This document shows, one piece after another, positions 1-64,000 of a stretch of 64,000 bases of DNA. How positions within the stretch are numbered: position 1 is the stretch's first letter; every line of letters starts with the position of its first letter. Source of the DNA: an uncultured Bdellovibrionales bacterium. Lineage in GTDB: Bacteria; Bdellovibrionota_C; UBA2361; J135. A program made the position numbers and the translations under genes. The notes beneath the pieces were generated by a model. It was not told the DNA's origin. It searched no databases and saw nothing but the letters and a program-made list of their open reading frames with translations. The stretch lies in assembly GCA_964523015.1 (NCBI GenBank), contig CAZFXN010000001.1:8976-72975 (forward strand), in the 5' to 3' direction.

Positions 1-1
1 C

Positions 2-247
2 GGTATAGCTGATGGTGAAGTTTCAATTGAAGACCTAGCCGAACTTAAATCATCCACTAAGATAACTTTTCCTGTCAGATTTGATCATGAGTTAGCTAAT
101 GCTTTTGAGATCTCTAAACTTCCATCACTCGTTGCCATTGACAATTACGATCCAAAGCCAATTTTTTATCGAGGACCATTAGCAATTGAACAGATCTGGG
201 ATTTTATAGATTTCTCCCTTAAAAAAATGAAGGGGAATAAAAGATGA
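2..247 (+). CDS. C-terminal fragment of a thioredoxin-fold T4SS protein (TraF/TrbB-like), 5' partial
   Basis: Open frame from the window edge ends ...TFPVRFDHELANAFEISKLPSLVAIDNYDPKPIFYRGPLAIEQIWDFI, a thioredoxin-fold C-terminus with cis-Pro-like TFPV and a beta-strand. The stop overlaps the next ATG (ATGA). Context is the F-type tra genes. Confidence 0.35.
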   Translation, partial: GIADGEVSIEDLAELKSSTKITFPVRFDHELANAFEISKLPSLVAIDNYDPKPIFYRGPLAIEQIWDFIDFSLKKMKGNKR

Positions 248-1686
248 AAAATCTTGTACTAGCAATATTTATATTTTTAGGCATAACAGAAAGTGCTAAA
301 GCGCTTCCATATGAGCTAATGCCTCTAGAGCAGGAGATGAAAGACATCACTATCTCTGAGCTAGAGCAGAGCTCAAGTTATTCTAAGGGTAGTACTGTTG
401 GTACGCAAAATCGTGCAATCTCTCCCCGACTAAGACCAACCGAAAGTGCCTCCGGATATCTTCAACATGATGAGACTGATTTCAAATCTGAAACGTATCT
501 TCCATTTGAATACTTTGGACGTATTAACAAGGACAAAGTAGAGGAAGGATATTTAAACAGTATCGCTACACTTCAGGGCAGAACAGAGAATGCCCTTAAT
601 AGTGCTGGGGGCACCTGGTATCAGATGCTTATGTTTCAAGAGCCTACGTTAGCTGTTAGTGGAGCTGCCTTATTAAACATTAGTAGTAGCAAGATAGCTG
701 AGTATCAAAGAGATAGAGCAAACGAAATTACATTTAACGCGGCTCGTCCAGAAATTGCAAAAGAGATCATGGATGATTATGAACACTGCATGGCTTCTAA
801 CATAACGGGAAGTACCGCTAGCTCATTAATAGGTGGTTATCTGTTTGGGGGTGGTGGATTCGGAGGCAGTGTTGAGATGGCCAGAGAGATCTGTGAATCA
901 CAAGTATCAACTATTCAGTTTCTAGCTGCTAGAGGAGCAATGGGAATGAACGGTTGTGAGTGGCTATCAATAGTTATGTGGGGTCATCTCTCAATGGAGA
1001 TTCCGTTTAGAATGAGAGCACAATTTGGAGATGATGAAATCTGTCCAGCTGTTCATGAGACCTCTCCTGGCGGCCAATATATTGCTTATCAATTCTCAGC
1101 TGTTCCGCCGTCTTTTTCAACACGCCAAGTTTGGTACGAAGAGTATTCTAAAAGTGTATTAGATCTGCAGTATATATTGGAGCAAGCTTCAACAGATAAT
1201 GGAGGATACCTTTTAACGCCGTATGACCTGGCGACTATTAATATCCGCCCAGGTTTAAAAGCAACTCAGGCTTTAGTATCTGCAATTGAACAAGGGTTTG
1301 ATCCATTAAGAGATCGTCCAGAATTAGTCAACTGGTGGGCCAAAGAGAAAGCTAATGCACTTATCGATACTACCTGCAGTGAAGCACGAATTGCAGTTGA
1401 TGAATCTGCCTCCAGTCAAGCGACGGAAAGAGAGCGAAGACGATGGAAAGATAGAGTCAATGCTGTTTGTAGTACCTTATCAGAGCTTAAAAAGGAGATG
1501 GCTGAAATTACAAAGAATCAGGTGGTCTTTGAAAAGATCTTAACTGAAGGTGATAAGGCAGCTAAGAAATTCTCTCAAAGTGCTTTGGCGCAGGCCCGAT
1601 CAAATAAGCAAAGAGGAAGCGGTTCGCAAGGTACTTGGGCATTGGATGGTGGAATGTCACCAAAGAATGGAGCAAACGACTTTTAA
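244..1686 (+). CDS. traH: TraH-like F-type T4SS periplasmic protein
   Basis: 480 aa with N-terminal signal peptide (MKNLVLAIFIFLGITESAKA) and Gly-rich loop GGGGFGG. Size and position immediately upstream of a TraG-like gene match the F-plasmid traH-traG pair. Assignment by architecture and synteny, not alignment. Confidence 0.45.
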   Translation: MKNLVLAIFIFLGITESAKALPYELMPLEQEMKDITISELEQSSSYSKGSTVGTQNRAISPRLRPTESASGYLQHDETDFKSETYLPFEYFGRINKDKVEEGYLNSIATLQGRTENALNSAGGTWYQMLMFQEPTLAVSGAALLNISSSKIAEYQRDRANEITFNAARPEIAKEIMDDYEHCMASNITGSTASSLIGGYLFGGGGFGGSVEMAREICESQVSTIQFLAARGAMGMNGCEWLSIVMWGHLSMEIPFRMRAQFGDDEICPAVHETSPGGQYIAYQFSAVPPSFSTRQVWYEEYSKSVLDLQYILEQASTDNGGYLLTPYDLATINIRPGLKATQALVSAIEQGFDPLRDRPELVNWWAKEKANALIDTTCSEARIAVDESASSQATERERRRWKDRVNAVCSTLSELKKEMAEITKNQVVFEKILTEGDKAAKKFSQSALAQARSNKQRGSGSQGTWALDGGMSPKNGANDF

Positions 1687-1705
1687 CGGAATTGGGATTT
1701 AATTT

Positions 1706-3820
1706 ATGGCAACCGGCTCTACTGCGACACTAGTCTCAGCAACCATGCAATTAAGTGGAGAATTCAGCCAAGCCCATATCTTGGATGCGGTGGTTAATTC
1801 TCCAATCGGCAATCTTGCGATCTTTATCTATATAATTTCAGCTATCGGATTTTTTATCAGCGTTGCCTTTTTTCAAAATTATAAAATGGGTATCTGGCTA
1901 GTATTTGGCCCTGCTCTCTGGGATATCTCGGCAAATACAAGAGCAGAACAGGTAAATTTAAATTGGATGTATGCTGGGACGGTAGTACAAGATCAGGATT
2001 GGTTAACTCAATTTAGTAACCAAAGTCTTACTGATGACCTCTCTCTTGATAAGGGTCCTGCAACATTATACGTACTATGGGACTCTGTTGTTAGCGGAAC
2101 TGTACAGAATCTAACCGGTTTACTAGCTAAGATTACAAACGATCCTGCAACCAGGCTTTTTGCCAAAACTAATATTCAGGAGGGAATGCTTGGATCTATG
2201 ATCCAGAGTCCTGAGATAAGAGAGGCTGTACGGATCGCTATGGGCCCAGATTGTACTCCAATGGTCCCTGTTAGTAAGGGAAATGAACCAAAAGAGTGGA
2301 ATTTTTTAGAGATTGATGAACTAGAAACAGCACTTGATAACAGATTAGTTAAGGGAGTTCCAGAATCTGTTGTTCGAAAGTTATGTGAATACTCGATGGT
2401 CTATGAGATCTGGCAGTATGGTTCAAATTTAGAATTTGATCAGATCGATACAGAGCCGTGTGTTGTCAATCCATGGGGAGCTATAGGAACCTTTTCCCTT
2501 GGAAACTCAGAGAAATCAAGTTGTCTAGAATTTTCACGAACTACTTGGCAGGCACTTCAGGTAAGCGCTGAATTAAGATTACGAAATCTATATAAATCGT
2601 CAGGAGCAAACTCTTCAGGTGTTAGCGCACTCGGCAGAGATATCTTACCACAGTGGTCACTTGATATGTTGGCACAAGATGACTCTTCGTTAAAAAAACT
2701 TGTGGCTAGCTACATGCTCAAAAATGAGATGGATGATCTTAATTTTTTAAATCCTTCTCGCTCACTATCTGATGGGGGGAAAACTGAATCAGAGCTGAAT
2801 AAACCAGTGGAAGCAATTGTAGGTTGGCTTGAGAGAGAATCAGCTCAGAGCCAAGCTGTATTTTTTGCAAAATCAGTTCCCTACTTACAAGGGGCACTTC
2901 TTTATACCTTAGCAATTGTATACCCCTTTATCTGCATTATTATGCTGATACCTGGATTTCATACTGCAATGATCACCTGGATGGGTGCTTGGGCTTGGGT
3001 TAAGAGCTGGGATATTATGCTTTACGTCATAAGTCTCCTCTCCGGCATTATGTCAGAAAACATTCTGCATAAAGGGATGCTTCATAATAATATCGTGCAG
3101 AATGAATACGTGGGTACTGATGGAAGTGTCTCAAGCTTTGCAGATAATGTAGTCAGCAGATTGGAGGATATTAATTTTCTACATCTCGCAGTTTATAAAG
3201 CATTTGATGACGTGGATCCAAAGTTCGTTGAAGGTATTATTAACTATATCGTTGCGCTTTCGACAATCTCGATCCCTGCTATTACTGGTATATTCTTTTT
3301 ATGGGGCAGAGCATCCTCTCTCAGCTTATTCACTGATGGCATGAAAAATAAAGCAATGGATGCAACGTCAAGAAGAGCTGCTCAACTTCAAGATCAGTGG
3401 TTAAGAGATATCGAGATCGGACGACAACAAGAAGTTCGAACATCAAGTGCTGTAGGTGCTGCTTGGGGATCAGGTATCGGATTTGCACTAGGAAACTTGC
3501 CTGGCGCAATGGTTGGTACTGCTCTTGGTGCTGTTGCTGGGGAGAAATTTGGTTCTGTTAGTGCCGGATATGACCGTGGGCCAGAAGCAGCTCTATACGG
3601 AGGACGTCCGATGGTTGTCTCCTCTGGTGACTTACTAGATCCGTGGGAGAGCATGACTACTGCAGCAGGAGCCATGGTAATCCAGAAACATTTACTTGAT
3701 GCAACCGGTCAAGCTGAGGCTGATCCAGTATCAACCTATATAAATGGCCCAGATAGGTTAAGGCTAAATCAGAACCTACTCGGAAATAGAAGAAACTTTA
3801 TCTGGGGCGGATCAAGATAG
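1706..3820 (+). CDS. traG: TraG-like polytopic membrane protein (VirB6-like N-domain) of F-type T4SS
   Basis: 704 aa with multiple hydrophobic helices in the first ~550 aa and a Gly-rich C-terminal segment (GAAWGSGIGFALGNLPGAMVGTALGAVAG). It follows the traH-like gene with a 19-nt gap. Confidence 0.45.
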   Translation: MATGSTATLVSATMQLSGEFSQAHILDAVVNSPIGNLAIFIYIISAIGFFISVAFFQNYKMGIWLVFGPALWDISANTRAEQVNLNWMYAGTVVQDQDWLTQFSNQSLTDDLSLDKGPATLYVLWDSVVSGTVQNLTGLLAKITNDPATRLFAKTNIQEGMLGSMIQSPEIREAVRIAMGPDCTPMVPVSKGNEPKEWNFLEIDELETALDNRLVKGVPESVVRKLCEYSMVYEIWQYGSNLEFDQIDTEPCVVNPWGAIGTFSLGNSEKSSCLEFSRTTWQALQVSAELRLRNLYKSSGANSSGVSALGRDILPQWSLDMLAQDDSSLKKLVASYMLKNEMDDLNFLNPSRSLSDGGKTESELNKPVEAIVGWLERESAQSQAVFFAKSVPYLQGALLYTLAIVYPFICIIMLIPGFHTAMITWMGAWAWVKSWDIMLYVISLLSGIMSENILHKGMLHNNIVQNEYVGTDGSVSSFADNVVSRLEDINFLHLAVYKAFDDVDPKFVEGIINYIVALSTISIPAITGIFFLWGRASSLSLFTDGMKNKAMDATSRRAAQLQDQWLRDIEIGRQQEVRTSSAVGAAWGSGIGFALGNLPGAMVGTALGAVAGEKFGSVSAGYDRGPEAALYGGRPMVVSSGDLLDPWESMTTAAGAMVIQKHLLDATGQAEADPVSTYINGPDRLRLNQNLLGNRRNFIWGGSR

Positions 3821-3929
3821 AGTTGCAGTAATCTAACATGCTGATTTTAGGTAATATTTTAAAAACATTGAATGATCAGGGGATCAAACTCACTAATAGT
3901 ACTGATATGGTAAAGAGAAGTGTCAATTT

Positions 3930-4352
3930 GTGCCTATTATTAGATCTATTACATTAATAGAACGAGAGAGGAATGGTATGAGATATCTTTATTGCTTAAT
4001 CGCCCTAGTGTCGTTTTTGTCTATATCTTCTGCAAGTTACGCTGATGCGGATTTTGAAAATAGAACCCCCAAAGCCTCTGCAAAATTAGAAGGCGCCAGT
4101 GGTGAAACACTAGCTTCTGCGGTTGGACATTATGCTAGGTCCCGTTCCTTACTTATTGAAGCTATTAGAGAATTTGATAGGGCCAATAAAATTGCAAGGC
4201 CAGACTCCATATTAGATAGCGAAGAGTGGAGAAGCTCACTTATCTCAAGAGCTGAGGATCTTGAACGGATCCTTTCCCCGCAGCCTAGGGTTACCAAGGG
4301 CGGAGTAAAATTTGAAGCTGATACTAGGCTCTTAAATGTCACCAATAAGTAA
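3930..4352 (+). CDS. secreted hypothetical protein (T4SS locus)
   Basis: ORF with an internal Met at ~3978 giving signal peptide MRYLYCLIALVSFLSISSASYA and a charged soluble domain. It sits between the traG-like and traL-like genes. Confidence 0.4.
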   Translation: MPIIRSITLIERERNGMRYLYCLIALVSFLSISSASYADADFENRTPKASAKLEGASGETLASAVGHYARSRSLLIEAIREFDRANKIARPDSILDSEEWRSSLISRAEDLERILSPQPRVTKGGVKFEADTRLLNVTNK

Positions 4353-4433
4353 AGATCATACATAACTATTTGGAGTCACTCTGAAGTTTTACGAAATTAC
4401 AGGGATGAAATTGAAAGATTAAGTTGAGGGAAG

Positions 4434-4859
4434 ATGGATAACGGAGAGGTAATTGGAGCATTAAATGAAGACTGGAACTTTGCTGGTGCAAATCTGCCTG
4501 AGTGGATGTCTGGCTTTGTTGTTTTTCTCATTGCTTCAGAGATGTTCGACAAGATTAGTCGATCGATGCCGATCCTGCTGATGATGTGGATAGGCACAAC
4601 TTTTCTTTTAGCTGCTGCAAGAAAATCATTTCCTGATGAAGAGCGTGGCTTAAGAAATGCAGTCATGGTTGCACTTGGATTTATTCCAATTGGACTTCCA
4701 GCTCCATCTAAATTTTGTCCGATGTGGAGTGGCGCTCCAGTTAAAGAGTTAGGAGAGGATAGTCATTACCAAACTTTAAGATTAGATGAAGCAATTTTAC
4801 GGATTGATGACGGGGAAGAGCCAAACCCTACATACACTCCAAGAGTAGTGAGACAATAA
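4434..4859 (+). CDS. traL: TraL-like small inner-membrane T4SS protein
   Basis: 141 aa with two hydrophobic helices (FVVFLIASEMF; MMWIGTTFLLAAA). It sits immediately upstream of the traE-like gene, as in the F-type traL-traE-traK-traB order. Confidence 0.35.
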   Translation: MDNGEVIGALNEDWNFAGANLPEWMSGFVVFLIASEMFDKISRSMPILLMMWIGTTFLLAAARKSFPDEERGLRNAVMVALGFIPIGLPAPSKFCPMWSGAPVKELGEDSHYQTLRLDEAILRIDDGEEPNPTYTPRVVRQ

Positions 4860-4880
4860 ACAAGGTTATTATAGGTAAAT

Positions 4881-5525
4881 ATGGGAAAGGTTGCGGAGAT
4901 ATTAAGAGCTAGTGAACTGAGAGCCCCGCTCAGTGATAATGACACCATTCGATTATGGGAGAGTCATCAGGAGCAAGCCACACTCTGGCGCTCATTAACT
5001 TTAATTCAAGTTCCAATTACTTTAATCTCTTTAGTACTAGCTCTGGTTTTATGGAGCACAAGAAGCGTAACGCTGAATGTTCCAGCTAAACCATTGCCTG
5101 GAATTTATGCTGCTCAAGATATTCCCGATAGTGAATTTATTGATTTTTCAACTGACTACATTAATTTAATTGCAACATATCAACCAGCAGTTGCTCGTAG
5201 ACAGTTTGAAGAGGCTAGACGAATGCTTTGGAGCCAGATGATTCAGGCTTTTGATTCCGACATGATGGGAACAGAGCTAAGAGCGATCGAAAACACGAAG
5301 CGTACTCAGATCTATTTTGTTGATCCAACAAAAGTAGGAATTAAACGGGAAGGACGAAACGTAACCGTATCTCTTCTTGGTGATCGTTATAAAATTATTG
5401 CTGGCAAAGAGATGCCTGCAGTTAAAACTGAATTTGTAATTACAATGAATACAATTCCAAAGAATAAGTTTAATCCTTATGGAATTGTTGTGACCAATGT
5501 AGCTCTTAAAAATGTGGAGAAATAG
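4881..5525 (+). CDS. traE: TraE-like (VirB8-type) bitopic T4SS protein
   Basis: 214 aa with a single N-terminal TM helix (LIQVPITLISLVLALVLW) and a ~150 aa periplasmic domain. Position is between the traL-like and traK-like genes. Confidence 0.5.
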   Translation: MGKVAEILRASELRAPLSDNDTIRLWESHQEQATLWRSLTLIQVPITLISLVLALVLWSTRSVTLNVPAKPLPGIYAAQDIPDSEFIDFSTDYINLIATYQPAVARRQFEEARRMLWSQMIQAFDSDMMGTELRAIENTKRTQIYFVDPTKVGIKREGRNVTVSLLGDRYKIIAGKEMPAVKTEFVITMNTIPKNKFNPYGIVVTNVALKNVEK

Positions 5526-6342
5526 GATTTTACAAAAGGCAAGCTGTATGGAAACAAAAGTAAAATTGAAAAGTATTGCTCTCATATTCTTACTAGTTGG
5601 TATTGCGACTACCGCTCTAGCTAGGGATGTTGAGTATAACGAGGGCGATGGGGAAATCTCTATCTGGGTAACACCAGGAGAACCAACAAGAGTAGCATTT
5701 CCCGCTATGATTGCTGGTGGATATAAGCGCAAAGATTCAAGTCTTGTCCTTGATAAAAAGGATCATGATCTCATTTTATTTGGCAACCAAACTATCTCTC
5801 CAAATGGAGAAGCTTTTATTGTTCGACTTGAAGATGGACGCTCTTACTCAATTCGAGCTAAAAGAGCGAGTGCTGATAAACCTCGTGATGATGCGGTAAG
5901 TATTACTGACAGTCGTGGCTCAATAATTCTTTCAAAAGAGGAGGAAGAACCAACTTATAGAGAGAAAAGATTTGAGTATGCCCCGCCTAGTCAGATAAGT
6001 GGCTTAATGCGTGAAATGGTTCTGACATCTGAGTTTGGTAAATCAACGATAGCTGGATATCGAAAAAGTGAAAAGTATAGAGGACAAGTTGTACTTAGTG
6101 ACGGCACAATGTTGGCTACTATTGACACTATCTTTATTGGGCCAAATCTTTGGGGATATGTTTTAGATACAAAGAACTTATTAAATACAACACAGAAAAT
6201 TAATCCAGCATCCTTCAGACTTGATGGCACAAGAGCTGTTTCAGCAAGCAATTGGGAATTAACTCCTAAGCCATTTAATATTGAACAGCAGATTGCTGGA
6301 AAAGATTCAACAAAAATTTATATCGTAACTAAGGCACGCTAG
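5512..6342 (+). CDS. traK: TraK-like (VirB9-type) secreted T4SS protein
   Basis: 276 aa with a signal peptide (LKSIALIFLLVGIATTALARD) and a beta-rich domain. It overlaps the traE-like stop and precedes the traB-like gene. Confidence 0.5.
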   Translation: MWRNRILQKASCMETKVKLKSIALIFLLVGIATTALARDVEYNEGDGEISIWVTPGEPTRVAFPAMIAGGYKRKDSSLVLDKKDHDLILFGNQTISPNGEAFIVRLEDGRSYSIRAKRASADKPRDDAVSITDSRGSIILSKEEEEPTYREKRFEYAPPSQISGLMREMVLTSEFGKSTIAGYRKSEKYRGQVVLSDGTMLATIDTIFIGPNLWGYVLDTKNLLNTTQKINPASFRLDGTRAVSASNWELTPKPFNIEQQIAGKDSTKIYIVTKAR

Positions 6343-6352
6343 AAAAGTAAGG

Positions 6353-7528
6353 TTGCATATGAAACAAAAGATTAAAGATTACTTACTACTGCTACAAAAT
6401 GATCGGAAGACCCAGATCTTAACGGGCATTGTACTGGTTATGTTAGTGGCATTTGTGTTTAATTCTCCACCAACAAGGGCCCCACAAAAAGGACCTAAAG
6501 TAACTCAACTTGGAACTGGCGGAACAGGGACTAAAGAAGCTTATGAGGATCTTTTAAATGCGTTCTCTCGAGATCTACAAGTTACCCAGGATCAACTAAA
6601 AAAAGTACAGCAAGAACTAAAGGATAAAGACAAATCCTTCTCTGATTACGACGCTAAAACAGCAGCTATCTTTACTAAAATTCTTGAAAGAATGAATTCT
6701 GGTGAGATGGGAAGTTCTGGCGGGGTTAGTGGGGCTTATGCTCCAATTGATATAGACGGTAGTTCTAGTGCAATTGGAGCTTCTGGATCATTAGCACCTG
6801 GCTCACAGGAACTTGAGCCGTTTGGATTAGATCAATCAGATCCATTACCTCCTCCACCTCCTCCAAGAAACAGATCAGCTTTCGTAGCAGTTGGTGACTC
6901 AGTAAGAATTAAACTTCTTGCGGGCGTGAATGCTCCAACAGACGGAACTCCTTATCCTGTAGTTTTTAAACTAGATGATGACGTGCTTGGTCCTGATGGA
7001 TCTCGCTTGCCATTAGGAGAAGCAAGACTTATTGCCGCAGCCCAAGGATCGCTTAGTGATTCTAGAGCACTCTTTAGACTTACCGATCTTAGCATTAGAC
7101 TTCCTGATGGCCAAAGACGGACTTATAAAGTTGATGGATGGGTTGTCGGAGAAGATGGCATTCGTGGCATGAGGGGAAGGTTAATCGATTATCTTGGCAA
7201 GGCTCTTGGGGCAGCTGGTGCAATTGGTGCAGCAGAAGGGGCAGCAAATGCTCTTCAGGCTGCAAAAACAACTTCTGTTATCTCAGATGATGGAGGTCTC
7301 TCTAATATCGCCACTGGAGGTACTGCTGAATTTATTACTGCAGGTGCTCTATCCGGAGGATTAGGAGCATGGGGAGATATTATCAAGGATCGAATCGATC
7401 AGTTAGTACCACATGTAGAAGTATTGTCTGGCAGAGGAGCAACAGCAATATTTGCAAAATCTGTAGTTATTGATGGTCTATTTGAAGCTCTTGAGGACGA
7501 TAGCACTGCCTTTGGTTCATTAGATTAG
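6353..7528 (+). CDS. traB: TraB/VirB10-like T4SS envelope-spanning protein
   Basis: 391 aa with an N-terminal TM helix (ILTGIVLVMLVAFVF), a Pro-rich linker (DPLPPPPPPRNR) and a C-terminal beta domain (VRIKLLAGVNAPTDGTPYPVVFKL...DGWVVGEDGIRGMRG) typical of VirB10/TraB. The track start is TTG at 6353; ATG at 6359 has a better RBS. Confidence 0.55.
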   Translation: MHMKQKIKDYLLLLQNDRKTQILTGIVLVMLVAFVFNSPPTRAPQKGPKVTQLGTGGTGTKEAYEDLLNAFSRDLQVTQDQLKKVQQELKDKDKSFSDYDAKTAAIFTKILERMNSGEMGSSGGVSGAYAPIDIDGSSSAIGASGSLAPGSQELEPFGLDQSDPLPPPPPPRNRSAFVAVGDSVRIKLLAGVNAPTDGTPYPVVFKLDDDVLGPDGSRLPLGEARLIAAAQGSLSDSRALFRLTDLSIRLPDGQRRTYKVDGWVVGEDGIRGMRGRLIDYLGKALGAAGAIGAAEGAANALQAAKTTSVISDDGGLSNIATGGTAEFITAGALSGGLGAWGDIIKDRIDQLVPHVEVLSGRGATAIFAKSVVIDGLFEALEDDSTAFGSLD

Positions 7529-7545
7529 TTTTTTGTGGAGTTGTT

Positions 7546-8010
7546 ATGAAAAGTAATAAGAGTGGGCTTTTAAAAATTGTGATGGTTGCTACAGCATTAT
7601 TCATCTCAGGGTGTACAGCTATTGGAGATAGATTAAATCCATTTCAAGAGGAGCCAGATCCAATTGCTTTCTTGGGAGATCGAGATGATCACGCTCTAAA
7701 CGGAACAAAAGCGAAAGAAGAGACCGCCAGAACTGCCCTTGAACAGATGGCTAGCTATAGAAGGACGAACTTCCCAGAACCGGTACATCCAGTTATACAA
7801 CCAGCCGTTGTAAGACTTATGTGGATACCGGATCACTTAAACAAAAGCGGGGATCTAGTTCCAGACCACTACTATTATTTAAAAGTTCTTAGCGATCGCT
7901 GGGCAGTACAGGATGCCTTTGAGCTCGAGTCACAACTTGGTCCAAACAAGGATCCAACAAATTTACCTTACGTATATAGCGATGATCGAAAAACTATAAG
8001 AGGACGGTAA
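7546..8010 (+). CDS. traV: TraV-like outer-membrane lipoprotein
   Basis: Lipobox LFISGC. C-terminal VRLMWIPDHLNKSGDLVPDHYYYLKV resembles the TraV signature (RvWvaPw.D..GdLh...yvY). Confidence 0.55.
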   Translation: MKSNKSGLLKIVMVATALFISGCTAIGDRLNPFQEEPDPIAFLGDRDDHALNGTKAKEETARTALEQMASYRRTNFPEPVHPVIQPAVVRLMWIPDHLNKSGDLVPDHYYYLKVLSDRWAVQDAFELESQLGPNKDPTNLPYVYSDDRKTIRGR

Positions 8011-8026
8011 TATTTATTAAGTTTAG

Positions 8027-8596
8027 TTGAATATGATTACTGAGAACAGAAAAACATATATAGCAGCAATAAAGGTAGTCGTACTCTTGGGATGCATTGT
8101 CTTTCTCGTTAGCTGCTCAAGCCAAAAACCTCCTGTTGCGAAAACACCACCTTTATATGACACGGCAAAAAGACAGTTAGCTCCTGAGCCGGTTTATAAT
8201 AGACTGCGCTGGGTCCATTTACCTGAAGTTATTCCTTACAAGGACAATAACAAGGACAAGAAAAAAATCTCTAAGAGCCAAGACTCACTAGAAGACAGGC
8301 CAATGATTTTTCCAATTATGAATTTTGATCTCAAAGATGGAACATTAGCTGAAGCTGCCCAGATGATTGGGGCTAGTGCCAGTTATCGTAGCTACTGCGA
8401 TCCATCAATCGCAGACAAACGACTATCTTTAAATATGCTTGGCACAATTCATGAGTTAGCCAATAGTATTTCAAGGTTAGTTGATGTTGAGATTATAATT
8501 GATCATTCTGCTAGGGAAGTTAGGTTTATGCCCCTAGGCGTAGAGAATAAATTAAGGTTTTTTGATAATACGGTAAGTGAATATGAGCATAGATAG
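8027..8596 (+). CDS. T4SS-associated lipoprotein with secretin-N/TcpQ-like C-terminal domain
   Basis: Lipobox LVSCSS. The C-terminal segment LAEAAQMIGASASYRSYCDPSIADKRLSLNMLGTIHELANSISRLVDVEIIID has an STN/N0-like pattern. It overlaps the traC start by 20 nt. Confidence 0.4.
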   Translation: MNMITENRKTYIAAIKVVVLLGCIVFLVSCSSQKPPVAKTPPLYDTAKRQLAPEPVYNRLRWVHLPEVIPYKDNNKDKKKISKSQDSLEDRPMIFPIMNFDLKDGTLAEAAQMIGASASYRSYCDPSIADKRLSLNMLGTIHELANSISRLVDVEIIIDHSAREVRFMPLGVENKLRFFDNTVSEYEHR

Positions 8597-11351
8597 GTTA
8601 ACACGGGCTCGACTTTATAAAGATGAAGCTCTGTTTAATAAACTACTCCCTTTTGCCAGATATGATATCGAGCAAGGTGTGTTTGTACACGCCGATGCTT
8701 CATTATGGTTGATGTACGAGTTGGAGCCTCTCCTTATAACTGCCACCTCTGATGCCTCTGCTTATCAAACATGCTCTAGTATTCAAGAGCTCTTAGATTC
8801 ATTAGATGTTAGTATTAGTGTCCAGTTTAATTGGGTGGTAACGTTCGACATTGAAGGTCTACTTCAAAAGGCACTCGAGCAGTACCCAGTATCCGGCGTT
8901 GCTGGTTGGATGGCTCGTCGCTGGAACAGAATGATGAAAAAGGCAGCTCGTAGCTCTTTTATTCATCAACGACCTAGAAAAATGCGACTTATCCTTTCTT
9001 TTAGACATGATCCACCATGGAGCAAGGGAAATATATTTCAAGAGCTTAAGAGAGCTTTTTCTATCCTGATTAAAGGTAATGTTGGATTCTCTGCAGATCA
9101 AAGACGAGCAGAGTATCTAAACTACGCCAACAAATTTAAAGGAGAGATTGAGGGTAAAGTATCTCGACTAAGAGACCTTGGTTTCTATCCAAAAAAAGTT
9201 GATGGGCAAGCTTTAATTGATACACTCTATCCGATACTGAATCGACGAAGCGTTAAAGGTGGTAAGTTTAAAAAAGGGCGCACCTCCTCAATCCCTGTGC
9301 CAGTTTTTGATCCGCTTGATTTATTATCAAATCAACTCTCTGAAACTGCTGTTGAGCATCCGCAAAATGGTATTATCAAAAAAGATGGTAGAGTTTTTAG
9401 AACTGTCTCGATGGTAAAATCTCCTAATCAAGCTTTTCCTCTGATGATTGCTCCGCTTCAATCGGCGCCATATGAAAATATTATAAGTGTTACTTATTCA
9501 AAAGATCCGATGCAAGCTCAGATCAAAAAACTTGATACGCTTGATAGCACCCTTGGTCTTCGTGAATTTACTAGCATGGGTAGAGGTAATCAAAAGATTC
9601 AACATCAGATTAGATCTATTAGGGCCGCAAGAGAGAGCTTATATAATAACTCCACTCAAATTGTCCGATTAGGTATCCATCAAACATTTATCTGTCAAAA
9701 TGAACAGGAAGCTATCAGAGCAACCTCTGAGGCAATGGCAGCTTTTCCTCAATTAAATGGTGCTCGTGGCATGGTTCACGAAATTGCTGACCTTGGTGTA
9801 ATGATCAATTCATTACCGGGATGCTATGAGCCAGCACTTGATGGACGTGGATGGACATCTGTATTGCAATCTTCACGCGCAGTTAGAATGCTTCCTTTAT
9901 GGGGCAATTGGAAGGGCAGTAAAGGCTCACTCTTTCTCCTACCAAATCTTTGGAACCGTGAATTAGTAGGATTCGATCTATTCGACTCTAATATTGCACC
10001 TAACGTATTAATAAGCGGAGTATCTGGTGCTGGTAAGAGTTATCTCCTTAACTTTCTTCTGATAACTCTTAATAGAGGGCACTATTCAACTCTCGCAAAT
10101 GGAATGACTGTTGAACGTCCACCAATTACCTTCGTCTTTGACAAAGGAATGCCTAATCAACCGTGTGGATTTGAAAAGATTGCTCATCTATTTGGTGGAA
10201 GAATATACGAAGCTACCCCTTCTAAAGCACCAGCCATGAACTTCTTGGCTCGCTTAGGAGACTGCCCTCACGATAACACCAACGAAGATTTCAAAGATCT
10301 AGTGGATATCTGCTCTGACATAGTTGCAGATATGGCTTCTGAAAATAATCGTCCGTTATCACGACTTCAGGTAGGTGATATTATCACTGCTCTTTTAGAA
10401 GCCCATAGAATCTATAGAGCTGGTCCAATGAAGAGGCAGTTTATTTTAAGTGATGTTGTCGCAGTTCTCCGTGCTCCAAAGAGAGTCGATGAGGATGAGG
10501 CTACAGCTATGCGTCGTGTCGAGATCGCTCTTTTAATGTCTGAGTACTATGGAGAGGGTACATATGCTAGATTCTTTGATAGACCAGGAGCATTAAGACT
10601 AAAAGAAAGATTTATCGTGTTCGATCTTAAGGGATTAAGTAGAAATCCTGACCTACAAAGGGTATTTTTAAAGATCGCTATGCTCTGGGCTGACGAGGTC
10701 ATGAACGATCCAAAAGAGCTCGACTCGAGAAAGGTTCTTGTGTTCGACGAAGCTCATGATCTTATCGGTAAAACATCTTCAGGTGTTATCGAATCAGCTT
10801 TCAGACTTTATCGTAAGAGAAAAGGTATTGTTATTGCCGCTTCTCAATCTGGTGAAGATTTCTATGTTGGTGCTGGTGGACAGGCTATCGTACAAAACAG
10901 CGCGCATAAGATCTTTTTGAGACAAGATCCAAGTAAGTTTCATTTAACAGCAAAAGCGTTCAATCTAAATGAACAACAGAGTGATGTAATTATGCGTTTA
11001 CGTACTATTAAAGGTGTTGAATCTCAATTTTATCTTCTCTCAGATATCGGAGAAGCCGCCCTTGTTCTACCTCTTGAGCCGGCGTACTACTGGGTTAGTA
11101 CAAATAATGGTGACGACAATCAATTATTTCAATCAGTACTTCAGGAATGTAATGGTGATTTTGCAGCAGCACTTGAGAGAGTAAGTATTATAGCTCCAAG
11201 TGGCGCAAGTGCGTTTGCACAGTACAGAGCTGCTATGCAGCAGGCTCAAGAGCAATCTCGAAATGGCGAAAATTCCGTTTCAAAAACAATTAATACCGCT
11301 TTAGGTCAAAATACAGGTTCAAATTCTATTATAAAGGAGCAGCAAATATGA
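8577..11351 (+). CDS. traC: TraC/VirB4-family T4SS ATPase
   Basis: 924 aa with Walker A GVSGAGKSYLLNFLL and Walker B VLVFDEAHDL. The length fits F-type TraC. Confidence 0.85.
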   Translation: MNMSIDRLTRARLYKDEALFNKLLPFARYDIEQGVFVHADASLWLMYELEPLLITATSDASAYQTCSSIQELLDSLDVSISVQFNWVVTFDIEGLLQKALEQYPVSGVAGWMARRWNRMMKKAARSSFIHQRPRKMRLILSFRHDPPWSKGNIFQELKRAFSILIKGNVGFSADQRRAEYLNYANKFKGEIEGKVSRLRDLGFYPKKVDGQALIDTLYPILNRRSVKGGKFKKGRTSSIPVPVFDPLDLLSNQLSETAVEHPQNGIIKKDGRVFRTVSMVKSPNQAFPLMIAPLQSAPYENIISVTYSKDPMQAQIKKLDTLDSTLGLREFTSMGRGNQKIQHQIRSIRAARESLYNNSTQIVRLGIHQTFICQNEQEAIRATSEAMAAFPQLNGARGMVHEIADLGVMINSLPGCYEPALDGRGWTSVLQSSRAVRMLPLWGNWKGSKGSLFLLPNLWNRELVGFDLFDSNIAPNVLISGVSGAGKSYLLNFLLITLNRGHYSTLANGMTVERPPITFVFDKGMPNQPCGFEKIAHLFGGRIYEATPSKAPAMNFLARLGDCPHDNTNEDFKDLVDICSDIVADMASENNRPLSRLQVGDIITALLEAHRIYRAGPMKRQFILSDVVAVLRAPKRVDEDEATAMRRVEIALLMSEYYGEGTYARFFDRPGALRLKERFIVFDLKGLSRNPDLQRVFLKIAMLWADEVMNDPKELDSRKVLVFDEAHDLIGKTSSGVIESAFRLYRKRKGIVIAASQSGEDFYVGAGGQAIVQNSAHKIFLRQDPSKFHLTAKAFNLNEQQSDVIMRLRTIKGVESQFYLLSDIGEAALVLPLEPAYYWVSTNNGDDNQLFQSVLQECNGDFAAALERVSIIAPSGASAFAQYRAAMQQAQEQSRNGENSVSKTINTALGQNTGSNSIIKEQQI

Positions 11352-11656
11352 AATCTTTAATTTTAACTCGAATCTTTCAATCTTTTTGTGTAGTGTTGAT
11401 AGGAATACTGACTGGTTGTGCAGCAGTTAATCCATTTGTACATACAAAAACTGTTTACCGTGAAGTTCCTATTAGTGGACCAAAGGCTGATGTTCCTCCT
11501 GGAGTAGTTGAATATGTTTGGGAAGAGCCTATGGTCGATGTTGTTGACGTGCCGCCAGGATTAGATCCTGAAGGAAGATATTATAGACCTGGTCATCAAG
11601 CTGTAGTTGAAGTTCGCCAAGGTAGATGGAGACATTACAAACTGGAGAATAACTAA
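11348..11656 (+). CDS. small lipoprotein
   Basis: Lipobox ILTGCAAV. ATGA overlap with the traC stop. Confidence 0.4.
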   Translation: MKSLILTRIFQSFCVVLIGILTGCAAVNPFVHTKTVYREVPISGPKADVPPGVVEYVWEEPMVDVVDVPPGLDPEGRYYRPGHQAVVEVRQGRWRHYKLENN

Positions 11657-12059
11657 GTATAGGAGGTTTATTATGGGAGTTCTCTCAGCACGATCTTTTG
11701 TTGCACCGATACTAGATAAGAAAAATCTAATTGCCATCGTTCTTATTGCTGTATTCTTTGCTGTCTATAGGCTTTCAGGGGGCTCTATTGAAACTGGTTC
11801 AAATCAAAGTCGCTCAAACTTAAAAGTAGCACCAGTAAGTGATTCATTTTTCGATCAGATGACTGAATCAGAGTCAATCTCTCCAATTTCAGATCTTAAA
11901 AAGATTCAAGGGAATGAATCCGCTAGGCCAACCAAAAGGAAAGCTGCCTCAAGTGATCTACTAGATGATATTTTGGTTGATAGGAAACCTAAGGAGGAAG
12001 CCCCTACTGGATCAAACTCCCAGCTTGATGATATCGAAAGGAGTCTTGGATTACGTTAA
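11607..12059 (+). CDS. hypothetical bitopic membrane protein
   Basis: Likely true start is ATG at ~11673, preceded by the strong RBS TAGGAGG. N-terminal TM helix LIAIVLIAVFFAVY. Confidence 0.4.
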   Translation: MKFAKVDGDITNWRITKYRRFIMGVLSARSFVAPILDKKNLIAIVLIAVFFAVYRLSGGSIETGSNQSRSNLKVAPVSDSFFDQMTESESISPISDLKKIQGNESARPTKRKAASSDLLDDILVDRKPKEEAPTGSNSQLDDIERSLGLR

Positions 12060-12073
12060 TTTAAAATTGTTAT

Positions 12074-12604
12074 ATGATAGAGGGACAGATTACATTCAAT
12101 CGAAGTTGGCGCTCTCAATGGCAACGCATGATCGTTTTCTTTGTTCTCTCTGGAATAAGTATTTTTTTGTCCTCATATTTTCCTGAAAGCATCATAAGAG
12201 GTCGCTTATTTACCATCGCTGGCGAAGCATTTTTTTTGAACCTTCCTCTATTTAGTTTTTTACCTTTGTACGGATTAGTTAATTTAATGTTGCCGATATA
12301 CGATGCTAGATTTACGATTGATAATCGTGGTCTTGAATCTCGGATAGGAATATTGTCTCTTAATCAACGAATTGTAAAGGTTCGGTATGAAGACATTCGC
12401 AGCCTTGAGCTCAATCAAACTTTACTAGATCGCGGTATTAACGTCGGTGCTATCTCAATTGGCAGTGCTGCAACAAGTACCATTGAAATTGTCTTTGACG
12501 GACTAGTTGAGCCCGTCGAGATTAAAAATCTTATACAACTAGAAAGAGATTCAAGGTTACGTAAAGCGTCATCTGATGAGAAAAAGATTCAGGCAGCGCT
12601 ATAG
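12074..12604 (+). CDS. membrane protein with bacterial PH (bPH_2/YdbT-like) domain
   Basis: Two N-terminal TM helices followed by a domain matching the bPH_2 pattern (RFTIDNRGLESRIGILSLNQRIVKVRYEDIRSLELNQTLLDRG...IEIVFDG). Confidence 0.5.
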   Translation: MIEGQITFNRSWRSQWQRMIVFFVLSGISIFLSSYFPESIIRGRLFTIAGEAFFLNLPLFSFLPLYGLVNLMLPIYDARFTIDNRGLESRIGILSLNQRIVKVRYEDIRSLELNQTLLDRGINVGAISIGSAATSTIEIVFDGLVEPVEIKNLIQLERDSRLRKASSDEKKIQAAL

Positions 12605-12621
12605 TTTTTTGGAGGTATTTT

Positions 12622-13689
12622 ATGAGGTTTGTTTTTAAATCTGCCATAATGGCAAACTATCTGTCAGTAGTCCTGTTAGCGATCCTGATAAGTACATTAA
12701 TTATTTCCAATTCTGCTAAGGCTGATAAGGTCGTAGAAAATCTTAAAGATAAAATCTCAACTCTTAAAGCTAGCGTAGAGGGATCTGATACGAGCGATCG
12801 TGATTTTAGTGCCGAACAGGAAGAGTTCGACCGCATGAGAGAGCAACTCCTTGCTGCAGAAAATGAAATTATAAAAGGGGAAACCAAGAAATCATTAAAT
12901 CAAGCGACTGTATCTGCTGATTATGAATATAAAAAGGAATATCAAAAGGAAGCAAAACTACCTAAAAACGATGATAGCTTTACGGAAGATCTTGATGATT
13001 CCTTAGAGAAGGATGCTAGAGCTGAGATGGCTAAAAAAGCAATCGACAGTACCTTTCAAGAGAATGAAGAATTAAAAGCAAAGTATCAAACTGCACTTAC
13101 CCAACTAGCTGCTAGAAACAAAGAATTGACAGCTCTAAGATCAGAGAAAACTTCTGTTACATCTGAGTCAAAAGTATCTAGAGATAAAATTGCATCCTTA
13201 CAAAAAGAGCTTCAAGGAGCAAAAAATAAACTCCTGGTTAGTGAAGCAGAGGTGGAAAGATTATCCGCACTAGCTGGATCCGGAGCTAAACATGCTAGAC
13301 TCCCTGCTCCTGCTACTGGACGCTCTTCAGTTTACTCAACTGCTAATAGTAACGTACAGACAACTTCCATTAAGCCTGAAACTTCTGATCTAACTGTTTT
13401 AACAGTGGTTGCTAGCAAAGCATACCTACGAACTGGTCCTGGAAAAGATAATTCTCCACTAATGGAGGTACGAAGCGGTACTAAACTAGCTGTAGAAGAC
13501 AGACAGGGAAATTGGTTTAGAGTGACAACGCCTACTGGCACACGTGCCTGGATCGCTTCCGAAGTAGTTGCATTTGGACCGAGCAGTACTGCTCGTCCAT
13601 CCCAAACTGTAAAAATTAAAGCTTCAAGTGAAAAAAATGATCAGATCGAAGAAAAAGCGTTTGAGCTTATTAATAAGCATTCTCGCTAG
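12622..13689 (+). CDS. secreted coiled-coil protein with C-terminal SH3b domain
   Basis: Signal/TM at the N-terminus, a long heptad-rich region (EEFDRMREQLLAAENEI...LQKELQGAKNKLLVSEAEVERL) and a C-terminal SH3_3-like segment AYLRTGPGKDNSPLMEVRSGTKLAVEDRQGNWFRVTTPTGTRAWIASEVV. Confidence 0.5.
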   Translation: MRFVFKSAIMANYLSVVLLAILISTLIISNSAKADKVVENLKDKISTLKASVEGSDTSDRDFSAEQEEFDRMREQLLAAENEIIKGETKKSLNQATVSADYEYKKEYQKEAKLPKNDDSFTEDLDDSLEKDARAEMAKKAIDSTFQENEELKAKYQTALTQLAARNKELTALRSEKTSVTSESKVSRDKIASLQKELQGAKNKLLVSEAEVERLSALAGSGAKHARLPAPATGRSSVYSTANSNVQTTSIKPETSDLTVLTVVASKAYLRTGPGKDNSPLMEVRSGTKLAVEDRQGNWFRVTTPTGTRAWIASEVVAFGPSSTARPSQTVKIKASSEKNDQIEEKAFELINKHSR

Positions 13690-14173
13690 TCTTTTACTAT
13701 TAACGATTGGGTTTCCTAATTTGCCAATCATTGCAGCCCCTAAATTTCCTGGGGATGCATTGAGTACATTTGTTTTTCCACTTTTTGCACCAAGAAAATC
13801 TAGCCCCTTTGGCGAGCGTAAGCATCCGATACTTCGTAAGGTCCGCCACCATGCTGGAATAGATCTAGCTGCCCCTAAGGGAACCCCTATACGTTCGATT
13901 ATGAGTGGTACTGTAGTGTTTGCTGATGACTATGAGGGGTATGGCAAACTAATTACTATTCGACATAATGATGAGCTTACAAGCCACTATGGGCACTGTG
14001 ATAAGATTAAAGTTGAAGTTGGTAAAAGAATAAAAGCAGGTCAGATTATTGGGACAGTAGGTGAAACAGGGCTTGCTTCTGGACCGCACCTTCATTTTGA
14101 AATACGGATAAAAGGAAAGGCTTACAATCCTGAACTCCTTATCCCAGAGTTAAATTCTGAGGCTAAGGGATAA
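13628..14173 (+). CDS. M23 family (LytM-type) peptidoglycan endopeptidase
   Basis: Signal peptide, HAGIDLAAPKGTPIRS (HxxxD metal site) and GYGKLITIRHNDELTSHYGHCD...GPHLHFEIR (HxH motif). It overlaps the upstream gene by ~55-62 nt (GTG 13628 or ATG 13637). Confidence 0.8.
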   Translation: MKKMIRSKKKRLSLLISILASLLLLTIGFPNLPIIAAPKFPGDALSTFVFPLFAPRKSSPFGERKHPILRKVRHHAGIDLAAPKGTPIRSIMSGTVVFADDYEGYGKLITIRHNDELTSHYGHCDKIKVEVGKRIKAGQIIGTVGETGLASGPHLHFEIRIKGKAYNPELLIPELNSEAKG

Positions 14174-14458
14174 TCCTGATTGGTTTCAACTAGTTAGTAG
14201 CCTACCTAGAACTCTGCTAACATATCACCGTATGCAACTAAGAGGATGATTATCCCCATAACATTAGTAATAAAAATGGGACATCTGCCCAACGTGAGTT
14301 GTCGCCAAATTTTATTTTTTTAGGGTGCTTTTTAATATCCCAAAAGGTTATAACTTTGGTTACCTGCCTAGGATGTAAGATTGCAACCTATTAAAGATAG
14401 TATTTGGGGGCAATTCATAAGTAAGCATCTGTCGAAATAAATTAATATAGAAAATATA

Positions 14459-14902
14459 GTGAAAAAACTAATTGGAGTTACTATGAATGAAGTTAATTCT
14501 CTTTTACAAAAAGTAAAGGGAAGCTTTCTATCTACTGGTCAATATATTGGGGCTGTATTTTATGCACCTACAAGAGGCCAGAGTCAGATTGCTCTTTTCT
14601 TACTTGGAGTTATTATCCTATCAGGCGGTCTTACAATCCATGCAATTGCTCAAGGTGATGTGGGATCAGACCTCGTAGGTGAATACAATGACGAGCGTGT
14701 TTCTGAGGCCGTTAATAGAATCTTCGCTTATATCGAAGGTTCCTTTGGAGCCTTAATCATGGTTGCTGCTGGTTTAGGAGCAATTATGGCGGCTGCGTTC
14801 GGACAATATAGAGCTGCTTTAGGATTACTTGTTGTAGCGGTTGGATCATTTATCCTTCGCTCTCTTGTTGGAACATTCTTTAACACAGAGACAATTCAAT
14901 AA
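14459..14902 (+). CDS. T4SS pilin-like protein, paralog 1 (TrbC/VirB2/TraA-type architecture)
   Basis: Long leader with a TM helix ending AIAQ, then a ~85-aa region with two hydrophobic helices rich in small residues (GSFGALIMVAAGLGAIMAAAFG...GLLVVAVGSFILRSLVGTFFNTETIQ). Likely true start is ATG at 14483. Confidence 0.5.
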   Translation: MKKLIGVTMNEVNSLLQKVKGSFLSTGQYIGAVFYAPTRGQSQIALFLLGVIILSGGLTIHAIAQGDVGSDLVGEYNDERVSEAVNRIFAYIEGSFGALIMVAAGLGAIMAAAFGQYRAALGLLVVAVGSFILRSLVGTFFNTETIQ

Positions 14903-14940
14903 CGACAATCCAGTAATCAAAAGAGCTTGATAAGAGCTCT

Positions 14941-14970
14941 AAAAGGGACCTTTAGGGGTCCCTTTTATTT
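14941..14970 (+). terminator. rho-independent terminator after pilin paralog 1
   Basis: aaaaGGGACCtttagGGGTCCCtttta: 6-10 bp GC stem followed by a T-run. A second hairpin agagct..agctct lies at 14921..14939. Confidence 0.7.
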
Positions 14971-15031
14971 TGTCCCCTTTTTATTTTTTCATTATTGACG
15001 GTCATACAGTGATAGTCGTATGATTGATCTA

Positions 15032-15087
15032 ATGTAGCATTAGCTACATATTTATCTAAGCGTTTATCTAAGCGTTTATCTAAAGCG
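15032..15087. repeat. 7-bp-arm palindrome (atgtagc-atta-gctacat) followed by 3 tandem copies of tttatctaa(a)gcg
   Basis: Direct reading of 15032..15049 (palindrome) and 15051..15087 (12-nt unit x3). It lies ~30 nt upstream of the OMP gene start. Confidence 0.8.
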
Positions 15088-15115
15088 GACCTTATTAAAA
15101 TCAAGCGGAGACCGT

Positions 15116-15943
15116 ATGGCATTCTATAAAAAATTCCCTTTTGTTGTTGCAGTGCCTTTTCTTTATATCTCTCCTATGATTGCCAAGGCTGAGACTGGGC
15201 CATTGGGATTTGGTTCTCCTCAGTTTAGCGAAGATATGGAAACTGACCGTCCTGATTTTTCTGAGGGCACTAAAACTGTTGAAGCTGGACACCTACAGAT
15301 AGAAGCGGGGTATACCTTTACTGATAATAATGACGGTGGAGTGATAACTGAATCACACGCAGTTCCAGGGGTACTGGTCCGTATTGGATTAGCTCCAAAA
15401 TATGAACTCAGAATAGGTTGGCAAGGATTTATAGATTCGGAAACAACATCATCAGGTGACAATGCTCAGTCAGATGGTGTTGGCGATATGTCAATTGGCA
15501 CAAAGTTTAGACTTCAAGAAAACGATGCAGGATGGGATGTAAGTAGTATAATAGAAACCTCCTTACCTGTTGGAGATGATGAGGTTGCATCCGATAAACA
15601 TGAGCCTGCTGTTAAATTACTATTTGCCAAGGACTTATCTAGTGACCTTTCATTTGCAACAAATTTGAATGCTACCTACGTTAGTGGCAGTACAGAAAGG
15701 TATTATGAGCTAGCGGCGTCGGCATCATTTGGCACTGACCTAACTGACACCATCGGGCTATTTTTAGAATACTATGGGCAATTTCCTCTTGAAAATGTCC
15801 CTGAAGAGAATCTTCACACTTTAAATGGTGGTCTAACCCTCGCGCTAGATGAAAACCTACAGCTAGATGCATTTGTTGGAACCGGTCTTAATGCTGAAGC
15901 AGATGATTTCTTTACCGGCTTTGGTGTGAGTTTCCGAATGTAA
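15116..15943 (+). CDS. outer-membrane beta-barrel protein (transporter-type OMP)
   Basis: Signal peptide ending AKAET. Alternating hydrophobic beta-strand pattern, aromatic-rich, C-terminal ...GFGVSFRM. It sits between pilin paralogs 1 and 2. Confidence 0.45.
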   Translation: MAFYKKFPFVVAVPFLYISPMIAKAETGPLGFGSPQFSEDMETDRPDFSEGTKTVEAGHLQIEAGYTFTDNNDGGVITESHAVPGVLVRIGLAPKYELRIGWQGFIDSETTSSGDNAQSDGVGDMSIGTKFRLQENDAGWDVSSIIETSLPVGDDEVASDKHEPAVKLLFAKDLSSDLSFATNLNATYVSGSTERYYELAASASFGTDLTDTIGLFLEYYGQFPLENVPEENLHTLNGGLTLALDENLQLDAFVGTGLNAEADDFFTGFGVSFRM

Positions 15944-16157
15944 ATAGTTCTTGATTTATAACTACCTAATTTGTCAGTTAAATATCATCCCCTAACAGGA
16001 TTGATAAACTAAGTCACATATACCTTAAAACCACACATAACACTGCTCATCAAGGTGATATGTCCAACTCTAGCTAGTTCGTATCGCATCAAGTTCTCAC
16101 CAGGTTTCTTTCTCGGTTTTCAACAAAAAAAACGTTAATTTAAACACGGAGACGACA

Positions 16158-16589
16158 ATGTCTGTCTATACGTCATTGATAACCAAAGTAAGTAACTCGA
16201 CACAAAATGTAAGCCAGTATTTAGGCCAGTATTTAAGCACGATGTTTAATGCTCCAACAAAGAAGCAAACTCAATTTATGCTCTTCTGCCTAGGAATAAC
16301 GCTAGTTGCTTCAGGCATTACCGTTGAATTGCTAGCTCAAGGCGATGTGGGATCTGACCTCGTTGGTGAATATAACGATGAGCGTGTAGGTGAAGCTGTT
16401 AATAGAATCTTTGCCTATATTGAGGGATCTTTTGGAGCTTTAATCATGGTAGCCGCTGGATTAGGAGCAATTATGGCAGCTGCCCTTGGTAGCTACTCAG
16501 CAGCTATTGGACTCTTAGTAGTGGCAGTTGGAGCTTTCGTACTTAGATCTCTAGTTGGAACATTCTTTAATACTGAAAGTATTCAGTAA
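16158..16589 (+). CDS. T4SS pilin-like protein, paralog 2
   Basis: The C-terminal 85 aa are near-identical to paralog 1 (GDVGSDLVGEYNDERVGEAVNRIFAYIEGSFGALIMVAAGLGAIMAAALG...LRSLVGTFFNTESIQ), but the N-terminal leader is unrelated. RBS GGAGA upstream. Confidence 0.5.
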   Translation: MSVYTSLITKVSNSTQNVSQYLGQYLSTMFNAPTKKQTQFMLFCLGITLVASGITVELLAQGDVGSDLVGEYNDERVGEAVNRIFAYIEGSFGALIMVAAGLGAIMAAALGSYSAAIGLLVVAVGAFVLRSLVGTFFNTESIQ

Positions 16590-16616
16590 TAATTGGGTGA
16601 TACTGTGCATAAAAGT

Positions 16617-16653
16617 GAGGTTAGTCTACTGATAAACCTCTCTTTTATATTTT
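16617..16653 (+). terminator. putative terminator after pilin paralog 2
   Basis: gaggtt...aacctc stem followed by tcttttatatttt. The loop is long, so prediction is weaker. Confidence 0.4.
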
Positions 16654-16717
16654 AAATGATCTATTAGCGATATATAACAGTTGAATAATTTCAGCCCTAA
16701 GTTAGAATAGTACTATT

Positions 16718-17068
16718 ATGAACCGCCAGCACATACAAAGCCTACTCATTCTAGTTGCCTATGCTCTTATCTTAAGCATCTCTGTGACTGCTTACTCTAA
16801 TATTAATTTTATTGACCTCTCTGATTTTCCAGGCAATGCCCCTGGTTACTATAACGATTTACGGATCGGAGAAGTTGTGAACCGGATCCTTAACTACCTA
16901 GAAGGAAGCCTTGGTGCGTTGATTATGGTTAGTGCCGGATTGCTTGCAATCCTTAGTGCCGCTTTTGGAAACTATAGAGCTTCTATAGCACTCCTTGTGG
17001 TTGCGATCGGGCCATTCATTCTCCGGTCATTTGTTGGTAGCTTTTTTAATGATGAAAATATTCGGTAG
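16718..17068 (+). CDS. T4SS pilin-like protein, paralog 3 (divergent)
   Basis: 116 aa. Signal peptide, then the same two-helix core with ~50% identity (VVNRILNYLEGSLGALIMVSAGLLAILSAAFGNYRASIALLVVAIGPFILRSFVGSFFNDENIR). Confidence 0.5.
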   Translation: MNRQHIQSLLILVAYALILSISVTAYSNINFIDLSDFPGNAPGYYNDLRIGEVVNRILNYLEGSLGALIMVSAGLLAILSAAFGNYRASIALLVVAIGPFILRSFVGSFFNDENIR

Positions 17069-17103
17069 GTATTTCTTTATCTCGCTATCATGATCTTTCA
17101 AGA

Positions 17104-18381
17104 TCATCTCTCGATCCCTAAGATCTTTTTAGCTTCTTCTGGCAAAACTAACCAAGCTTTTTCAGCTTGTCCTGATTCTCTAGTTAAATAATCCCAAAGT
17201 GGTTCACACTTTCCTAAAGATTCCTTTCTCCCATCATCAAGTAATACTTGCATTGAACTCTTAAGATCACCGGCATGTACATCTTCAGTGGTGATATGGT
17301 GTAAGTAATAAGTGGGATCAAATCCAGCATCGGACACTGCTTGTCTCGCTCGCGCAAACAACTGCTTTGAATCTTCCCCTTTTGGAATACGTATAGTTTT
17401 AAGTAAATTTCTATTTATTAATCGATCTGATAGATCACGTAAAATTGTGTCCTCCTCCTTTGACCACATTAATACGTGATAATTCCACCACGATTCTCTC
17501 ATGGCAAAGATCGTATCAAGAGGTAGCTCTAATGAATTCTTACTATTTAAAACCTGCCTTGAATATTGATCAGTAAATTTAAGATCCTTACCTAGATGCC
17601 GTGCCCGATCAACTATCGCTTTATTAAGAGTTTCAGAGGAAAGGAGTACTCGATGATGATAAACCTGGCGATACATTGAATGTCTAGCAATAGCAAAATG
17701 CACCATCGCATCCAATCTATTCTCCCTTAAAGCTATATGGCCATCAGAGGTAATAACCATTGATTCAATAAGTGCTGGAATATTATAACGACCATAGGTG
17801 ACCCCAGCCATTACACTATCAACGATACACCAATTCCCTCTATCAACATTCCATCCACCACCTGAGATAACCTCCCAAGTCCAAGGAGGAATATCTTCAG
17901 ATTCGGATAGAATTTTGCAAACCTTATCTGATAAATCTTTCCCATATTTATTCAGCACTGCTTGTATCTGAGGATCTTCTTGAATAATTTTAATTGAAAC
18001 TTCTTCGTGGCAATCCGGTGCGCCAGGATACCAAGTCTTATAGGCGGTATGAGATCCTGGAGCAATATGGCCAATATCATGAAGCAGGGCTGCCGCACTA
18101 ACAGCCGTTCTATACTCCTCTATCTCTTTAGCCTCCTTTTCTGAATATTGAGCCAATTGATTCATCAAATGACATGCTAGGTAAGCAACCCCTAATGAAT
18201 GACCAAACCTAGAATGCTCAGAGAACATATAAACTAATTTAGTGTTTCCTGTTTGGGCAATATCACGCAATCTTTGAAACCAATTAGTATCAACTAGATC
18301 TAAAACAATTGCTTCTGACTCTATATTTTTAGAGAAGTACATCGTTTGATGAACGACATCTGCAAAGGAAATTTTTGACAT
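17104..18381 (-). CDS. HD-domain dNTP triphosphohydrolase-like phosphohydrolase
   Basis: HD motif FGHSLGVAYLA...LLHDIGHIAPGSH. Overall pattern of the dGTPase/COG1078 family. Confidence 0.7.
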   Translation of the reverse strand: MSKISFADVVHQTMYFSKNIESEAIVLDLVDTNWFQRLRDIAQTGNTKLVYMFSEHSRFGHSLGVAYLACHLMNQLAQYSEKEAKEIEEYRTAVSAAALLHDIGHIAPGSHTAYKTWYPGAPDCHEEVSIKIIQEDPQIQAVLNKYGKDLSDKVCKILSESEDIPPWTWEVISGGGWNVDRGNWCIVDSVMAGVTYGRYNIPALIESMVITSDGHIALRENRLDAMVHFAIARHSMYRQVYHHRVLLSSETLNKAIVDRARHLGKDLKFTDQYSRQVLNSKNSLELPLDTIFAMRESWWNYHVLMWSKEEDTILRDLSDRLINRNLLKTIRIPKGEDSKQLFARARQAVSDAGFDPTYYLHHITTEDVHAGDLKSSMQVLLDDGRKESLGKCEPLWDYLTRESGQAEKAWLVLPEEAKKILGIER

Positions 18382-18391
18382 GAGACAACTC

Positions 18392-19549
18392 CTAACTAAA
18401 TGAGGCTTGGGTGACAGGGATTGCCTGAGTAGCCACTATTTCAATCCCAAAAGTATTTAAACCGACTAATTTTCTCTTACTATTGGTTAATAGATTAATC
18501 TTTTTTACACCTAAATCTAAAAGTATCTGTGCTCCAATTCCATATTCCTTCATCCGATCTGGGGATAAATTTAACTCATTCCCCACACCACTAATCTCTT
18601 TGGTCAGATGACCCACCTCGATTTTTCTTAGGTATAGCAAAACCCCACTGCCCTCTTTTTGAATTGCCTCAAGGCAACTTGCTATCACATCTCTACTTGA
18701 GGGCTTGAGGCCTCCAAAAACATCAGCAAATGTGTTTTCTGTTTGAACTCTTATCAAGACAGGTTTATTAGAATCTATCTCCCCTTTAACTAAAGCTAAA
18801 TGCTCACCACCATGAAGCTCAGACTCAAAGATATAAGCCTTTAACTCTCCGGCTATGCTACTAGGGATAACAGTTTGAGCGACTCTAGATACGATCCTCT
18901 CTTTCTCTAATTTATACCGGATAATATCACTTAGTTTTATAAGGGGGAGCTCGAGCTTTTTAGAAAGGGTGAGCTGATCGCTCGAATTTAAAAATTCTCC
19001 CTCTTGAGATAAGAGGTCAATCATTACCGCTGCATCACTTACTCCTAGAGATGAAACAACATCAAGTGCTCCTTCAATTAGAGAATTTCTAACTAAAACA
19101 CCTCCTTTTCGAGCCTCAACAGGAAAGATATGTCCAGGGCTAACTAGCTTTCGTTTATCTGGAACCTCTTCTCCTAAAATTCTAATTGTACAGGCTCTAT
19201 CTGCGATGCTTATTCCTGTGCTTACTCCCTCTCGTGCCTCAACAGAGATACAGTGTCCATTAAGATCACTTTCATTATTAGGTGAGATCCTTCTAGCAGA
19301 CTTCATTTTAGTTAACCCAAAATCTGCTACCCGCTGTGGGCCTACTACAACATAAACTAACCCATGGGCAATGCTAATCATCTCATTTAAGACTGATTCT
19401 TTAATATCTTGGGCGAATGAAACTAAGACAGCACGAGGATTCTCGCCACAATCATCTGAAAGAATAAGAATTTTTCGTTCTTTAAAATTTTTGAGGCTTA
19501 TTGCGATATCACCAGACATAGCGGTTTTGTAATAAATTAAGGAGCACAA
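18392..19549 (-). CDS. RibBA-like protein (DHBP synthase + GTP cyclohydrolase II folds) lacking catalytic residues
   Basis: N-half aligns to RibB (SPGHIFPVEARKGGVLVR) but has DDCGENPRAV where RibB has DDEDRENEGD. C-half aligns to RibA (GVLLYLR...GIGAQILLDLGVKKINLLTN) but lacks the three Zn-ligand Cys (LIRVQTENTFADVFGGLKPSSRD vs SECLTGD...RCDCG). Confidence 0.65.
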   Translation of the reverse strand: MCSLIYYKTAMSGDIAISLKNFKERKILILSDDCGENPRAVLVSFAQDIKESVLNEMISIAHGLVYVVVGPQRVADFGLTKMKSARRISPNNESDLNGHCISVEAREGVSTGISIADRACTIRILGEEVPDKRKLVSPGHIFPVEARKGGVLVRNSLIEGALDVVSSLGVSDAAVMIDLLSQEGEFLNSSDQLTLSKKLELPLIKLSDIIRYKLEKERIVSRVAQTVIPSSIAGELKAYIFESELHGGEHLALVKGEIDSNKPVLIRVQTENTFADVFGGLKPSSRDVIASCLEAIQKEGSGVLLYLRKIEVGHLTKEISGVGNELNLSPDRMKEYGIGAQILLDLGVKKINLLTNSKRKLVGLNTFGIEIVATQAIPVTQASFS

Positions 19550-19779
19550 TGATACTTAATCTCCCTAAAAATAGCAAAATTTCTCATTATTATTTAGGTA
19601 ATATTCGCAGAAAAATCGCTCATAAGCATGGTGGCAATCAGATAGAAATAAATGATTATAATTTATCTTAGAAAATTATACTGATCTAAAAAGTGTGGTC
19701 AAGAAACTGCATTCCTCCTCCGATACTAAGATATAAGTTAGCGATCTTTATCTTTAAGCCTCAAGGGTAGTGGGTAGTA

Positions 19780-20223
19780 ATGGAACCATCAGTTGAGTTA
19801 AATAATGTAGCTAATAATGCAAATCTAAAAATTATAGAGGCTCGCCGAACAGCTTTTGTAGCAAGATTTATTGTCCTAAGAGAAGCTAGACGAACACGAG
19901 CTCACAGAAATATCGAAAAAATGGACTGGTATATTCATACCTCAGCTGAAGAGTTAGCTGAGCGGTTTCGTCAAGCTTTTATAGAGAATGGCGACAACAT
20001 GGTGCCAGTGAATCGCGATATCCGACGTGCTTTGGCTCATGCGGAAAGATCAATAAATCATTTCATTGGTGAATACGCATCAAGATCTACTTACAATTTC
20101 ATTGACTCTTTATGTGACTATGAGCGATCTAACAAGCTTCTCTTCGGTGAAGATGAGTCTCCAAAAGCTGGTGGGTGGCGACTTATTCAAGAGTTGCTAA
20201 GAGAAAGAACTCCTAAGAAATAA
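19780..20223 (+). CDS. hypothetical protein
   Basis: 147-aa ORF divergent from the ribBA-like operon. No recognisable motif. Confidence 0.4.
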   Translation: MEPSVELNNVANNANLKIIEARRTAFVARFIVLREARRTRAHRNIEKMDWYIHTSAEELAERFRQAFIENGDNMVPVNRDIRRALAHAERSINHFIGEYASRSTYNFIDSLCDYERSNKLLFGEDESPKAGGWRLIQELLRERTPKK

Positions 20224-20226
20224 AGA

Positions 20227-20565
20227 TTAAGATTTCTTAATCTTTGACTGCTCAGGATCTATTATATCTCCAAGATGATCATGATCATCTCGCCATTCTT
20301 TATCTGTAAAATAGAGAAAGCAGAGAATTTCTGCTACTAATTTAAAACTCTCTTCTGGTATTGTATTGCCCGTTTCTATCTTTGATAAAAGATCTGACAG
20401 GGTGTCATCTTTAGTAACTGGCACGCCATTTGATTTAGCAATCGCTACGATCTGTCGAGCTAACTCCCCATATCCTTTTGCTACGATGGTAGGAATCTCA
20501 CTAGCATCATGATATTTAAGCGCAATAGCACGCTCTCGATCCTTATTGTCTTGTTCATCACTCAT
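20227..20565 (-). CDS. FlhB C-terminal domain-like protein (YlqH/EscU-fragment family)
   Basis: IPTIVAKGYGELARQIVAIAKSNGVPVTKDDTLSDLL...EESFKLVAEILCFLYF matches the FlhB/EscU cytoplasmic-domain pattern. Confidence 0.6.
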   Translation of the reverse strand: MSDEQDNKDRERAIALKYHDASEIPTIVAKGYGELARQIVAIAKSNGVPVTKDDTLSDLLSKIETGNTIPEESFKLVAEILCFLYFTDKEWRDDHDHLGDIIDPEQSKIKKS

Positions 20566-20626
20566 ATCGGATGCACCAAGAAATTAGCAAAAACTTACTG
20601 TAATGAAAGTTTGAGAATAAATAGCT

Positions 20627-21160
20627 TTAAGCAGCCTGCTGCTCAGCTATAACTGTTTGCTCATCGATAATCTTATCGACCTCTTCAATTAATGAGCCGA
20701 TTGCATATGCCCAAACGTATTGACCTGCTTTTCTGCCAGTTAATACCTCGGCAATCTGTCCCTTATCCTGGACACGGTGCTTTAAAAATAGCTGGCGACC
20801 ATCAGTTACTAAGATCACATCTTGAGGGCTTTTATTAATATTAGGCAATTTCTTTCTTAGGTAATCTATACCTCTTCTAAATCTATTAACTGGCAACCCC
20901 TCTCTCTTCATTCTAAAAAGCCAACACAAGAGCACCACATCTGAATAGGTATATTTTTTTCTTCCGCGACAGAGAGTTTTTCCACTGCAAGGGACAAGGT
21001 TTGTTCTAGCATAATAATTAAGAAGTGCTAATCCGACCTTATCGGCATTACCAGAAAGCGCTCGAAGAATGGCTTGCACCTCTTTCGCAGAGAACTCTTT
21101 ATTCTGTAAATGAACTGCCATAGCTAATTTCCCGTCGCTTTTAGAATTGTGCCTCAACAA
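20627..21160 (-). CDS. hypothetical protein
   Basis: ORF with a TTG start in the track. ATG at 21122 is more likely. Basic, with no clear domain. Confidence 0.4.
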   Translation of the reverse strand: MLRHNSKSDGKLAMAVHLQNKEFSAKEVQAILRALSGNADKVGLALLNYYARTNLVPCSGKTLCRGRKKYTYSDVVLLCWLFRMKREGLPVNRFRRGIDYLRKKLPNINKSPQDVILVTDGRQLFLKHRVQDKGQIAEVLTGRKAGQYVWAYAIGSLIEEVDKIIDEQTVIAEQQAA

Positions 21161-21363
21161 CAGAACTAAAAGCTAATCCGCTCTTAAATTTCTGTCAATC
21201 TGAAATCTAACTGCAAAATCCCTTCCTTACGAAGCCCAACGATCAAAATAACATATTTGGCCACAAGAATGGAAAGCATCTCTTAGTTCAAGAATTCTAC
21301 CTCAGGTAAACTAATTAGTCACCTAGGTTTAATACGTTTAAAATTAATAAGTTCCGTAATTCT

Positions 21364-22245
21364 CTACCTAATTTCCTGTAAGATTAACGCTGTAGGGACT
21401 GGATCTCGTCCTGCAATAGATTGCTCATAGACTAAACTATCATTTTGATCCTTGACTGAAATATAAAGTTGGGCAGAGCCTCCGCCATCTAAATTTAAAG
21501 CGTCCACACAATTTATCCTTGAATCAGTTAGGATTCTCTGTAATTCAGACATTGTAACACCTCCAAAGGTAGATCGTGAGCAGAAAAAAATTAATCGATC
21601 CTGCGCGTCAATACAAACTCCTGCACGACGTGAGGCTACCTGACTCTGCTTCAGGCCCTGCACTGGGTTACCTGAGGAGAGTAATCTTGGCCCAGCTTGA
21701 GTTGCCTCTAAAATCCCATCTACTTGAAAAGCTCCGCGATTGATAATTGAAATCCCATTGTTTGTAACTTGAAATATCCCTGTTAAAACTTTTCCACCCT
21801 TATGGATCGGATTAAGAGATATTCCACGACTTACGATAAGACCAAGTGGTTCTCCATTAGGATCAAAAAAATTTGAGTTGATTGCCAAAACAGCACCTGA
21901 GGAATTAGCAATGGATTTTACAGTGCTTCGGTTTGATCCATATTCCTTTGCTCTAACAACTTTGACACGGAATTTATCTAGTTTAGTTCTGGCAAAAAGA
22001 AGGGAGGCTGAAAAAATACCTCCATCCGTAGTAGATAGTTCAACAACTTCGAAATCTGGTGCTATTTCCTTCCAATTTGGCTGGGGATTGATGGATTTTA
22101 CTGCCTGAATATTCTCTTGTCCCTTATCTGGAGCTGTTTCAGCATAACCTAAAGGTATCGATATTCCGAGACAGAAGCTGATGACTACTGAGGATAACAA
22201 CGAGTGAATAGAAACAGACTGTAACATTAGAAAACAGCGTATCAC
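21364..22245 (-). CDS. secreted phosphodiester glycosidase family protein (NAGPA/DUF2233-like)
   Basis: Signal peptide. SGAVLAINSNFFD...GLIVSRG...ATQAGPRLLSSG...CVDALNLDGGGSAQLY matches the phosphodiester glycosidase domain pattern. Confidence 0.6.
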   Translation of the reverse strand: MIRCFLMLQSVSIHSLLSSVVISFCLGISIPLGYAETAPDKGQENIQAVKSINPQPNWKEIAPDFEVVELSTTDGGIFSASLLFARTKLDKFRVKVVRAKEYGSNRSTVKSIANSSGAVLAINSNFFDPNGEPLGLIVSRGISLNPIHKGGKVLTGIFQVTNNGISIINRGAFQVDGILEATQAGPRLLSSGNPVQGLKQSQVASRRAGVCIDAQDRLIFFCSRSTFGGVTMSELQRILTDSRINCVDALNLDGGGSAQLYISVKDQNDSLVYEQSIAGRDPVPTALILQEIR

Positions 22246-22267
22246 TTAATAAATAAATATACTAAGT

Positions 22268-22305
22268 CCAAAAAAAATAAGCCGGTCAAGGGCTATTGAC
22301 CGGCT
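22268..22305 (-). terminator. intrinsic terminator on minus strand (no annotated gene upstream of it)
   Basis: Minus strand reads gccggtcaatagcccttgaccggc followed by tta-TTTTTTTT, a 9-bp GC-rich stem plus a T8 run. Confidence 0.55.
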
Positions 22306-22840
22306 TACAAGACAGACTGTCTATACCTCGCAAGAGTGGTTCTCTTCAATAAGAAAGCATCTAGAATTTTAACTAACACAAAGACAGAAAGACGTGGGCT
22401 GATGTGTGTGGTTCAAGGAGGTGTCTTTCAAATCCTTATATTCTTAAAAAGTAGACGTATATATCCCTCTTAAATTAGTTCTCCACTTTACAATAGAAAG
22501 TAGAGCAAGCCTTGTGCCAACATTAATGGATCCTTCAGTGTACTGAGATCTAGTCTTAAACAAGGTTTTAACGTCCTCCATCTCATCTTAATCACTAGAT
22601 CTATATTAAAAATTTAGATTTACCTTGATTTTATACCTTCCAGGCCATTAAGAGTTTATATGAACGTCTATCTATACAAGGATCAAAGTAGGCAATTTTT
22701 TCCTAAAAATTCTCTTTACCGATAAAACCTGCCGATCGGTTTTCAGTTGAATTTAATAACTAGATCGATTACCCTGCGCCTTCCGAATTAATAGGCCCTG
22801 CAATTTAACACTATAATCTTAATCCACTGTAAAGTAGTTC

Positions 22841-23374
22841 ATGGAAGAGCAAACATTCAGATCGAGACTTGTTGAGTTATTAAGCAAAAGCAGGAAAGCT
22901 GTCCGACTATATAGTGGGATAAGTCGCTCTAAAAGAGGCTCCGCTCTAGCAGAACTACAAGCAAATGAATGGTTAAGTATTAACTCTGAGCTTGTTACCC
23001 TCCTCTCCTCAATGCTTGATGATCTCTCAGTAAAAAATCTTACATCTGAAGCATCAATATTACTTGAGCAATTCTTATCTCGTTATCAGATAACAGTTGA
23101 GGAGATGCATTCAAAAAAGAGAAAGTTGATTGAACACGCAGAAACATCTGACTTTGCTCAATCTGTTGTATTAAGTCGTGAACTTGTCGCTATTAAGGCA
23201 CGCGCACAGGCACTGCAAGCCGTTTACAATGAGATTAAAGCTACTGTTAAAAGATCTCGTCCAAAAGTTGAGCCTGTCACGATCAATGAGGATGAACTAT
23301 TCACTAAGATAGAAACCGAAAAGCCAACTATGGCTAAGATCATCCCTTTGAGACAAAAGATCAGCTTAGGATAG
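22841..23374 (+). CDS. hypothetical coiled-coil protein
   Basis: 177-aa ORF, charged and helical. No motif recognised. Confidence 0.45.
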   Translation: MEEQTFRSRLVELLSKSRKAVRLYSGISRSKRGSALAELQANEWLSINSELVTLLSSMLDDLSVKNLTSEASILLEQFLSRYQITVEEMHSKKRKLIEHAETSDFAQSVVLSRELVAIKARAQALQAVYNEIKATVKRSRPKVEPVTINEDELFTKIETEKPTMAKIIPLRQKISLG

Positions 23375-23918
23375 GAAATTTTCTTTTTTCGATCATTCTA
23401 CCTCTATCATTTTGCAGCTGTTTGACACATCCATACAGTATTTTATTTAACCATTCTGTCTAGGCATTCTGATTAGACTTATATTATTAGTTTTTGTACG
23501 AATTCCTCTTGATCTTTTTAGTTTAAATAGGTTAAACCAACAGAGTCGCAAAGAAGTTTTTAAGGCTACTCCATAAATTTGTAAGAGGTCCAAAGTATTG
23601 TCTGCTCTTCTACAATTAGTTGTTGATAATAGTACCAGCCTAGAGTGTGGTAATGACAACGAGAATAATCAACTTACCCATAATCAGCCAAAGATAAAAC
23701 TAGCTAGAACTCTACTAGAAAGAGCATCAATGCTTCTGTGCGATCTTGGAAGTGGATACTCCTCTGTTTCATCGATCATCGATGAGTGTAAAGAGATGTT
23801 AGGACGTCGGGACTGTGAACCTTTTGCTAACCTAGCTCAAGATCAAAGCCTAGAAGATCTTCCTTAATATCCCCTTAATAAACAGACATCATAAATGGTG
23901 CTGTTTAAATAGTGCTGC

Positions 23919-24458
23919 TTACCCTAAGTGAGTGAGCAACCGAACAGGAGATCCTGTGAATGCAGAAGCAACAGGAACTGGCCCAGGTCCAAAGGTTCGA
24001 TCAATAAGAGCAGCCCAACAAGTAATATTAATTCCTTTCAATGTAGCTTTAGTATGAGCTTCCAGACTTGAGCGCGCTGTTGTGATAACATCAGTGACAA
24101 GAATTGTTCTCGCACCTTTATATCTCTCCCCATGACCATTTGATAGTTTCTTTTCCAGATACTGCTCAAGAGGAACCTCTTTACTATCAGGTCGAAACTC
24201 AGAGAAAACAACGGAGAGTCGTTCAGCAAAGAAGCTATAGCCGCCGGGTAATTTTAAAATTAATTCTGGAAACTGTTGGTTATTAACCTCCAAGATTCTT
24301 TTAGCTACATATCTAGCACAGATATTAAGGTCTTCATCACTGAGATCTTCCACCCGATAATACACACTACTCTCACAACGAGAGCCAATGCTAACAGGTT
24401 CATCAAACTCTTCGGTAATCTTACTAAAAATCTCGCTTACTTCCTCAAAGTCGACCAT
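23919..24458 (-). CDS. type I phosphoribosyltransferase-domain protein
   Basis: PRPP-binding-like motif TILVTDVITTARSSLEA followed by ALIDRT. Confidence 0.5.
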   Translation of the reverse strand: MVDFEEVSEIFSKITEEFDEPVSIGSRCESSVYYRVEDLSDEDLNICARYVAKRILEVNNQQFPELILKLPGGYSFFAERLSVVFSEFRPDSKEVPLEQYLEKKLSNGHGERYKGARTILVTDVITTARSSLEAHTKATLKGINITCWAALIDRTFGPGPVPVASAFTGSPVRLLTHLG

Positions 24459-24582
24459 ATCACCCTCTCTTTATTGAGCGGTAATTCTATCACAAAAGGA
24501 AGAGATCCGTAAGATGAATATAAGCGCTCCCTGTATATGGCTGAGGATATTCATCCATAACAGGTTTTACTCTCAGTATAAC

Positions 24583-24987
24583 TTACTTGATCGTCCTAAC
24601 TTTTCGCTCCGCCGAGCTAACCGCTAACGAAAGCGTAGCTTGCTGATTTTCAATATTTGAATAATAGGAATCAATTTCTGGAACAAGTAATCCTGAACTA
24701 ATATCAGAGATAGAACAGAGCCGTTGAACCTTATCAAGGGTCTGTAAAGCCAGTGTTGGATTCTTTTTAACGTAATCTTTCGCTATTGCGACAACCTCTT
24801 CCGCATCTCTAAGACCGTGCAGATACCCAGACATGTAAAGTTGTTTGCCATTACTATCTAGGTGCTTCCAGGTTGGATAAAATGGGTCAGCGTAAACGGC
24901 ATTAATAGCCAAAAAGCAACTAAGCGTCACTACCAGGGGGAAAAGATATCGTTTCAAATGCCTAAAATGGGTACAGTAATGTTGCAT
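24583..24987 (-). CDS. secreted hypothetical protein
   Basis: Signal peptide YLFPLVVTLSCFLAINAVYA. Confidence 0.4.
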   Translation of the reverse strand: MQHYCTHFRHLKRYLFPLVVTLSCFLAINAVYADPFYPTWKHLDSNGKQLYMSGYLHGLRDAEEVVAIAKDYVKKNPTLALQTLDKVQRLCSISDISSGLLVPEIDSYYSNIENQQATLSLAVSSAERKVRTIK

Positions 24988-25056
24988 AGATACATCAATC
25001 CTTTATAGTATTGGCACCTTGATTAGACATCAATTATCGCTCTTGGGCAAGATTTC

Positions 25057-26217
25057 ATGGCAACCACAAACTCATTAGTTAAACGAAAGACACGGGAAGT
25101 TCCCATTGGAAACATCGCTGTAGGTGGTAATAACCCTATTGCTGTGCAGAGCATGTGCGCTACTAAGACACAAAATATTGAAGCAACGATAAATCAGATT
25201 AAACTACTAGAGGAACACGGGGCTGATATCATTAGAATTGCAATCGATAGTAAGCGTGACGTTGAGGCTTTAAAAGAGATCCGCACCAAGACAAAGGCCA
25301 ATATTGTAATAGATCTTCAGGAAAATTATCGATTGATCGAATTGGTCGCTCCACTTGTTCAAAAGGTGAGATATAATCCAGGCCACCTTCATCATCATGA
25401 AAAGGAAGTTCCAGTTGAAGAGAAAGTTAAATTCCTCGTAACTACTGCTAAAAAATACGGCATCGCTCTTAGGATTGGTGTAAATTTTGGATCCCTTGAT
25501 CCAAATGCAAAAGAGCGCAGTGAAAGTGATATTGATGCCGCCCTTGATTCTGCCAGTAAGCATGTAACACTTGTTGAAGATCTAAATTTTACAAATTTCG
25601 TTGTTTCACTAAAAAGCTCAGATCCAAATGAAGTGATCGAAATTAATAAAAAATTTGCAACTAAGTATCCTGAAATTCCGCTTCACCTAGGTGTTACGGA
25701 GGCTGGTATGTTGCCAATGGGTGAAATCAAAACTCGGGTTGCTTATGAAAATCTAATTCCGCTAGGAATTGGGGATACAATTCGAGTTTCTCTAACACTC
25801 CCTTTTGCTGAAAAATATCAAGAGATCTTAGTTGGTAAAAAGATTCTTTTAGATATCGAAGAGGGTCGCTTTCGTTCAGTTCCTAAGTTTGTTCAAGAGG
25901 GTCTAAATATTATTTCATGTCCAAGCTGCTCCCGGGTTGAAAATGAAGCATTTATTGAACTAGCTCAAAATGTTCGTGAGATGAGCCAATACGCCTCAAA
26001 GTACAATCTTACTATCGCTGTTATGGGTTGCCGGGTTAATGGACCTGGCGAAACTGATGACGCTGACTTAGGTCTTTGGTGTGCACCAAAGCATGTAAAT
26101 TTAAAACGCAAAGGGGAGCTTGTTGGGGCGTTTGGGTATGATGAGATTTTACCAAGGGTAAAGGCGGAGCTTGATGGGTTGATATGCGGCGAGCCTTTGG
26201 TGGCAAACAGATCTTAA
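25057..26217 (+). CDS. ispG: 4-hydroxy-3-methylbut-2-enyl diphosphate synthase (IspG/GcpE)
   Basis: N-terminal [23 protein letters not shown]...IIRIA matches the IspG TIM-barrel. The C-terminal 4Fe-4S motif is IISCPSCSR...GCRVNGPGE. Confidence 0.85.
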
Positions 26218-26232
26218 AGCGAGTCTTCCCTT

Positions 26233-27450
26233 TTAAACTAGAAATTCGCTAATAGGTTGGCTAAAGAATTCTTCGAGTGGAACCCCACCTGAACCAATAA
26301 TGTATACAGAAGATTTTGGATACAATGACTTAAAGACGGAGAGCCCTTTCGGTGTCTTAGGTAACCCGCTCTTAACCTCTAAAGCAAAAATTTGATCTCG
26401 CTGACTAATTACGAAGTCCACCTCATTTTGACTATCTTGCCAGTACGAAAGGTGCCAACTTTTATCTGGAATTGTATTTAAAATATGAGCACCGACAGCG
26501 TTTTCAACAAGACGACCCCATAAGGTTGTATTTTTCCTTGCAGACTCAAAATCATATGTAAGCGAGGAGCTAACAAGCGCATTGTTCCAAGCTATAAGCT
26601 TAGGACTACTGGCTCTTTTTCTTCTCTGTCCTTTAGCAAATTTTTGAATACCTGCAACAAGATATCCACCATTTAAGAGATCAAGATAGTGGGCAAGTGT
26701 TGTAGTATTTCCGGAATCTTGAAGCTGTCCGAGCATCTTATTGTATGACACCACCTGAGCTGGATAAGTACAAACTATTCCAAAAAGCGCACGCAATAAG
26801 GCTGGTTTATGAACCACCGCCCGTTGAAGTACATCGCGAGATATTGCAGGATCAACAAGCGAATCGGATATATATCTCTTCCAAATAGCTTCCTCCGACC
26901 TAAATACTGCAGCACCTGGATATCCACCAAAGTAGATCCACTCATCAAGGGACCAATCAAACGCCTTTTGACACTCTGTAAAACTCCAGTGCGGGAAATA
27001 ATGTAACAAAAATCTCCCAGCTAGGCTTTCGGTTAATCCCTGTTCAAGTAACAATGCCGACGATCCTAAAATTAGAGGCTTAACTATCTCCTTTCTTTTT
27101 TTCTGCCCACTTTTTTTTTGTCCATCCCATAAGCTTTTAATCACCTCACTCCAGCCATGGATTTTTTGTGCTTCATCTAATATGAGGAGGCACTGTCCGC
27201 TCTTCCTTGCGATAAGATTTGCGGTATTCCATTGAGCTTCTATCCACTCTGGAGTGAGAGGTCGTGGTGAATCTGCACTGGAATAGTGAAAAGGCCAATT
27301 TAAAGTTTGTGCAATCTGTTCTGCTGCAGTTGATTTGCCTACTTGCCTTGGGCCAATGATCGCATGAATGATAGGTGGCGATACCTGCAAAAGTTTAATA
27401 ATCTTTTTTGTTTCTTCCCTGATAATCACTTTATTCAAATCGATCTTCAT
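26233..27450 (-). CDS. AAA-type ATPase with DUF4143-like C-terminal domain
   Basis: Walker A IIGPRQVGKST and Walker B LLILDEAQ. Same family as the ORF at 46973..48142 (paralog). Confidence 0.65.
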   Translation of the reverse strand: MKIDLNKVIIREETKKIIKLLQVSPPIIHAIIGPRQVGKSTAAEQIAQTLNWPFHYSSADSPRPLTPEWIEAQWNTANLIARKSGQCLLILDEAQKIHGWSEVIKSLWDGQKKSGQKKRKEIVKPLILGSSALLLEQGLTESLAGRFLLHYFPHWSFTECQKAFDWSLDEWIYFGGYPGAAVFRSEEAIWKRYISDSLVDPAISRDVLQRAVVHKPALLRALFGIVCTYPAQVVSYNKMLGQLQDSGNTTTLAHYLDLLNGGYLVAGIQKFAKGQRRKRASSPKLIAWNNALVSSSLTYDFESARKNTTLWGRLVENAVGAHILNTIPDKSWHLSYWQDSQNEVDFVISQRDQIFALEVKSGLPKTPKGLSVFKSLYPKSSVYIIGSGGVPLEEFFSQPISEFLV

Positions 27451-27462
27451 ATAAATTTAATA

Positions 27463-27480
27463 CTAGCTGATTGAGTAAAA
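27463..27480. promoter_or_regulatory. perfect 8-bp-arm palindrome TTGAGTAAAATTACTCAA in divergent promoter region
   Basis: Read directly. It is followed by a partial third half-site (ctgagtaatttt). It lies between the starts of the 26233..27450 (-) and 27599..28582 (+) genes. Confidence 0.4.
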
Positions 27481-27598
27481 TTACTCAATGGCTGAGTAAT
27501 TTTATAACTACTTGATATGACATATTATTATCGACAACTAATGTATGAGCTTTACATATTAGGAATACGAAAGCCGTATTATCAACATTTGAGCTCTT

Positions 27599-28582
27599 AT
27601 GAAAAATATCAACTATTGTCTGATAATCTTATTTTTACTCACATTATACCCATTGAATTTACTCGCCGACACCAAAATTGGTGTTATTTTACCAATGTCA
27701 GGTGATTTCGCTCGCTATGGAGACAAAATACGTCAGGGCTTAGAAAGTGAACAACTGCCTCCTGGAATTCGCCTTGTCTACGAAGATGAAGGATGTCATC
27801 CAAAAACGGCCACAACTGCCTACAAAAAATTAAACGCGGCTGATGGCATTAACATTTTTCTAGGCCCGTGGTGCGGATCCCCTCAAACTGTTGTCGCAAG
27901 TTTAATGAAGCGAAATAATGCTATCTCCATACTTGGTAGTAGTGCGCCAAGGCGTGTCTTTGAATTATCTGGGGGCAAGATGTTTTCAGTCCAACACTCT
28001 ATCGAAGAGGAATCAAAATTTAATGCTGAAAATGCCTATAAAATAGGTGTCCGAAAGGTTGTCATAATATTTCTTGAAAATGATTTTAGTCGTGCCCATG
28101 AGGCAGCATTTAGGGAAAATTTTAAGGGCCAGGGTTTAGAAACTCTAACTTATTCATCACCCGATGCCTCTGCTCTTAAGCCACTGGTGACGAGAATAAA
28201 ACAATTAGGTCCCGATACTCTCTATGTTCCTGATGCATTTCCTTTAATGCATGGATTAATGAAGGAGTTGGCCGCGATCGCTCTTAATAATCTTCGTGTA
28301 TTTTCAGTCTATTCTGCACAATCCGATGATGTTCTTAGTGCAATAGGGCCTGTAGGTGACGGATTAATCTTCTCATATCCTAAGATAGATAGTGAAGCAC
28401 TTCTTTATTACCCAAAGCTTGCGATGCAGGTATTAACTTTTGGGCTAAATGCTTGTCCAACTCGTGATCCTAATTGCATTTCGAATGCCATCAAAGCTCA
28501 ATATAAATTTGATGAATATGGGGTCCTGCCCGGCGAGCTAGCCTTAAAAATAGTGAAGGGGGGGGGAATTGTATGGTATTAA
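27599..28582 (+). CDS. ABC transporter periplasmic substrate-binding protein (branched-chain amino acid/LivJ-like family)
   Basis: Signal peptide. KIGVILPMSGDFARYGDKIRQGLE is characteristic of the Peripla_BP_6 N-terminus. Confidence 0.65.
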   Translation: MKNINYCLIILFLLTLYPLNLLADTKIGVILPMSGDFARYGDKIRQGLESEQLPPGIRLVYEDEGCHPKTATTAYKKLNAADGINIFLGPWCGSPQTVVASLMKRNNAISILGSSAPRRVFELSGGKMFSVQHSIEEESKFNAENAYKIGVRKVVIIFLENDFSRAHEAAFRENFKGQGLETLTYSSPDASALKPLVTRIKQLGPDTLYVPDAFPLMHGLMKELAAIALNNLRVFSVYSAQSDDVLSAIGPVGDGLIFSYPKIDSEALLYYPKLAMQVLTFGLNACPTRDPNCISNAIKAQYKFDEYGVLPGELALKIVKGGGIVWY

Positions 28583-28731
28583 GCTCTCCCGATTTATAAC
28601 AAAACCTGAAGCAAATTAGCTAATTACACCGACATGAGTGTGAGCAGGAGTGTTCTCCGATCGATAAGCTAATACTATCAAGTAGTTACACATTCCTCTA
28701 AGTCTCAGAGACGTAGAGGTAAGAGGTTTTA

Positions 28732-31353
28732 ATGAAGCAGCGGCAGCATCTATCACTTGTAAATGAAAAGGGGGGTACTCCCAAAACTGTCGTCCGTGAG
28801 GTTGTGGGAGTTGAAAACCTCTCCTCGATCCAAAACGATTTAGTTAAAAAGTATGTAAGCAAAGTTGGTGTTAAGGGAGTTTTAGTTGGTGCCCTTTTAG
28901 GGGAGGAGCCATGGGATCTAAGACCGATTTTAATTCATGAAAGCAAATTATCAATTCTAAGATTTAGTAACCCAGCTTGGGTAATTGATAGAAATAAACT
29001 TAACTCCCTCCGTTCTATTTATGCCCATACAAAAAATAATTCCGATCTAATTAAGTCAATCATAAGTTATAATGAAATTGATGGACAAATTTGGGTCTTA
29101 AGAAGGTTTCATCAAAATACCCTTTCTAATATTACAAAAGCAGCAATTGGAACTGCCTCTCTGCATCCTGTTCAGCAGGCTCAACAATTAATCTCCACAG
29201 TTTATTCTTTACACTCTAGTGGAATTATTCACGGCCATATCAATCTTAACAACGTAGGAGCAGATGAAGACTCTCCTACTCTATTAGACTATGGATTCGG
29301 CGCCCTTCAAAAGGCAGATGATTGCGCTCCCGAGATCAAAGCTGGACTTCCTCCATCTTTAGCCAGCGATATATTTGGTCTTGGTCAAACTCTAGCTCAG
29401 CTATTAACTAATAATCTTAGCGAAGCTCACTCTTTATTTTTAAACCGCATGCTTTCACATGAGCCAAGTGAACGCCCATCTATTAATGAAGTTAAGACAA
29501 CTTTTTTTGTAGAAACAAAGTCAAAAAATAATATTACTTCATTCCCTTCAGTTTCAGGAAAAGTAATTACATCTGGATCTTTTATTAATGCGCCAGCTAT
29601 CAGACCTCCTACTAATCCTCCTATAGAAACAGTTAAACAAAATATCTCTTCAAGCTTTGTCAATGATCTGATCAAAGAAGATCTCCTATCTAGTAAAGCA
29701 TCCACCAAACCTAAAACTCCTATTCGAACAGAAAAACTCACCACTTTTATACAACCCAACATTAGTGTACCTGAAGCTGCTTCAAATATTTCAGCAAATA
29801 CTTCAGCAAATACTTCAGAGCGTCATCTTCAAGCGCGGAAACCAACTGTTGCTCTTAGCCAGGTCGAGTCTTTTAAAATTGATATCATCACTCCAAGAGA
29901 AAAAGTCAGAAGAGCTGAGCAATCAAAAAGGGAGCTCACCCTAAAAGCAAATAAGAAAGATGACCTTTCTAGCACTCGCTTTTTTGTAACAATCGCTATG
30001 TTTACTGCTCTTATCTCTCTATTAGTAGGTGTTGGGGTTTTTCAATTCATGAAACCGGCAATGTCACCTAAAGAAGATTCCGACTTTGAAGCATTCTGGG
30101 TAAGCGGTCAGCCAACTTTACAAGAAAAAGTTGTTGAAGCTGCGGTACTAAATAACGATGTAGAAGCACAACAAGTGATCGTCAACTATTCATTAAAAGA
30201 TAGTAAGATTAAAGGAGTTCGAGAAGGTCTAGTAAAAATAGCATTTAATAAGGCTTGGATTAATCAATTAACAAGGGCAGATAAAGAGATCATATTTTCA
30301 CTAGCCCTAGAAAAGCCGAACGGTAAAGTTTTAAGTACTCTGCCACCAATTGCAAAAGCTTCTCCTGCTGTTATATTTTCAGTGCTCTCTCAACTTGAGG
30401 GAGACGAACCTTCTTTAACATCGTTACCTTTAAGTACATTCACCAAACTACCTCAACCATATGGAAAGCTTTTTGCTGATTTAGAAAAGTTAGGGATAAA
30501 ACAGATTGGAGCACCTGAATCTAGAGGCCTAATACGTCTTATAAATAATGATTTTTCCTCTAATAGTGTTGCTAACTTTTTTGGTTCAAGTGGTAATGGT
30601 AAAATTCCTCTATTGTTACCACTCCTAGAGATCTATGACGGCAAATTCGCATTGTCTCTAGTTTCAACACTACATGACTTACCATCTGGAGTTGTTCCAA
30701 CCTTTGATTGGTTCTTTGAACCATCCGAAGTTGATTGGAAAGAGGTTTCAGCAATAGCCCTCTTAGAACTCTCCGCAGGAAAGCCATCATTTGATTCTCT
30801 TTCTCTTGAACATGAATTAGATCTCCTCTCGTTTCCAAAGGCTCCTATAAGACAGGTCGTTAGTGCTAAACTAGAATCTAGATTTGGAGTAGAGATTAAA
30901 CCGGTACTAAAAGTTATTGAGGAGAGCAACCAAAAACTTACCCGATCACAGATTGTCACACTAGTGTCAGCATTAGCCTATAAAGGTCAATACTCGCGAA
31001 GTTACATATCACTCTGGTTTGCTAGCAATCCTGACCCTCAAGTAACGCTAGATCTCCTTATGGCTAGAAATAGACTTGATACTAATGATTTCTTTAATTT
31101 GGAAGCATCTAGATATTTAGCAGATAAAGATTGGGATGCTAGTTTCAATACTCTGAAACAGATGAGCGTTCACCTAGAGCAGGTAGCTCGTGCTTTAGCA
31201 TACTCAAAAATGGATCCAACAGATAAAGAGCAACTAAAATTCCTAAGAAAAATGTCAAATATTGAGCCAAGTAATACAGTTAGAAAAGGGATTTTAGAAA
31301 AGATTAAACCGTTTGAGCCAAGATCTACCCTTACCTATCAATCAGTTGAATAG
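28732..31353 (+). CDS. membrane-anchored protein with N-terminal Ser/Thr-kinase-like (pseudokinase) domain
   Basis: Kinase-like subdomains are present: HGHINLNN in place of HRDxKxxN (catalytic Asp replaced), DYGFG (DFG), CAPE (APE), DIFGLGQTLAQLL and EPSERPS (subdomain XI). A TM helix FFVTIAMFTALISLLVGVGVF follows at ~aa 400, then a ~450-aa C-terminal domain. Confidence 0.5.
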   Translation: MKQRQHLSLVNEKGGTPKTVVREVVGVENLSSIQNDLVKKYVSKVGVKGVLVGALLGEEPWDLRPILIHESKLSILRFSNPAWVIDRNKLNSLRSIYAHTKNNSDLIKSIISYNEIDGQIWVLRRFHQNTLSNITKAAIGTASLHPVQQAQQLISTVYSLHSSGIIHGHINLNNVGADEDSPTLLDYGFGALQKADDCAPEIKAGLPPSLASDIFGLGQTLAQLLTNNLSEAHSLFLNRMLSHEPSERPSINEVKTTFFVETKSKNNITSFPSVSGKVITSGSFINAPAIRPPTNPPIETVKQNISSSFVNDLIKEDLLSSKASTKPKTPIRTEKLTTFIQPNISVPEAASNISANTSANTSERHLQARKPTVALSQVESFKIDIITPREKVRRAEQSKRELTLKANKKDDLSSTRFFVTIAMFTALISLLVGVGVFQFMKPAMSPKEDSDFEAFWVSGQPTLQEKVVEAAVLNNDVEAQQVIVNYSLKDSKIKGVREGLVKIAFNKAWINQLTRADKEIIFSLALEKPNGKVLSTLPPIAKASPAVIFSVLSQLEGDEPSLTSLPLSTFTKLPQPYGKLFADLEKLGIKQIGAPESRGLIRLINNDFSSNSVANFFGSSGNGKIPLLLPLLEIYDGKFALSLVSTLHDLPSGVVPTFDWFFEPSEVDWKEVSAIALLELSAGKPSFDSLSLEHELDLLSFPKAPIRQVVSAKLESRFGVEIKPVLKVIEESNQKLTRSQIVTLVSALAYKGQYSRSYISLWFASNPDPQVTLDLLMARNRLDTNDFFNLEASRYLADKDWDASFNTLKQMSVHLEQVARALAYSKMDPTDKEQLKFLRKMSNIEPSNTVRKGILEKIKPFEPRSTLTYQSVE

Positions 31354-31374
31354 GATATTCAGCCATAGCAGGTT

Positions 31375-32157
31375 TTGCTATACTATCCGTCAATGAATTC
31401 ACTTTTACTTTTTTCCGATGAAATCCAAAACTCAATCGCCACTATAACTGGGGAACATTTAGCCTATGTTCAAGAGATGCATGATCTGTCAAATGGTCAA
31501 ACAATTCCAGTCGTAGTATGGGGGAAATTTCGCGGCAGGGGAGTAATAACTCAACTTAATAAAGATTCGATCTCTTTAGAAATTGCCCTTGATAGCAGTA
31601 TCATTGAAAGGGAACCTACAACATTAATAGTTGCGATTCCTAGGCCACAAACTCAGAAAAAAATAATTCATCTGGCAACTGTATTGGGAGTTAAGGATCT
31701 GCATTTTATCAGATCAGAGAACACTGAGAAAAGCTACCTAGAATCAAAGTCACTAATTCCTCATGCAATTAAGTATGAGATCGTTAAAGGATTAGAGCAG
31801 TCATACGATTGTATGCCTCCAACAATAACTGTGCATAAACGATTTAGACCTTTTATTGAGGATGTCTTAGTCACTGCTTTAAACAGTACAAAGGAGCCAT
31901 TAAAAGTCCTATGCGATACGGCTGAAGATCCTTTGTTATGTATTAATGAAGATGCCCTTCAAAGCAAAGACTCTCATGCATTTATTGCTATCGGTCCCGA
32001 AGCTGGATGGAATGATTTTGAAAGAGAAGCCTTTAAATCACTAGGATTTAAGTCGGTATCGCTTGGCCCCAGAATCCTGCGGTGCGAAACTGCCACCTCC
32101 GTGATCCTCGCTCAGGTTGCGTTAATTAGAGAACTTTGTAACAAACCCTCGTCTTAA
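31375..32157 (+). CDS. rsmE: 16S rRNA (uracil1498-N3)-methyltransferase RsmE
   Basis: SPOUT C-terminus AIGPEAGW...LGPRILRCETA matches the RsmE signature. Confidence 0.7.
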   Translation: MLYYPSMNSLLLFSDEIQNSIATITGEHLAYVQEMHDLSNGQTIPVVVWGKFRGRGVITQLNKDSISLEIALDSSIIEREPTTLIVAIPRPQTQKKIIHLATVLGVKDLHFIRSENTEKSYLESKSLIPHAIKYEIVKGLEQSYDCMPPTITVHKRFRPFIEDVLVTALNSTKEPLKVLCDTAEDPLLCINEDALQSKDSHAFIAIGPEAGWNDFEREAFKSLGFKSVSLGPRILRCETATSVILAQVALIRELCNKPSS

Positions 32158-32335
32158 CAACTAGTAAACCGATCGGTAACATCTTCCCAGTTGATAACTT
32201 TATCAACCCAGAACGGGGATCTAGACGGATCGTCTTAGCACAAAGCATTAAATTATTCTGGTTTTCGTCCACAATACATACCCTACTCATCCGCCACCTC
32301 CTGCTTGTGTTCAAGTCGTGCTCGGGCGGATTGGA

Positions 32336-32569
32336 TCATGTCGTGGAGTTTCTTTTGTAAAAGATCCATTTGACCTTTATCGGCTGGCTTAAAATTGCGT
32401 CTTCAAGATCATTTTCGCTATAGGCTCCGGCTAAGCCTAAGAAATCTAAAAAATATGGATCGCCGAAGAATAGGTCGGGAGTGAGTGTCCCCTTTTCATG
32501 TAAGATATCCAGTTCAGTGGCTATTAGTGACTCTGGTTTTTTTGAAAGAGCTGTTCGTTCAAAAAGCAT
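32336..32569 (-). pseudogene. remnant of a DUF1016/YhcG-family PD-(D/E)xK nuclease gene
   Basis: The 77-aa ORF MLFERTALSKKPESLIATELDILHEKGTLTPDLFFGDPYFLDFLGLAGAYSENDLEDAIL matches the central region of ~350-aa YhcG proteins. No N-terminal or nuclease-core continuation is found in any frame. Confidence 0.45.
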
Positions 32570-32840
32570 TCCCTACACAGTGGGTATAGAATCTTCTGAT
32601 CAGGAAAAAGTTCATCCAAAGAGATAGGAAGCTCCTGTTAGCTTTGCCGCTAGATATCAATTGCGACACTTAGATATTGTCGATCATTTGTATTTGCGAC
32701 AGTTGCGATTTTAATACTCACAGATCAGGTTAATTATCTGAATTAACTTGAAAAGAATACCTCTCCTCTATTGTAGCAGTCAAGCATAGCAGTCAAGAAA
32801 ACAGGGAACTTTCAGCTAAAATTCCTGAATAATAAATGAG

Positions 32841-33515
32841 ATGAAACGAATATCAGAGATCCCAGAATCAGAACGTCCTCGTGAAAAGTTAGAAGCGCGA
32901 GGTGCAATGGTACTTAGCGACATAGAACTGTTAGCCATCCTGCTTGGATCAGGGAGGAAGGGCAAGAATGTGCTTACTCTTTCAAGCGAGATACTAGGTA
33001 TTATTGATCAGAAAAACGGTTCACTTCATGTTAGGGACCTAATAGAAACACATGGAATAGGTCGGGCCAAGGCGTGTTTGATCACAGCCGCAATGGAGTT
33101 TGCACGACGACGTATTCAATCACATCAAACCAAGATTCGCTCGGCTGAGGATATTATTCCACTACTTCGCCACTTTGCTGAGCGAAAACAGGAACATTTT
33201 ATTTGTATATCTTTAAATGGCGCCCACGAAGTTATCGCCACACGAGTAGTAACAGTTGGTCTAGTAAATAGCACCCAAGTTCATCCTAGAGAGGTTTTTG
33301 CTGAACCGATAGTAGATCGGGCCTGCGCAATTATAGTGGCCCACAATCATCCATCAGGAGACTGCACTCCAAGTCCAGAGGATTTTGAGATTACAAGAAT
33401 TCTTCGAGAAGCCGGACAATTACTAGGAATTAAATTACTGGATCACATTATATTTACTCCCTCAGCATCCTATAGCATTCACGAAAGGAAATTAATTTTG
33501 CCAGCTAAAAGGTAG
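32841..33515 (+). CDS. RadC-like JAB-domain protein (UPF0758)
   Basis: HhH-like N-terminus. JAMM-like motif VAHNHPSGDCTPSPED. Confidence 0.8.
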   Translation: MKRISEIPESERPREKLEARGAMVLSDIELLAILLGSGRKGKNVLTLSSEILGIIDQKNGSLHVRDLIETHGIGRAKACLITAAMEFARRRIQSHQTKIRSAEDIIPLLRHFAERKQEHFICISLNGAHEVIATRVVTVGLVNSTQVHPREVFAEPIVDRACAIIVAHNHPSGDCTPSPEDFEITRILREAGQLLGIKLLDHIIFTPSASYSIHERKLILPAKR

Positions 33516-33553
33516 TTATTGAATCCAATTTAACTGTAAGTTAACATACTCCG

Positions 33554-34609
33554 CATGTCAGAATCAATTAGCAACCTAACCCCTAACAGCTCCTGTCCCT
33601 GTGGGAGTATAGCCGTAAGTTTAAAAAATGTTGTCAGACCACCACCTCTAAAGCTGAGGAGTGCGCTCGTGAGGATATGCTCAGAGCTTTTGTCAGGGAG
33701 GCGGAAGCTGATTTAACACAAAAGTTTATGAGGTTCTTTTTTGAGCGGGTGGGAGATATAGATCTCGCTGAGGATTTAATAATGAGGTATCTTCCCGCAG
33801 AATTCGAATTTGGTAGAGAATTTGGTAGAGAAGGAAAAATTCTAACAAATGATGTTCTCGAGTATGGATTTTTCCCTTGGCTATTTTATACCCGGATATT
33901 TTTAGGCCCCGAGTTCAATCAGGTAGGGCTACCACTTCAACGACCATTTTCAGTGGGTGAATTCTTGATAGAGTTAAGTGGTAAGCAGTTATAACATCGT
34001 CAAAAACTATTAATTAAAGCTGCGGCAGATGCGCGATACCAAATTTATCAAGTAGTAGATGTTGATCCTGGCCGATCAGTTACCTTGCGCGAATTGGAGG
34101 GAGATACTACACATCGGCTAATAGAGTATAGCCTAAGTCAAGAGGTTCCTAAGGGTGTGTTTATCTTAACTAGGTTAGTTAAGATGTGTGGACGATCGTG
34201 GATGCTCGGTACTTATCCGATGGTAATACCGGCAGGATACCACAACACATTGCTAAATGATCTGACTCAAGAACGCCTCGATGATTTGGCTCAGATCGTA
34301 GAAGCAGAATATTCAGAACTGAATCGTGCAGATTCAAATTATGCAAAATTAGAAACAATTTCTGAGGATACAATAGTTCGTTATAGATTCTTCTCCGCTC
34401 TTAACCTCTCATTACAACCTCCTACCCTGACAAATACAGATGGTGAACCCATCGGAGTATTTGTAGATGCTTATACCATTGATCTAGCTCCCAATGGTCT
34501 TGCAAAAATTTTCAGTAAAGTGACACATGGTCTTGATAAACGAAAAACTGGACAAATAATTGAAATAGGCAAAGGTAGAGCTACGAGGAATAAAAACTAC
34601 CTGGTATAA
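33554..34609 (+). pseudogene. SEC-C motif protein gene disrupted by a frameshift and an in-frame TAA
   Basis: ATG at ~33554 gives MSESISNLTPNSSCPCGS. The remainder of the SEC-C motif (RKFKKCC) is in the +1 frame, 8 nt later. That frame continues as ORF 33677..33994. After the TAA at 33992, the same frame is open into ORF 34085..34609 (TTG start in the track). Confidence 0.4.
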
Positions 34610-34643
34610 TTGGATTAGTGCTAAATCAAAAAAGGCAGTTGTT

Positions 34644-35180
34644 TTGGGAGATCCGGTACAAGTCGCTGAGATCGCTGTCCAAGGTGATCAGGTCTTTGTA
34701 AGAGCTAACTCAGATCGACGCGCTGGACTATTTTATAAGCGTATCTTTGAGTTAGTAGGTGGCGATAATATTATCGATTACGAATATCTAGTTTCAACTT
34801 ACGATTTACAAATGGAGATCAGCGATAACGGGTTTCCAACTCCTAAGGATTCTGAAGGAAATTCTCTACGTGTCTTTGCCAAAAATGCGCGAGCAGAGAC
34901 TTCAGACGAGCTCCCAGAAGAGATCATGGCAGAGGTACAAAAGCACTTAGAGCGGTATTTACACGAGTGGCTAGACATCGCTATCCCTGCGCTTAGAAAC
35001 AAGACTCCACGTGAAGCGAGTAAAGACAAGGCTTTAAAACCTCTGCTTGAATCCCTACTTATAGACTACGAGTTCCGAGCTAAAAGCATGGTAGCCAATA
35101 AAAATAAAGGACATATTGCTATTACAAGCAACGACATCGCACGCCTTAGGGCTCAGCGAGGGATGACAACGGGGCAATAA
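34644..35180 (+). CDS. hypothetical protein
   Basis: 178-aa ORF. The track start is not ATG. Acidic, with no motif. Confidence 0.4.
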   Translation: MGDPVQVAEIAVQGDQVFVRANSDRRAGLFYKRIFELVGGDNIIDYEYLVSTYDLQMEISDNGFPTPKDSEGNSLRVFAKNARAETSDELPEEIMAEVQKHLERYLHEWLDIAIPALRNKTPREASKDKALKPLLESLLIDYEFRAKSMVANKNKGHIAITSNDIARLRAQRGMTTGQ

Positions 35181-35194
35181 AATTTTCACCCAAA

Positions 35195-35237
35195 AATTTC
35201 ACTGCCCCAATTTCACTGCTCCAATTTCACTGCCCCC
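35195..35237. repeat. three tandem copies of 14-nt unit AATTTCACTGC(C/T)CC
   Basis: Read directly. A degenerate fourth copy (aattttcaccc) is at 35181..35191. It lies in the convergent intergenic space between the 34644..35180 ORF and the sod gene. Confidence 0.85.
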
Positions 35238-35248
35238 AGGCTTTATCA

Positions 35249-35839
35249 CTAGCAGCTAGTAAATCGATCTGTAACATCATTCCAATTAATAACTTTGGTA
35301 AATGCTTCAAGATACTCAGCACGGCGATTTTGATACTTTAAGTAGTAGGCATGTTCCCAAACATCACATGCCAATAGTGGTACAGTAACCCACTGTCCAA
35401 GATCTTGATGCTTTTCAGCTGTGAGAATCTCTAGGTCCTTAGTCATCAAATTATTGGCTAAGATTACCCAACCTGAGCCTTCAACCTGAGTACCTGCTGC
35501 TTTAAATTGAGCCATAAATTTAGCAAAGCTGCCAAATTTTTTGTTGATGGAGTCCATTAATTTTCCACTCGGCTCACCACCTCCCTTAGGGCTCATGTTC
35601 TGCCAAAAGATACAATGCAAGAAATGGCCTGCTCCATGAAACGCCAACTCTCGCTCCCAATGTTTTGCCAGAGCAAAGTCTCCTGACTCTCTAGCTGCAG
35701 CAAGTTTCTCCTCTGCTGCATTTAATCCTTTGACATACCCAAGATGGTGTAGATCATGATGTAACTTCATAGTCTGAGCATCAATATGAGGCTCTAATGC
35801 TTCATATTCATACGGTAAAGCTGGTAATTCATGTGCCAT
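35249..35839 (-). CDS. Fe/Mn-family superoxide dismutase
   Basis: HHDLHH, FGSGW-type region and DVWEHAYY signature. 196 aa. Confidence 0.9.
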   Translation of the reverse strand: MAHELPALPYEYEALEPHIDAQTMKLHHDLHHLGYVKGLNAAEEKLAAARESGDFALAKHWERELAFHGAGHFLHCIFWQNMSPKGGGEPSGKLMDSINKKFGSFAKFMAQFKAAGTQVEGSGWVILANNLMTKDLEILTAEKHQDLGQWVTVPLLACDVWEHAYYLKYQNRRAEYLEAFTKVINWNDVTDRFTSC

Positions 35840-36094
35840 AAAGAACTCCTTTTAAGAATTTCATGATGTTAATTTAATTCTTTACATAATGTAAAAGCCA
35901 ATCATTAAAATGCTGGCTAATTAAGTGACATTTGATCATACTAAATTAACTGTTAATTTTCAATTAACTCATTACAATCGCTTATAATAAACGAACATTA
36001 TTATTAATTCTCCTTTTGCTGTTGTAGCTAATACAGTAGAGTATGAAACTAATTATAGAGATTCTTATGAATGATTAGAATTAATTGCCGATGA

Positions 36095-37054
36095 ATGCCG
36101 ATGAACAAAGAGATGAGCAATGAGATGAATAAAGCACCGAATAATACAATCTTCTTTCTATCACTATTGTTATTGGCACTTCTTGTCAGTGGGACAAAGG
36201 CCTGTCAAGAGGACTATGATTTAGGATCAAGAACGAGTACTACACCAACATCTGAGAGTACTCCAACACCGACTCCATCTCCTACGCCTACTCCTACTCC
36301 AACACCAGAGGAGACAGTCACACCAACAGATACTCCAACGACAACACCGACTACCACACCAAGTGCAACACCTACTCCGACTCCAACTCCTGATGATGAG
36401 GATGAAGAGGAGGCGCAGGGCCAGGGACAGGCAAATGCTTTACAAAAAAGCTTAGCTGCAATCTCAGGCGGCAAAAAGAATCAAAAGATCGGCAACTGGG
36501 GAGATCAATGGAAGAAAAAAGATCCTGCACTTAATGGTGAGGAGATAGATCTCATCCCAGGCACAGTCTCCGATCCCGATAACGATGGCTATACAGACTG
36601 GCTTGAGAATTTATTTGGAACAGATCCATCAGATTACGGATCGTTCCCAAAAAATATAACAACAACAGCGTTAGCACAGCGACTTGTTGGGTTGGATGAT
36701 GACGGAGATGGATTATCCAATGAGCTTGAAAAGCAGCTCGGAACTCATGAAAACAATGGGGATTCTGATGGTGATGGCTCAAGAGATAATGCCGAAAAAC
36801 TATCCGGCACGGATCCACTAGACAAAGAGAGCAGGCCAAACGATCTAGATGGTGATGGATTAAGTGACAGTTTTGAAAATGCGCAGGGTACTAATCCTAC
36901 TAATCCAGATACAGATGATGATGGACTAAGAGATGATCTTGAATTGGCTTTAGGCACTAATTCATTCGATCCAGATACTGACAAAGATGGTATTTTAGAT
37001 GGTAAAGAAGTGGAATTAGGATCCGACCCTCTAAAACCAGAGCAGTCTCGATAA
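36095..37054 (+). CDS. secreted protein with Pro/Thr linker and thrombospondin type-3-like Ca-binding repeats
   Basis: Signal peptide, then TPTPSPTPTPTPEET...TPTPTPD. Six or more D-x-D-x-D-G repeats follow (DPDNDGYTDW, DDDGDGLSNE, DSDGDGSRDN, DLDGDGLSDS, DTDDDGLRDD, DTDKDGILDG). Confidence 0.6.
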   Translation: MPMNKEMSNEMNKAPNNTIFFLSLLLLALLVSGTKACQEDYDLGSRTSTTPTSESTPTPTPSPTPTPTPTPEETVTPTDTPTTTPTTTPSATPTPTPTPDDEDEEEAQGQGQANALQKSLAAISGGKKNQKIGNWGDQWKKKDPALNGEEIDLIPGTVSDPDNDGYTDWLENLFGTDPSDYGSFPKNITTTALAQRLVGLDDDGDGLSNELEKQLGTHENNGDSDGDGSRDNAEKLSGTDPLDKESRPNDLDGDGLSDSFENAQGTNPTNPDTDDDGLRDDLELALGTNSFDPDTDKDGILDGKEVELGSDPLKPEQSR

Positions 37055-37089
37055 GCACCTAAATAGCATTCAATTTGCTATGACATTTT

Positions 37090-38883
37090 CTAAGACTTTG
37101 ACAGGAACTCTTGTAGTTTTTTAATATCAACTACAGCTGATTGATCATCACGATAGATCAGAAATGGATATCGCTCTAAATCCACCTCCTTAGGAAGTTT
37201 TTTATAGGCGTACTCCTCAGCAGGATGTGAGGCCAACTCTTTAACCAAGGTATCAAAGGGAGAGAAATAGGTAACCTTAGAAAGAGCATCTGGATAAAAA
37301 GCTTTTCGCTTAAAAATAAAATAGGAGATCCCCTCTGGCTCAAGGAGGGTAACGATTTCAGAAAGATCTCTTGAATAGTGAGCCCTAAGAGATATGTCTA
37401 ATCTCCTACTCATCTCCTGATAATACTTATCGTAAAAAGGATGGGCTGTCTCATTAGTAACGTATCCTTGGCGCTTGCCAAAGAGCTGAACTCCATCAAT
37501 ATGTGCTGGATGACCAGCAATTATGGCATCCTGAGGTAGCGTTGCGCTGACCCAATTCCAGAGATCTCCACGTATATATCGGGGCATATTAAAATTTGCA
37601 TCCCCGGTTAGCCCAGATCCACTTCCAGCATAAACAAATAATCCAACAACCAAGAGTCCTAAAACGCCTCGGATAGATCTTTTAAACTTTATATCCTTTG
37701 CATTGACGTGCATTCTCCAAACTAAGATAGGAATAAAAGCGATAAAAAAGATCGCCATCGGAATTTGAATATATCTTTGTGGTACAAATAATTTAAAGGC
37801 AAAAAGTCTTGAGGCTTCATAGGTTAAAAGAATTGCTAAAAGAAAAGTTACGATCTCACTAATCTGAAATTTTTCTTTTTTCCGACGCACAATCGCCAAA
37901 AGAGAAACAAGAAGTAAAATTGCGACATGCGGAGTATACGATTCTACTAATTCAGAACTTTTGGTTAGTGAGGTATTAAAAGCTTGAAATCCAAACTGTG
38001 AAATCTCAGTCCAACGTGGCCATAGCGGGGTCATTTTAAACCGTCCATTTACGGAAGAGAATTCAGGCATATTAGCAGCGACTTCATACGTCACCATATC
38101 GCCCAAATATTCAGGCTTTTTAGTCCCATAAAAAGCGAGCAGAGCAAAGAGTGGACAGAGCAGTAAATAGGTTACAAAGGTTTTACTGAAATCTCTCCGT
38201 GTTTCGAGCTGAATAAATTTCCATAGCAGAAACAGCCCATAACTAGCAGATATTAAAAGAGCTGATGGTGCGTGTAAAAGCCAAGATACGCCGATTAAAA
38301 AATAAATCGCTTTGTGATTTTGCTTGTAAAGAAAATAGATATAAGCAGCAAGTAGTGCTGGGGCCCAACCTCGCTGTAATCCTGCAGTTAAGCGTTGCAT
38401 AATATTACGGGTATGGAGTAACCATATTACACTTGCACAAGCTGGAATAAATCCAGCAGCCTGCTTTACTGCCGCGAACAAAAATCCGACCGCTAAACCT
38501 ACTTGAATCAACATAATCCAATGACCGGTCATCATTGGATCTTGAGTGAAATATGTAATAGCAGTCCCTAACCAAAGATGAATAGGGGATAAATAATTCA
38601 CCATCATGTCAGTGATCATATCGTTTACAAAAACGCCCGGTGCAGTTACCTCGTGAAACATGAATGCTTGCTGTAGGGAGTCATCAGTTGTCCAGCGAGG
38701 ATCAAACCACCTACCCTGAAGGCTCTCAATAAATAGATATCCGTAAAAACAGGTGGCCAGAAAGAAAAGGGTTCTAGTGAGAGTTGAGAGATCTATGGGT
38801 TTTTCGATCAGGGATTGAGGCGTACGGTAGATTTTTTGCTCTTCCTCGTCTTCAGCACTTCTAAATTTTTGAAGAGGTCTCAT
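37090..38883 (-). CDS. polytopic membrane protein, possible GT-C-fold glycosyltransferase
   Basis: 597 aa with ≥10 hydrophobic helices and a C-terminal soluble domain. It is adjacent to the GT2 genes and the TSP3 protein. The GT-C assignment is inference. Confidence 0.4.
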   Translation of the reverse strand: MRPLQKFRSAEDEEEQKIYRTPQSLIEKPIDLSTLTRTLFFLATCFYGYLFIESLQGRWFDPRWTTDDSLQQAFMFHEVTAPGVFVNDMITDMMVNYLSPIHLWLGTAITYFTQDPMMTGHWIMLIQVGLAVGFLFAAVKQAAGFIPACASVIWLLHTRNIMQRLTAGLQRGWAPALLAAYIYFLYKQNHKAIYFLIGVSWLLHAPSALLISASYGLFLLWKFIQLETRRDFSKTFVTYLLLCPLFALLAFYGTKKPEYLGDMVTYEVAANMPEFSSVNGRFKMTPLWPRWTEISQFGFQAFNTSLTKSSELVESYTPHVAILLLVSLLAIVRRKKEKFQISEIVTFLLAILLTYEASRLFAFKLFVPQRYIQIPMAIFFIAFIPILVWRMHVNAKDIKFKRSIRGVLGLLVVGLFVYAGSGSGLTGDANFNMPRYIRGDLWNWVSATLPQDAIIAGHPAHIDGVQLFGKRQGYVTNETAHPFYDKYYQEMSRRLDISLRAHYSRDLSEIVTLLEPEGISYFIFKRKAFYPDALSKVTYFSPFDTLVKELASHPAEEYAYKKLPKEVDLERYPFLIYRDDQSAVVDIKKLQEFLSKS

Positions 38884-39099
38884 TCTAACCCATTGAAATT
38901 ACATGAAATAGAACGGCAATACTACACATATTTGCCCTCATTTACAAATTATAGCTGAACATTTCAAAGCTCTTCAATTAGGTGCGTCATTTGGAGCTCC
39001 AAGTGAATCTAATGGTTTAGCGTGCAGAGCTTAAAAAGGCTCTAAAACAGTTCAGTATATTTTAGTGACAATTTTAACTGATAATTTTAACCAAAAACT

Positions 39100-41196
39100 A
39101 TGAGCTTATCGATATCAGGATACACTACAAGCCTAAACTGTCTCGACATGGAATATCCAATCGAGCAATGTTTACGATCGCTCCTACCTTTCTGTGATGA
39201 AATTATCGTTGTTGATGGTGGCAGTAAAGACGGAACAATTGAATTAATTCAAAGTATCTCTAAAAAAGAGCCCCGAGTTAAGCTTTTCGTAGAGCCGGTT
39301 GATTTTTCTCATCCACGCTGGGCGATTTATCAAGATGGATATCTAAAGCGAAGTGCCAGATCTAAATGTACTGGACAGTATTGCTGGCAAACAGATAGTG
39401 ATGAGATCGTAGACCCATCCTCCTATGATAAGATCCCTCTTTTACCTGAAGTCATTACTAATAGTGGTCATGAGTTAGTTATGCTTCCGATGGTGGAGTT
39501 CTGGGGATCTTACAACAGGATTCGTGGCGATTTTATGTCATGGAAAAATCGCTTCTCTTTGAATAATAAAAATATTACTCATGGCATTCCACAGCAATTT
39601 AAAAACTACGATCAAAACGGTCATGAATATCCAAGGCCATTTGAATCAGATACCTGTAACTATATCTATGCCGACAAACTAGTTGAGGTAGTGCCAATCG
39701 CACCGATCGGTATTACCTCAGAGGAATTTAATAAGCACACCTACGAAGCTAGAAAGCAATGGTTTATGGAGAGTTTAGAAAGGATGCCTCATGTCCTGCA
39801 TGTTTCTTGGCTATCTTTAGAAAGAAAAATCTCTCACTACCAGAAGTTTTGGCAAAACTTTCATGCCTCGATGTACAATTTACAGATCGAGGACAATGCT
39901 CAAACAAATGTAATGTTTGATAAGCCTTGGGCTTCAGTGACTAAAGAGGAGATCAAAGCTAGGGCAACACAACTGATCCAAATTGGCCCAAGATCTTTTC
40001 ACAAAAAAATTGATCCGACTAAGATAGGACCAACATTTGAATATACGCGTCCTGTGCCAAATGACCTAATTGAATGGCAGAAAAATTTAAGTTCTAATAC
40101 TCCTTTAGATGTTCAAACTGAATCTCCTTCTCAAACTCCTACGGTTAAAACAAGTTCTCCACCCTTAATTTCAGTAGTTATTCCAAGTTACAATAAAGGG
40201 AGCTATCTTGCTGAAACAGTTGAGAGTGTTTTAAATCAGGATTATAAAAATACTGAGATCATTATTGTTAATGATGGTAGCACTGACTCAACAGCTGAAG
40301 TTGCTAAAAACTTGATCAATCAGTATCCACATCGCTCTATTAGTTTAGTTGATAAACAGAATGGCGGCGCACCAGAGGCGCGAAATGCCGGCATTGAGCG
40401 CGCCAGAGGCGATCTCTATATGGCCCTTGATGGCGACGATCTCTTACAGCCCTCATTTCTTAGACGAGCCTTACAAGAGATGCATGATCGAAACGCGAAT
40501 GTTGTCTGCTCAGATCTAGAGCTATTTGGAAAAGAGACCGGAGTTTGGCGACCAGCTTTGTATAATGATTACGTCATTCGATACGACAATGTTATTCCGA
40601 TGGGTTCATTAGCAGAGAAGCGATTGTGGCAAGAAGTCGGTGGCTTTAAGCGTGGATTTCCATTTGCTGAAGATTGGGAATTTTGGGTTGCCTGCTCACA
40701 AATTGGGATGAAAGTTTATAAGATCGAAGAACCCCTTTTTAGATACCGAGTTACTGGAGATGGGCTTTCTGAGATATTTAGAAATAGTCATAGCGAAATG
40801 ATGAGTGTTATTATGACCTCTCACCCTCATCTATATCCAGTTGAAGAGGTGATCCTTGCCCATGATCTTTTAATAAAGAATTTTCCAGAACGGTTCGTTA
40901 AGGGCTGGCAAAAACGGGACGCTTTATTTAACAGTGAATGGCACCTTAAGTTTTGGCTTGGCTGCGTTTGTGAGGGTCAAAACGCGCTACAAGAAGCGTT
41001 AAACTTATATACTACGGCAGTGCAATTAACTAATTTCAAAAATTGGCAGCCGCTATACAGGATCGGCAAGATCCTTATGCATGCTAACGAACCTAAACAG
41101 GCTTACGAGTTTCTCTCTGCTGCAAGAAATCTAAGGCCAGACATGAAAAAGCACATTGAGCCACTACTAGCTAAGGTTCAACAGGTGAATGTTTAA
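39100..41196 (+). CDS. two-domain family-2 glycosyltransferase with C-terminal helical repeat region
   Basis: First GT-A-like segment IIVVDGGSKDGT. Second canonical GT2 segment ISVVIPSYNKGSYLAETVESVLNQDYKNTEIIIVNDGSTDST...LDGDD. Confidence 0.65.
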   Translation: MSLSISGYTTSLNCLDMEYPIEQCLRSLLPFCDEIIVVDGGSKDGTIELIQSISKKEPRVKLFVEPVDFSHPRWAIYQDGYLKRSARSKCTGQYCWQTDSDEIVDPSSYDKIPLLPEVITNSGHELVMLPMVEFWGSYNRIRGDFMSWKNRFSLNNKNITHGIPQQFKNYDQNGHEYPRPFESDTCNYIYADKLVEVVPIAPIGITSEEFNKHTYEARKQWFMESLERMPHVLHVSWLSLERKISHYQKFWQNFHASMYNLQIEDNAQTNVMFDKPWASVTKEEIKARATQLIQIGPRSFHKKIDPTKIGPTFEYTRPVPNDLIEWQKNLSSNTPLDVQTESPSQTPTVKTSSPPLISVVIPSYNKGSYLAETVESVLNQDYKNTEIIIVNDGSTDSTAEVAKNLINQYPHRSISLVDKQNGGAPEARNAGIERARGDLYMALDGDDLLQPSFLRRALQEMHDRNANVVCSDLELFGKETGVWRPALYNDYVIRYDNVIPMGSLAEKRLWQEVGGFKRGFPFAEDWEFWVACSQIGMKVYKIEEPLFRYRVTGDGLSEIFRNSHSEMMSVIMTSHPHLYPVEEVILAHDLLIKNFPERFVKGWQKRDALFNSEWHLKFWLGCVCEGQNALQEALNLYTTAVQLTNFKNWQPLYRIGKILMHANEPKQAYEFLSAARNLRPDMKKHIEPLLAKVQQVNV

Positions 41197-41245
41197 GTAT
41201 CTAATTTTACTAGTCCATATACTCGATCAATGGTAGAATAGTTGG

Positions 41246-41473
41246 GTGACAAAGATACCTTCAGATATCGCAAAAAAATACATGACCGCTTGGAAAAAGG
41301 CCTCTGTCCTTTTTGATAATCTTAGAGCAGAAGAATTATCAGCAATAGATACAACTCAGGGGCTGCTTAGTTTGCTTCCTGCTTTTAATGCCTGCGTCAA
41401 AGAGCGAGAACTTTCTCTTACCTCCGGATTAATTGAACAACAGAAAATTTTCTCTCGCGCATATTCTAAATGA
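41246..41473 (+). CDS. small hypothetical protein (possible partner of downstream nucleotidyltransferase-fold protein)
   Basis: 75 aa. Its stop overlaps the next start (ATGA). Confidence 0.3.
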   Translation: MTKIPSDIAKKYMTAWKKASVLFDNLRAEELSAIDTTQGLLSLLPAFNACVKERELSLTSGLIEQQKIFSRAYSK

Positions 41474-42042
41474 AAAATATATTTGAAGAGGCCTATGTTT
41501 TGCAAGAATTTCTTGTAAAGAAGAAATTCGACTTCTGTTTTATAGGAGGACTTGCTCTACAGAGATGGGGAGATCTGCGCACTACAAATGATATCGATCT
41601 GACCTTACTAACAGGATTCAAAAATGAAGAGAGATTCATTGATGCCTTACTTGAGGAATATGAAGGAAGAATTCCATCAGTAAGAGAAACTGCCCTTACA
41701 GCCCGCGTTTTATTACTTAAAACTAAATCAGGGGTTGGCATAGATATAGCTTTAGGTGGTTTGCCGTTTGAGGAATCCAGTATCAAGCGATCTTCTCAAT
41801 CTGAATATTTGCCCGGTATTTTTCTAAGAACGTGTTCAGCTGAGGATCTCATTATTCACAAAGCATTTGCGTCTCGAAGAAAAGATTGGCTTGATATTGA
41901 AGGAATAATTCTACGTCAAAAAAATATAGATTGGGAGTATATAGAAAAACAATTGAAACCTCTGCTAGATCTAAAAGAAGAGCCAGAGAACTGGGATACC
42001 TTACTCCAACTACAAAATTCACTGCTCAAAACAAGTAAGTAG
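41470..42042 (+). CDS. nucleotidyltransferase-fold protein
   Basis: FIGGLALQRWGDLRTTNDIDLTL resembles the minimal NTase G[GS]...D.D motif. Confidence 0.35.
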   Translation: MKNIFEEAYVLQEFLVKKKFDFCFIGGLALQRWGDLRTTNDIDLTLLTGFKNEERFIDALLEEYEGRIPSVRETALTARVLLLKTKSGVGIDIALGGLPFEESSIKRSSQSEYLPGIFLRTCSAEDLIIHKAFASRRKDWLDIEGIILRQKNIDWEYIEKQLKPLLDLKEEPENWDTLLQLQNSLLKTSK

Positions 42043-42123
42043 CGTTAGAATATCGATTTTTGGTAAGCGTTCACGTGGTATCGCGACAAACGCAAACCAG
42101 AAACATTCTCTACCAACCCCTCA

Positions 42124-42184
42124 GTGGGAGGCCCTGTACTAAATATAGGGCCTAACATTGCAATTGCGAGCTGGCGAGCAATTG
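42124..42184 (+). repeat. copy A of a conserved structured element (GTGGGAGG + stem-loop + AACATTGC + stem-loop)
   Basis: gtgggAGGCCCTgtactaaatatAGGGCCTAACATTGCaattgc...gcaattg. A second copy is at 51946..52015 with compensatory changes in the first stem. Confidence 0.6.
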
Positions 42185-42344
42185 ACTCAACAGCCATTTG
42201 CGGAGCAAATCCGGGGTGATAAAGACTAACCGTTCACAAAAACGACAAAAGCGATCAGCTTTTGTCCCCTGGAATTACCACAAACTCACAATCTTAACCA
42301 CTTGATTGCAAGAACTATTTGTTACCCCGTGAACGGTTACGATT

Positions 42345-43853
42345 TTATTGTCGTGATTTTAAAAACGCTCTGGCATCTGCCACAAGTGAATCAGGAAAAT
42401 TTAAAGCGTATCCATGACCGACTCGCATCTTTGTAAATGGATCAGTCTCAATCTCTTCGGCACAATCAGAGATAATTTGTGAAGTAATTAGGTCGCTATT
42501 AGCACTGAGATACTCCTGATCATTTTTTAAATCTCCCTGCCAGGCTACTTCAAGTGAGTTATCGATATTAACAAACCAGCCCTTATGAATAGCTCTTACA
42601 AGTAGCTCTCTAGATGACATTGATAAGGCATCTGTATGTTTAAACCAACCAACATCCTGAAGGGCAACTTTACGAATAGCAAAATTCATCCCAGTAAATG
42701 GAGAAGAAAAAAGTTTATCAACTTGAACATGTCCGTCTGGGCCCTTTAATGATTCTTTAAGGGGACTCATTGAGCCACTTGGAATAATAATCGAAACTCG
42801 ATCTTCACGGAAAATTTTTATCGCTTCTAAAGCAAAATTTGAAGGAACAGTTGCCCCAACATGTAAAAAGGAGAGATAAAGGGAGCAAGAGGACTGTGCG
42901 CCAACATTCAGGGCTGCCCCAAAGGATCGTGTCAAACTTCTTACATACCTAAGTCGAGAACTGATTTTCCCAATCTCACCATCCTTTAAAGAGAGTAATT
43001 TGCGAAGCTCTTTGGCGACTTTTCTATCCTCAGAGTAATCAACAAGTAACACCTCAAAGTTTGTCATTGATTGCTGTGATAAATTCTCCAAAGTTTTCTT
43101 TAAAGCATCATCACAAGCATTAACCGGAACAATATAAGAGAATCCCCTTTCAACTATGTTAGCTGCGTGGGAATACCGATTAAAGATCCGAGACATCTCT
43201 GGCAGAAGCGGATCATTACCCTGACCGGTTTTATTATCTTCATACATTCGGTAATAAGAGAAAACTTTAGGAATCTGCTTTACGGTATGTCGTCCCCAAA
43301 CCCGCATCCATAGATCATAATCCATGCAGTAATAAAGCTCTTCATCAAGAAGCTTACCATCATGTCGACGAACCTCTTCAATTACTGATCTTCTAAAAAA
43401 TATCGAGGGTTGTGTAGGAATTGAGTAAGAGCACCAGTACTTCAGTAGATCATGCCAAGTTCTTGGAACGTTAACGACAGTGTAATCAACTTTTCCCGCG
43501 CGATCAGTAATCTGACACGCGCCAACAATCATCGAATGGATCTTTAGCTCTTCGGCCACCAATGGAAAAATATTCGGCTCATACCAATCATCAGAATTAA
43601 GCCAAGTGACGATATCACCAGTCGACTTTGCAAAACCCTTATTTAAGGCATCGGTTTGGCCGTTATCTGGCTCACTTGTCCAGATCAGATGTTTGTATGA
43701 TTTAAGGATCTCAACGGTATTATCGGTCGATCCTCCATCAACAACTATATGCTCAACATTTGGATAATCTTGGGCCAGGACTGATTCAATCGTATCTCGA
43801 ATAAATTCCCCCTGATTAAATGAGGGAGTGATAATCGAGATCTTCGACATCAT
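42345..43853 (-). CDS. two-domain family-2 glycosyltransferase
   Basis: ISIITPSFNQGEFIRDTIESVLAQDYPNVEHIVVDGGSTDNT. Second GT-like half FEVLLVDYSEDR. Confidence 0.7.
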   Translation of the reverse strand: MMSKISIITPSFNQGEFIRDTIESVLAQDYPNVEHIVVDGGSTDNTVEILKSYKHLIWTSEPDNGQTDALNKGFAKSTGDIVTWLNSDDWYEPNIFPLVAEELKIHSMIVGACQITDRAGKVDYTVVNVPRTWHDLLKYWCSYSIPTQPSIFFRRSVIEEVRRHDGKLLDEELYYCMDYDLWMRVWGRHTVKQIPKVFSYYRMYEDNKTGQGNDPLLPEMSRIFNRYSHAANIVERGFSYIVPVNACDDALKKTLENLSQQSMTNFEVLLVDYSEDRKVAKELRKLLSLKDGEIGKISSRLRYVRSLTRSFGAALNVGAQSSCSLYLSFLHVGATVPSNFALEAIKIFREDRVSIIIPSGSMSPLKESLKGPDGHVQVDKLFSSPFTGMNFAIRKVALQDVGWFKHTDALSMSSRELLVRAIHKGWFVNIDNSLEVAWQGDLKNDQEYLSANSDLITSQIISDCAEEIETDPFTKMRVGHGYALNFPDSLVADARAFLKSRQ

Positions 43854-44626
43854 TACGCTGCAGTCTCCTGAACTACTTCTTCGCTTTCTTCAGAGTTTTC
43901 TTCAGCACCTTCATCATTGGCCATTTCAGACTCAACAACTTCAGGCCACAAACAAACTATCTGCTCATCGGCTTTAAAATAAACCCCTAATTCATCGCCA
44001 TATCGCTGAAATCCGTACCGAACAGCACCGCCGTTATCACGTAGAAGATCTCTACAAGCTTTCTCCTCTCCCTTAAACCAGAGCTCCTGGTATCTTAAAA
44101 GAAGATCGCTATCATCAAGTAACTCTCGATCGATCATAGCTAAGCATCGTGTATCGACAAAGATTGTACCAAGCAACTCAGTACTCTCACGAGTCAACTC
44201 CTGTCCCTCTGTTCTACTTCCCTCAGGATGCACAACGATAGAGAACTCAAAAGGATCCCGTTCGATTCTATAAAGACCTGGTTCTACTTTAACTACACAG
44301 CCACCAAATTCCTGAACCAAGCTATCTCGGTCCTCTGGTGCAGCATCAACACTTTTGATAACAGCATCTACAAACTGTGGGTTGGCCAACATAAATTGGT
44401 CGATAATTATAAGCTGTCCACTCTCAACTGAGATTCTCTCTCGCTTATTACCACTTTGAGAAGCTTCTCTTGGATTACGAGAACGTCCACCACGGTTAGA
44501 CCTACCGTATCCACCAGTGCGACGTCCGCCGCCACCGCTTCTTAATCGATAAGAGGAACCGCCTCTACTACTACTACTACCACCACCACTACGTCCTCCT
44601 CGGCCTCTTGAATTTCGATAATTCAT
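43853..44626 (-). CDS. protein with N-terminal RGG/Gly-Arg-Ser-rich low-complexity region and acidic C-terminal tail
   Basis: The first 65 aa are RGRGGRSGGGSSSSRGGSSYRLRSGGGGRRTGGYGRSNRGGRSRNPRE. The C-terminus is EGAEENSEESEEVVQETAA. The stop overlaps the GT2 start (TAATG). Confidence 0.55.
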   Translation of the reverse strand: MNYRNSRGRGGRSGGGSSSSRGGSSYRLRSGGGGRRTGGYGRSNRGGRSRNPREASQSGNKRERISVESGQLIIIDQFMLANPQFVDAVIKSVDAAPEDRDSLVQEFGGCVVKVEPGLYRIERDPFEFSIVVHPEGSRTEGQELTRESTELLGTIFVDTRCLAMIDRELLDDSDLLLRYQELWFKGEEKACRDLLRDNGGAVRYGFQRYGDELGVYFKADEQIVCLWPEVVESEMANDEGAEENSEESEEVVQETAA

Positions 44627-44834
44627 ACTTCAACTCTATGTAACTAATAACAAAAATAATAAGCACCCTGCTCGGGCACCAAACAAACTCAAAGAAGCCT
44701 TGTATCATAAATTAGTACTAATATGCCAATTAGCCACTATGTAATTGCTTAAGCACTATCAAAGTCAGGTCGATAATTCATTATAGGTTAGATTTATACA
44801 ATCCGTAGTATTTTCAGTAGGTTATTTACAAAAA

Positions 44835-45338
44835 ATGAATCAGACATGTATCATAAATTCTGAAGGGGTCTGCTTTGATCCTGATGATATCACCCTTCTA
44901 GGAGTTTATTCTGATGAGTTATCTCTTTTTAGAGCAAAAAGCGGATGGACCAAGGTTTTAGAGTCCAACTTTATGCTTGAAGATACGCATGACTTTTCAA
45001 TTGAGATAGTAAAAGACTATGAGTCCCTTAGATTTCGACTAGCTTGCAGATTTAACACTGCTTGCGGACGGTATGCATTTTGGCGAATTACTAACTATCA
45101 GGCTCCAGAAGCTCAATATGAGATAGAAACTGCTCATATTCCTAACTCTAGCTCGCGACAACTTGATTTAATTTCAGCACCTGATCTACTTCCGCTTTAT
45201 AGTACACCGTTAGTAGTTACAGGACTCTCTGAGCAGCGTAGTAGTTCAGTACTTGCAAAGGTACTCTCTCAGATCAGTAAATTTCGTAGTAGGCTTCTTA
45301 GTGGGCTTCGTAGAAAGCTTGATAGTAAGTTCTCCTAA
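44835..45338 (+). CDS. hypothetical protein
   Basis: 167-aa ORF. No motif. Confidence 0.4.
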   Translation: MNQTCIINSEGVCFDPDDITLLGVYSDELSLFRAKSGWTKVLESNFMLEDTHDFSIEIVKDYESLRFRLACRFNTACGRYAFWRITNYQAPEAQYEIETAHIPNSSSRQLDLISAPDLLPLYSTPLVVTGLSEQRSSSVLAKVLSQISKFRSRLLSGLRRKLDSKFS

Positions 45339-45478
45339 AAATACCTACATCGTATCTACGGTTCTTTACCATTCTTTATACCACCATTGTATCTTCAATC
45401 TGATTAAGCAACTTGTTGAAGATTCTATCTAATAACAATAGGTGGGTCTGTTGATAACGATCTTTTCATTCGAATAAA

Positions 45479-46408
45479 TTGAGTAAGCTTATGCCACGCC
45501 TAAATAAAGATGGTAAATTTATAATCTCTGCCAGTGAAGTTGGCAGCTATACAGTATGTCCAGAGAGTTGGCGTTTACGCAGCGTGTTAGCTGTGAACAG
45601 AGAAGATACCGATCGCTCAAAAAAAGGGATGGTTAAGCACGATGAATGGACTGTTACCTATGACGAGCATCTCTTTTTAGCTCGTAGTTCTAGAATTGTT
45701 TTAGCCTTACTTATCTTAGCAATTGCTGCATTTCTTTTAATTAGTGAACACTCGATTGTTTTACCTTAGGTTTTTATGAATGAATCCATCAAAGAATTCT
45801 CGATCGAAACTCTAAGTCAGATCGTCCTTCTTGACACTGATTTTATCTTACTCGCAGTTTTAGTGGCTGTAGTTGTTATTCTCTACGATAGTTTTTATTA
45901 CGTTTCCCGAAAGAAGCTAAAAGAGACCGGAATTCAACCAAAAGCTGTTGCGCATTCAATAGACGGCAGTAAGAATCTACCGATTAAAAATTATATCTCA
46001 GAGATTCAAGGTTTAGCTGGACGTCCTGATGCATTAATTATTGAAAATGGGTTTATAATTCCAGTAGAGAGAAAACCATTAGCACGCAAATTACGGGATA
46101 GGTACGTGGCTCAACTCTTAGTCTACATGCGATTAATCGAAGAGTTTGAGGGGAAGAAACCACCGTACGGTTACTTAATCCTTGGCGGTAATTGTCGGCG
46201 AATTAAAATAATGAATACCCCAAAACGTCAAATATGGGTTCAAGGTATTATAGATGAGATGCGTGCTATTTTAGCTGGCCAAGAATCCCGACCAACACCA
46301 GAAGCACGAAAATGCTCAAAGTGCGATGTTAAAAACCACTGCAAATTTGATGCTTCAAAAAGTAGTGATATGGCCGTACAGATAAATGCGCAGATCAATA
46401 AGAGATAG
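45479..46408 (+). pseudogene. Cas4/DUF83-like PD-(D/E)xK nuclease interrupted by in-frame TAG, with internal TM hairpin
   Basis: ORFs 45479..45769 and 45776..46408 are in the same frame, separated by TAG-GTT-TTT. The N-terminal part has a YxxCP-like motif (GSYTVCPESWRLRSV). The C-terminal part has GRPDALI, IPVERKP (ExK), QLLVYMRLIEE (QxxxY) and CSKCDVKNHC. Hydrophobic helices flank the stop. Confidence 0.4.
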
Positions 46409-46474
46409 ATAGTGTTGTGGTAGGTGGAAATCCCTTGCGGTGAACTCTCAGGGCTCTCTTTCAAAATCACAGAA

Positions 46475-46939
46475 TCATAGCTCTTTCTCTAAGATAATTC
46501 CATGGTGCTTCTCTCTAATTTTTTTGTAAACGCCCGTAATATCAAACCCTTCACGGATGTTCAGAAGTAACATGCCACGATACTTGTTCTTGGTTTGGGT
46601 TCTAATAAATTTAAATCCTTTCGCCTTAGCAATCTCGTGTTGTCTTTTCAAAAGGGATCGAGCAATGCCTTTTCTGCGAAACCCCTCCATGACTCCACCG
46701 TTCCAACTGTAGAAATACTCATTGTCCGAGTGATACTCAAAGCCAATCTTATAGGCGCATGGTTTGCCCTCGAAATATCCGACCAATATGGTCAGATTGG
46801 GGCGAGTTTCAAGCTCTCTCTTTAGAATTTCTCGACTGAGAGGCTCTTCGAAGATCTTAGCCTCAAGTTCAATGAGCAGGTTCAGGACCGACTCGGTCAA
46901 TTCAGTAAACTCTTTAATTTCAAATTTATCCATAAGCAA
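46475..46939 (-). CDS. GNAT family N-acetyltransferase
   Basis: Motif A FRRKGIARSLLKRQHEIAKAKGFKFI. Confidence 0.7.
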   Translation of the reverse strand: MLMDKFEIKEFTELTESVLNLLIELEAKIFEEPLSREILKRELETRPNLTILVGYFEGKPCAYKIGFEYHSDNEYFYSWNGGVMEGFRRKGIARSLLKRQHEIAKAKGFKFIRTQTKNKYRGMLLLNIREGFDITGVYKKIREKHHGIILEKEL

Positions 46940-46972
46940 TAACTCTCAGGCTGACAATATCAAGGTTAGCAG

Positions 46973-48142
46973 TCAAATAGTCGAACTAACTCCTAATATT
47001 TTCAATATTCCTTTATCCCACGACATACTTGTAATTGGACCAATCTCTTTTTCGAATGAATCACGACTAAGGCAGTATGCTCCAGAGTGTTTCATATCAG
47101 CAGCCAAAGTTTTAAATGATCCTAGGTCCTCTGGGTAAATTGTTCTAGCAGATTTAATTTCGACAAGAATCGGATCTTTGTTAGGCAACTCAACTATAAG
47201 ATCTATCTCAGCTCCATCTTTAGTTCGTAGATATGAGAATTTAGCTCTTTTCTTAAAATAACTGTTTAGTCGAATGAACTCAAGTATTACATGTTGCTCA
47301 AAAGTATCTCCATATAATGAAGTACTTTCATTTAGAGCTGATTCATTTGTTCTTAAAATTGCACGTGGCACACCGCAATCAAAAAAGTAAAACTTTGGTG
47401 CTTGAGTTTGCTGTTTTCTTATCGACCGACTATATGCTGGTAATATCACACCAATATACGTCTCTTCTAATATTGCAAAATACTCCTTTATGGTGTCAGG
47501 AGTAACACCAACATCCCGTCCAATACTAGAATAGTTCAATATCTTAGTATTCATTTGTGCGGCAACATCAAGAAATCTCCTAAATGGTGGCAACTGTCTT
47601 ATAAGTTGCTCAGCAACAATCTCTTCCTTTAAATAAGTATCTACGTAGGAATGAAGATACTCAATCTTTAACTCCCGACTAGTTAGCTTAGTAAGACTGG
47701 GGAGCGTTCCCCAATCTAGTGCTGACTGAAGATCAAAATCCTCTTTAAGCTCAAGATATGTTAGCGGATACAGTTCGTATAATAGCGCTCTGCCTGCAAG
47801 TAGGTTTGCATTCCCACGTTTTAATTTTCTAGAGCTAGACCCACTAAGGATAAAGATTAAATCATTCTCTTCAATGAGCAGATGCACAACATTAAGTAAG
47901 TTAGGAACTCTTTGAACTTCATCAATAATAATCAGTGATTTAGGAGGCGCTTTTCTGACTCTTTCAACTATCGAATCCGGTCTCTGGCTCAACGAATAAT
48001 ATTCATCATCATTAAGGAGATTTACGGAGAGGTAGGCCTGCGATGCAAATCTCTCCCTTAATATCGTAGATTTTCCTACGGCACGTGCTCCAAACAGGAA
48101 AAAACTACTGTCTTTTAAGGGGGTTATTAATCTATCTATCAT
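46973..48142 (-). CDS. AAA-type ATPase with DUF4143-like domain (paralog of 26233..27450)
   Basis: Walker A LFGARAVGKST and Walker B LIIIDEVQ. Confidence 0.65.
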   Translation of the reverse strand: MIDRLITPLKDSSFFLFGARAVGKSTILRERFASQAYLSVNLLNDDEYYSLSQRPDSIVERVRKAPPKSLIIIDEVQRVPNLLNVVHLLIEENDLIFILSGSSSRKLKRGNANLLAGRALLYELYPLTYLELKEDFDLQSALDWGTLPSLTKLTSRELKIEYLHSYVDTYLKEEIVAEQLIRQLPPFRRFLDVAAQMNTKILNYSSIGRDVGVTPDTIKEYFAILEETYIGVILPAYSRSIRKQQTQAPKFYFFDCGVPRAILRTNESALNESTSLYGDTFEQHVILEFIRLNSYFKKRAKFSYLRTKDGAEIDLIVELPNKDPILVEIKSARTIYPEDLGSFKTLAADMKHSGAYCLSRDSFEKEIGPITSMSWDKGILKILGVSSTI

Positions 48143-48231
48143 ACTCGTTATTTATCGCATAAATCACGAGTGTTGTCTACATAAATTCATTCAGGATTCC
48201 ATGGATGGAAAGAAGTCAACGAACTCTAAGG

Positions 48232-49533
48232 CTAAGTCCCATCATCCTCCAACACCTTATCCCCTTCTGAAACTGCAATGATAGCTGAGCCGACACTATC
48301 GCCCCAGACATTGACAGAGGTACGAACCATATCAAGCACACGATCGACGACGACAATTAGTTGGATTCCTTCTAGTGGTAAATTAACGACTCCTAAAACC
48401 ATGGTCATCATCACTAGACCTGCGCCTGGAATTCCTGCTGCGCCAATAGCTGAAAAGGTGGCGGTTATAAAGATAGCAAACTGTTGTGGGAATGTAAGAT
48501 CAACTCCATACATATTAGCGATAAAGATGGCCGCGATAGCTTCATAGATAGCTGTACCATCCATATTAGCAGTAGCGCCAAGAGGGGCTACGAATCCAGC
48601 TACCTTATTTGACACTCCTGCTCTCTTCTCTAAACAGTCAATCGTTATCGGTAAAGTCATTGAGGAGGACGCAGTCGAAAATGATGTAGATATAGCTGGG
48701 AAAAGAGCCTTAAAAAGCTTCAATGGATTAACTTTAAATACTAATGCTAGGAGTGATAAGCTGATAACACCATGAAAAAACAACCCGCATAGTACAGTTA
48801 CTGTGTAAGATCCGATATGAGTGCCTAATTCTACTAACCGGTCGTCATTGTAAAACTCTAAGGTCAGATTTGCTACTAAGGAAAAAATTCCAAATGGCGC
48901 AACATACATCACCTTATCAACCATCCAAATAATCGCCCCAAAGAGACAATCAACTAACTCTCTAACTGTATGAGTAACCTTATGTTGGGTATTTAAAATT
49001 GCTAATCCCAAAAAGATGGAGAAAAATATAAGTCCTAATATATTTCCTTTAGAAGCTGCTTCGAAGATATTTTTAGGAAAGATTCCTTTTATAACTTCAG
49101 TTAATCCTCCATGTCCCGCTACCTGCGCTACCTGCCCTACTTCTGGTATAATATTAACAGCTGCAACTAGACCCCCAGATTTTCCTGGCTCTATGATATT
49201 CACTAATATGAGTCCAGTTAGTACTGCTATGGCAGTTGTAGCAGTATAATAAACGATCGCTTTTAATCCTAACCTGCCTAAGCTTTCAGTATCTCCTAGA
49301 TTTAAGATTCCAGAGATCATTGAAACTACAACCACCGGCACAATTAGCATCATGAGAAGTCGTAAAAAGATCTCTCCTAGGATTTTTATCGAAGGAACTA
49401 GCTCTGGTAGAAAAACTCCGCCCAATGCTCCAAACAGAATTGAAAGCATCATTAGGGTGTTAAGATGTCCTTTGTAAAAGGTAAATATCTTTTGAATAAA
49501 AGATTTATGCAAAATTCCCCTGATTCGCAGCAA
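48232..49533 (-). CDS. dicarboxylate/amino acid:cation symporter (DAACS/GltP family)
   Basis: 8-10 TM helices with characteristic reentrant-loop-like motifs (SSS..TLP, AxxxxGxPGAG). Confidence 0.75.
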   Translation of the reverse strand: MLRIRGILHKSFIQKIFTFYKGHLNTLMMLSILFGALGGVFLPELVPSIKILGEIFLRLLMMLIVPVVVVSMISGILNLGDTESLGRLGLKAIVYYTATTAIAVLTGLILVNIIEPGKSGGLVAAVNIIPEVGQVAQVAGHGGLTEVIKGIFPKNIFEAASKGNILGLIFFSIFLGLAILNTQHKVTHTVRELVDCLFGAIIWMVDKVMYVAPFGIFSLVANLTLEFYNDDRLVELGTHIGSYTVTVLCGLFFHGVISLSLLALVFKVNPLKLFKALFPAISTSFSTASSSMTLPITIDCLEKRAGVSNKVAGFVAPLGATANMDGTAIYEAIAAIFIANMYGVDLTFPQQFAIFITATFSAIGAAGIPGAGLVMMTMVLGVVNLPLEGIQLIVVVDRVLDMVRTSVNVWGDSVGSAIIAVSEGDKVLEDDGT

Positions 49534-50314
49534 AGAGCGAAAGCTGTGAAGATGGAATTCCTAAGAAAAGCATAATTTCCTTTATTACCTCATGCACTTC
49601 ATCAGGCCAACTTTGCGGATCAAGGATATCAAGGTTTACGCTTAGCGGTGCAATATCTAAAGAGAGAACTTCATTTCTCTCTGGATGAGCCACATTTAAA
49701 AGTTTTGTTTTGGGCTCCCAGGCAAATCGAGCAACAGTACCAGATGACTTCTTTACCCCTGTCTCAAAGCTTTCTGCTAAAAAATCCCTGCCACTGATTA
49801 TAGTTAAATCAGGATTTGCTTGTTTTGCAAAAGTTTCTCCTACTTTGATCATTCTAGCGGCTGATAAAAATAGATTTCTTAAATTCTGCTCATTTCCAGG
49901 TAACCGAAGCCCCCCTTCAACAGTACCGTATCTATTTTTAAGAGAGCTTCGACACAGCCAAAGAATATTTTCCCCCTCAAATGTAACATCGGAGATATTT
50001 CTAAGCTCAAAACCCTGGGCCCACCTAAATGTGGAATCTAAATCTTTAGAGGTAACATATGATGAAATGTAGTTGATCGATATCTCAGTATTCTCTGACA
50101 AATCTTCTGCTTCTTTTTTACAACCAAAGCACTCTCCAAATCTCCTCTTTAATCCACTTTCTGGAACAACTCGTCGATCACAAACTGTAAAACAACCATT
50201 GCAGGAGAGCGAAGTGACAACATGGCCAAAATCAGAGACATAACTAGCTAGCAGAGATATCAGTGGTGTTTCAGGAGAGGCCAAACTATACGGATTAAAT
50301 AATGCTATCTTCAT
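49505..50314 (-). CDS. hypothetical Cys-rich protein
   Basis: CNGCFTVCDRR...FGECFGCKK paired CxxC motifs (Zn-ribbon-like). Overlaps the transporter gene by 29 nt. Confidence 0.45.
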   Translation of the reverse strand: MKIALFNPYSLASPETPLISLLASYVSDFGHVVTSLSCNGCFTVCDRRVVPESGLKRRFGECFGCKKEAEDLSENTEISINYISSYVTSKDLDSTFRWAQGFELRNISDVTFEGENILWLCRSSLKNRYGTVEGGLRLPGNEQNLRNLFLSAARMIKVGETFAKQANPDLTIISGRDFLAESFETGVKKSSGTVARFAWEPKTKLLNVAHPERNEVLSLDIAPLSVNLDILDPQSWPDEVHEVIKEIMLFLGIPSSQLSLFAANQGNFA

Positions 50315-51057
50315 ATTGCCTGCACTGAGGTAATTTTTGACGTGTTAGTATCCCTATAAATTAAATAATACGATATTGAGTCTGTCGGGAGATAATCTGT
50401 TGTGACAGAGAGAGATTTCATAAGGCCCCAGCTCATCTCTTGAGGGTATAGGTTTGTAAAAGTGGCTCCTTCTAATTTTCGCTCAACTACAGAGGCTGGT
50501 GGAACCTGTCCAAGAGGCACAATTGATTTTACCACCTCTCCGCCTTTACTCTCTTTTATATAGATACCGGGACGAAGCTCAGACTGAGTTCCATTCACTA
50601 TAACTATTGATGGAGTCACTGAAGCATCTTTCATCAGTAAATGAGGAGTCGGTGTTGTTAATGGTGGAGTTACGTTCCCTTGTACCTCATCTTGCATGAT
50701 CATTTTGCGAGGTGCAAATTTTAAAGGTCTTTCAATATTAGAAAACTCAATTACACATTGAGAGGCTGAAACATCAGACCGTGTTTGACTTGAGTAGACA
50801 TCTACCTCAAGAGCAACCATATTTGTAGGATCAGCTGATTCTAACGGGAAAAGTGATGCTATTCTGACACCATCTGGATGAAATAATCGGGCCCCATCAA
50901 TCGCAAGACGAGATCTTTCAACGCCACGTCCATATACAGTAAATGCCATTTCAACTGGATATGGTGTTGCTGCTCCTGGGGTAGCTGGCAGGAAATGTAC
51001 TGTGGTCTCAGCCGCACTCTCAGGATTTGCAAAAACTAGCCAACGAACAGCCTTCAT
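50311..51057 (-). CDS. hypothetical protein
   Basis: 248-aa ORF. ATGA overlap with the downstream gene. Confidence 0.45.
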   Translation of the reverse strand: MKAVRWLVFANPESAAETTVHFLPATPGAATPYPVEMAFTVYGRGVERSRLAIDGARLFHPDGVRIASLFPLESADPTNMVALEVDVYSSQTRSDVSASQCVIEFSNIERPLKFAPRKMIMQDEVQGNVTPPLTTPTPHLLMKDASVTPSIVIVNGTQSELRPGIYIKESKGGEVVKSIVPLGQVPPASVVERKLEGATFTNLYPQEMSWGLMKSLSVTTDYLPTDSISYYLIYRDTNTSKITSVQAI

Positions 51058-51070
51058 TAAGATATCCTAT

Positions 51071-51733
51071 TTAATTCACCATAATATAATTACACCCATT
51101 TTCTGTCGCATATTGTTCAAACATGCCAACTGCCAAAGCGTTCTCCGTTTTACAACGTGTCCTTACATATGAAGAGATTCTCTGCTTCATACTCAAATCT
51201 GTAATTTCATCAAATTCAGCTTCAACGCTTATCAGTTTTGTAGTGTAAGGTTTCAGCTCATAGTTATTTTCCGGAGCTCTATTTGGAGCAATCAGTCTTA
51301 CAATCGCTTCAATGGGATTTTCTGTTGGATTTGAAAGAATGAGATATGAGCTAATAGATCTTGAAAACAACTTTGGAAAGAATGCTGGCTCTAATGTTGA
51401 CACCTTTCTAAGTGGTCCAGCAAAAAAAGTATTAAAGGCCGATTTAAGGCGAACACCAACCGCACATGAGTCAGGCATGGTTAACGACATTAACGAATGC
51501 CTAAATCCTAAATCAGGTAAAAGCTCCCCTATTAAATTATCAAGCTCAACTGAGAGCGCCTTGCCTGGATCGATTCCAATAGAGAGCTCCTTAAAGAGCT
51601 CTCCCTTAGGAGAATACAACTTTAAAAGGTACTCAGCTGCGCTACCTTGCTTAATGCCATCCTCATTTCCAGAGAGATGCAGTGTAGAGCTTAGGTCTCC
51701 ACCACAGGGCCCCCAATAATTAAGTGTCTTCAC
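51071..51733 (-). CDS. hypothetical protein
   Basis: 220-aa ORF, first gene of a 4-gene minus-strand operon. Confidence 0.45.
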   Translation of the reverse strand: MKTLNYWGPCGGDLSSTLHLSGNEDGIKQGSAAEYLLKLYSPKGELFKELSIGIDPGKALSVELDNLIGELLPDLGFRHSLMSLTMPDSCAVGVRLKSAFNTFFAGPLRKVSTLEPAFFPKLFSRSISSYLILSNPTENPIEAIVRLIAPNRAPENNYELKPYTTKLISVEAEFDEITDLSMKQRISSYVRTRCKTENALAVGMFEQYATENGCNYIMVN

Positions 51734-51945
51734 TTAACAGTTCCATATTACTAAAAAATGTTTAAAAAAATGGTAACAGAATAACCGCGTTTGGCCTAGA
51801 GTATATTTAAGTTAGTTAAACTACTCTTATCCCCTACTACTAATTCAGAGAAATTTCATACTCTTGGAAGATCCGATATCAGTTGTAAAATGTTTGAGAC
51901 AAGTACTGTATATGCCCCTTTAAGGGGCCCCCAAGCGAAGCTTGG

Positions 51946-52015
51946 GTGGGGAGGCTCTTTAGCACGAAGTGCAATAAGAGCCTAACATTGCTGACGCTAG
52001 CTAGCGTAGCGTCAG
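51946..52015 (+). repeat. copy B of the conserved structured element
   Basis: gtggggAGGCTCTTtagcacgaagtgcaatAAGAGCCTAACATTGCtgacgcta..tagcgtcag. Preceded by two more hairpins (gcccctttaaggggc; cccaagcGAAgcttggg). Confidence 0.6.
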
Positions 52016-52213
52016 ATTCAACATTAAGATAAACAGCAGTTGTCATAAGTAAAAAAGTAAAGCCGGTAGGCTTTTCAAGAAAGCTTTACAACAAATTCTA
52101 CTTACCAAACCCACATATTTTCATCTCAATCTCTATGACAACTGATATAACTCTTTAATCAAATCGGCAACTTGCCGATAAACATAATAACGACAAGCCA
52201 TTAGAAAGGTAAA

Positions 52214-52528
52214 ATGGTAACGATTAGTGAACCAGTAATGAAGCGGATCTATCTCACCGCTGGTGTTGCAGCGATTATTGCGCTTACTGGGATTGTGCTA
52301 TTGATCACTTTGGCAGCGATATTTCCTGATAAGTTTGAGTCTTTAGGTATTACCATCTTTCATAATCGACAGACTGGCGTATTTGCTGACTGCTTCTCTG
52401 CGGCCGGCGAACATGTCCCTGCATGTAAGCTAGAGAAACAAAAAGCAAGCCAAAAGCGGAGCCTTGATGCCGCTCCAGACCCAAAAAGTATAAGAAAACC
52501 AAGGTTTACACCCTTCACATTTGATTAG
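52214..52528 (+). CDS. small membrane protein
   Basis: N-terminal TM helix LTAGVAAIIALTGIVLLITLAAIF. Confidence 0.35.
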   Translation: MVTISEPVMKRIYLTAGVAAIIALTGIVLLITLAAIFPDKFESLGITIFHNRQTGVFADCFSAAGEHVPACKLEKQKASQKRSLDAAPDPKSIRKPRFTPFTFD

Positions 52529-52695
52529 CCATTATCTCCGCTTAGTGATCAGATCATAAATTTTTTCTATACATTTTTGCTATCCATTTTTTCTATGCAT
52601 TTTTTCTTTGATAATGGTTTCTCTTCTTGATACTCTTTCATTTCACTAAAGAATTAAGCTAAAAAATCAAGATTGAACAATTCGAAAGAGGAATC

Positions 52696-53055
52696 ATGTT
52701 AAATTCGACGCATAAGCAATCTCTTAGATCTCTTGGAAGTCTAAGCGAGAGAATAGACCATGAGATATTAAGCCTACTCGGTGTGCGTAGAGAGGTGACA
52801 GCTCTAATTGGCGTTGTAAAAGCTGACTCTGGCCTTCCAATAAAAAACAAAAAGAGTGAAACTCAAATCTTAAGCCGTGCCACTAAAATTGCTAAGAAAC
52901 ACGGACTTGATCCAAAAACGATTTCATCAATCTATCAATCAGTTCTTAAAGATGCCTTCTTTTTACAGAAAGGGATTAAGAAAACATTAGATAGTCTTAG
53001 GACAAGCTCAGTAAAAACCCCTCGAAAAACTACCAAGAGATCTCGTCGCAGATAG
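52696..53055 (+). CDS. chorismate mutase-like (AroQ class) protein
   Basis: LRSLGSLSERIDHEILSLLGVRREVTALIGVVK...KHGLDPKTISSIYQSVL fits the AroQ helical pattern (R..ID.iD..ll.LL..R..l...vg.K). Confidence 0.45.
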   Translation: MLNSTHKQSLRSLGSLSERIDHEILSLLGVRREVTALIGVVKADSGLPIKNKKSETQILSRATKIAKKHGLDPKTISSIYQSVLKDAFFLQKGIKKTLDSLRTSSVKTPRKTTKRSRRR

Positions 53056-53068
53056 ATCAGGTTATCCT

Positions 53069-53914
53069 TTATTTTAGTGCGACAGGTGGCTCAACTTTTG
53101 TTGAAGCATCACTGCTTACGTGACCATGTTTTTTACTCTTACTAATATCCCAGTTATCAATAATTTTTGGCTGAACATGTGGTCGATTGGATACATATCC
53201 CTGATCATCATCTTGCGAAGATGCAAATCTAGTTTGAAACATAGTTAAAGGAACTGAGTATTGAGCTAAATGTTTAACAGGAATCCGCTCAAGACTTGAT
53301 GGCATACTGCCACCACGTAAAAGCTTTGCTACTTCATAGTTCTTAGAAACTTCAACTGACCCGCTTGAAAGAATCATTGATGAAGCTGGATCAATTAACC
53401 TGACATTTACATACACAGTCTCAGGTGAAGCGATGTAAGTCCCAGCTAAGATAGCTGCTAAGTCATGTGATTTTCGTATAGATCCAACATCTCTTGATAG
53501 AGAAAATTCTCCAGCATCTGATAAGAACCTTAGAGCGTCCCCTTGACGCAACTCAATTACATCATATCCGCGCATTACTAATTCACTGATCAACTGTTCA
53601 GCGAATATACGTCCAAATGCAGATGTAGAATATAAATCGTTAAGGTTAACCATTGTGGTTACGCCAATTGGCCCTGAGGATGTTCCACGATAGTAGTAAT
53701 CAATCTGGTCAGCTATGTAAGAGGTCTTAAAGCTCCCCACTCCAAAGTTGTGTGGATTCCCCATATTAACTGGCATATAGGAGGGAACATCGTGATATCG
53801 CTTGCTGCACCCTGACATTGAGACGATAGCCCAAATAAGGATTGTAAGACTTATCGATTGGCCCAATAATTGTATCCAATCTACTTTAGATTTAGCTTTA
53901 TTTTTATCTTCCAT
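53069..53914 (-). CDS. CsgG/LpoB-fold-like lipoprotein
   Basis: Lipobox VSMSGC. Alternating pattern similar to CsgG (IGVTTMVNLND; ILAGTYIASPETVYVNVRLIDPASSMILSS). Confidence 0.4.
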   Translation of the reverse strand: MEDKNKAKSKVDWIQLLGQSISLTILIWAIVSMSGCSKRYHDVPSYMPVNMGNPHNFGVGSFKTSYIADQIDYYYRGTSSGPIGVTTMVNLNDLYSTSAFGRIFAEQLISELVMRGYDVIELRQGDALRFLSDAGEFSLSRDVGSIRKSHDLAAILAGTYIASPETVYVNVRLIDPASSMILSSGSVEVSKNYEVAKLLRGGSMPSSLERIPVKHLAQYSVPLTMFQTRFASSQDDDQGYVSNRPHVQPKIIDNWDISKSKKHGHVSSDASTKVEPPVALK

Positions 53915-53944
53915 GACTAACCCTGTGATTTAATGAGGTGTTAA

Positions 53945-54658
53945 ATGAGGCATCCGTTCAAAATACTTACTTTGTCTGTCAATCTCTTGACACTTACCGC
54001 TACTCTCGTATTAGCAAGTGGATGCACCACAACACTGAAACATAAGGAGTCGTGCAATTTGCGTGCTTACTTGAATAATGATCTTGAGGAATACATAACT
54101 ACCCGATTTGATTCAAAAGCACCGGTTCGTATGGCCATAGTCCCATTTTCCACACCGGCAAATCTTTCCTGGACCAGTGGAGAGAATCAAGGATTAGGGA
54201 GAGAACTTGCCTGGCGAATTCATAGTGAATTTTTGACGAATTCTACTTTGCCGATCGTGGAAGTTTTTAATCGTGAGGACTGGCCTGGTAAGAAAGAGGA
54301 GTTTTTTGGTGGCAATTTTGGTGCAATAGCTCAAGCACGTGAAGCTGGGTATGACTTTATAATGGTTGGGTTAGTTGAGCCAATGAAGGGCATGGGCACT
54401 CTTACTATGCATTCTAAAATAATCGATGCCGATGCCGGCATTACAGTTTGGTATGGCACAACCAATGTAAAATCAGAAAAATCAAAGATTGATAAAAGTC
54501 CGCTTTACCGTTTTGGTCCTGAAATCAGGCCCGATCTACTTTACTTTGATGAGATGGTCTCAATGGCCGCAAGCTGCACCGTTGATAAGATTACTCAGAT
54601 TGAATACGTTAAGACCCCACCTGCTATGACTCCGCAACGGGCGCAGTTTGGGAAGTGA
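53945..54658 (+). CDS. CsgG/LpoB-fold-like lipoprotein (divergent paralog)
   Basis: Lipobox LASGC. VRMAIVPFSTP...IMVGLVE...TLTMHSKIIDADAGITVWYG. Confidence 0.4.
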   Translation: MRHPFKILTLSVNLLTLTATLVLASGCTTTLKHKESCNLRAYLNNDLEEYITTRFDSKAPVRMAIVPFSTPANLSWTSGENQGLGRELAWRIHSEFLTNSTLPIVEVFNREDWPGKKEEFFGGNFGAIAQAREAGYDFIMVGLVEPMKGMGTLTMHSKIIDADAGITVWYGTTNVKSEKSKIDKSPLYRFGPEIRPDLLYFDEMVSMAASCTVDKITQIEYVKTPPAMTPQRAQFGK

Positions 54659-54777
54659 CCTAATCCAGAATCCTGCTTAAAGGCGAGCATACTATTTCTA
54701 CTTTCAACGTTGAAAGTAAAAGATTGGAAATTTTGTTAGTGTCGCTATTTCCGGACAACTACCAATCAAAAGTCGAA

Positions 54778-55176
54778 CTACAAAGCTTTTAGTAACTTTT
54801 CTATATCTTTTAGTCCAGTATTCAAAACTTGAATGACCTTTGAATAATCGATTTTTGAGTAACCGTGAGTTAAAACATTTCTAAAGCCGACCATCTTTAG
54901 TAAATTATCACAAAGCTTGTCATCAATAACTTTATTATCACGAAGGATAACGATAGCTTCATGCATAGATGCTGGGCGCTGAAATTCTTTCAGATGACAA
55001 TATGATTCGGCAAGATCAATTGCAGCTTGGGTAACCAAAAAAAGAGAACGCTCAACTGCCAGTCGCTTTTCATCATTAGCAAGTAAAAGCTTTTCAGTGA
55101 TACTTGAATACCGCCGTGCCTGCTTAAGAAACTTCTTAACAAGTTGAATTTTTGATTCTAAGTCTCTCTTAGTCAT
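54778..55176 (-). CDS. hepT: HepT-like HEPN toxin (DUF86)
   Basis: C-terminal R-x4-H motif FRNVLTHGY. Immediately downstream of an MntA-like gene. Confidence 0.75.
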   Translation of the reverse strand: MTKRDLESKIQLVKKFLKQARRYSSITEKLLLANDEKRLAVERSLFLVTQAAIDLAESYCHLKEFQRPASMHEAIVILRDNKVIDDKLCDNLLKMVGFRNVLTHGYSKIDYSKVIQVLNTGLKDIEKLLKAL

Positions 55177-55180
55177 AGAA

Positions 55181-55582
55181 CTAATCTTTATAATACTGAC
55201 TCTCTAGTATCCGAAAATCTCGATATTCTCCGATGATAGCTAATTCAACGTCAAGTCTTACCTTTGAAACTTCGTATATAACCACTCCGTCTCGAACGAT
55301 ATTGTACTTTAAGATGATGCTATCTAAATGGTTTAAAATAACGACATCCACTTTGTCGGTATTTAAAATAACCGGTATCTGTCCCATTAAAGTAAGCAAC
55401 AAATCAAAGGCTGCGTCTCTTTTTTTAGGATCAATATAAACAGCAAAGTCATAGTCACTATTCTTTCCCGATTTGCCGGTTGCGCGGGAGCCAAAAAGAT
55501 AAACGAGCTTGATTGCTTTATATTTCTGAAAGAGGGCATTCAGTTTGGTTTTGGTGCTTTTATTAAATTTTTTAGTGCTCAT
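55181..55582 (-). CDS. mntA: MntA-like minimal nucleotidyltransferase antitoxin
   Basis: GSRATG...DYDFAVYI (GS-x9-13-DxD). Confidence 0.75.
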   Translation of the reverse strand: MSTKKFNKSTKTKLNALFQKYKAIKLVYLFGSRATGKSGKNSDYDFAVYIDPKKRDAAFDLLLTLMGQIPVILNTDKVDVVILNHLDSIILKYNIVRDGVVIYEVSKVRLDVELAIIGEYRDFRILESQYYKD

Positions 55583-55656
55583 ATTAATTACTTTGCTACA
55601 TTACTCAACTACACTACCCTACTACATTACCCTACTACATTACTCCACCATCCAAA

Positions 55657-56694
55657 TTACTCCACCATCCAACTCCAGGCGTGACCTCTGCGAGTTACCT
55701 GGCGAATTTCAGCGCGAGCTGTGCGAATCTGTTCAATGCTTGAGTAACCCAGATCTTCCCAAAGCTGATCTGGAATATCAGATAAATTACCACCTCGGAT
55801 CTGCTCTAACATAAGCAATGCGGTACGCCAGCGTTTCTGATCATCAGTTAACTCATCAACTGAGATAAGATCCTCTCCTGCTACGGCCATAATTCCATAA
55901 GCGCCATCTCTCCCGCATCCACTAGCGATAAGCATCATGGCACTAACTTGAAGAGGCTCTGAACGATAAACTTCCCGACCAATTCTTTGTATTGATCCAC
56001 CTTCAGCAATTTTATCAATCGTATCTTTTGCTTGTTCAAGGGTACCGGTCGCTATTTGAATTGCTAATCCTACACGCCCAGCAAAGCCAGCTAACATACC
56101 TCTCCCTGGTCCAAACCCTTTTAAGTGTCTCCCTAATGAGTACCCTATTCGGGTCCTTAAAAGAGCCTCTTCCAAAATTGGGTGCCAAATTCTCTCAAAC
56201 TGTTTAGTTTTTAACTTTCGACCAATGGCATGAATAATTGCACAGGCACAAAATACATCTGGGGGTAATACTCTAACAGCCTCTTGTGGGTCAGTGATCT
56301 CTGCCCCTCTCTCAATAATATCTGGATCCTGCGCAGTAAGTATTAATAACTTTCTAAGCGCAAAAACCATCCCAAGATCAAATGATTTAATTTTACCTGC
56401 CCTACCAAGGGTGTGATTTACAATTCGCCAGATATACCAAGGAACTGGCTTAAACTGCTCAACAGTTAATCTTGAATTCTTCCAATTCTGTTTATGATCA
56501 TGACTTGAGATATAACTAGCAGCTTTCTCTTCAGCTTCTTCAAGTTCCTTTCTAATATTCTTTTCAATCTCTGTTTCTTCATCGATTGGGCTAACAGAGG
56601 AGGTATAAGTCACTTCAAACGCAGTTTTTTTAGGCCTCTCCTTTTTCGGATCTTTTTTTGGATTTTTTGATTGGGATTTTGTCTGCTCTACCAT
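55657..56694 (-). CDS. hypothetical protein (weak HDOD-like pattern)
   Basis: 345-aa ORF with a Lys-rich N-terminus. CACAIIHAIGRKL weakly resembles the HDOD core. Confidence 0.35.
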   Translation of the reverse strand: MVEQTKSQSKNPKKDPKKERPKKTAFEVTYTSSVSPIDEETEIEKNIRKELEEAEEKAASYISSHDHKQNWKNSRLTVEQFKPVPWYIWRIVNHTLGRAGKIKSFDLGMVFALRKLLILTAQDPDIIERGAEITDPQEAVRVLPPDVFCACAIIHAIGRKLKTKQFERIWHPILEEALLRTRIGYSLGRHLKGFGPGRGMLAGFAGRVGLAIQIATGTLEQAKDTIDKIAEGGSIQRIGREVYRSEPLQVSAMMLIASGCGRDGAYGIMAVAGEDLISVDELTDDQKRWRTALLMLEQIRGGNLSDIPDQLWEDLGYSSIEQIRTARAEIRQVTRRGHAWSWMVE

Positions 56695-56709
56695 AAGTTT
56701 TTGATACCT

Positions 56710-57576
56710 TTAAGACTGATTCATCCTAGAAGTAATTAGCGTGCTGCTCGGGATCCGGCGTTGAGTTTTCTCCTCTATCAAGCAAAGCTGGCTCACCGTC
56801 ACATTATCTGGGGAAAATTGCATTTTATCTAGTATGAGATTTCTGATTATCTCTCCATTTAATTCTGAGCCATGAAAAGTAAAAAAAAGAGCTCCATTGA
56901 CTGGGTCAATTACTTGATGACAAAGGCTTATAACCTCTAAAACAACTTCTGAAATATTCCAACTCCCCTCTTTAAACCGACTAAAGCCAGGGGGATCTAA
57001 GACAATGACCTGATATTTTTTCCCCCGCTTTGACTCCTTTTTAATAAAGGATACTGCATCCTCTTTTATAAGACGGATATTTGATAGATTATTTAATTCA
57101 AAGTTCTGCTTAGCCCAATCAAGTGAAGCTTTTGACGAATCAACGTGACAAACTTCAGCACCTTCCTTAGCGGCAACAATTGAGCACATTCCAGTGTAAG
57201 CAAAGAGATTTAAAACTTGCGGCGGTGTAATAGATGCGCTTACATCATTTTTTATACTAGATAGGTGCGCTGTTACTTTATCCAGATAACTAGCATGTTC
57301 TGGAAAAAGACCAATTTGACCATTCTCTTGTAATCGTAAAATGAGTGAAAAGCCTTTCTCTTTCATCTCCCAGTTTTCAAATTGCCCTGCCTGATGTTTC
57401 CATCCGCTGTGTTCATTAACTTGTTCAGTAAATTCTGCACTGATTTCTTTCCAAAGTTCAGGAAATCGTCTAGCAGAGAAGGCCTGGCTGCTCGGACGAA
57501 CTACTGTTTTGCTGCCAAATTGCTCAAGCTTCTGCCCATCACCAAAGTCTAACAGTTTATAACTATTTAATTTCAT
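56710..57576 (-). CDS. class I SAM-dependent RNA methyltransferase (RlmI/YccW-like catalytic domain)
   Basis: LNLFAYTGMCSIVAAKEGA (motif I) and VIVLDPPGFS (motif IV, DPP). Confidence 0.6.
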   Translation of the reverse strand: MKLNSYKLLDFGDGQKLEQFGSKTVVRPSSQAFSARRFPELWKEISAEFTEQVNEHSGWKHQAGQFENWEMKEKGFSLILRLQENGQIGLFPEHASYLDKVTAHLSSIKNDVSASITPPQVLNLFAYTGMCSIVAAKEGAEVCHVDSSKASLDWAKQNFELNNLSNIRLIKEDAVSFIKKESKRGKKYQVIVLDPPGFSRFKEGSWNISEVVLEVISLCHQVIDPVNGALFFTFHGSELNGEIIRNLILDKMQFSPDNVTVSQLCLIEEKTQRRIPSSTLITSRMNQS

Positions 57577-57822
57577 TGAACTATCTATAACTACCTAGAA
57601 TTACTTATCGAAAATTATCACAGTTCTATGATTCATGCGACAATTTGTGGATCCATCAAGGTACATTTATCGTCTTATCCAGTAGAGATATACCTGATAT
57701 CATTCTAATTTCTTGTCTTTAACCAAAAACTAGGTTAGGAATTAGAGGGTTCCAGGTTCTTTTTCTAGTATCTAGTTTGGTTAGTGCTTATTACATGATT
57801 TCATATATTTAGAGAGCTAAAC

Positions 57823-58155
57823 ATGAACAATAATCGTCATTGCGTTACTAAGGCTGAATTGGCAGAGGCAATTTATGAGAAACTGCCTGTTGATAAGCAG
57901 AAAGCAGCCCAGATCGTTGAAGATTATATTGAGCTGATTAAAGAGGGGCTAGATAAAGATAGCAAAGTCATGCTTTCAGGATTCGGATCTTTTGAGGTCA
58001 AATCAAAACCAGCACGTCGGGGCAGAAACCCACAAACTGGAGCAACAATAACATTACGAGCCAGAAAGGTAGTAAAATTTAAACCTAGTCAGCTTCTTAG
58101 AAAAGCTATTAATGATGGTGTTAATCCATCATCTGATGAAAAAGACGATATCTAG
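57823..58155 (+). CDS. HU/IHF family DNA-binding protein
   Basis: GFGSFEVKSKPARRGRNPQTGATI and the beta-arm RNPQTG. Confidence 0.85.
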   Translation: MNNNRHCVTKAELAEAIYEKLPVDKQKAAQIVEDYIELIKEGLDKDSKVMLSGFGSFEVKSKPARRGRNPQTGATITLRARKVVKFKPSQLLRKAINDGVNPSSDEKDDI

Positions 58156-58189
58156 CTAAAAATAAATTTCGAATTGTTATTTAAAAAAA

Positions 58190-58214
58190 GACCGGCTATT
58201 TGCCGGTCTTTTTT
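58190..58214. terminator. bidirectional rho-independent terminator
   Basis: aaaaaaaGACCGGCtatttGCCGGTCtttttt, with an A-run 5' and a T-run 3'. It lies between convergent genes. Confidence 0.75.
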
Positions 58215-58245
58215 ATTTTGTGTCTTTCACTGAAGAATCAGTTTC

Positions 58246-58581
58246 TCAAACAAGCTCTTCAAACAACATTGGCGGAGATTTAATATGAAATCCTGCCTGT
58301 TTTAATCTTAGCCATATATCACGGGCTATTTCTCGATTATCATCAGTCATAGTCTGATATACGTTAGGCAATGTAAGAACATGCGATAACGCACTTAGCG
58401 CATAAGATGCAGGACAACTCCCATCTGACATTCTATCCCTTATCATAGATAGGAACTTTTTAAGATCTTCAGGGGTCAATATATCAGTGCCTAATGATAC
58501 CTGCTCAAGAGTCTGGAGATTATCATCCTTACCATCAGTCTCTTTATCTTTCTTTGCTTTTGGGCTCTTCTCTTTTGTCAT
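58246..58581 (-). CDS. hypothetical protein
   Basis: 111-aa ORF. Confidence 0.4.
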   Translation of the reverse strand: MTKEKSPKAKKDKETDGKDDNLQTLEQVSLGTDILTPEDLKKFLSMIRDRMSDGSCPASYALSALSHVLTLPNVYQTMTDDNREIARDIWLRLKQAGFHIKSPPMLFEELV

Positions 58582-58658
58582 TTATTTACTCCAGTATTTA
58601 TCCTGTAATTCCAGTATTTATCCTGTAATTTAGATGTCGAACATTTCTCAAAGTTTCA

Positions 58659-59366
58659 TTAACGATCAATTGGGGTTATCTCTACAGCTTGATTATAACG
58701 CAATGGGTCATCTTTAGGATCAAGTAGTATCGGGGCTTCTATTATCATAGCCCTAGCTTCAATACGACGTGGCTCAAGACCACTATGAATCAACCTATTG
58801 GCAATAGCTTTAGAGCGTTCCTCAGCCAAATGGTAAGCATAGTCCTGTCCCGAGCTAATTCCCTCCTTAGCCTTACTTCGTGAATATGTTGTTATAACTA
58901 GCCTAGACCAAGGAAGTCGCTCCTTATTAAGACGGGCGATCTCATCGATTAGTGAAACTGCAGTTTTGGTAAGAGTGACTTCATCACCATAGAAAAAGTA
59001 ATCGGCTGGATAAATATCCCTAGTTGGATGTAGCTCTAGGCGTCTCTGATAATGTTCAGCCAAGATCGTATGAGCATTTGCTTGAGCACGTTCACTAGCG
59101 ATTTGCCTACTTAATCGAATCTGCGCTTCTTCGGTAGCATCAGCCATCGCTCCTTGCAATGCTCCAGCAACTGCACCAACACCTGCGCCAACTACGACAG
59201 CAGGGCCAGTAGGGGAAGTAACTTGTATGCCCGTAACAGCACCTGTGCCTGCTCCAGTGATCGCGCCCTGTAACATTCCACCACCCTGCTTATCAGGCCC
59301 TGGAGAATACTGGCATGCACTAAAAGAAATTGTACAAAAAATAAATACTATTGTGCTTAATTTCAT
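58659..59366 (-). CDS. lipoprotein with glycine-zipper segment and OmpA-like C-terminal domain
   Basis: Lipobox SFSAC. GAITGAGTGAVTGIQ...VVGAGVGAVAGALQGA. The C-terminus resembles the OmpA_C pattern. Confidence 0.45.
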   Translation of the reverse strand: MKLSTIVFIFCTISFSACQYSPGPDKQGGGMLQGAITGAGTGAVTGIQVTSPTGPAVVVGAGVGAVAGALQGAMADATEEAQIRLSRQIASERAQANAHTILAEHYQRRLELHPTRDIYPADYFFYGDEVTLTKTAVSLIDEIARLNKERLPWSRLVITTYSRSKAKEGISSGQDYAYHLAEERSKAIANRLIHSGLEPRRIEARAMIIEAPILLDPKDDPLRYNQAVEITPIDR

Positions 59367-59368
59367 AC

Positions 59369-60853
59369 TTATTGAATTAGCTTCTGATCAAATTTAACTT
59401 TCTGTAGGGACAGCCCTGCCAATGGCCCTGGGTCATCTCTAAGTCTTACTGACAGCCGATCATACGCATCTTCATTTCCTACGACAACTACAACAAATTT
59501 TGAAAGATCCCAACGACGTACGGCAACGCTCTGGACATCCCCGACGGTAACCTCTCTTAATTTTGGTAGATACGTTTCATCAAAATCATCAGGAAAACCA
59601 AGAAGCTTGATTGAAGCTCTTCGACTAAGGATCTCACTTGGGGAATCAAAGTTAAAAACAAAGGAGTTCTCAACTGAACGTCTTACTTCATCTAACTCAG
59701 TTGGTGGAACAGTTTCCTTCTGTAATGTAGTCAGGACATTTATAGATTCAATTATTGCAACATCGGTTGACTGGGATTTGGTTTGAACCATAATAATATT
59801 AGTTCCTTTTACCAATCCAGTTCTAATAGCTCCGTAGACTGAATAGGCCAAGCCAAGATCTGTTCTTATTCTATTAAAGAGTCTCGACAATCCAAATCCA
59901 GAACTTCCAAAAATTTCATTAAATGCATCAATAGCCGGATAGTCTGGTGTTAATCTTGGTACGCCAAGATGTCCAATTAGAATATTTGATTGAGTAACTG
60001 GAAGCGAAACAAAATATATGCCTGGCTTAGGATCCTGCAGAGTTTTAGATATAGGAGGTAGTTCAGGCTCTCCATTCCATTTATTTAAGTGCTTGGCCAA
60101 AAGTTCATTCAATTTTTCTTCAGATATCTTCCCTCCAATTGTTAGGAGTGCTTTTCCGGGCTTAACAAACTTTGAATACATCTTTAAGAGATCTGCACGT
60201 GAAATTTTCTCTATATCTTTAGCTGTAGAGACTCTACCAAAAACTGAATCGCCAAAACTAAGCTGTAAGTATGCAATCTGGGCAACTTCATCTGGATTCT
60301 CGATTCGACGTTTAATCGAATCTATTGTGTTTCCCTTCCAAATATCCAGCCTCTCTTTTTGAAATTTAGGACGTAGGACAACGTCAGCAAACATTGAGAA
60401 CACCTGATCCAGATCTCTATCTAATGAGGAAAAACTAACAGATCCAGATTCCTGTGAAAATGAACTAGAGATCCCTGCTGCTAACTTATCAAGCTGCATA
60501 TCAAGCTCTGAAGGAGAATAATTCCCGGCTCCTCCATCACGCATCTGTGAACCCATTGCTGAAGCCATTCCCATTTCATCTTGGCTCTGCCAGTAAGTTC
60601 CTCCAGGGAGATATAAGGTTCCATAAACTATAGGTAATTCATTGTCCTCAAGATAGAGAACGGTCAATCCGTTTTTAAGTCGCCATTCTTTCGGCTTTGG
60701 AGCATCAAAAAAAACTTCACCCTCTTTAAAATCAGCTGGTGAGATCCTACTACCAGAACTACATCCTAAAAAAATTCCTGAGCAGGCAGCAACAACCATC
60801 AACAACAAGATCTTGATGTTACAAACTACGATTTTTGTGGGAATCATCCTCAT
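59369..60853 (-). CDS. M16 family peptidase-like protein, non-catalytic subunit
   Basis: M16 fold pattern with a signal peptide but no HxxEH. ATGA overlap with the upstream active paralog. Confidence 0.65.
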   Translation of the reverse strand: MRMIPTKIVVCNIKILLLMVVAACSGIFLGCSSGSRISPADFKEGEVFFDAPKPKEWRLKNGLTVLYLEDNELPIVYGTLYLPGGTYWQSQDEMGMASAMGSQMRDGGAGNYSPSELDMQLDKLAAGISSSFSQESGSVSFSSLDRDLDQVFSMFADVVLRPKFQKERLDIWKGNTIDSIKRRIENPDEVAQIAYLQLSFGDSVFGRVSTAKDIEKISRADLLKMYSKFVKPGKALLTIGGKISEEKLNELLAKHLNKWNGEPELPPISKTLQDPKPGIYFVSLPVTQSNILIGHLGVPRLTPDYPAIDAFNEIFGSSGFGLSRLFNRIRTDLGLAYSVYGAIRTGLVKGTNIIMVQTKSQSTDVAIIESINVLTTLQKETVPPTELDEVRRSVENSFVFNFDSPSEILSRRASIKLLGFPDDFDETYLPKLREVTVGDVQSVAVRRWDLSKFVVVVVGNEDAYDRLSVRLRDDPGPLAGLSLQKVKFDQKLIQ

Positions 60854-62352
60854 GGAGTCCTCTCAGATTCAATCCTAGCTATAGTTCTTGTTTTGCCTGT
60901 TAAGTATGTATTAGCGACTCGCTTAACATCATCAGCAGTTACAGCCATCGCTTGATCGTACCAATCAATTGAAGATTCCCAGCCACCATGCAGTAATTCA
61001 GATGAGCCAAAATCTCGTGCCAGTGAGAGATTAGATTTAAGGTGTCCTAAGTACGACATTGCCAGACTTCTTTTTGCAATTTCGAGCAGCTCTTCATCAA
61101 CCTTACTTTTCTTAAACATCGTAACTACTTCATCAAATGAACGAATGAAATCATCATTACTATGTGGTGCCCTTACCACGCCGGAAAAAAGTAAAAGATT
61201 CGGATACGCGGTGCCGGGGGTTTCATCGTAGTCAATACTTGTTACAACTTTTCTCTTTCTAACAAGCTCAGTAAACAAAGGTGACGATCTTGTCCCAGCC
61301 AACATCTCAGCCATAACTCCAATTGGAGCATCATCAGGATGAGGATAGTTTGGTTTTTTAAATGCAAGGAAGGCTTGAGGAGCAGCACGAGTATTAAACC
61401 GAACCTCTCTTTGTCCGTCCTGTACAGGTTCAACTATACTGATTCTTTTTGGCTCGGGACCTTTTGGAAGTCTTCCAAAGTATTTCTCTAAGATTGCAAT
61501 ATCTTCTTTAGGATCCACATCTCCAACAATACTCACAACTATATTACTTGGTACGTAATAATGTTTTCGAAAAGCTTCTGTTTCCGTAGCTGTTAGGCTC
61601 ATTATATCTTGTGGGTGGCCAATGACAGGATTTCTATAGGGATGAATTGTAAATGCTGTAGAGAGTAAAAGTTCATATAGTTTACCAGGAGGACTGTCGT
61701 CATAACGCATTCTGCGTTCTTCCATAACAACATCACGCTCTTGATAGAACTGCCTTAATACTGGGTTTAGTAGTCGCTCTGACTCAATCCAACACCAAAA
61801 CTCAAATGCTGAGCTTGGTAAACTAATCATATAGTTGGTTAATTCTTTTGCAGTGGTCGCGTTTAACTCCTGTCCTCCTTTTATTCTAAAGGATTTTACA
61901 AGATCATCAGCACGCCATATCTTATTTAGTTCAGTCGTTAACTCCGCCCATCTATCTTGATCCTCCTTCGAGAGCTCTTTTCCTGCTGGATATCGAAGTG
62001 CTATCTCCTCAATCTGTTCTAGGAGTTTTTTCTCCTTAGAATAATCTAACGTGCCAATAGTAGAAGTTCCTTTAAAGGCCATATGTTCAAACATGTGGGA
62101 GATCCCTGTTTGACCTTCTTGCTCATCAACTCCGCCAACTCTTACAGTTATCACTCCTGAAAAAACAGGAGCGAATCCCCGCCGATACATTATGACTCGT
62201 AGACCATTACTGAGTGTATATTTTTTTGTTTTTTCCTTAAGCGTAGCCAAGGCACTGCTTGACTCAGACGTCTGAGCCGACACAGAAGCCAGCACGTTAG
62301 TGGTTATAAAAAAGAGAATAAGTATTAGACGTATCATGGTGCTCAAGATCAA
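60850..62352 (-). CDS. M16 family zinc metallopeptidase (pitrilysin-type)
   Basis: Signal peptide. Inverted zinc motif HMFEHMAFKGT (HxxEH). Confidence 0.8.
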   Translation of the reverse strand: MILSTMIRLILILFFITTNVLASVSAQTSESSSALATLKEKTKKYTLSNGLRVIMYRRGFAPVFSGVITVRVGGVDEQEGQTGISHMFEHMAFKGTSTIGTLDYSKEKKLLEQIEEIALRYPAGKELSKEDQDRWAELTTELNKIWRADDLVKSFRIKGGQELNATTAKELTNYMISLPSSAFEFWCWIESERLLNPVLRQFYQERDVVMEERRMRYDDSPPGKLYELLLSTAFTIHPYRNPVIGHPQDIMSLTATETEAFRKHYYVPSNIVVSIVGDVDPKEDIAILEKYFGRLPKGPEPKRISIVEPVQDGQREVRFNTRAAPQAFLAFKKPNYPHPDDAPIGVMAEMLAGTRSSPLFTELVRKRKVVTSIDYDETPGTAYPNLLLFSGVVRAPHSNDDFIRSFDEVVTMFKKSKVDEELLEIAKRSLAMSYLGHLKSNLSLARDFGSSELLHGGWESSIDWYDQAMAVTADDVKRVANTYLTGKTRTIARIESERTP

Positions 62353-62408
62353 ATGCGTTCTAACTTTAGATAAGACTATCTAATTAAGAGAGTTATAGCA
62401 ATCGTTCC

Positions 62409-63551
62409 TTAGTTTGGACAATGGGCTAATGGAATATGCAAGCTTACAACAGCTCCGCCCTGCTCTCGCTTGAGAAACTCCAACTGAGATTTATTAATTT
62501 CAGCATATCGATGAGCAATAGCCAGGCCTAGCCCACTTCCCTGCTGTTCAAATTTATCTCGATCCACTTGTGTAAAAGCACCGATCGAATTTTTAATTTT
62601 TGAAGGATCCATTCCGATTCCACTATCGGCGATAGATATTATAACCTCTTCAGTCGTGCAATACGCGGCAACTTCTATCATCTTATTTGCACCTGAAAAC
62701 TTTACCGCATTATCTGCTATTCTTTTTAGTGCTTCAACAACTTGTGGTTCATAGATATTAATTTTTTTATCAGGACACAGAATTGATGTCTGCACACGAA
62801 ATCCATTTTCCGAGACAAGACTTTCAATTGAAGAGAGAAAAGTGCTTACCACAGTATTAACACTACAAGGTTGTGATTTCTTCTCGAATAATCCATGAGC
62901 AATCCCAGCTTCAATCTGCTGTAGTAGCATAAAGTCATTTACTAACCTTTCGAGACGCAGACCGCCTCGATGGATTGCTTCAAGCAATCTCTTCGACTTA
63001 GAATTCTCATCTTCTCCGTTTAACTGAATATCATCTAACAGAATTTCTGTGCCTGTATTAATTGCAACTAATGGAGTTCGAAATTCGTGAGATAAAGTAT
63101 GTAAAACTCTCTTTCTAAATCTGTCCTGATTATCATCAACCGATTTTTTAATATTGCGAGATCTAGAAACTTTTCCTTTAACCGTTGATATTAACAGCTC
63201 AGGATCAAATGGTTTTGTAAAGTATCCATCACACCCAGATTGCCAACCTTTTTTCAGTTCATCATGCGAATCAAGTGCAGTTAGAAAAACAAATGGGATG
63301 TGGGCATGGAGATCATTATTGCGAACAGAATTAAAAAATTCGTATCCATCCATTTCAGGCATCATCACATCACAGATGATCACATCAAAGGAATCATGTT
63401 CAAGTACACTAAGAGCTTCAACACCATTGGTTGCCGTTTGAACATCAAAATGTTCACACTGAAATAATTTTTGGATAACACTTCTGATTAGATGATTATC
63501 ATCAACAATGAGAACTGACGCCCGATCAGAGGATTTTACTACTACTTCCAC
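62409..63551 (-). CDS. hybrid response-regulator receiver / histidine kinase
   Basis: REC N-terminus (LIVDDNHLIR...DVIICDVMMPEMDGY...K), HisKA H-box LSHEFRTPLVAI and a HATPase_c tail (ADSGIGMD, GSGLGLAI). Confidence 0.75.
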   Translation of the reverse strand: MEVVVKSSDRASVLIVDDNHLIRSVIQKLFQCEHFDVQTATNGVEALSVLEHDSFDVIICDVMMPEMDGYEFFNSVRNNDLHAHIPFVFLTALDSHDELKKGWQSGCDGYFTKPFDPELLISTVKGKVSRSRNIKKSVDDNQDRFRKRVLHTLSHEFRTPLVAINTGTEILLDDIQLNGEDENSKSKRLLEAIHRGGLRLERLVNDFMLLQQIEAGIAHGLFEKKSQPCSVNTVVSTFLSSIESLVSENGFRVQTSILCPDKKINIYEPQVVEALKRIADNAVKFSGANKMIEVAAYCTTEEVIISIADSGIGMDPSKIKNSIGAFTQVDRDKFEQQGSGLGLAIAHRYAEINKSQLEFLKREQGGAVVSLHIPLAHCPN

Positions 63552-63783
63552 AACTCTATACCCTACGACTATTTAGAACCTATAAACCTAGCTTGCCTTC
63601 TATATGGGCGACAGAATTAGCATGCACTTCAACCTATACCTTAAGACATCGACTTTAAGGAGAGTCTCCTAAAGCTTATATTCATATTCAAGGTCTGGAT
63701 TTTCTTACGAATTCTTCCTAAGCTGGAAAATTACTTAGCTCATTGATAAAAGTGAGCTTTCTTGAATTTAATAAGGAATAGTT

Positions 63784-64000
63784 ATGTCTGACTCCAAAAT
63801 AATCTTAGGCTTATTTCCCGGACAAGGCTCACAAAAAGTGGGGATGGGTGCACTTTTACATGCACAATCTGATCTTTCGCGTAGCTATTTTGCTGAAGCA
63901 GACAAAGTCCTAGGGTTTAGCCTCTCAGGTATCTGCTTTAACGGGCCAGGAGAAAAGTTAACCAATACTGCAATTGCGCAGCCAGCAATTTTAACGGTCA
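63784..64000 (+). CDS. fabD: malonyl CoA-ACP transacylase FabD, N-terminal part (runs off window)
   Basis: LFPGQGSQKVGMG and AQPAIL. RBS aagga upstream. Confidence 0.85.
   Translation, partial: MSDSKIILGLFPGQGSQKVGMGALLHAQSDLSRSYFAEADKVLGFSLSGICFNGPGEKLTNTAIAQPAILTV

Follow-up and report, generated by a model that had tools for sequence, protein, structure and literature searches.

Why should a protein that resembles the bifunctional riboflavin enzyme RibBA, but is devoid of both catalytic centres, be encoded directly ahead of a predicted nucleotide hydrolase? This question is raised by a locus of an uncultured Bdellovibrionales bacterium, which is part of a stretch of 64,000 nucleotides (the window). 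The RibBA-like protein is named pseudo-RibBA in the following. The elements of the locus are:

18392..19549, minus strand: pseudo-RibBA gene, 385 amino acids as the longest open reading frame, TTG start at 19549
18914..19495, minus strand: DHBP-synthase-like domain (Pfam), residues 19-212 of pseudo-RibBA
18431..18886, minus strand: GTP-cyclohydrolase-II-like domain (Pfam), residues 222-373 of pseudo-RibBA
18382..18391, minus strand: intergenic spacer of 10 nt, containing part of the Shine-Dalgarno sequence AGGAG of the HD gene
17104..18381, minus strand: HD phosphohydrolase of the EF1143/SAMHD1 class, predicted dNTP triphosphohydrolase, 425 amino acids, downstream of pseudo-RibBA
19675..19702, minus strand: promoter-like TTGACC-16-TATAAT, 11/12 match, approximately 150 nt ahead of the start of pseudo-RibBA
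19780..20223, plus strand: small basic all-helical protein, 147 amino acids, divergent to pseudo-RibBA

The two reading frames are arranged as the initial annotation had described them, i.e. both lie on the minus strand with a spacing of 10 nt and the RibBA-like gene comes first. The true start of pseudo-RibBA is probably the ATG at 19519 (M11), where the homologs and the database copy begin; the resulting protein of 375 residues is identical to database protein P0001. The AGGAG motif is located 7 nt ahead of the ATG of the HD gene, and no terminator was found between the two genes. The -35 region (TTCTTGA) of the promoter-like site is conserved in the intergenic regions of relatives.

The proposed likeness to RibBA over the full length was confirmed by a phmmer E-value of 2e-44 and by two Pfam domains that score above their gathering thresholds (PF00926, DHBP_synthase, 124 bits; PF00925, GTP_cyclohydro2, 125 bits). 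Moreover, the AF2 model of pseudo-RibBA (pLDDT 87) superposes on RibA2 from M. tuberculosis (PDB 4i14) with a TMq of 0.78 in Foldseek. The score for the best NCBIfam ribBA equivalog, NF006803, is 239.5 bits and thus below the cutoff of 569.

Lost residues were scored against E. coli RibB and RibA (NC_000913), whose numbering is used here, and against 56 RibBA/RibBX reference sequences, 18 of which are of the RibBX type; the mapping of residues was by sequence alignment only. A contig scan with the family alignment, whose back-translated patterns are shared with canonical RibBA, identified one true family locus (L003) among the matches listed, and the other loci were used as a canonical reference set.

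In the DHBP synthase (DHBPS) domain of the window copy, R37, E40, D42 (now Val), C67 (now Tyr) and T154 (now Ile) are lost, E174 is replaced by Asp, and the acidic RENEGD loop is substituted; H136, R150 and E155 are retained. The annotated replacement of the acidic metal-binding motif of RibB is thus evident from the missing equivalents of R37, E40 and D42. It has to be qualified in one respect: E36-N37 of the window copy can be aligned with the metal-binding residues E38-N39, but this position is variable in the family. GTP cyclohydrolase II (GCHII) requires a zinc site of the form CX2GX7CXC (review PMC10366380). Its ligands C54, C65 and C67 are Asn, Pro and Ser in the window copy, which agrees with the annotated absence of all three cysteines. 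Furthermore, Y105 is replaced by Val and R128 by Lys, and neither the QEGRG loop nor the DTVEAN segment is present, while R49, D58, Y88 and R90 are retained. The AF2 model has low pLDDT values both in the former Zn-loop blocks (means 67 and 74) and in the region of the would-be QEGRG/Tyr105 segment (means 69, 56 and 69).

The same losses characterize the whole family, which was sampled as 120 homolog clusters that are 42-60% identical. D42 and the zinc ligands C54, C65 and C67 are each kept in none of the 120 clusters, T154 is kept in two and C67 of the RibB domain in seven, and E174 is an Asp in 110. In contrast, the canonical DHBPS set (R37, E38, D42, C67, T154, E174) is present in 55-56 of the 56 reference sequences. 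K154 of GCHII is lost as well. No conserved acid or cysteine substitutes for the missing ligands, and the most frequent Cys column lies outside the Zn loop. The R/Y catalytic pair had also been annotated as absent. This is correct for Tyr105, whose position is occupied by Trp, Ser, Leu or Val, but not for Arg128, which is an Arg in 107 of the 120 clusters and a Lys, as in the window copy, in 12. Strictly conserved in all clusters are R49, D58, Y88 and R90 of the GCHII-like domain, and H136 and E155 of the RibB domain. In total, 38 columns are invariant. The mean identity is 49% within the family and 33% to canonical RibBA, and in an NJ tree the family is monophyletic and forms its own clade.

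On the basis of these alignments, pseudo-RibBA is predicted neither to synthesize DHBP nor to open the ring of GTP. It is under purifying selection and thus a selected pseudoenzyme and not a decaying gene, because the losses are family-wide, yet 38 columns are invariant. Decay is excluded by these columns together with a reading frame that is intact in at least 120 clusters. It is likewise barely credible that the protein is a functional RibBA whose catalytic residues are unusual. Such an enzyme would explain the Pfam scores above the gathering thresholds, but not the scores far under the equivalog cutoffs or the lack of substitutes for the lost ligands.

A further possibility is that the RibBA-like protein has been neofunctionalized and still catalyzes a reaction that precedes or follows that of the HD hydrolase in the breakdown of nucleotides, e.g. 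zinc-independent release of PPi from GTP or another nucleotide via an Arg128-type residue, or the handling of PPPi. In GCHII, opening of the ring requires zinc, whereas the release of pyrophosphate, which is served by Arg128, does not (review PMC10366380). The prevalence of Arg at this position, the residues that are strictly conserved in both domains, and a new, near-invariant Arg that adjoins the former Cys67 position would suit such an activity. However, the family has no Tyr105, QEGRG loop, K154 or DTVEAN segment, the window copy itself contains a Lys at the Arg128 position, and the former catalytic loops are modelled with low confidence. Moreover, the metal-binding loop of RibB varies in sequence and length across the family. 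We therefore consider a new enzymatic function unlikely.

The surroundings of the gene do not relate it to riboflavin synthesis. The complete 64-kb window contains no Rfam match and therefore no FMN riboswitch. A second RibBA-like sequence was not found in the window, and rib-family matches were detected neither among the 32 window ORFs scanned with Pfam nor among the genes called in the loci of relatives. Note that the source databases name these proteins functional ribBA; as a consequence, metabolic reconstruction of these MAGs by automated means will predict the initial steps of riboflavin synthesis in error.

The initial annotation had left it to a search of other genomes whether the gene pair is conserved. 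The HD gene follows pseudo-RibBA directly and on the same strand in 28 loci, which comprise the window, nine protein-anchored relatives and 18 metagenome loci that were retrieved with an independent anchor. The junction has a clear start codon in 22 of these loci: 13 show an ATGA overlap of 4 nt and one an overlap of 8 nt, and in the rest the genes are 1-14 nt apart. In addition, the independent lists of pseudo-RibBA and HD homologs are tied by exact matches of contig size in 27 of 120 cases, eight of them on contigs shorter than 5 kb. The pairing, which was found in every relative examined, and the annotated co-transcription of the two genes are thus supported. Fusions of the two proteins were not seen. 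Conserved chromosomal synteny extends to one side of the pair (NAGPA, FlhB-C-like, IspG) and the G+C content is uniform, whereas the outer context changes between loci (che operon, COX15 plus ABC, FliW-CsrA-flagellin, PGM-SurA). The T4SS/conjugation-like island that abuts the pair in the window is specific to the window; relatives have other genes at this place. At one locus, L138, the HD gene is located beyond the small gene and on the opposite strand to pseudo-RibBA. Co-translation is therefore not obligatory.

The gene for the small basic helical protein often lies next to the pair, but not always. An obligate triad was rejected, as the small gene is not adjacent in 9 of 28 metagenome loci whose flanks are long enough. 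Three of these nine loci (L143, L146, L155) were scanned for the gene downstream, and in each of them ahcY is found within approximately 1.2 kb.

Do the two genes merely share an operon by chance, with pseudo-RibBA serving a moonlighting or structural function that has nothing to do with the HD enzyme? The association of the two proteins is one that we infer, and the rearrangement in L138 parts the genes. However, adjacency is preserved in 28 loci at a protein identity of only 42-60%, with a shifting outer context and a predominant ATGA overlap, and even the L138 copies are still within 1.4 kb of each other. Independence of the two genes is thus quite improbable.

The HD protein had been annotated as a member of the dGTPase family, which turned out to be the wrong subfamily. 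Its TIGR01353 score is 25.3 bits with a cutoff of 152, and only residues 55-105 match. It matches instead PDB 2o6i, with an E-value of 1e-34 alone and of 1e-48 with the family profile, and can be aligned end-to-end with EF1143. Within the lineage, the HD proteins are 55-77% identical and almost always consist of 422 residues. For EF1143, 22 functional residues have been named (PMC3190883). Eighteen of these are identical in the HD protein; 17 occur in 55 of 55 family members and F64 in 54. Invariant are the metal site and the catalytic histidines (EF1143 H66, H110, D111, D183, H114, H119, H129), the deoxyribose-recognition residues Y239, Y243, D191, Q48, H61 and R63, and the dGTP allosteric residues Q41, R44, R326 and K330; N36 is replaced by Asp, and K14 and K422 are outside the aligned stretch. 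The protein therefore belongs to the EF1143/SAMHD1 class and is predicted to have dNTP triphosphohydrolase activity.

One catalytic residue is missing. The dyad acid E122, which is equivalent to D218 of SAMHD1, is replaced by Tyr (31), Phe (22) or Trp (1) in the 55 family members, and the motif GSHTA[YF]KTW contains neither Asp nor Glu in the family. All five solved relatives that were aligned with the HD protein have a Glu or Asp at this position. In SAMHD1, D218 orients the general-acid histidine, and the mutation D218A lowers kcat approximately 40-fold (PMC7311409). D123, which precedes H125 by two residues and is invariant in the HD family, could stand in for the missing acid, in which case the HD enzyme would be self-sufficient.

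The proposal that pseudo-RibBA is a GTP-sensing regulator of the HD enzyme is weakened by these sequence comparisons, because the HD protein retains its own dGTP allosteric site of the EF1143 type and because about half of the canonical nucleotide-contact motifs are missing from the GCHII-like domain. With an allosteric site of its own, the HD protein has no obvious need of an external nucleotide sensor, which also counts against a partner function of pseudo-RibBA more generally. The same holds for the possible self-sufficiency of the HD enzyme by means of D123, for the rearrangement in L138, for the lack of fusion proteins and for the small number of family-specific conserved residues that mark a new pocket.

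We tentatively favour the interpretation that the pair forms an operon of two genes that has been inherited vertically in an uncultured Bdellovibrionota-like lineage, and that pseudo-RibBA serves a housekeeping dNTPase as a regulatory or activating subunit without catalysis of its own; we regard this interpretation as possible rather than probable. Accessory function is consistent with evolutionary rates, as the highest rate is that of pseudo-RibBA (42-60% identity), whereas the HD protein changes more slowly (55-77%). The two proteins would be made in a fixed ratio via translational coupling. Pseudo-RibBA would then bind the HD hydrolase as a non-catalytic subunit and activate, stabilize or gate it, perhaps when a phosphorylated metabolite occupies one of its relic pockets, and the pair would control the housekeeping dNTP pool. 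The direction of regulation and any ligand are, like the physical association, deduced here from the features of the genes. The operon pairing suggests a non-catalytic partner for bacterial dNTP-pool control that is as yet undescribed; in line with the initial annotation, a literature search found no paper on a RibBA-like/HD pairing.

A more far-reaching version, which we regard as doubtful, would make pseudo-RibBA an obligate, prozyme-like activating or gating subunit that completes a catalytically handicapped SAMHD1-type dNTPase, which lacks the D218 equivalent. The relic GTP or pentose-phosphate pockets would read a metabolite and thereby couple the breakdown of dNTPs to it, and the small protein would be a third component, resulting in a hitherto unknown three-part control of the dNTP pool in predatory, Bdellovibrio-like bacteria.

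HD enzymes that deplete dNTPs are known defence effectors, and PADLOC contains a dGTPase model. It had been proposed that the pair is a regulated module for nucleotide depletion in defence or stress. As an anti-phage or stress module, it would consist of a dNTPase that is armed by a sensor subunit. Besides this general precedent, the T4SS/conjugation-like island next to the pair and a weak match to the PADLOC dGTPase model (22.6 bits, HD motif only) point in this direction. However, the NCBIfam model antiphage_dGTPase (NF041026) yields 21.8 bits with a cutoff of 400, PADLOC has no match for pseudo-RibBA or the small protein, and searches of phage and plasmid collections retrieved nothing closer than distant canonical RibB/RibBA or generic HD proteins with at most 31% identity. 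The core synteny is conserved at uniform G+C content, the island is replaced in relatives, and the identity and fixed length of the HD proteins suggest vertical housekeeping descent. A defence role of the pair is unlikely because riboswitches, neighbouring rib genes, defence-database matches and relatives in phages or plasmids are all absent, and a depletion module with a sensor subunit of the kind proposed is highly improbable.

If the interpretation as a regulatory subunit is true, pseudo-RibBA would be the first RibBA-derived protein that has lost both activities and is nevertheless kept by selection, and the HD partner would be the first bacterial dNTPase of the SAMHD1/EF1143 type with a dedicated accessory subunit. 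The pair raises the testable question of how gating of the dNTP pool is achieved in a lineage whose life cycle includes both non-replicating and replicating stages. The HD partner, in which an acid that SAMHD1 cannot lose by mutation without being crippled is missing by nature, is a natural experiment on the mechanism of this enzyme class.

How does the pair compare with known systems? With bifunctional RibBA (e.g. M. tuberculosis RibA2, PDB 4I14), pseudo-RibBA has the two-domain architecture and the fold in common over the whole length, and it retains many of the core and structural motifs (EAxxGVxTGISxxDR, PGH, YGxGAQIL). It differs from RibBA by the loss of both catalytic centres, by the absence of a rib-gene or FMN-riboswitch context, by a net charge of approximately 0 instead of approximately -8.6, and by the adjacent HD hydrolase gene. 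RibBX (A. baumannii, PDB 6MNZ) is a proteobacterial protein in which RibB is fused to a RibA-like domain that is degenerate; it was reportedly described by Brutinel et al. in 2013. RibBX and pseudo-RibBA are alike in that their GCHII-like C-terminal domain contains no zinc cysteines and the DTVEAN segment is deleted. This shared deletion suggests a RibBX ancestry of the family, which the NJ tree does not resolve. However, RibBX keeps the full DHBPS catalytic set, which pseudo-RibBA has lost too, and the family is therefore not a member of RibBX.

With Dgt-type and anti-phage dGTPases, the HD partner is expected to share the (d)NTP triphosphohydrolase chemistry of the HD superfamily. Only the HD motif matches (approximately 22-25 bits with cutoffs of 152-400); Dgt is another, hexamer-type subfamily, and in contrast to the anti-phage dGTPases the pair has no defence-island context. 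The tetrameric enzymes EF1143 from E. faecalis and SAMHD1 are closer, as they have the metal ligands, catalytic histidines, deoxyribose tyrosines and dGTP allosteric residues in common with the HD partner. Compared to EF1143, L49 is replaced by Thr and Y187 by Trp, DxDRMDY reads NVDRGNW, and the dyad acid is a Tyr or Phe. Moreover, the HD partner has a pseudoenzyme neighbour that looks obligatory, whereas EF1143 and SAMHD1 have none. The AdoMetDC prozyme of T. brucei is a pseudoenzyme that activates an active enzyme (PMC5201418). The likeness to this system is in concept only: a dead but conserved protein would be kept in order to regulate an active enzyme. In contrast to the prozyme, pseudo-RibBA has no paralogous relationship to the enzyme that it accompanies, and the putative interaction would bring together a RibBA fold and an HD fold.

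The pair of ORFs described in the initial annotation was found on the minus strand with a spacer of 10 nt, together with a promoter-like site:

18392..19549, minus strand: pseudo-RibBA (pseudoenzyme), 385 aa counted from TTG
17104..18381, minus strand: HD protein (HD-domain phosphohydrolase), 425 aa
19702..19675, minus strand: promoter-like site, near-consensus TTGACC-16-TATAAT

In homologs and in the identical database protein P0001, the start of pseudo-RibBA is M11 (ATG 19519), which yields 375 aa. AGGAG is located 7 nt 5' of the HD ATG, and no terminator-like site was found between the two genes. No Rfam match was obtained with the leader (about 150 nt). The intergenic region 19520..19779, which borders the divergent gene of a small protein (19780..20223, plus strand; 147 aa, basic, all-helical), was compared with its equivalents in other loci (L003, L083-L091) and is poorly conserved overall. 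An invariant TCGG is present there, some 20 nt 5' of a conserved TTCTTGA that forms the -35 of the promoter-like site.

Pseudo-RibBA matches Pfam DHBP_synthase with residues 19-212 (124 bits) and GTP_cyclohydro2 with residues 222-373 (125 bits). For the best NCBIfam ribBA equivalog it scores only 240 bits, the cutoff being 569. The best matches among solved structures are M. tuberculosis RibA2 (4i14, E 2e-44) and, next, RibBX of A. baumannii (6mnz). Superposed on 4i14, an AF2 model (pLDDT 87) gives a TMq of 0.78; the residue blocks that include the one-time zinc loop and the expected place of the QEGRG/Tyr105 segment are modelled with low confidence.

Catalytic residues were compared in an alignment of E. 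coli RibB and RibA (NC_000913), which also provide the numbering of the DHBPS and GCHII domains, the best 120 homolog clusters, and 56 RibBA/RibBX sequences (loci L004-L082, from diverse GTDB genomes) among the matches listed in a genome scan. In these references, R37, E38, D42, C67, H136, R150, T154, E155, and E174 are present in 55-56 of 56. In the pseudo-RibBA family, H136 and E155 are retained in all 120 clusters, position 150 is K or R in 113, and E174 is replaced by D in 110. D42 is V, I, or A and never D (0/120), C67 is mostly F, and T154 mostly P. The acidic RENEGD loop varies in sequence and length; the proposed loss of the RibB acidic motif is confirmed. The window copy has an E36-N37 dipeptide alignable to E38-N39, a position not conserved in the family. 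The loss of the three zinc cysteines of GCHII was likewise borne out: C54/C65/C67 occur in 38 of the 56 references and in none of the 120 clusters. The other 18 (mostly from Alphaproteobacteria, Verrucomicrobia, and Acidobacteria MAGs) combine a GCHII domain free of these cysteines with an intact RibB domain and are thus RibBX-like. The family further lacks Tyr105, the QEGRG loop, and a DTVEAN segment of about 10 residues; R49, D58, Y88, and R90 are invariant. Of the R/Y pair, which had been regarded as lost, only the Tyr is gone; at the Arg128 position 107 members have R and 12 have K, and the window copy has K. Since catalytic and zinc residues are absent family-wide, both canonical activities (DHBPS and GCHII) can, on this alignment, be considered excluded. 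The three-Cys-bound zinc of GCHII is needed for ring opening and not for pyrophosphate release (review PMC10366380). A neofunctionalised enzyme, performing for example zinc-independent PPi release by means of the Arg128-type residue, would be a possible, if unlikely, alternative.

Pseudo-RibBA is not a decaying gene. Its family is monophyletic in an NJ tree and contains 38 invariant columns and about 50 that are nearly so; the mean identity is 49% inside the family versus 33% to canonical RibBA, and the net charge is about 0 versus -8.6. Newly conserved residues are few, one being an Arg adjoining the former Cys67 position. Within the window there is no second RibBA, and no rib-family match occurs among the 32 ORFs scanned against Pfam. 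Rfam detected no family in the 64 kb and therefore no FMN riboswitch. Despite the two Pfam matches, it is hardly conceivable that the gene encodes a functional RibBA or is a decaying pseudogene. Database annotation of its homologs, which are named as functional ribBA, would mislead metabolic reconstructions.

The HD protein had been assigned to the dGTPase family. However, it is not Dgt-class: it scores 25 bits against TIGR01353 (cutoff 152), with the match confined to the HD motif. With a single sequence, EF1143 (2o6i/3irh/4lrl) was found at E 1e-34, followed among solved relatives by 2q14, 2hek, and SAMHD1; the family profile aligns end-to-end with EF1143 (E 1e-48). Functional residues of EF1143 (PMC3190883), mapped onto 55 family members, are identical and near-invariant in 18 of 22 cases. 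These are the metal ligands H66/H110/D111/D183, the histidines H114, H119, and H129, the alpha-phosphate residue R63, the 3'-OH residue Y239, the allosteric dGTP-site residues Q41, R44, F64, R326, and K330, and further Q48, H61, D191, and Y243. The exceptions are N36 (D), L49 (T), Y187 (W), and E122 (Y/F). Position 122 is E or D in all five solved relatives aligned. In SAMHD1 the equivalent residue is D218, a hydrogen-bonding partner of the general-acid His215; the kcat of the D218A mutant is about 40-fold lower (PMC7311409). Judged by its residues, the hydrolase looks complete apart from the acid positioning the general-acid histidine; the family-invariant D123 could compensate for it. Identity within the family is about 56-77% (best 120 clusters), nearly all members have exactly 422 aa, and constraint is far tighter than on pseudo-RibBA.

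The pairing recurs in relatives. Protein look-ups placed the HD gene directly after pseudo-RibBA on the same strand in 9 relatives (pseudo-RibBA 42-60% identical), and an independent metagenome-contig scan anchored on the small protein in 18 further loci. The loci add up to 28, but not to 28 independent events, as related samples contributed some near-duplicates. At the aligned position, a clear start codon is present in 22 of them: 13 with an ATGA overlap, one with an 8-nt overlap, the remainder 1-14 nt apart. Two independent lists of the top 120 homologs have the exact longest-contig size in common for 27 entries, 8 on contigs <5 kb. The doubly dead RibBA and the EF1143-type HD hydrolase thus form a conserved, translationally coupled operon. 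At one locus (L138), the HD gene is relocated downstream of the small gene on the strand opposite to pseudo-RibBA, with all three genes within 3.8 kb. That the two proteins have independent functions, as their separation there might suggest, is distinctly improbable.

On the side of the pair away from the HD gene, a small ORF, an FlhB-C-like gene, NAGPA, and IspG are syntenic in several relatives. The match of the FlhB-like protein (20227..20565, minus strand; 112 aa, stand-alone) to FlhB/YscU is limited to the C-terminal part (Bac_export_2 positions 262-334); its gene is also conserved close to the pair in L085 and L094. Of 28 metagenome loci in which the small gene has a relevant flank of at least 1.7 kb, 19 contain the pair and 9 do not; the small gene is thus often, but not obligatorily, linked to the pair. 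In all three pair-free loci whose downstream gene was scanned, ahcY lies within about 1.2 kb downstream. The HD-side context varies (response regulator and che operon; COX15 and ABC transporters; FliW-CsrA-flagellin; PGM-SurA). In the window it is a conjugation/T4SS-like cluster (1..17068, plus strand), which reaches exactly as far as the HD gene's 3' end:

1706..3820, plus strand: TraG_N
4881..5525, plus strand: TraE
6353..7528, plus strand: TrbI
8577..11351, plus strand: TraC/VirB4-like ATPase
within the cluster, plus strand: bPH_2
12622..14173, plus strand: SH3 plus M23 peptidase
14459..14902, 16158..16589, 16718..17068, plus strand: three paralogous small proteins
15116..15943, plus strand: MetA-type outer-membrane channel

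As relatives hold other genes there, the cluster seems to be a genome-specific island. The three paralogs have no Pfam match, share a C-terminal segment (...GDVGSDLVGEYNDERVxEAVNRIFAYIEGSFGALIMVAAGLGAIMAAA...) with a hydrophobic tail, and are possibly pilin-like subunits of the adjacent T4SS cluster. A role of the pair in defence had been suggested. In PADLOC, neither pseudo-RibBA nor the small protein has a match and the HD protein matches only over a motif (22.6 bits), phage and plasmid collections contain no relatives above 31% identity, and G+C is uniform across the window. These results and the context make a mobile defence module unlikely, and defence in general is a very improbable function.

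We infer that pseudo-RibBA is a non-catalytic subunit of the predicted dNTPase, which it would, in stoichiometric amounts, activate, stabilise, or gate. The partner might be needed because the dyad acid is missing in the HD protein. A relic pocket might act as a ligand sensor; the specific idea of a GTP sensor is weakened by the HD protein having its own dGTP site. The anatomy of the pair is solid and the hypothesis directly testable, although the lineage is uncultured. In agreement with the pairing having been called undescribed, no paper was found in the literature that deals with a RibBA inactive in both domains or with a dNTPase that has a RibBA-like partner.

Among known proteins, RibBA and RibBX come closest to the product of the first gene, and EF1143/SAMHD1 to its partner. 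The pseudo-RibBA family belongs to neither RibBA nor RibBX: it has the dead GCHII domain in common with RibBX, which keeps an active RibB domain whereas the family does not. Pseudo-RibBA would be a pseudoenzyme that serves as an accessory of an already known class of enzymes.

Follow-up and report, generated by a model that had tools for sequence, protein, structure and literature searches.

The window studied here, that is, the whole 64-kb stretch of DNA analysed (64,000 nt), contains at 22246-22840 an interval bordered by two genes that are transcribed away from it. To the left, the NAGPA gene, which encodes a phosphodiester glycosidase (PF09992), occupies 21364-22227 of the minus strand, and to the right a gene for a 177-aa protein belonging to no Pfam family occupies 22841-23374 of the plus strand; these are the orientations already given in the sequence-only reading of this DNA. 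That reading had also described the interval as free of open reading frames, and the longest frame in it is indeed only 45 aa long: with a 25-aa cutoff we recovered just three, at 22336-22473 (plus strand, 45 aa, GTG start), 22444-22581 (minus strand, 45 aa) and 22488-22595 (minus strand, at most 45 aa). On the minus strand it had pointed to a terminator made of gccggtcaa/ttgaccggc followed by T8 and ending at about 22268, a position that was right to within 2 nt. This terminator, which spans 22308 to 22270 on the minus strand and is supported by the terminator scan, by folding and by covariation, was the one outstanding site in our search for intrinsic terminators. Its stem (22308..22277, GTAAGCCGGTCAATAGCCCTTGACCGGCTTAT) comprises 13 pairs, six of them GC, and is followed by T8 (22277..22270), some 41 nt before the NAGPA start codon at 22227.

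A genome scan with the NAGPA protein returned no close relatives, and related loci were instead reached by motif scans and by contig look-ups via protein homologues. The homologues of the flanking proteins belong to uncultured metagenome-assembled genomes (MAGs) labelled Bdellovibrionota, Bdellovibrionales, Oligoflexia or 'Deltaproteobacteria bacterium ... BDEL', and the window's own proteins were also found on metagenome contigs of microbial-mat samples. In relatives whose NAGPA proteins are only 52-55% identical, a gene for a protein of 175-177 aa likewise diverges from NAGPA, with a gap of 600-650 bp between the two. When aligned among these relatives, the gap consists mostly of saturated sequence, out of which three islands of identity emerge on the minus strand. 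The first (22519-22504) reads TTGGCACA-N4-TTGCT and corresponds to the sigma-54 -24/-12 consensus, the second (22423-22398) reads ACCTCCTTGAACCACACACA(T)CAGCC, and the third is a block, TTGCGAGG ... GACAG-TCTGTC ..., that runs into the terminator.

The first island contains an exact sigma-54 promoter consensus, TGGCAC-N5-TTGCT (TGGCACAAGGCTTGCT, 22504..22519, minus strand); about 224 nt separate it from the end of the U-tract downstream. An exact TGGCAC-N5-TTGCW occurs only once in the 64 kb, where 0.06 occurrences are expected by chance. Furthermore, a TGGCA[C/T/A]-N5-TTGC[T/A] element is found at the equivalent place in 10 of the 10 lineages compared, while the calculated probability of meeting the 16-nt pattern by chance within an 800-nt region is about 1e-3. 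Counting 12 nt from the GC of the -12 element, transcription would start at about 22493 (+/- 3 nt), which, with a 3' end within the U-tract, gives a predicted RNA of about 220-224 nt (22270..22493, minus strand); the corresponding length ranges from 196 to 228 nt across the 10 lineages. The earlier proposal that an independent minus-strand transcript should originate within 22306..22800, for which a promoter prediction on that strand had been suggested as a check, thus agrees with a conserved sigma-54 promoter at 22519-22504 and a predicted start at about 22493.

To open DNA, the sigma-54 holoenzyme requires an ATP-dependent enhancer-binding protein, and a gene that possesses only a sigma-54 promoter is therefore off until a signal is received. 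Judging from its promoter, the minus-strand RNA gene is probably under such control, and we hold its sigma-54 dependence with good confidence. We found neither rpoN nor a gene for a sigma-54 activator in the 64-kb window or in the fetched flanks of the related loci, and the presence of both in this genome is assumed from what is known of the phylum.

The RNA predicted from 22493 to 22270 (224 nt) folds with a minimum free energy (MFE) of -63.7 kcal/mol (z = -4.33 against dinucleotide shuffles). Its most prominent feature is a 29-nt apical loop, ACCUCCUUGAACCACACACAUCAGCCCAC (22394..22422, minus strand), delimited from the alignments and the folds, with a near-invariant C/A-rich core. The core itself, ACCUCCUUGAACCACACACAUCAGCC, is unchanged in alignments A1 to A4, and the GC-rich patch gacgtgggctgatgtgtgtggttcaaggaggtg at 22391-22423, which had been singled out from the bare sequence, is in fact the reverse complement of this invariant loop. 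In separate MFE folds of the RNAs of all 10 lineages, a long irregular hairpin is capped every time by an apical loop of about 30 nt containing the core, whose mean probability of being unpaired is 0.60-0.86, as against 0.26-0.38 for the rest of the RNA.

The loop is closed by stem P1, formed on the minus strand by GAAAGAC (22423..22429) and GUCUUUC (22387..22393), and reaching in the window to about 22442 on the 5' side and about 22375 on the 3' side. Almost every lineage has its own version of this stem, the stem sequences being wholly different in L007, L060, L080 and L081, and the closing-stem variants include, besides GAAAGAC/GUCUUUC, the pairs GGGGAC/GUCCCU, GUAAUGAGC/GCUCGUUAC, GGGCUGGGAC/GUCCCAGCCC and CUACCCAUGGCG/CGCUGUGGGUAG. 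In the alignment, 89.9% of the P1 cells are paired and seven of the nine pairs show changes on both sides. Folding of seven sequences with RNAalifold yields four helices, namely P1, a 4-bp helix inside the loop that shows no covariation, a small hairpin and the terminator. The small hairpin, GACAG-UCU-GUC (22310..22322, minus strand), is paired in 100% of cells, with compensatory changes in two of its four pairs (GGUAG/CUACC in L060); the palindrome gacagactgtc reported earlier at 22311-22321 is actually this covarying element. The terminator stem is paired in 94.3% of cells, with compensatory changes in four of 11 pairs, and it is strong in every lineage, with 10-13 bp and U-tracts of 7-9 except in L082, where the U-tract is interrupted (UUUCUUUUU).

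Taken over an alignment of eight sequences, 93.5% of the cells are paired and 14 of the 28 pairs carry compensatory changes, a number that none of 500 shuffles reached; sliding the partners by 1-3 columns lowers the pairing to 29-44%. Pairwise identity between the RNAs is only 42-73%, and the invariant positions cluster in the loop, in the terminator and in a conserved box between P1 and the small hairpin. This box, UUGCGAGGUA (22324..22333, minus strand), contains an SD-like (Shine-Dalgarno-like) GAGG; its GCGAGG is nearly invariant across the eight aligned lineages, and AGCGAGG or AGCGAGA is kept in the distant L080, L081 and L082. The GCGAGG box is unpaired in most MFE folds, and in the MFE fold of the window RNA the variable 5' end is base-paired to the first six nucleotides of the box. 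A pairing of 4-5 bp between the CCUC of the loop and the GAGG of the box can also be drawn, and as both sides are invariant it leaves no covariation signal.

The covariance model R1 was built from the seven-sequence RNAalifold alignment, L082 being left out of the training set. It scores 193.9 bits on the window, detects exactly one copy per locus and recovers the untrained L082 at E = 5.7e-4; it gives no significant detection of L080 and L081 (E ~1), whose membership was assigned by synteny and architecture only. Neither this model nor a search for the core with three mismatches allowed revealed a second copy of the RNA in the window.

The module made of a sigma-54 promoter, 196-228 nt and a terminator is thus present in 10 divergent lineages of uncultured Bdellovibrionota-like MAGs, which were collected from two directions. 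On the one hand, genome and metagenome collections were scanned with the 17/18-nt core alone and the matches were classified afterwards. About 55 of these are chance matches, devoid of the TCAGCC continuation and of a sigma-54 element, and nearly all without a T-run. TGGCAY-N5-TTGCT is present, at -87 to -98, in every match that combines TCAGCC with a T-run at +142 to +147; the promoter is thus separated by 87-98 nt from the core downstream of it in the close lineages. The true matches define five lineages, represented by the window (and also L068), L006/7/11, L008-10/13/60, L014 and L028, and wherever the upstream sequence is long enough, a 177-aa gene starting MEEQTF... diverges from the element. 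On the other hand, in the converse search, seven loci were fetched solely via homologues of the 177-aa protein (36-60% identical to that of the window), and in each of the seven the opposite strand shows a sigma-54 consensus and, 196-228 nt further on, a GC-rich hairpin with a U-tract. The 177-aa gene hence adjoins the RNA gene in every lineage, whether the locus was found via the protein or via the RNA core alone.

L080 and L081 retain the promoter, the AGCGAG box and the terminator, together with a loop of CA repeats borne by a perfect 10-12-bp stem, and CCUCCUU is missing from the loop. More generally, a pure (CA)6-8 repeat stands in place of the core in the distant relatives of higher GC content (L080 2640-2655, L081 2590-2603 and L082 2105-2125, all on the minus strands), two of which have lost CCUCCUU. 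Two explanations offer themselves: the CA tract is the part of the loop that is essential, or the function of these distant RNAs has diverged.

In independent lineages, the terminator, the palindrome and the GC-rich patch keep their relative positions while the stems accumulate compensatory substitutions, so that the pattern goes beyond chance. We are highly confident that the region is a real, structured, non-coding RNA gene. The alternative that the terminator ends the mRNA of a small protein, encoded by the 45-aa ORF at 22581-22444 of the minus strand or by that at 22336-22473 of the plus strand, was also considered. ORFs of 35-45 aa are indeed present and one of them lies on the terminator's strand. 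However, this minus-strand ORF begins upstream of the sigma-54 promoter and crosses it, and it has no homologue in any other lineage; neither 45-aa ORF matches a Pfam family. From one homologous region to the next, the ORFs of 25 aa or more do not agree in position, length or strand, and the peptide likeness seen across lineages is limited to stretches of 6-15 aa that translate the invariant core, in different frames. Moreover, base-pair covariation is expected of an RNA structure, not of a coding sequence. As no ORF is conserved in frame, position or sequence, we rejected a small-protein gene, the chance of which we consider negligible, and a short coding sequence missed by the ORF list, which had been named as a possible refutation of the RNA locus, does not lie behind the terminator. 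The label 'antisense' given to the locus at the same time has to be dropped, the opposite strand holding only the unconserved 45-aa GTG ORF; with no conserved gene or ORF facing it, this is an intergenic, trans-encoded sRNA gene.

Could the RNA be instead a cis-acting 5' leader, with the sigma-54 promoter driving NAGPA and the terminator serving as a conditional attenuator or riboswitch-like element? The NAGPA strand is the one that bears the terminator, about 41 nt upstream of the NAGPA start, and NAGPA is the downstream gene in most lineages. However, L014/L077 carry the element in front of a gene for a 1718-aa protein, L081 has a methyltransferase gene in that place and a further relative a cellulase gene, and between about 40 and about 300 nt separate the element from the next gene. 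All lineages have a strong terminator, with the one interrupted U-tract of L082, the consensus fold offers no conserved alternative antiterminator pairing, and no Rfam riboswitch or leader family was matched. As the downstream gene varies, the element is tied to the 177-aa gene and not to the gene that follows it. A NAGPA leader or attenuator is thus improbable, the RNA staying in place while the downstream gene changes, although some read-through into NAGPA is possible in the window, where the start codon is so close to the U-tract.

The region upstream of the promoter was inspected for sites at which an activator could bind. Between a colinear block, AATTCAAC, and the sigma-54 element, each lineage contains two to four GGCA/TGCC tetramers, often arranged as inverted pairs (GGCATAAATT...AATTTATGCC in L076, GGCAATTGTTGCC in L028), at positions that vary from -40 to -240. 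In the window, a GGCA ... TGCC inverted pair at -240 and -201 from the predicted start marks a candidate enhancer region at 22691..22733. Over seven lineages we counted 20 such tetramers against 3.4 +/- 1.8 in shuffled sequences, and none of 2000 shuffles reached 20, a figure that applies to a motif chosen post hoc; an unbiased search for 9-mers in the upstream regions did no better than shuffles. That these repeats are activator sites is plausible, but the motif having been picked after viewing the data, the enrichment is suggestive only. In the window, two 9-nt arms, AGATCTAGT at 22594-22602 and ACTAGATCT at 22546-22554 of the minus strand, also form a perfect inverted repeat, separated by 39 nt and located 27-83 bp upstream of the -24 element; it was not seen in the other lineages. 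The AATTCAAC block, colinear in six lineages, reads TTGAAT-N17-TA(n)CCT on the other strand and is better read as the putative -35 of the divergent gene's own promoter. In the window this sigma-70-like promoter, TTGAAT-N17-TACCCT, lies at 22747..22775 (plus strand) and implies a 5' UTR of about 57 nt for the 177-aa gene; TTGAAT/TTGAAA-N17-18-TA(n)CCT is colinear in the window, L076, L060, L014 and L078.

What the RNA does has to be read mainly from its loop. The part ACCUCCUU is identical to the 3' tail of the 16S rRNA and is followed by the CA tract GAACCACACACAUCAGCC; the 3' end of the E. coli 16S rRNA being ...GAUCACCUCCUUA, ACCUCCUU equals its anti-Shine-Dalgarno tail, and the loop reproduces 8-9 nt of it. 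The molecule is built like a trans-acting sRNA, in that it exposes one highly conserved stretch and ends in a hairpin and a U-tail. The reading we favor, to which we give a probability of roughly 0.6, is that it represents a new family of sigma-54-dependent trans-acting sRNAs whose exposed loop would pair with ribosome-binding sites. In such a model, the sigma-54 RNA polymerase would sit on the -24/-12 element (22519-22504) as a closed complex until an ATP-hydrolysing enhancer-binding protein, probably the product of a gene elsewhere in the genome and bound to the GGCA/TGCC repeats that lie 60-240 bp upstream, opens the promoter, so that the RNA would be made only on a specific signal. Transcription from about 22493 to the terminator (22308-22270) would give an RNA of about 220 nt, composed of the long irregular hairpin with its 29-nt loop, the GCGAGG box, the small hairpin and, at the 3' end, the U-tailed terminator. 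The loop, through ACCUCCUU and GAACCACACACAUCAGCC, would most likely pair in trans with the SD regions of mRNAs and with GU-rich sequence just upstream of them, thereby blocking ribosome binding.

The last step, action by pairing at ribosome-binding sites, is the one we put forward most tentatively, its odds, as judged from the loop, being slightly below even. With RNAduplex, the loop found no target shared between lineages among the start regions of the local ORFs. The best local match, the ribosome-binding site of a 237-aa ORF at 53945, was discarded since it is merely a generic GAGGTG. Among the window ORFs of at least 150 aa, 12 of 50 (about 24%) have a GGAG, GAGG or AGGA tetramer at -22 to -4, against a background of 12%; the organism thus appears to use Shine-Dalgarno sequences sparingly, and some start codons may be misassigned. 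With only about 24% of the ORFs preceded by an SD-like tetramer, SD-directed repression would be limited to a subset of genes, and the seed would be selective rather than global. Since L080 and L081 have no CCUCCUU, the anti-SD part may not be a universal functional element.

Of the loop's features, conversely, the CA tract alone is shared by all 10 lineages, and this makes a protein-binding decoy the main rival of mRNA pairing: the CA-rich loop and/or the GCGAGG box would titrate an RNA-binding protein, as GlmY, CrcZ or CsrB do, of which the adjacent 177-aa helical protein is one possible example, and no mRNA would be paired. The unusual length of the loop (29-33 nt) and its invariance over 19-26 nt, beyond a typical seed, are in line with such a role, as are the strict linkage to the 177-aa gene and the lack of a conserved mRNA target among the local genes. 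However, no known bacterial RNA-binding motif fits, the RNA having neither a repeated loop GGA nor A-rich ARN repeats, and each RNA has a single copy of the element, where a sponge would usually have several sites. Nor has the 177-aa protein a recognisable RNA-binding fold. Finally, ACCUCCUU is invariant in eight lineages, exactly what SD pairing needs. Altogether we regard the decoy as unlikely and retain the trans-acting sRNA that pairs at ribosome-binding sites as the preferred reading. A bolder version of it, which we consider quite doubtful, is that the RNA is a signal-induced mimic of the 16S 3' tail that would compete with ribosomes for SDs, which only a minority of the genes in this genome use, perhaps as a ribonucleoprotein with the co-inherited 177-aa protein and with the GCGAGG box gating the loop as an SD-like partner within the RNA. 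If this were true, such a mimic would reprogram the translation of the SD-dependent subset of genes.

The 177-aa protein belongs to a lineage-restricted family of 39 homologue clusters (P0099-P0137). Its structural model is a four-helix bundle (pLDDT 85) with a disordered tail that ends in the conserved AKVIPLRQ. It has no Pfam match above the cutoff and no PDB sequence match, and the fold search returned only generic helical-bundle matches, with no relative of known function. In one relative (the P0109 contig), the 177-aa gene precedes flgK-flgL-csrA. The window itself contains a free-standing FlhB C-terminal-domain protein (Bac_export_2, 112 aa; 20227-20565, minus strand) and a FlgO-family protein (53069-53914, minus strand). 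Motility is a common sigma-54 theme, and flgK-flgL-csrA, the FlhB-C-like protein and FlgO weakly hint at a motility-related context. Elsewhere in the window, a plus-strand cluster at 1706-11351, whose products match the conjugative type IV secretion proteins TraG_N (below the Pfam cutoff), TrbI, TraC_F_IV and P-loop_TraG weakly to moderately, suggests an integrated conjugative element or a type IV secretion system at the window's left end, and two paralogous AAA_14 + DUF4143 ATPase genes lie about 20 kb apart (26233-27450 and 46973-48142, both minus strand).

Not one Rfam 15 family reached its gathering threshold anywhere in the window, and ARAGORN found no tRNA or tmRNA. The sequence-only reading, which had suggested an Rfam scan and had seen no likeness to tmRNA, RNase P, SRP or 6S RNA, is therefore upheld on this point, these classes being among those covered. 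Even at E <= 10, the region and seven homologous loci gave nothing consistent: the sub-threshold matches (CyaR, snR63, SorX and Hrs13, E 0.7-1), which are at chance level in the region, are to different families in different homologues, and that to CyaR visibly aligns on the terminator hairpin. In the literature and in Rfam we found no sigma-54-dependent sRNA described for Bdellovibrionota-like bacteria. To our knowledge very few such sRNAs are known at all (Qrr, Pxr, GlmY, CrcZ, NfiS and a few others), and they sit at lifestyle switches such as quorum sensing, development, cell-envelope synthesis and carbon catabolite control. The RNA described here gives an uncultured branch of the Bdellovibrionota a defined regulatory RNA, with a promoter type, a fold backed by covariation and a candidate seed. 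It also links an RNA family to an uncharacterised, lineage-restricted protein, and provides a covariance model usable for the annotation of MAGs.

How does it compare with the known systems? The Qrr1-5 RNAs of Vibrio, controlled by sigma-54 and LuxO, are about 100 nt long and often multicopy, with qrr1 adjoining luxO. The RNA described here would share with them the dependence on sigma-54 and an activator, the intrinsic terminator and a conserved single-stranded region pairing at ribosome-binding sites, but it is single copy in 64 kb, twice as long, unrelated in sequence and without an Rfam match. GlmY and CrcZ, sigma-54-dependent protein-decoy sRNAs of gammaproteobacteria, have in common with it the control of a non-coding RNA by sigma-54 and the possibility that a protein, not an mRNA, is bound by the conserved single-stranded element. 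CrcZ has several A-rich motifs and GlmY is a mimic of GlmZ, whereas the present RNA has one CA/anti-SD loop and shows no detectable homology to either.

Pxr, from Myxococcus xanthus and its relatives, is a 108-nt RNA with three stem-loops, encoded directly downstream of the gene for the enhancer-binding protein Nla19 (PMC5568312). It resembles the RNA described here in being a stand-alone intergenic sRNA gene with an apparent sigma-54 promoter and several predicted stem-loops, whose syntenic position is fixed within a lineage formerly counted as 'deltaproteobacterial' (PMC5568312). Set against this description, and by it rather than by sequence comparison, our RNA is distinct: it measures 196-228 nt, forms one long hairpin with a 29-nt invariant loop, and diverges from a 177-aa non-regulator gene, with no activator gene nearby and NAGPA as its other neighbour. 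Regarding the mode of action, the mycobacterial 6C RNA exposes a C-rich loop that is complementary to SD-like sequences and is its likely seed (PMC6486639). Such C-rich-loop sRNAs, which include the staphylococcal RNAs with a UCCC motif, have in common with the present RNA an exposed C-rich loop as the likely seed, and differ from it in phylum, promoter, size and fold, the loop being here a 16S-tail sequence extended by a CA tract. By analogy, Pxr, Qrr, GlmY and CrcZ would be its closest functional counterparts, and C-rich-loop sRNAs such as 6C the closest in their mode of action. The RNA belongs to none of the families compared, and we propose that it forms a new one within the sigma-54-dependent sRNAs.

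Follow-up and report, generated by a model that had tools for sequence, protein, structure and literature searches.

A kinase-like fold in a bacterial membrane protein raises the question of whether the protein phosphorylates other proteins or has kept the fold for another use. We examined one such case, an 873-aa ORF in a 64,000-nucleotide stretch of DNA from an uncultured Bdellovibrionales bacterium (hereafter the window). The ORF starts with ATG, has GAGG-type ribosome-binding sites upstream and lies exactly where an initial annotation, made from the sequence alone, had placed it. Full-length homologs share 38 to 46% identity with the protein. Our results support the description given in that annotation: the protein is receptor-like, crosses the membrane once and carries a kinase fold at its N terminus. 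The reading that we prefer, at a probability of roughly 60%, is that of an inner-membrane protein whose Hanks-type fold has turned into a pseudokinase and acts as a scaffold or switch rather than an enzyme. The features of the gene are listed in Table 1.

Table 1. Features of the putative receptor-like pseudokinase gene (nucleotide positions in the window)
Feature	Position	Strand	Basis or remark
Whole ORF, receptor-like pseudokinase	28732..31353	+	873 aa plus stop; ORF list
N-terminal extension, residues 1-45	28732..28866	+	AF2 secondary structure, pLDDT
Kinase-fold (putative pseudokinase) domain, residues 46-262	28867..29517	+	
W61-D62-L-R64-P65 motif, beta1-beta2 turn	28912..28926	+	Family counts, AF2 strands
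Arg77, beta3 (VAIK) Lys position	28960..28962	+	hhalign, family counts
Arg124, gatekeeper position (end of beta5, directly before hinge)	29101..29103	+	hhalign, family counts
Catalytic-loop equivalent, H167-G-H169-I-N-L-N-N174	29230..29253	+	HMMER/hhalign alignments
D186-Y-G, DFG equivalent	29287..29295	+	Aligned to DFG
Short activation segment up to A199-P-E201	29296..29334	+	Family lengths; APE at 29326-29334
Juxtamembrane linker, residues 263-415	29518..29976	+	pLDDT, composition
Single transmembrane helix, residues 416-441, RFFVTIAMFTALISLLVGVGVFQFMK	29977..30054	+	Hydropathy
C-terminal domain, residues 445-873, probably periplasmic	30064..31350	+	All-alpha, ~26 helices, putative HEAT-like solenoid

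The resemblance of residues 46 to 262 to protein kinases is far beyond chance. Pfam Pkinase (PF00069) matches residues 96 to 228 with an E-value of 2.3e-5, and the 24.4 bits fall below the 31.7-bit gathering score. All seven close members match Pkinase in the same weak manner (best E-value 5.4e-6). A family profile searched against the PDB matched more than 1,200 kinase chains (best E-value 2.6e-11), and a deeper profile reached 6e-18 with TYK2 JH2-JH1 as the top sequence match, in which the family 'lvHGHispsNi' lies over 'LVHGNVCGRNI' in JH2. Pairwise hhalign comparison to canonical kinases gave probabilities of 99.6 to 99.75%. Foldseek found at least 2,000 kinase matches, and the best fold matches include the active bacterial Hanks kinases S. 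aureus PknB and PknS. The bilobal ePK/Hanks fold was found with its five-stranded N-lobe plus alphaC and its helical C-lobe. In the AF2 model the domain is preceded by an extension that is disordered at residues 1 to 20, continues with a short strand and ends in a helix (residues 32 to 45) packed before beta1; L30 in this extension is almost invariant in the family.

The C-lobe landmarks are retained (N174, D186, APE, D213 and R248), and those named in the initial annotation are found where it had located them: HGHINLNN at 167 to 174, DYG(FG) at 186 to 190, APE at 199 to 201 and the subdomain XI Arg at 248. Residue counts were taken over up to 149 representatives of at least 311 sequence clusters. 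Both metal ligands align to the canonical residues and are present in 149/149 representatives, N174 in the catalytic loop and D186 as the DFG Asp; the second DFG position varies (P, F, H, Y, or A). The APE motif is at least 94% conserved.

The remaining canonical residues are replaced or missing. At the beta3 position, where the earlier claim was that no clear VAIK Lys is evident, hhalign places 'LSILRF' over PknB 'VAVKVL' whether run in global or local mode, and R77 is Arg in all 147 representatives counted. In canonical kinases this Lys-to-Arg change is the standard kinase-dead mutation. At the gatekeeper position, 'IWVLRRF' lies over 'PYIVMEY' (hhalign) and R124 is Arg in 149/149; this profile register has no structure behind it and is possibly off by one. 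No conserved acidic residue that could serve as the alphaC Glu was found at positions 78 to 120 of the representatives: the column aligned with it holds hydrophobic residues, and R/K/E/Q occur at position 94. The GxGxxG loop is missing from the family consensus 'GvlVGal.G...WDlRP'. In place of this nucleotide-clamping loop stands W61-D62-L-R64-P65 (W61 and D62 each in 134/145 representatives, R64 in 133/146, P65 in 138/146), with AF2 strands at 50 to 56 and 63 to 69. HGH replaces HRD consistently in every HMMER and hhalign alignment to PLK1, Aurora A, TYK2 JH2 and PknB, which bears out the proposed Asp-to-His replacement at position 169. H167 is found in 149/149 representatives, G168 in 147/149 and H169 in 140/149 (Asn in eight and Arg in one), and where H169 is Asn or Arg all other cleft residues stay invariant. 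The Lys of HRDxK is also lost (S/C/V/T/A/N at position 171). The activation segment from DFG Asp to APE Ala has only 12 residues in the window protein (family median 17, range 12 to 28) as compared to 21 to 43 in five canonical comparators, and it does not contain the P+1 motif G[T/S]xx[Y/F]xAPE.

Overall, the canonical catalytic set is largely missing from this kinase fold. The pseudokinase reading follows from the loss of the beta3 Lys and alphaC Glu, of both Asp and Lys of HRDxK, of the Gly-rich loop and of the P+1/activation loop, and protein phosphorylation by this domain is very probably impossible. The operational definition of a pseudokinase in a recent survey (PMC12599244) is the loss of beta3 Lys, HRD Asp and/or DFG Asp. 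Two of these three are replaced here (Arg77 and His169), as the pseudokinase prediction had it.

On the opposite view, the protein would be an active Hanks-type receptor Ser/Thr kinase of the canonical kind, in which the Lys and Asp have shifted, the Lys as in WNK kinases, and were overlooked by alignment. Bacterial receptor kinases have the identical architecture, and the active PknB and PknS are among the top fold matches of the protein. An alternative Asp/Lys arrangement was sought among the 149 representatives, but the N-lobe and catalytic loop contain no Lys conserved at 90% or more and no additional Asp/Glu at that level except D62. Since the HGH/HRD alignment is also unambiguous throughout and even the best Pkinase match among the seven members is weak, with the window protein below the gathering threshold, we consider a canonical kinase very unlikely.

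An exhaustive HMM search (E-value ≤ 1e-30) found at least 311 cluster representatives at 50% identity. Mean pairwise identity is 42 to 45% in the kinase-like lobes, 37% in the C-terminal domain and 18% in the linker; the kinase-like domain is conserved at least as well as the rest of the protein. Together with the invariance of the substituted residues, this conservation indicates a site that was rebuilt and is under selection, not one in decay. The earlier label 'degenerate' is misleading in this respect. W61-D62-x-R64-P65, R77, R124 and H167-G-H169 appear to constitute an alternative cleft set beside the metal ligands N174 and D186.

Strict invariance of N174, D186, R77, R124 and H167 would be expected of a working active site and counts against a passive scaffold. 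The protein could accordingly be viewed as an active atypical enzyme regulated by its periplasmic domain: either a non-canonical kinase of proteins or small molecules, in which His169 would be the general base and Arg77 would bind the phosphates, or some other nucleotide-dependent transferase. The high conservation of the domain, equal to or above that of the ectodomain, fits such an enzyme as well. There is also precedent in several predicted pseudokinases that proved to be enzymes, SelO among them. According to the survey, some pseudokinases gained catalytic activities other than phosphorylation, and Legionella SidJ is in its list (PMC12599244); JAK JH2 domains bearing HGN still bind ATP (PMC6287396). 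Set against this, H169 is Asn in 8/149 and Arg in 1/149 representatives, so His169 is not an obligatory base. The family has neither a Gly-rich loop nor an alphaC Glu, the 12-residue activation segment lacks a P+1 loop, an Arg sits at the gatekeeper where adenine normally packs, and the beta3 Arg is the very change used to inactivate canonical kinases. We regard an atypical enzyme as unlikely, though the most credible of the alternatives to a pseudokinase scaffold or switch. In a bolder and somewhat more doubtful proposal, Arg77/Arg124/His167-Gly-His169/Asn174/Asp186 together with Trp61-Asp62-x-Arg64-Pro65 would make up a new kind of functional site, either a non-phosphotransferase catalytic center or a dedicated pocket that binds an anionic metabolite or a second messenger. 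If true, this would define a new class of Bdellovibrionales-type transmembrane sensor/enzyme coupled to a periplasmic HEAT-like solenoid. The active site in this family is replaced by an invariant set (beta3 Arg, gatekeeper Arg, HGH/HGN) and not eroded; in other 'dead' kinases this pattern preceded discoveries of new chemistry.

Following the kinase-like domain, the linker is low in complexity, rich in Ser/Thr/Ile/Lys/Pro and predicted to be disordered (pLDDT below 50 from residue 261); its length in close relatives varies from 30 to 189 aa. The single transmembrane helix of the initial annotation was found at residues 416 to 441 as the only hydrophobic segment above 1.6 (Kyte-Doolittle maximum 2.38), and 146/154 family representatives have a hydrophobic segment in the middle of the protein. 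The window protein has no N-terminal signal peptide or other secretion signal. The topology was examined statistically and points to N-in/C-out. In 142 members, the N-terminal flank of the helix carries on average 2.65 K+R versus 1.68 on the C-terminal flank, with net charges of +1.07 versus -0.70 (p ~1e-10). Cys is depleted six-fold in the C-terminal domain (0.14 per 100 aa versus 0.88 in the kinase domain), and 80/148 C-terminal domains have none. These biases support a cytoplasmic location of the kinase-like domain and a periplasmic location of the C-terminal domain. An extracytoplasmic part of ~450 aa had been claimed; a domain does follow the helix, and its size is slightly smaller at ~430 residues. 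Profile searches of this all-helical domain against PDB and Pfam gave weak HEAT-repeat signals alone, the Pfam family compared being PF13646 HEAT_2, so that a HEAT-like solenoid is a tentative assignment, and profile and fold searches found no specific relative of it, eukaryotic or other.

For the preferred pseudokinase scaffold or switch, we infer the lack of phosphotransferase activity, the binding of a partner and all signaling steps as follows. The putative HEAT-like solenoid in the periplasm would bind a partner or ligand, and the signal would cross the single helix, most simply via an altered oligomeric state. The cytoplasmic pseudokinase domain may then serve as a docking or allosteric module. 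An anionic ligand or a nucleotide may occupy its remodeled cleft; equally conjecturally, the Arg/Asp network of the domain may close the cleft off. A true kinase could plausibly phosphorylate, and dock on, the long disordered linker rich in Ser/Thr. No other kinase gene was found within the 64-kb window.

The gene is located between ispG and rsmE. This order is conserved at seven related loci, with rsmE inside the retrieved DNA at six of them, and the labeled relatives among the syntenic loci are uncultured Bdellovibrionales. GC content of the gene (0.378) is native when compared to the window (0.398). It is a vertically inherited chromosomal gene in a Bdellovibrionales-type lineage. The initial annotation had also suggested a host-mimicking scaffold, which we read as an acquired eukaryote-like protein that acts on signaling in the host or imitates it. 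The kinase fold is indeed eukaryote-like, and T4SS-like genes of the F type and a bacterial protein with thrombospondin-type-3 repeats are also encoded in the window. But the protein is anchored in the membrane without a secretion signal, its top fold matches include bacterial Hanks kinases, and its ectodomain has no particular eukaryotic relative. With the conserved synteny, the native GC and at least 311 clusters, the host-mimicry idea is unsupported and in our opinion highly improbable.

No conserved partner gene was found at these loci; the conserved neighbors, ispG and rsmE, have housekeeping roles and offer no hint of function. HMBPP, the product of IspG, was considered as a ligand and is not proposed, adjacency being the sole basis. 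Directly upstream of the gene are a Peripla_BP_6 gene and an AAA_14/DUF4143 gene. Both are missing from the loci of all relatives, and we rejected them as functional partners since they are not kept. A promoter/terminator scan found no terminator between the gene and rsmE, and scanning the window for Rfam families and tRNAs found nothing.

Hanks-type receptor kinases (PknB/Stk1 and X. citri PknS) have the same order of kinase fold, disordered linker, one transmembrane helix and extracytoplasmic domain, and share the C-lobe landmarks. The present family differs from them in beta3 Arg, His for HRD Asp and gatekeeper Arg, in the absence of alphaC Glu and Gly-rich loop, in the short activation segment of the window protein, and in an ectodomain that appears to be a HEAT-like solenoid instead of PASTA, beta-propeller or TPR. 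A kinase domain followed by a C-terminal transmembrane helix is the commonest bacterial architecture.

Seven families of bacterial pseudokinases are named in two publications (ActPs1-3, GLW, CP1, DYD and DLHK; PMC12599244; bioRxiv 10.1101/2025.01.12.632604), and MviN and EssB/YukC are further published examples. As described there, the seven families resemble the present one in having an STK-derived domain with conserved non-canonical catalytic motifs. The HGH motif has no occurrence in PMC12599244 or bioRxiv 10.1101/2025.01.12.632604. ActPs2, a subfamily of actinobacterial Act2, has beta3 Arg, HRD Asp changed to Asn and a DFG deletion (PMC12599244). We rejected membership in ActPs2, with which beta3 Arg alone is shared; here every one of the 149 representatives has the DFG Asp, 94% have His at the HRD position and the labeled relatives are Bdellovibrionales MAGs. 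In the GLW family, the motif GLW replaces HRD, Leu/Trp replaces the beta3 Lys, a C-terminal transmembrane helix is present and the hosts are mainly proteobacteria (PMC12599244). The present family likewise belongs to a Gram-negative lineage; with HGH and beta3 Arg it shares only the C-terminal helix among the motifs tested, and GLW membership was also rejected. In the passages compared, which covered ActPs1, ActPs3, CP1 and DYD in part, no family joins HGH to Arg at both the beta3 and gatekeeper positions, a retained Asn and DFG Asp, and a HEAT-like ectodomain. Bacterial receptor pseudokinases are less 'poorly described' than the initial annotation had it, and its point holds insofar as none of those published has the present motif set in the passages compared.

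YukC/EssB is a precedent for a scaffold of this layout, with a cytoplasmic pseudokinase, one transmembrane helix and an all-alpha-helical extracellular domain of unassigned fold family, and is a non-catalytic structural hub that does not bind ATP (PMC9600267). It is a much smaller Firmicutes protein encoded in the T7SSb operon (206-aa pseudokinase domain, 140-aa ectodomain). YukC has lost essentially all kinase motifs, whereas the present family keeps the Asn, DFG Asp, APE and subdomain IX/XI residues. No T7SSb genes (EssC ATPase, EsaA, WXG100) flank the present gene, and membership in EssB/YukC was rejected. JAK JH2 pseudokinase domains carry H-G-N for H-R-D and are regulatory, ATP-binding and essentially non-catalytic (PMC6287396); exactly HGN is found in 8/149 members of the present family. 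JH2 domains are eukaryotic and cytosolic, stand in tandem with an active JH1 and keep the beta3 Lys, and the present family differs on all these points. We take this resemblance as motif-level convergence and not as evidence of common descent. The HRD position can be regarded as a natural experiment in which His and Asn interchange while the rest is fixed, in parallel to JAK JH2.

By these motifs the proteins appear to form a large family of bacterial pseudokinases that is previously unlisted in the catalogs compared and distinct from the published families. On present evidence it is a new family inside a known category and not a new kind of system. To our knowledge, the cataloguing of bacterial pseudokinases has only just begun and hardly any of them has an assigned function; the present family enlarges the list by at least 311 clusters (50% identity). 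A tractable cultured relative would allow the role of a receptor-like pseudokinase to be asked in a Gram-negative, probably predatory lineage. The size of the family was under-reported by word-index protein searches, which found 7, 12 and 6 matches as compared to at least 311 by HMM. A genome scan with a four-sequence alignment identified three loci, two of them labeled uncultured Bdellovibrionales.

Translation of sub-ranges of the pseudokinase gene, whose GC content is in line with the window's (0.378 vs 0.398), recovered every motif named in the initial annotation: HGHINLNN at residues 167-174, DYG(FG) at 186-190, APE at 199-201 and the subdomain-XI Arg at R248. The single TM helix also claimed there corresponds to one strongly hydrophobic segment (see table), and a Kyte-Doolittle scan of the protein found no further 19-residue segment above 1.6. 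The helix is preceded by a folded N-terminal part of 262 residues and a low-complexity linker of 153 residues rich in Ser, Thr, Ile, Lys and Pro; the C-terminal part that follows is present as proposed, at about 430 residues vs the suggested ~450. An N-terminal signal peptide was not found in the protein. With this result and a single TM helix, N-in/C-out is the sole realistic orientation. Family-wide (n=142), Lys plus Arg residues flanking the helix average 2.65 N-terminally and 1.68 C-terminally, with net charges of +1.07 and -0.70, respectively (Wilcoxon p ~1e-10). Cys density per 100 aa is 0.88 for the kinase-like domain but 0.14 for the C-domain (zero in the C-domain of 80 of 148 sequences), as expected for a domain facing the oxidising periplasm. 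These two statistics agree and support a predicted cytoplasmic kinase-like domain and periplasmic C-domain.

The Pfam Pkinase model matched the window protein with 24.4 bits (E 2.3e-5) over residues 96-228 only, under the 31.7-bit gathering score, and the top single-sequence match in the PDB was Corynebacterium glutamicum PknG (E 0.008). A profile of seven family sequences matched more than 1,200 distinct kinase sequences in the PDB (top match PLK1, 2.6e-11). With 106 sequences the profile gave 1,494 matches at E<=1e-5, led by TYK2 (6e-18), with Aurora A at 2e-16. Comparison with five canonical kinase domains by hhalign returned probabilities of 99.75% (global) and 99.6% (local, deep profile); three of these domains were database sequences, and PknB and PKA served for numbering only. 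The C-lobe residue correspondences are also present in HMMER alignments to PDB kinases. The single sequence is weak and the profiles decide: we regard the predicted kinase fold of the N-terminal domain as settled.

Word-index searches found seven relatives only, and genome and metagenome scans added three further distinct full-length copies. Searching 1.84 billion cluster representatives exhaustively with an HMM yielded at least 311 at E<=1e-30; the best 150 among them all score 397 bits or more. Both domains occur in 148 of the 154 family sequences analysed, and residue conservation was counted in 149 representatives having the kinase-like domain.

In every alignment (HMMER and hhalign), H167-G168-H169 matches H-R-D and APE matches APE; N174 takes the position of the catalytic-loop Asn and D186 that of the DFG Asp, and D213 and R248 correspond to the Asp of subdomain IX and the Arg of subdomain XI, respectively. 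Both hhalign runs paired LSILRF with VAVKVL of the comparator, therefore Arg77 occupies the beta3 Lys position; they also paired IWVLRRF with PYIVMEY, so Arg124 lies at the gatekeeper position. This N-lobe register, from a profile alignment that may be off by one, is consistent with AF2 strands 72-78 and 119-125. GxGxxG was not found in the kinase-like domain, where the beta1-beta2 turn holds W61-D62-x-R64-P65 instead (each conserved in 91-95% of representatives). Between positions 78 and 120 the 149 representatives share no conserved acidic residue, thus the alphaC Glu is missing in any register. The segment from the DFG Asp to APE is 12 residues long in the window protein (family median 17, comparators 21-43) and contains no P+1 motif. 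The field's operational definition of a pseudokinase is loss of the beta3 Lys, HRD Asp and/or DFG Asp (PMC12599244). With Arg77 for the first and His169 for the second, the protein falls within that definition, as the initial annotation had predicted.

Arg77 is conserved in 147 of 147 representatives, and R124, H167, N174 and D186 in all 149; G168 (147/149), D213 (148/149) and R248 (146/149) are nearly invariant. Position 169 is His in 140, Asn in eight, Arg in one and Asp in none. Averaged over all pairs of the ten closest members, identity is 45% for the N-lobe, 42% for the C-lobe and 37% for the C-domain, and 18% for the linker and 19% for the TM helix. From this conservation and these regional identities we conclude that strong purifying selection maintains a non-canonical set of residues in the cleft; judged from the alignments, the active site is rebuilt, not decayed. 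The catalytic-residue and conservation tests make a canonical active kinase very unlikely. The main rival is that the invariant cleft functions as an active site, or as a specialised ligand-binding pocket, of a new type. Both metal ligands and both arginines are invariant, which leaves room for anionic ligand binding or other chemistry, but tolerance of Asn at 169 counts against His169 as an essential general base, and we consider this rival rather improbable.

Members with Asn at 169 read HGN, exactly as the JH2 pseudokinase domains of JAKs do; JH2 domains bind ATP but are considered non-catalytic (PMC6287396). According to PMC12599244 and bioRxiv 10.1101/2025.01.12.632604, 25 of 42 catalogued bacterial STK families have a kinase domain with a TM helix C-terminal to it, the most frequent layout. 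The two sources describe seven bacterial pseudokinase families: ActPs1-3, GLW, CP1, DYD and DLHK. As portrayed in PMC12599244, the actinobacterial ActPs2 has the beta3 Arg in common with this family but differs in a change of HRD to Asn and in a deletion of DFG; the mainly proteobacterial GLW shares the C-terminal TM helix but has GLW for HRD and Leu/Trp for the beta3 Lys. An HGH motif is mentioned in neither source. The order of pseudokinase, TM helix and helical ectodomain recurs in YukC/EssB, a structural hub that does not bind ATP (PMC9600267); however, YukC/EssB belongs to the Firmicutes type VIIb secretion system, is much smaller and was not found among the top structural matches of the window protein. 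From these comparisons, within the descriptions cited, we therefore conclude that this is an undescribed family inside a known category.

We assign a probability of roughly 0.6 to the whole protein being a receptor-like transmembrane pseudokinase. Its putative HEAT-like solenoid in the periplasm would recognise a partner or ligand and would be joined to the cytoplasm by the single helix and by the long, disordered linker, whose Ser/Thr-rich sequence is a likely site of phosphorylation and docking; the cytoplasmic kinase-fold module would serve as a switch or platform instead of a protein kinase.

Seven related loci (L001, L002, L003, L005, L007, L009 and L010) have ispG (GcpE) directly upstream, and six of these carry rsmE downstream in the fetched DNA. 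In the seventh, L007 (only 30% identity), a truncated unannotated ORF is followed by the contig end. L004, a near-identical second copy of L010, also has ispG upstream; L004 1415-4149 and L010 4001-6736 are 99% identical, and the L004 frame breaks between residues ~66 and ~78, either an assembly error or a frameshift. In the window, rsmE starts 22 nt past the pseudokinase stop codon, and no terminator was found between them. The AAA_14/DUF4143 and Peripla_BP_6 genes are inserted in this genome only, whereas closer relatives have ispG directly upstream; both were excluded as partners because they are missing from relatives. Identity to closer relatives is 74-82% for IspG and 81-91% for SodB, against a far lower 38-46% for the pseudokinase protein. 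A 179-aa ORF exceeds IspG (82-85% in all closer relatives); it has no Pfam match and encodes a very conserved protein without assigned function. Organism labels on relatives read 'uncultured Bdellovibrionales bacterium' (two MAGs only). Neither the gene neighbourhood nor the lineage of relatives supported horizontal gain from a eukaryotic host or otherwise favoured the host-mimicking scaffold initially proposed, and an effector of that kind is highly improbable.

No second kinase gene was found within the 64-kb window. In L006, the locus of P0007 (the most distant close homologue), an active-looking ankyrin kinase is encoded nearby, a possible active-kinase partner from a single instance.

Features in the window and in related loci
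Feature	Location	Strand	Remarks
ORF with weak TraG_N match	window 1706-3820	+	under Pfam cut-off
924-aa ORF	window 8577-11351	+	TraC_F_IV and P-loop_TraG matches
179-aa ORF	window 23919-24458	-	divergent from ispG
AAA_14/DUF4143 ATPase	window 26233-27450	-	between ispG and pseudokinase gene
Peripla_BP_6 (LivK-like) periplasmic binding protein	window 27599-28582	+	between ispG and pseudokinase gene
Pseudokinase ORF	window 28732-31353	+	873 aa; ATG start; GAGG-type ribosome-binding sites 5' of start
TM segment, pseudokinase protein	residues 416-441		RFFVTIAMFTALISLLVGVGVFQFMK; Kyte-Doolittle maximum 2.38
319-aa protein	window 36095-37054	+	four TSP3_bac (bacterial thrombospondin type-3) repeats, E 4e-29
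Large glycosyltransferase family-2	window 39100-41196	+	two GT2 domains; weak TPR match under Pfam cut-off
Large glycosyltransferase family-2	window 42345-43853	-	
720-aa kinase	L006 9439-11601	+	strong Pkinase match, ankyrin repeats; 660 nt downstream of P0007 homologue, same strand
915-aa TraC/TraG-P-loop gene	L008 5516-8263	-	~3 kb from distant homologue P0006

Genes resembling those of F-type type IV secretion or conjugation are located ~17-27 kb upstream of the pseudokinase gene. The TSP3_bac protein may be one of the 'eukaryote-like' proteins of the initial annotation, and the two GT2 genes suggest that a region for making polysaccharide or glycan begins ~8 kb downstream of the pseudokinase gene. 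The 64-kb window contains no tRNA genes and no Rfam family at the gathering threshold. The sign of the GC skew switches twice, near 16 kb and near 42 kb.

Follow-up and report, generated by a model that had tools for sequence, protein, structure and literature searches.

The closest described counterparts of the repeats reported here are the Correia/NEMIS elements, MITEs of Neisseria. Like our units, these are short, non-coding and intergenic, carry terminal inverted repeats with 5'-TA-3' at both ends, occur in many near-identical copies and form stable stem-loops, and a transposase is known for neither (PMC2229807). Correia elements exist in long and short forms of 155 and 107 bp according to an internal segment (PMC2229807), comparable to the forms C1 and C2 described below. 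TA at both ends, which we find in A, B, C1 and C2, is among the MITE hallmarks, whereas classical bacterial MITEs are below 200 bp (PMC2229807) and our units, at 276 bp, are longer. The CIR element of Caulobacter and Brucella consists of two stem-loop arms and a conserved linker carrying GANTC (PMC2229807). REP/BIME/REPIN sequences resemble our units in being intergenic and built as mosaics of small hairpins, with conserved motifs between the hairpins, inverted doublets and stems kept by compensatory change (PMC3116915).

Here we describe two structured units, A and B, in a 64,000-nucleotide stretch of DNA (the window) from an uncultured member of the Bdellovibrionota. We propose, with a probability of about 0.6, that the cores of A and B are conserved internal modules of members of a MITE family, of which A and B represent subfamilies. 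We found no description of short mobile repeats in Bdellovibrio-like bacteria in the literature searched.

The termini of unit B start with TATAG, as do Correia repeats; past these first five bases, no similarity to the Correia repeat is apparent. Our core-bearing units (196-278 bp) are longer than Correia/NEMIS, A and B have the left repeat once more in their interior, and the host phylum is Bdellovibrionota. In ordinary MITE families the termini are best conserved; by contrast, and also unlike Correia/NEMIS, the termini of units A, B and C differ completely between subfamilies and the central twin-hairpin core is conserved. As in CIR, the two hairpins of the core are joined by a conserved linker and a GANTC is present, here at the foot of hairpin 2; CIR differs in lacking the terminal inverted repeats present in our units. 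The ERIC (ERIC/IRU) elements of enterobacteria have a conserved central region. CIR and ERIC/IRU are likened to our units by description, with no sequence relationship seen. Elhai and colleagues are said to have described, in 2008, small dispersed repeats (SDR) of Nostoc as hairpin modules of 21-27 nt nested inside other repeats. These are similar to our core as very small hairpin modules nested in other repeats or hairpins, with stems kept by paired changes, but organism and sequences are different, and our core is ~75 nt long with two hairpins and conserved linkers.

The twin-hairpin core and its two units

The features of unit A, which sits between a convergent gene pair, are as follows.

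42063-42340, + strand: unit A, whole inverted-repeat-bounded element, 278 bp, with TA...TA at 42064/42339
42064-42074, + strand: repeat motif, left terminal copy TAAGCGTTCAC
42124-42192, + strand: core A, composed of GTGGG, hairpin 1, linker, hairpin 2 and tail ACTCAACA
42129-42153, + strand: core A hairpin 1, 10 bp, loop CTAAA, stem AGGCCCTGTA/TATAGGGCCT
42154-42160, + strand: core A linker AACATTG
42161-42184, + strand: core A hairpin 2, 7 bp, stem CAATTGC/GCAATTG, loop GAGCTGGCGA
42196-42210, + strand: small hairpin ATTTGC-GGA-GCAAAT of the C-GNA-G triloop type, within the unit A fold
42227-42237, + strand: repeat motif, internal direct copy TAACCGTTCAC, perfectly complementary to the right end
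42244-42266, - strand: terminator-like hairpin GACAAAAGC-TGATC-GCTTTTGTC, followed by GTTTTTGTG
42329-42339, - strand: repeat motif, right terminal inverted copy

Unit B sits between a divergent gene pair and contains the following.

51875-52150, + strand: unit B, whole element, 276 bp, with TA-ended inverted repeats
51875-51913, + strand: left end, holding the repeat motif and an inverted copy of it
51914-52033, + strand: central 120-nt block, with small hairpins at 51914-51928 and 51930-51946 and core B
51946-52023, + strand: core B, composed of GTGGGG, hairpin 1, linker, hairpin 2 and tail ATTCAACA
51952-51983, + strand: core B hairpin 1, 8 bp, stem AGGCTCTT/AAGAGCCT
51962-51972, + strand: hairpin GCAC-GAA-GTGC, nested inside core B hairpin 1
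51984-51990, + strand: core B linker AACATTG
51991-52015, + strand: core B hairpin 2, 9 bp, stem CTGACGCTA/TAGCGTCAG
52032-52045, + strand: repeat motif, internal direct copy AACAGCAGTTGTCA
52059-52074, - strand: terminator-like hairpin AAAGCC-TACC-GGCTTT, followed by ACTTTTTTAC
52136-52149, - strand: repeat motif, right terminal inverted copy TATATCAGTTGTCA

Cores A and B are homologous. Both have, on the + strand, the order GTGGG(G)AGG, hairpin 1, AACATTG, hairpin 2 and GAYTCAACA; read directly, core A opens with GTGGGAGG and core B with GTGGGGAGG. The initial annotation had recognized two related structured copies with conserved single-stranded motifs around the stems, and both observations are borne out: GTGGG(G)AGG and AACATTG are present in each copy, and the pattern GGGAGG-N(15-40)-CCTAACATTGC has exactly two matches in the window, both on the + strand, compared with 0/100 in dinucleotide shuffles. 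Allowing up to one mismatch, there is no CCTAACATTGC site in the window beyond these two cores. The base-pair-preserving change it had noted in stem 1 is real and amounts to one pair in all, pair 5, which is C-G in A and T-A in B. It had missed that 4/7 pairs of stem 2 differ between A and B with pairing complete in both, as well as the common 3' motif GAYTCAACA. The stack of hairpins described around copy B, including two with GAA loops, is found at 51914-51928, 51930-51946 and 51962-51972. Position 52015, given as the end of copy B, is the end of hairpin 2, but the conserved tail reaches 52023. Because the stems are maintained via paired changes, the structure is under selection, in agreement with the earlier suggestion.

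The + strand folds of both cores are more stable than those of shuffled sequences (z = -4.0 for core A and -5.9 for core B), as is the fold of the whole unit A (z = -6.9). In an alignment of the core stems, 97.7% of cells are paired and five pairs are changed on both sides, compared with 24-44% paired in slid controls. A covariance model scores the two window copies at 74.5 bits (core A) and 90.9 bits (core B), with E between 1e-13 and 1e-16. The short open reading frames that span the core use different frames in A, B and the third core C introduced below, none of them frame-conserved, and a peptide across the core had no match among 15 billion called proteins.

GACTC or GATTC (GANTC) is located at the foot of hairpin 2 in cores A, B and C. 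This motif occurs 230 times in the window (229 expected), and its expected frequency thus gives no hint of a CcrM-type role.

The 18-nt inverted repeat of unit A (42063-42080 / 42323-42340) matches at 16/18 positions, compared with a maximum of 14/18 in 60 dinucleotide shuffles, and TAACCGTTCAC has three matches with up to one mismatch (0.48 expected). Unit B has the motif TATAGYARTTGTCA four times: the left end carries one copy with an inverted one adjoining it, a third is internal (52032), and a fourth, again inverted, closes the right end. This motif is unrelated to that of unit A. Both units have a minus-strand terminator-like hairpin at an equivalent relative position; the one in unit A comes downstream of GT2 gene 42345-43853, which is also on the minus strand.

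Dispersed copies and a third scaffold

Unit B is ~90% identical to a ~276-bp repeat at at least six other loci: L121/L140 (one locus), L126, L127, L133, L134, L137 and L139. These loci belong to the metagenome series of the window, and would lie in its own genome or in a sister species from the same samples. The boundaries TATAGTAATTGTCA...TGACAACTGCTATA of unit B are where similarity to L121, L126, L137 and L139 ends, and the terminal inverted repeats TATAGTAATTGTCA / TGACAACTGCTATA stand at common boundaries in five full B copies. The dispersed copies are 98.7-100% identical to each other, and their flanks are unrelated. Every copy is intergenic. Across the family, including A and C, the spacers are convergent, divergent or tandem, and the genes beside the copies (CysS, an epimerase, unknowns) are unrelated between loci. 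Near-identical copies at many unrelated intergenic sites point to a recent spread of B. In the multi-copy consensus the left end forms a perfect palindrome of 37 nt, of which the window copy has a degenerate version. Overall, the window copy has 30 differences from the consensus, none in the central 120-nt block (0/120; 100% identity), compared with 17-26% in the arms (Fisher p = 1.1e-8). This conservation of the center argues for selection on the core, which would not be expected of purely selfish cut-and-paste elements.

Trained on A and B only, a model matches a third, diverged core, representing a subfamily C, on a distant Bdellovibrionota contig (L163:13369-13445, 41 bits, E = 5.4e-8); the next match in the 95 kb searched has E > 1. 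In a control search of 724 kb from 100 unrelated genomes, the same model had no match at E <= 1. The contig has two copies of a scaffold, 2 kb apart.

L163:13314-13509: C1, C scaffold with core, 15-nt inverted repeats and TA ends
L163:15500-15625: C2, core-less C scaffold, 15-nt inverted repeats and TA ends

From C1 to C2, ~81 nt are replaced by 7 nt. Paired changes also distinguish the outer repeats of C1 from those of C2, and each has a G-T wobble at a matching position. Since the C scaffold, whose inverted repeats are distinct from those of A and B, exists both with and without the core, the core appears to be a discrete module. The orthologous spacer between the PMT and epimerase genes measures 268 nt in L163, where it contains C1, and 49 nt in L170, and an unrelated palindrome occupies it in L162. 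Across A, B, C1 and C2, units are 125-278 bp long, and the TA at both ends is flanked by no longer direct repeat.

Weighing the explanations

Several properties of the core would also fit a structured RNA. The core, or a whole unit of ~200-280 nt closed by its terminal-repeat stem, could represent a Bdellovibrionota family of non-coding RNA genes or cis-regulatory RNAs under purifying selection for RNA function, with the inverted-repeat arms acting as RNA helices or as MITE vehicles. In addition to the co-varying stems and the invariant center of unit B, the linkers and the hairpin 2 top GC-K-AGC-NN-GCG-N-AGC are kept in A, B and C, the + strand fold beats the - strand fold in 3/3 cores (-27.5 vs -19.5 kcal/mol for core A) with G-T wobbles on the + strand, the terminal repeats of C1 and C2 co-vary as well, and the minus-strand terminator-like hairpins of A and B would halt antisense transcription short of the core. 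Against this, the Rfam covariance scan suggested in the initial annotation gave no match in the window at gathering thresholds, and no family matched even at E <= 10, the best hits in L118 and L126 (E >= 1.1) being far under gathering scores. No conserved promoter or + strand terminator was found at the cores, neighboring genes and their orientations differ between copies, and the sharp common boundaries and ~99% identity of B units at unrelated loci are the behavior of mobile DNA. There are three independent sequences, and DNA palindromes and single-stranded-DNA hairpins also keep complementarity, so covariation alone is no proof of RNA. We therefore regard an RNA family as rather unlikely, and we give a smaller chance still to hairpins read as single-stranded DNA by an HUH/Y1 enzyme, as in REP/REPIN-like (RAYT) or IS200/IS605-derived palindrome-associated elements. 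The d(GCGAAGC) sequence is a classic extra-stable DNA mini-hairpin, and mini-hairpins of the C-GNA-G triloop type (AAGCGAAGCTT, GCACGAAGTGC, TTGCGGAGCAA, ATCGAAGAT) are present here, together with strand-asymmetric hairpins, conserved flanking single-stranded motifs, TCAA beside hairpin 2 in A and B, and a left end of the B consensus that forms a REPIN-like inverted doublet. However, the hairpins that a single Y1 enzyme recognizes at the two ends of an element are near-identical, whereas hairpins 1 and 2 here have unrelated sequences that also vary among A, B and C; TCAA becomes TCGA in C. Neither a Y1_Tnp/RAYT gene (PF01797 type, window ORFs scanned) nor a GTAG-type tetranucleotide at the hairpin foot (A and B), the two marks of REP/REPIN membership, was found, and the genuine terminal inverted repeats and TA ends of the units have no counterpart in IS200/IS605 elements.

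The initial annotation had named a small RNA family, a REP-like element and att-like sites as candidates; the REP-like element comes closest, and the att-like sites, which would bound a variably present 9.8-kb segment, are not supported. It is very improbable that the copies are att-like sites or composite-element ends delimiting such a segment. They have the same orientation 9.8 kb apart, colinearity with the relative L168 is lacking in the 38.9-43.8 kb region, where copy A lies, and the block contains defense-like genes (a Cas4/PD-(D/E)XK nuclease, a DUF4143 ATPase and a GNAT). However, the copies have a ~70-nt core alone in common, differing in both stems and in the flanking repeats with their terminal motifs; each lies inside its own complete unit; B units stand alone at the other loci, as does C1 in L163; and gene 43853-44626, inside the block, has 76% protein identity to its L168 counterpart and is syntenic there with upstream conserved genes. 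GC content does not shift across the block. Neither the block nor its immediate surroundings yielded an integrase, recombinase or transposase, and no integrase or transposase turned up among the ORFs scanned with Pfam or NCBIfam. These findings largely refute the reading. Integron attC sites were also considered: GCCTAAC and AYTCAAC fit the R'' consensus RYYYAAC but are direct, not inverted with GTTRRRY, and no integrase was found. The 9.8-kb spacing is probably a coincidence of two independent insertions that do not act together. That the resemblance is due to chance, or that the elements are ordinary intrinsic terminators, is refuted by the shuffles, the independent third core and the clean control search; although the elements are intergenic and hairpin-rich, with terminator-like hairpins nearby, the core hairpins of A and B are followed by no T-run on either strand.

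A probable mobile repeat family with a conserved core

We favor the interpretation that the non-coding, intergenic, inverted-repeat-bounded and TA-ended units belong to a new MITE-like repeat family, which we consider likely. Terminal inverted repeats, small size without coding capacity and, for B, dispersed copies with unrelated flanks are all present; neither the window nor ~0.3 Mb of related loci yielded a parent insertion sequence or transposase with matching termini. The units would depend on a transposase encoded elsewhere for movement in trans, and their TA ends, a putative target duplication, suggest a cut-and-paste enzyme of the IS630/Tc1-mariner type. Unit A, with one locus known, is presumably mobile as well, by analogy. 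Based on its co-varying stems and kept linkers, the ~75-nt core may work in folded, single-stranded form, with the + strand as the acting one. It would most likely be active when co-transcribed with its neighbors, as a structure for RNA processing or stability as proposed for Correia/NEMIS, or alternatively could serve as a binding structure for a host or transposase factor needed in propagation. More tentatively, the core is possibly a functional structured RNA or single-stranded-DNA module that is under strong purifying selection across Bdellovibrionota genera and is carried by, or moves between, unrelated inverted-repeat scaffolds.

In conclusion, the family can serve to mark plasticity in the genomes of an uncultured lineage, and its repeats may explain why metagenome contigs of this organism end there. 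The covariance model is now at hand for a census of the core. The conserved part of these elements is an internal two-hairpin module and not the transposase-binding ends. If the core is functional, as RNA or as single-stranded DNA, it would offer a compact case of a structured element disseminated by selfish DNA, and could constitute either a new class of non-coding RNA riding MITEs or a new ultra-small nested mobile module.

Twin-hairpin cores and the units that carry them

Direct reading of the sequence confirmed the two plus-strand elements with one common plan described in the initial annotation. These cores, A and B, lie within longer intergenic units of the same letter.

Features of the window, by sequence reading
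Core A, 42124-42192, plus strand: GTGGG, hairpin 1 AGGCCCTGTA/TATAGGGCCT, AACATTG, hairpin 2 CAATTGC/GCAATTG, ACTCAACA
Core B, 51946-52023, plus strand: GTGGGG, hairpin 1 AGGCTCTT/AAGAGCCT, AACATTG, hairpin 2 CTGACGCTA/TAGCGTCAG, ATTCAACA
Unit A, 42063-42340, 278 bp: bounding inverted repeat of 18 nt, matching at 16/18 positions
Unit B, 51875-52150, 276 bp: contains copy B

The pattern GGGAGG-N(15-40)-CCTAACATTGC occurs at exactly 2 sites in 64 kb and in 0 of 100 shuffles, and no third site for CCTAACATTGC with at most one mismatch was present in the window. Both regions fold far more stably than their shuffled counterparts (z = -4.0 for region A and -5.9 for region B), and a GCAC-GAA-GTGC hairpin is nested in the hairpin 1 loop of core B. 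The compensatory change reported earlier for stem 1 is real; stem 2 makes a stronger case, with 4 of 7 pairs changed on both sides between A and B and pairing kept. A 3' tail common to both cores, GAYTCAACA, had been overlooked.

The 16/18 match of the unit A inverted repeat compares with a maximum of 14 among 60 dinucleotide shuffles. Unit A carries the motif TAAsCGTTCAC at three sites, as direct copies at its left end and at 42227 and as an inverted copy at its right end. Unit B carries a different motif, TATAGYARTTGTCA, which stands at the left end with an inverted copy directly beside it, recurs in direct orientation at 52032, and closes the right end as another inverted copy. Both units start and end with TA, and a terminator-like minus-strand hairpin occupies the same relative place in each (42266-42244 in A, 52074-52059 in B). 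A and B thus have a common architecture and core, with terminal sequences that differ.

Dispersal of the B unit and a third family member

When metagenome contigs were scanned with a three-part pattern, true B copies came only from a single JGI sample series (Ga0163147, Ga0163149, Ga0163153, and Ga0163155), in which fragments of the window are also found at 100% identity. The contigs L121/L140 (one locus), L126, L127, L133, L134, L137, and L139 have only the ~276-bp unit in common with the window and with one another. Identity is 98.7-100% among these dispersed copies and about 90% between them and the window copy; they lie in unrelated flanks, and similarity is bounded exactly by TATAG...CTATA. 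Every copy is intergenic, and the flanks show no direct repeat that exceeds the terminal TA. Divergent spacers are favored, with 4 of 5 resolved cases where about 1.25 would be expected (our own arithmetic from the ORF layout gives p about 0.016). A regular spacing of ~70 nt to the downstream start codon was rejected, as in L137 a gap of 1 nt separates the end of the unit from the ATG of a CysS-like gene.

The window B copy differs from the multi-copy consensus at 30 positions. The left 39 nt account for 10 of these and the right 117 nt for 20, and the central 120 nt (51914-52033), containing core B and two small hairpins, have 0 (Fisher p = 1.1e-8 for center versus arms). Variant collapsing in assembly could remove a few SNPs, but could not convert ~20% divergence to identity. 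The core is more strongly conserved than the arms.

Several metagenome contigs end at the elements, L119 at 42144, L120 at 51943, and L133, L134, and L140 inside the B core. Together with an end at 42299-42311, these ends inside or beside the elements come from independent metagenome and Logan assemblies, and they fit a breaking of assembly graphs at repeats or perfect palindromes. Elsewhere, blastn of both units against plasmids gave no match. Among viral contigs, the loose three-part pattern gave 2 chance matches without hairpins and no true copy, and a family-specific pattern gave 0 matches. In genome contigs, GGGAGG-N(15-45)-CCTAACATTGC returned 115 rows, all of them chance matches and none with hairpins, because this pattern is too loose. 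A peptide translated across the core, used to find copies through spurious gene calls, retrieved nothing, and a relaxed motif-plus-hairpin descriptor was unusable owing to excess noise.

A search with nhmmer using the B unit matched L163:13369-13470 (E about 0.002). Contig L163 belongs to Bdellovibrionota, and its SDF transporter and that of the window are 62% identical. A covariance model built from the window A and B cores only (R2) gave 41 bits (E = 5.4e-8) here, with the next-best match in 95 kb at E > 1. This distant copy is a member of the family.

Third core
Core C, L163: AGGGACTT-(AAATC-GAA-GATTT)-AAGTACCT-AATAGGG-CAAACGC-GAGCGAGCGGA-GCGTTTG-ATTCGAGT

Core C is surrounded by two concentric inverted repeats with TA ends (L163:13314-13509). 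In the A/B/C alignment, standard pairs fill 97.7% of pair cells and 5 pairs are changed on both sides, versus 24-44% paired in slid controls; stem covariation across these three sequences is suggestive. Sequence kept across all three comprises the top of hairpin 2, GC-K-AGC-NN-GCG-N-AGC, plus the linkers. In 724 kb taken from 100 unrelated genomes, all with a chance GGGAGG...CCTAACATTGC, the three-sequence model (R1) returned nothing at E <= 1, and a covariance model search of about 260 kb of Bdellovibrionota loci found no additional copies.

At a distance of 2 kb on the minus strand, L163:15500-15625 (C2) is the C scaffold without the core, with TTGTAAC in place of about 81 nt. Its outer repeat shows paired changes relative to C1, the scaffold with core C, and a G-T wobble at the identical position. 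Since C1 has the core and C2 lacks it, the core is a discrete module that is present or absent as a whole. This resembles the Correia elements, in which forms of 155 bp and 107 bp are separated by a 50-bp internal segment (PMC2229807).

The orthologous PMT-epimerase spacer measures 268 nt in L163, with C1, 49 nt in the related locus L170, and 253 nt in another relative, L162, where an unrelated palindrome lies at L162:13335-13425, with about 60 nt between its arms GATATACATGCGGCA and TGCCGCATGTATAC; across genomes, one spacer is thus occupied by different inverted-repeat elements. The rnpA-yidC spacer of L163 (16170-16345) is another small-hairpin mosaic, including CAAGTGC-GAA-GCACTTG, GGGAGG ahead of a long stem ACATATACTCAGCCA...TGGCTGAGTATGT, and TCAAAAGCGATTAGCTTTTGA, a near-match to the unit A terminator hairpin GACAAAAGCGATCAGCTTTTGTC (window 42244-42266). 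The sequences suggest a library of hairpin modules common to different genera. Directly after a Memo-family gene, L169:21030-21100 contains a long-range stem AGGCCCTA...TAGGGCCT with the sequence of the hairpin 1 stem of copy A, and then CGCTAAGTCAACATAG, in which the TCAACAT of copy B recurs. This site scores only 9.9 bits (E = 3) with the covariance model and may be a degenerate relative without hairpin 2.

The 9.8-kb block and its gene neighborhood

The initial annotation had also considered the two copies as att-like sites bounding an integrated 9.8-kb segment. Pfam and NCBIfam identified no integrase, recombinase, or transposase in the ORFs examined in the block and its surroundings, and GC content stays level through the block. 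Three relatives' loci (L164, L167, and L168) are colinear with window 17.1-38.8 kb, and L168:20573-21106 and window 43943-44476 are 76% identical as protein with order kept, so that at least the gene at 43853-44626, inside the block, is ancestral. Only 38.9-43.8 kb is rearranged, containing two GT2 genes, an AbiEii-type toxin pair, and unit A. Together with the separate unit around each copy, the dispersal, the third copy, and the core-less scaffold, these observations remove the case for att-like sites. As a guide to synteny, SDF-transporter homologues failed, the nearest being 62% identical and not colinear, and IspG homologues succeeded; the nearest sequenced relative (IspG 82% identical) is from the same JGI sample series.

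Other features of the window were recorded. A TraC/VirB4-like type IV secretion ATPase (8577-11351) scores 203 bits to TIGR02746, below the cutoff; as colinearity starts only at about 17.1 kb, window 1-17100 may be a conjugative or integrative element. A 255-nt direct repeat of 78% identity (14648-14902 and 16335-16589) lies inside ORFs 14459-14902 and 16158-16589, which are probably paralogous genes. Missing from colinear L164 and L168 are 26233-28582, with a DUF4143/AAA_14 ATPase and a periplasmic binding protein, and 32200-35200, with RadC and three small unknown ORFs; another DUF4143 ATPase is located at 46973-48142. A Pro/Thr-rich repeat of 12-nt period (36228-36397) is found in a bacterial TSP3-repeat protein gene (36095-37054). 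Toxin-antitoxin-like pairs are present at 41246-42042 (AbiEii/DUF6036 nucleotidyltransferase preceded by a 75-aa ORF, adjoining unit A on its left) and 54778-55582 (HepT with MNT, a Polbeta nucleotidyltransferase). About 3.6 tandem copies of the 13-nt unit ATTTTTTCTATRC (52560-52607) lie between the 104-aa ORF that follows unit B and a chorismate mutase gene.

Folded strand and nature of the family

The main rival to a mobile repeat, a less probable reading, is a functional ncRNA carried by inverted-repeat scaffolds. The Rfam covariance scan proposed in the initial annotation matched no family, and no promoter, plus-strand terminator, Shine-Dalgarno sequence with start codon, or ORF, including small ORFs, is conserved in the core. 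The plus strand folds more stably than the minus strand in 3/3 cores (A, -27.5 versus -19.5; B, -32.2 versus -30.2; C, -16.9 versus -11.6 kcal/mol), and by our own count 5 of 6 G-T wobbles are on the plus strand. The wobbles argue for folding of one particular strand, and leave RNA and single-stranded DNA undistinguished. Folding at the DNA level is weakly hinted at by the recurring C-GNA-G triloop hairpins, because d(GCGAAGC) is an extra-stable DNA hairpin. Depletion of GANTC methylation sites was not supported. Cyanobacterial repeats (SDR/HIP1), a first suspicion, were rejected, as the window is not cyanobacterial, HIP1 being not enriched and the IspG and SDF relatives non-cyanobacterial; the nearest named ones are MAGs labeled Oligoflexia, Deltaproteobacteria, Bdellovibrionales, or Bdellovibrionota.

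In conclusion, the best-supported reading is a new MITE-like repeat family in Bdellovibrionota, with a twin-hairpin core that is both co-varying and sequence-constrained. Its features fit MITEs as a known kind, and its nearest analogues are Correia, CIR, ERIC, and REP (PMC2229807); by the features tested it belongs to none of these families. We infer that the units would transpose in trans through a transposase encoded elsewhere, possibly an IS630-like enzyme as hinted by the TA ends, and that the core would be cis-acting in the form of the folded plus strand.
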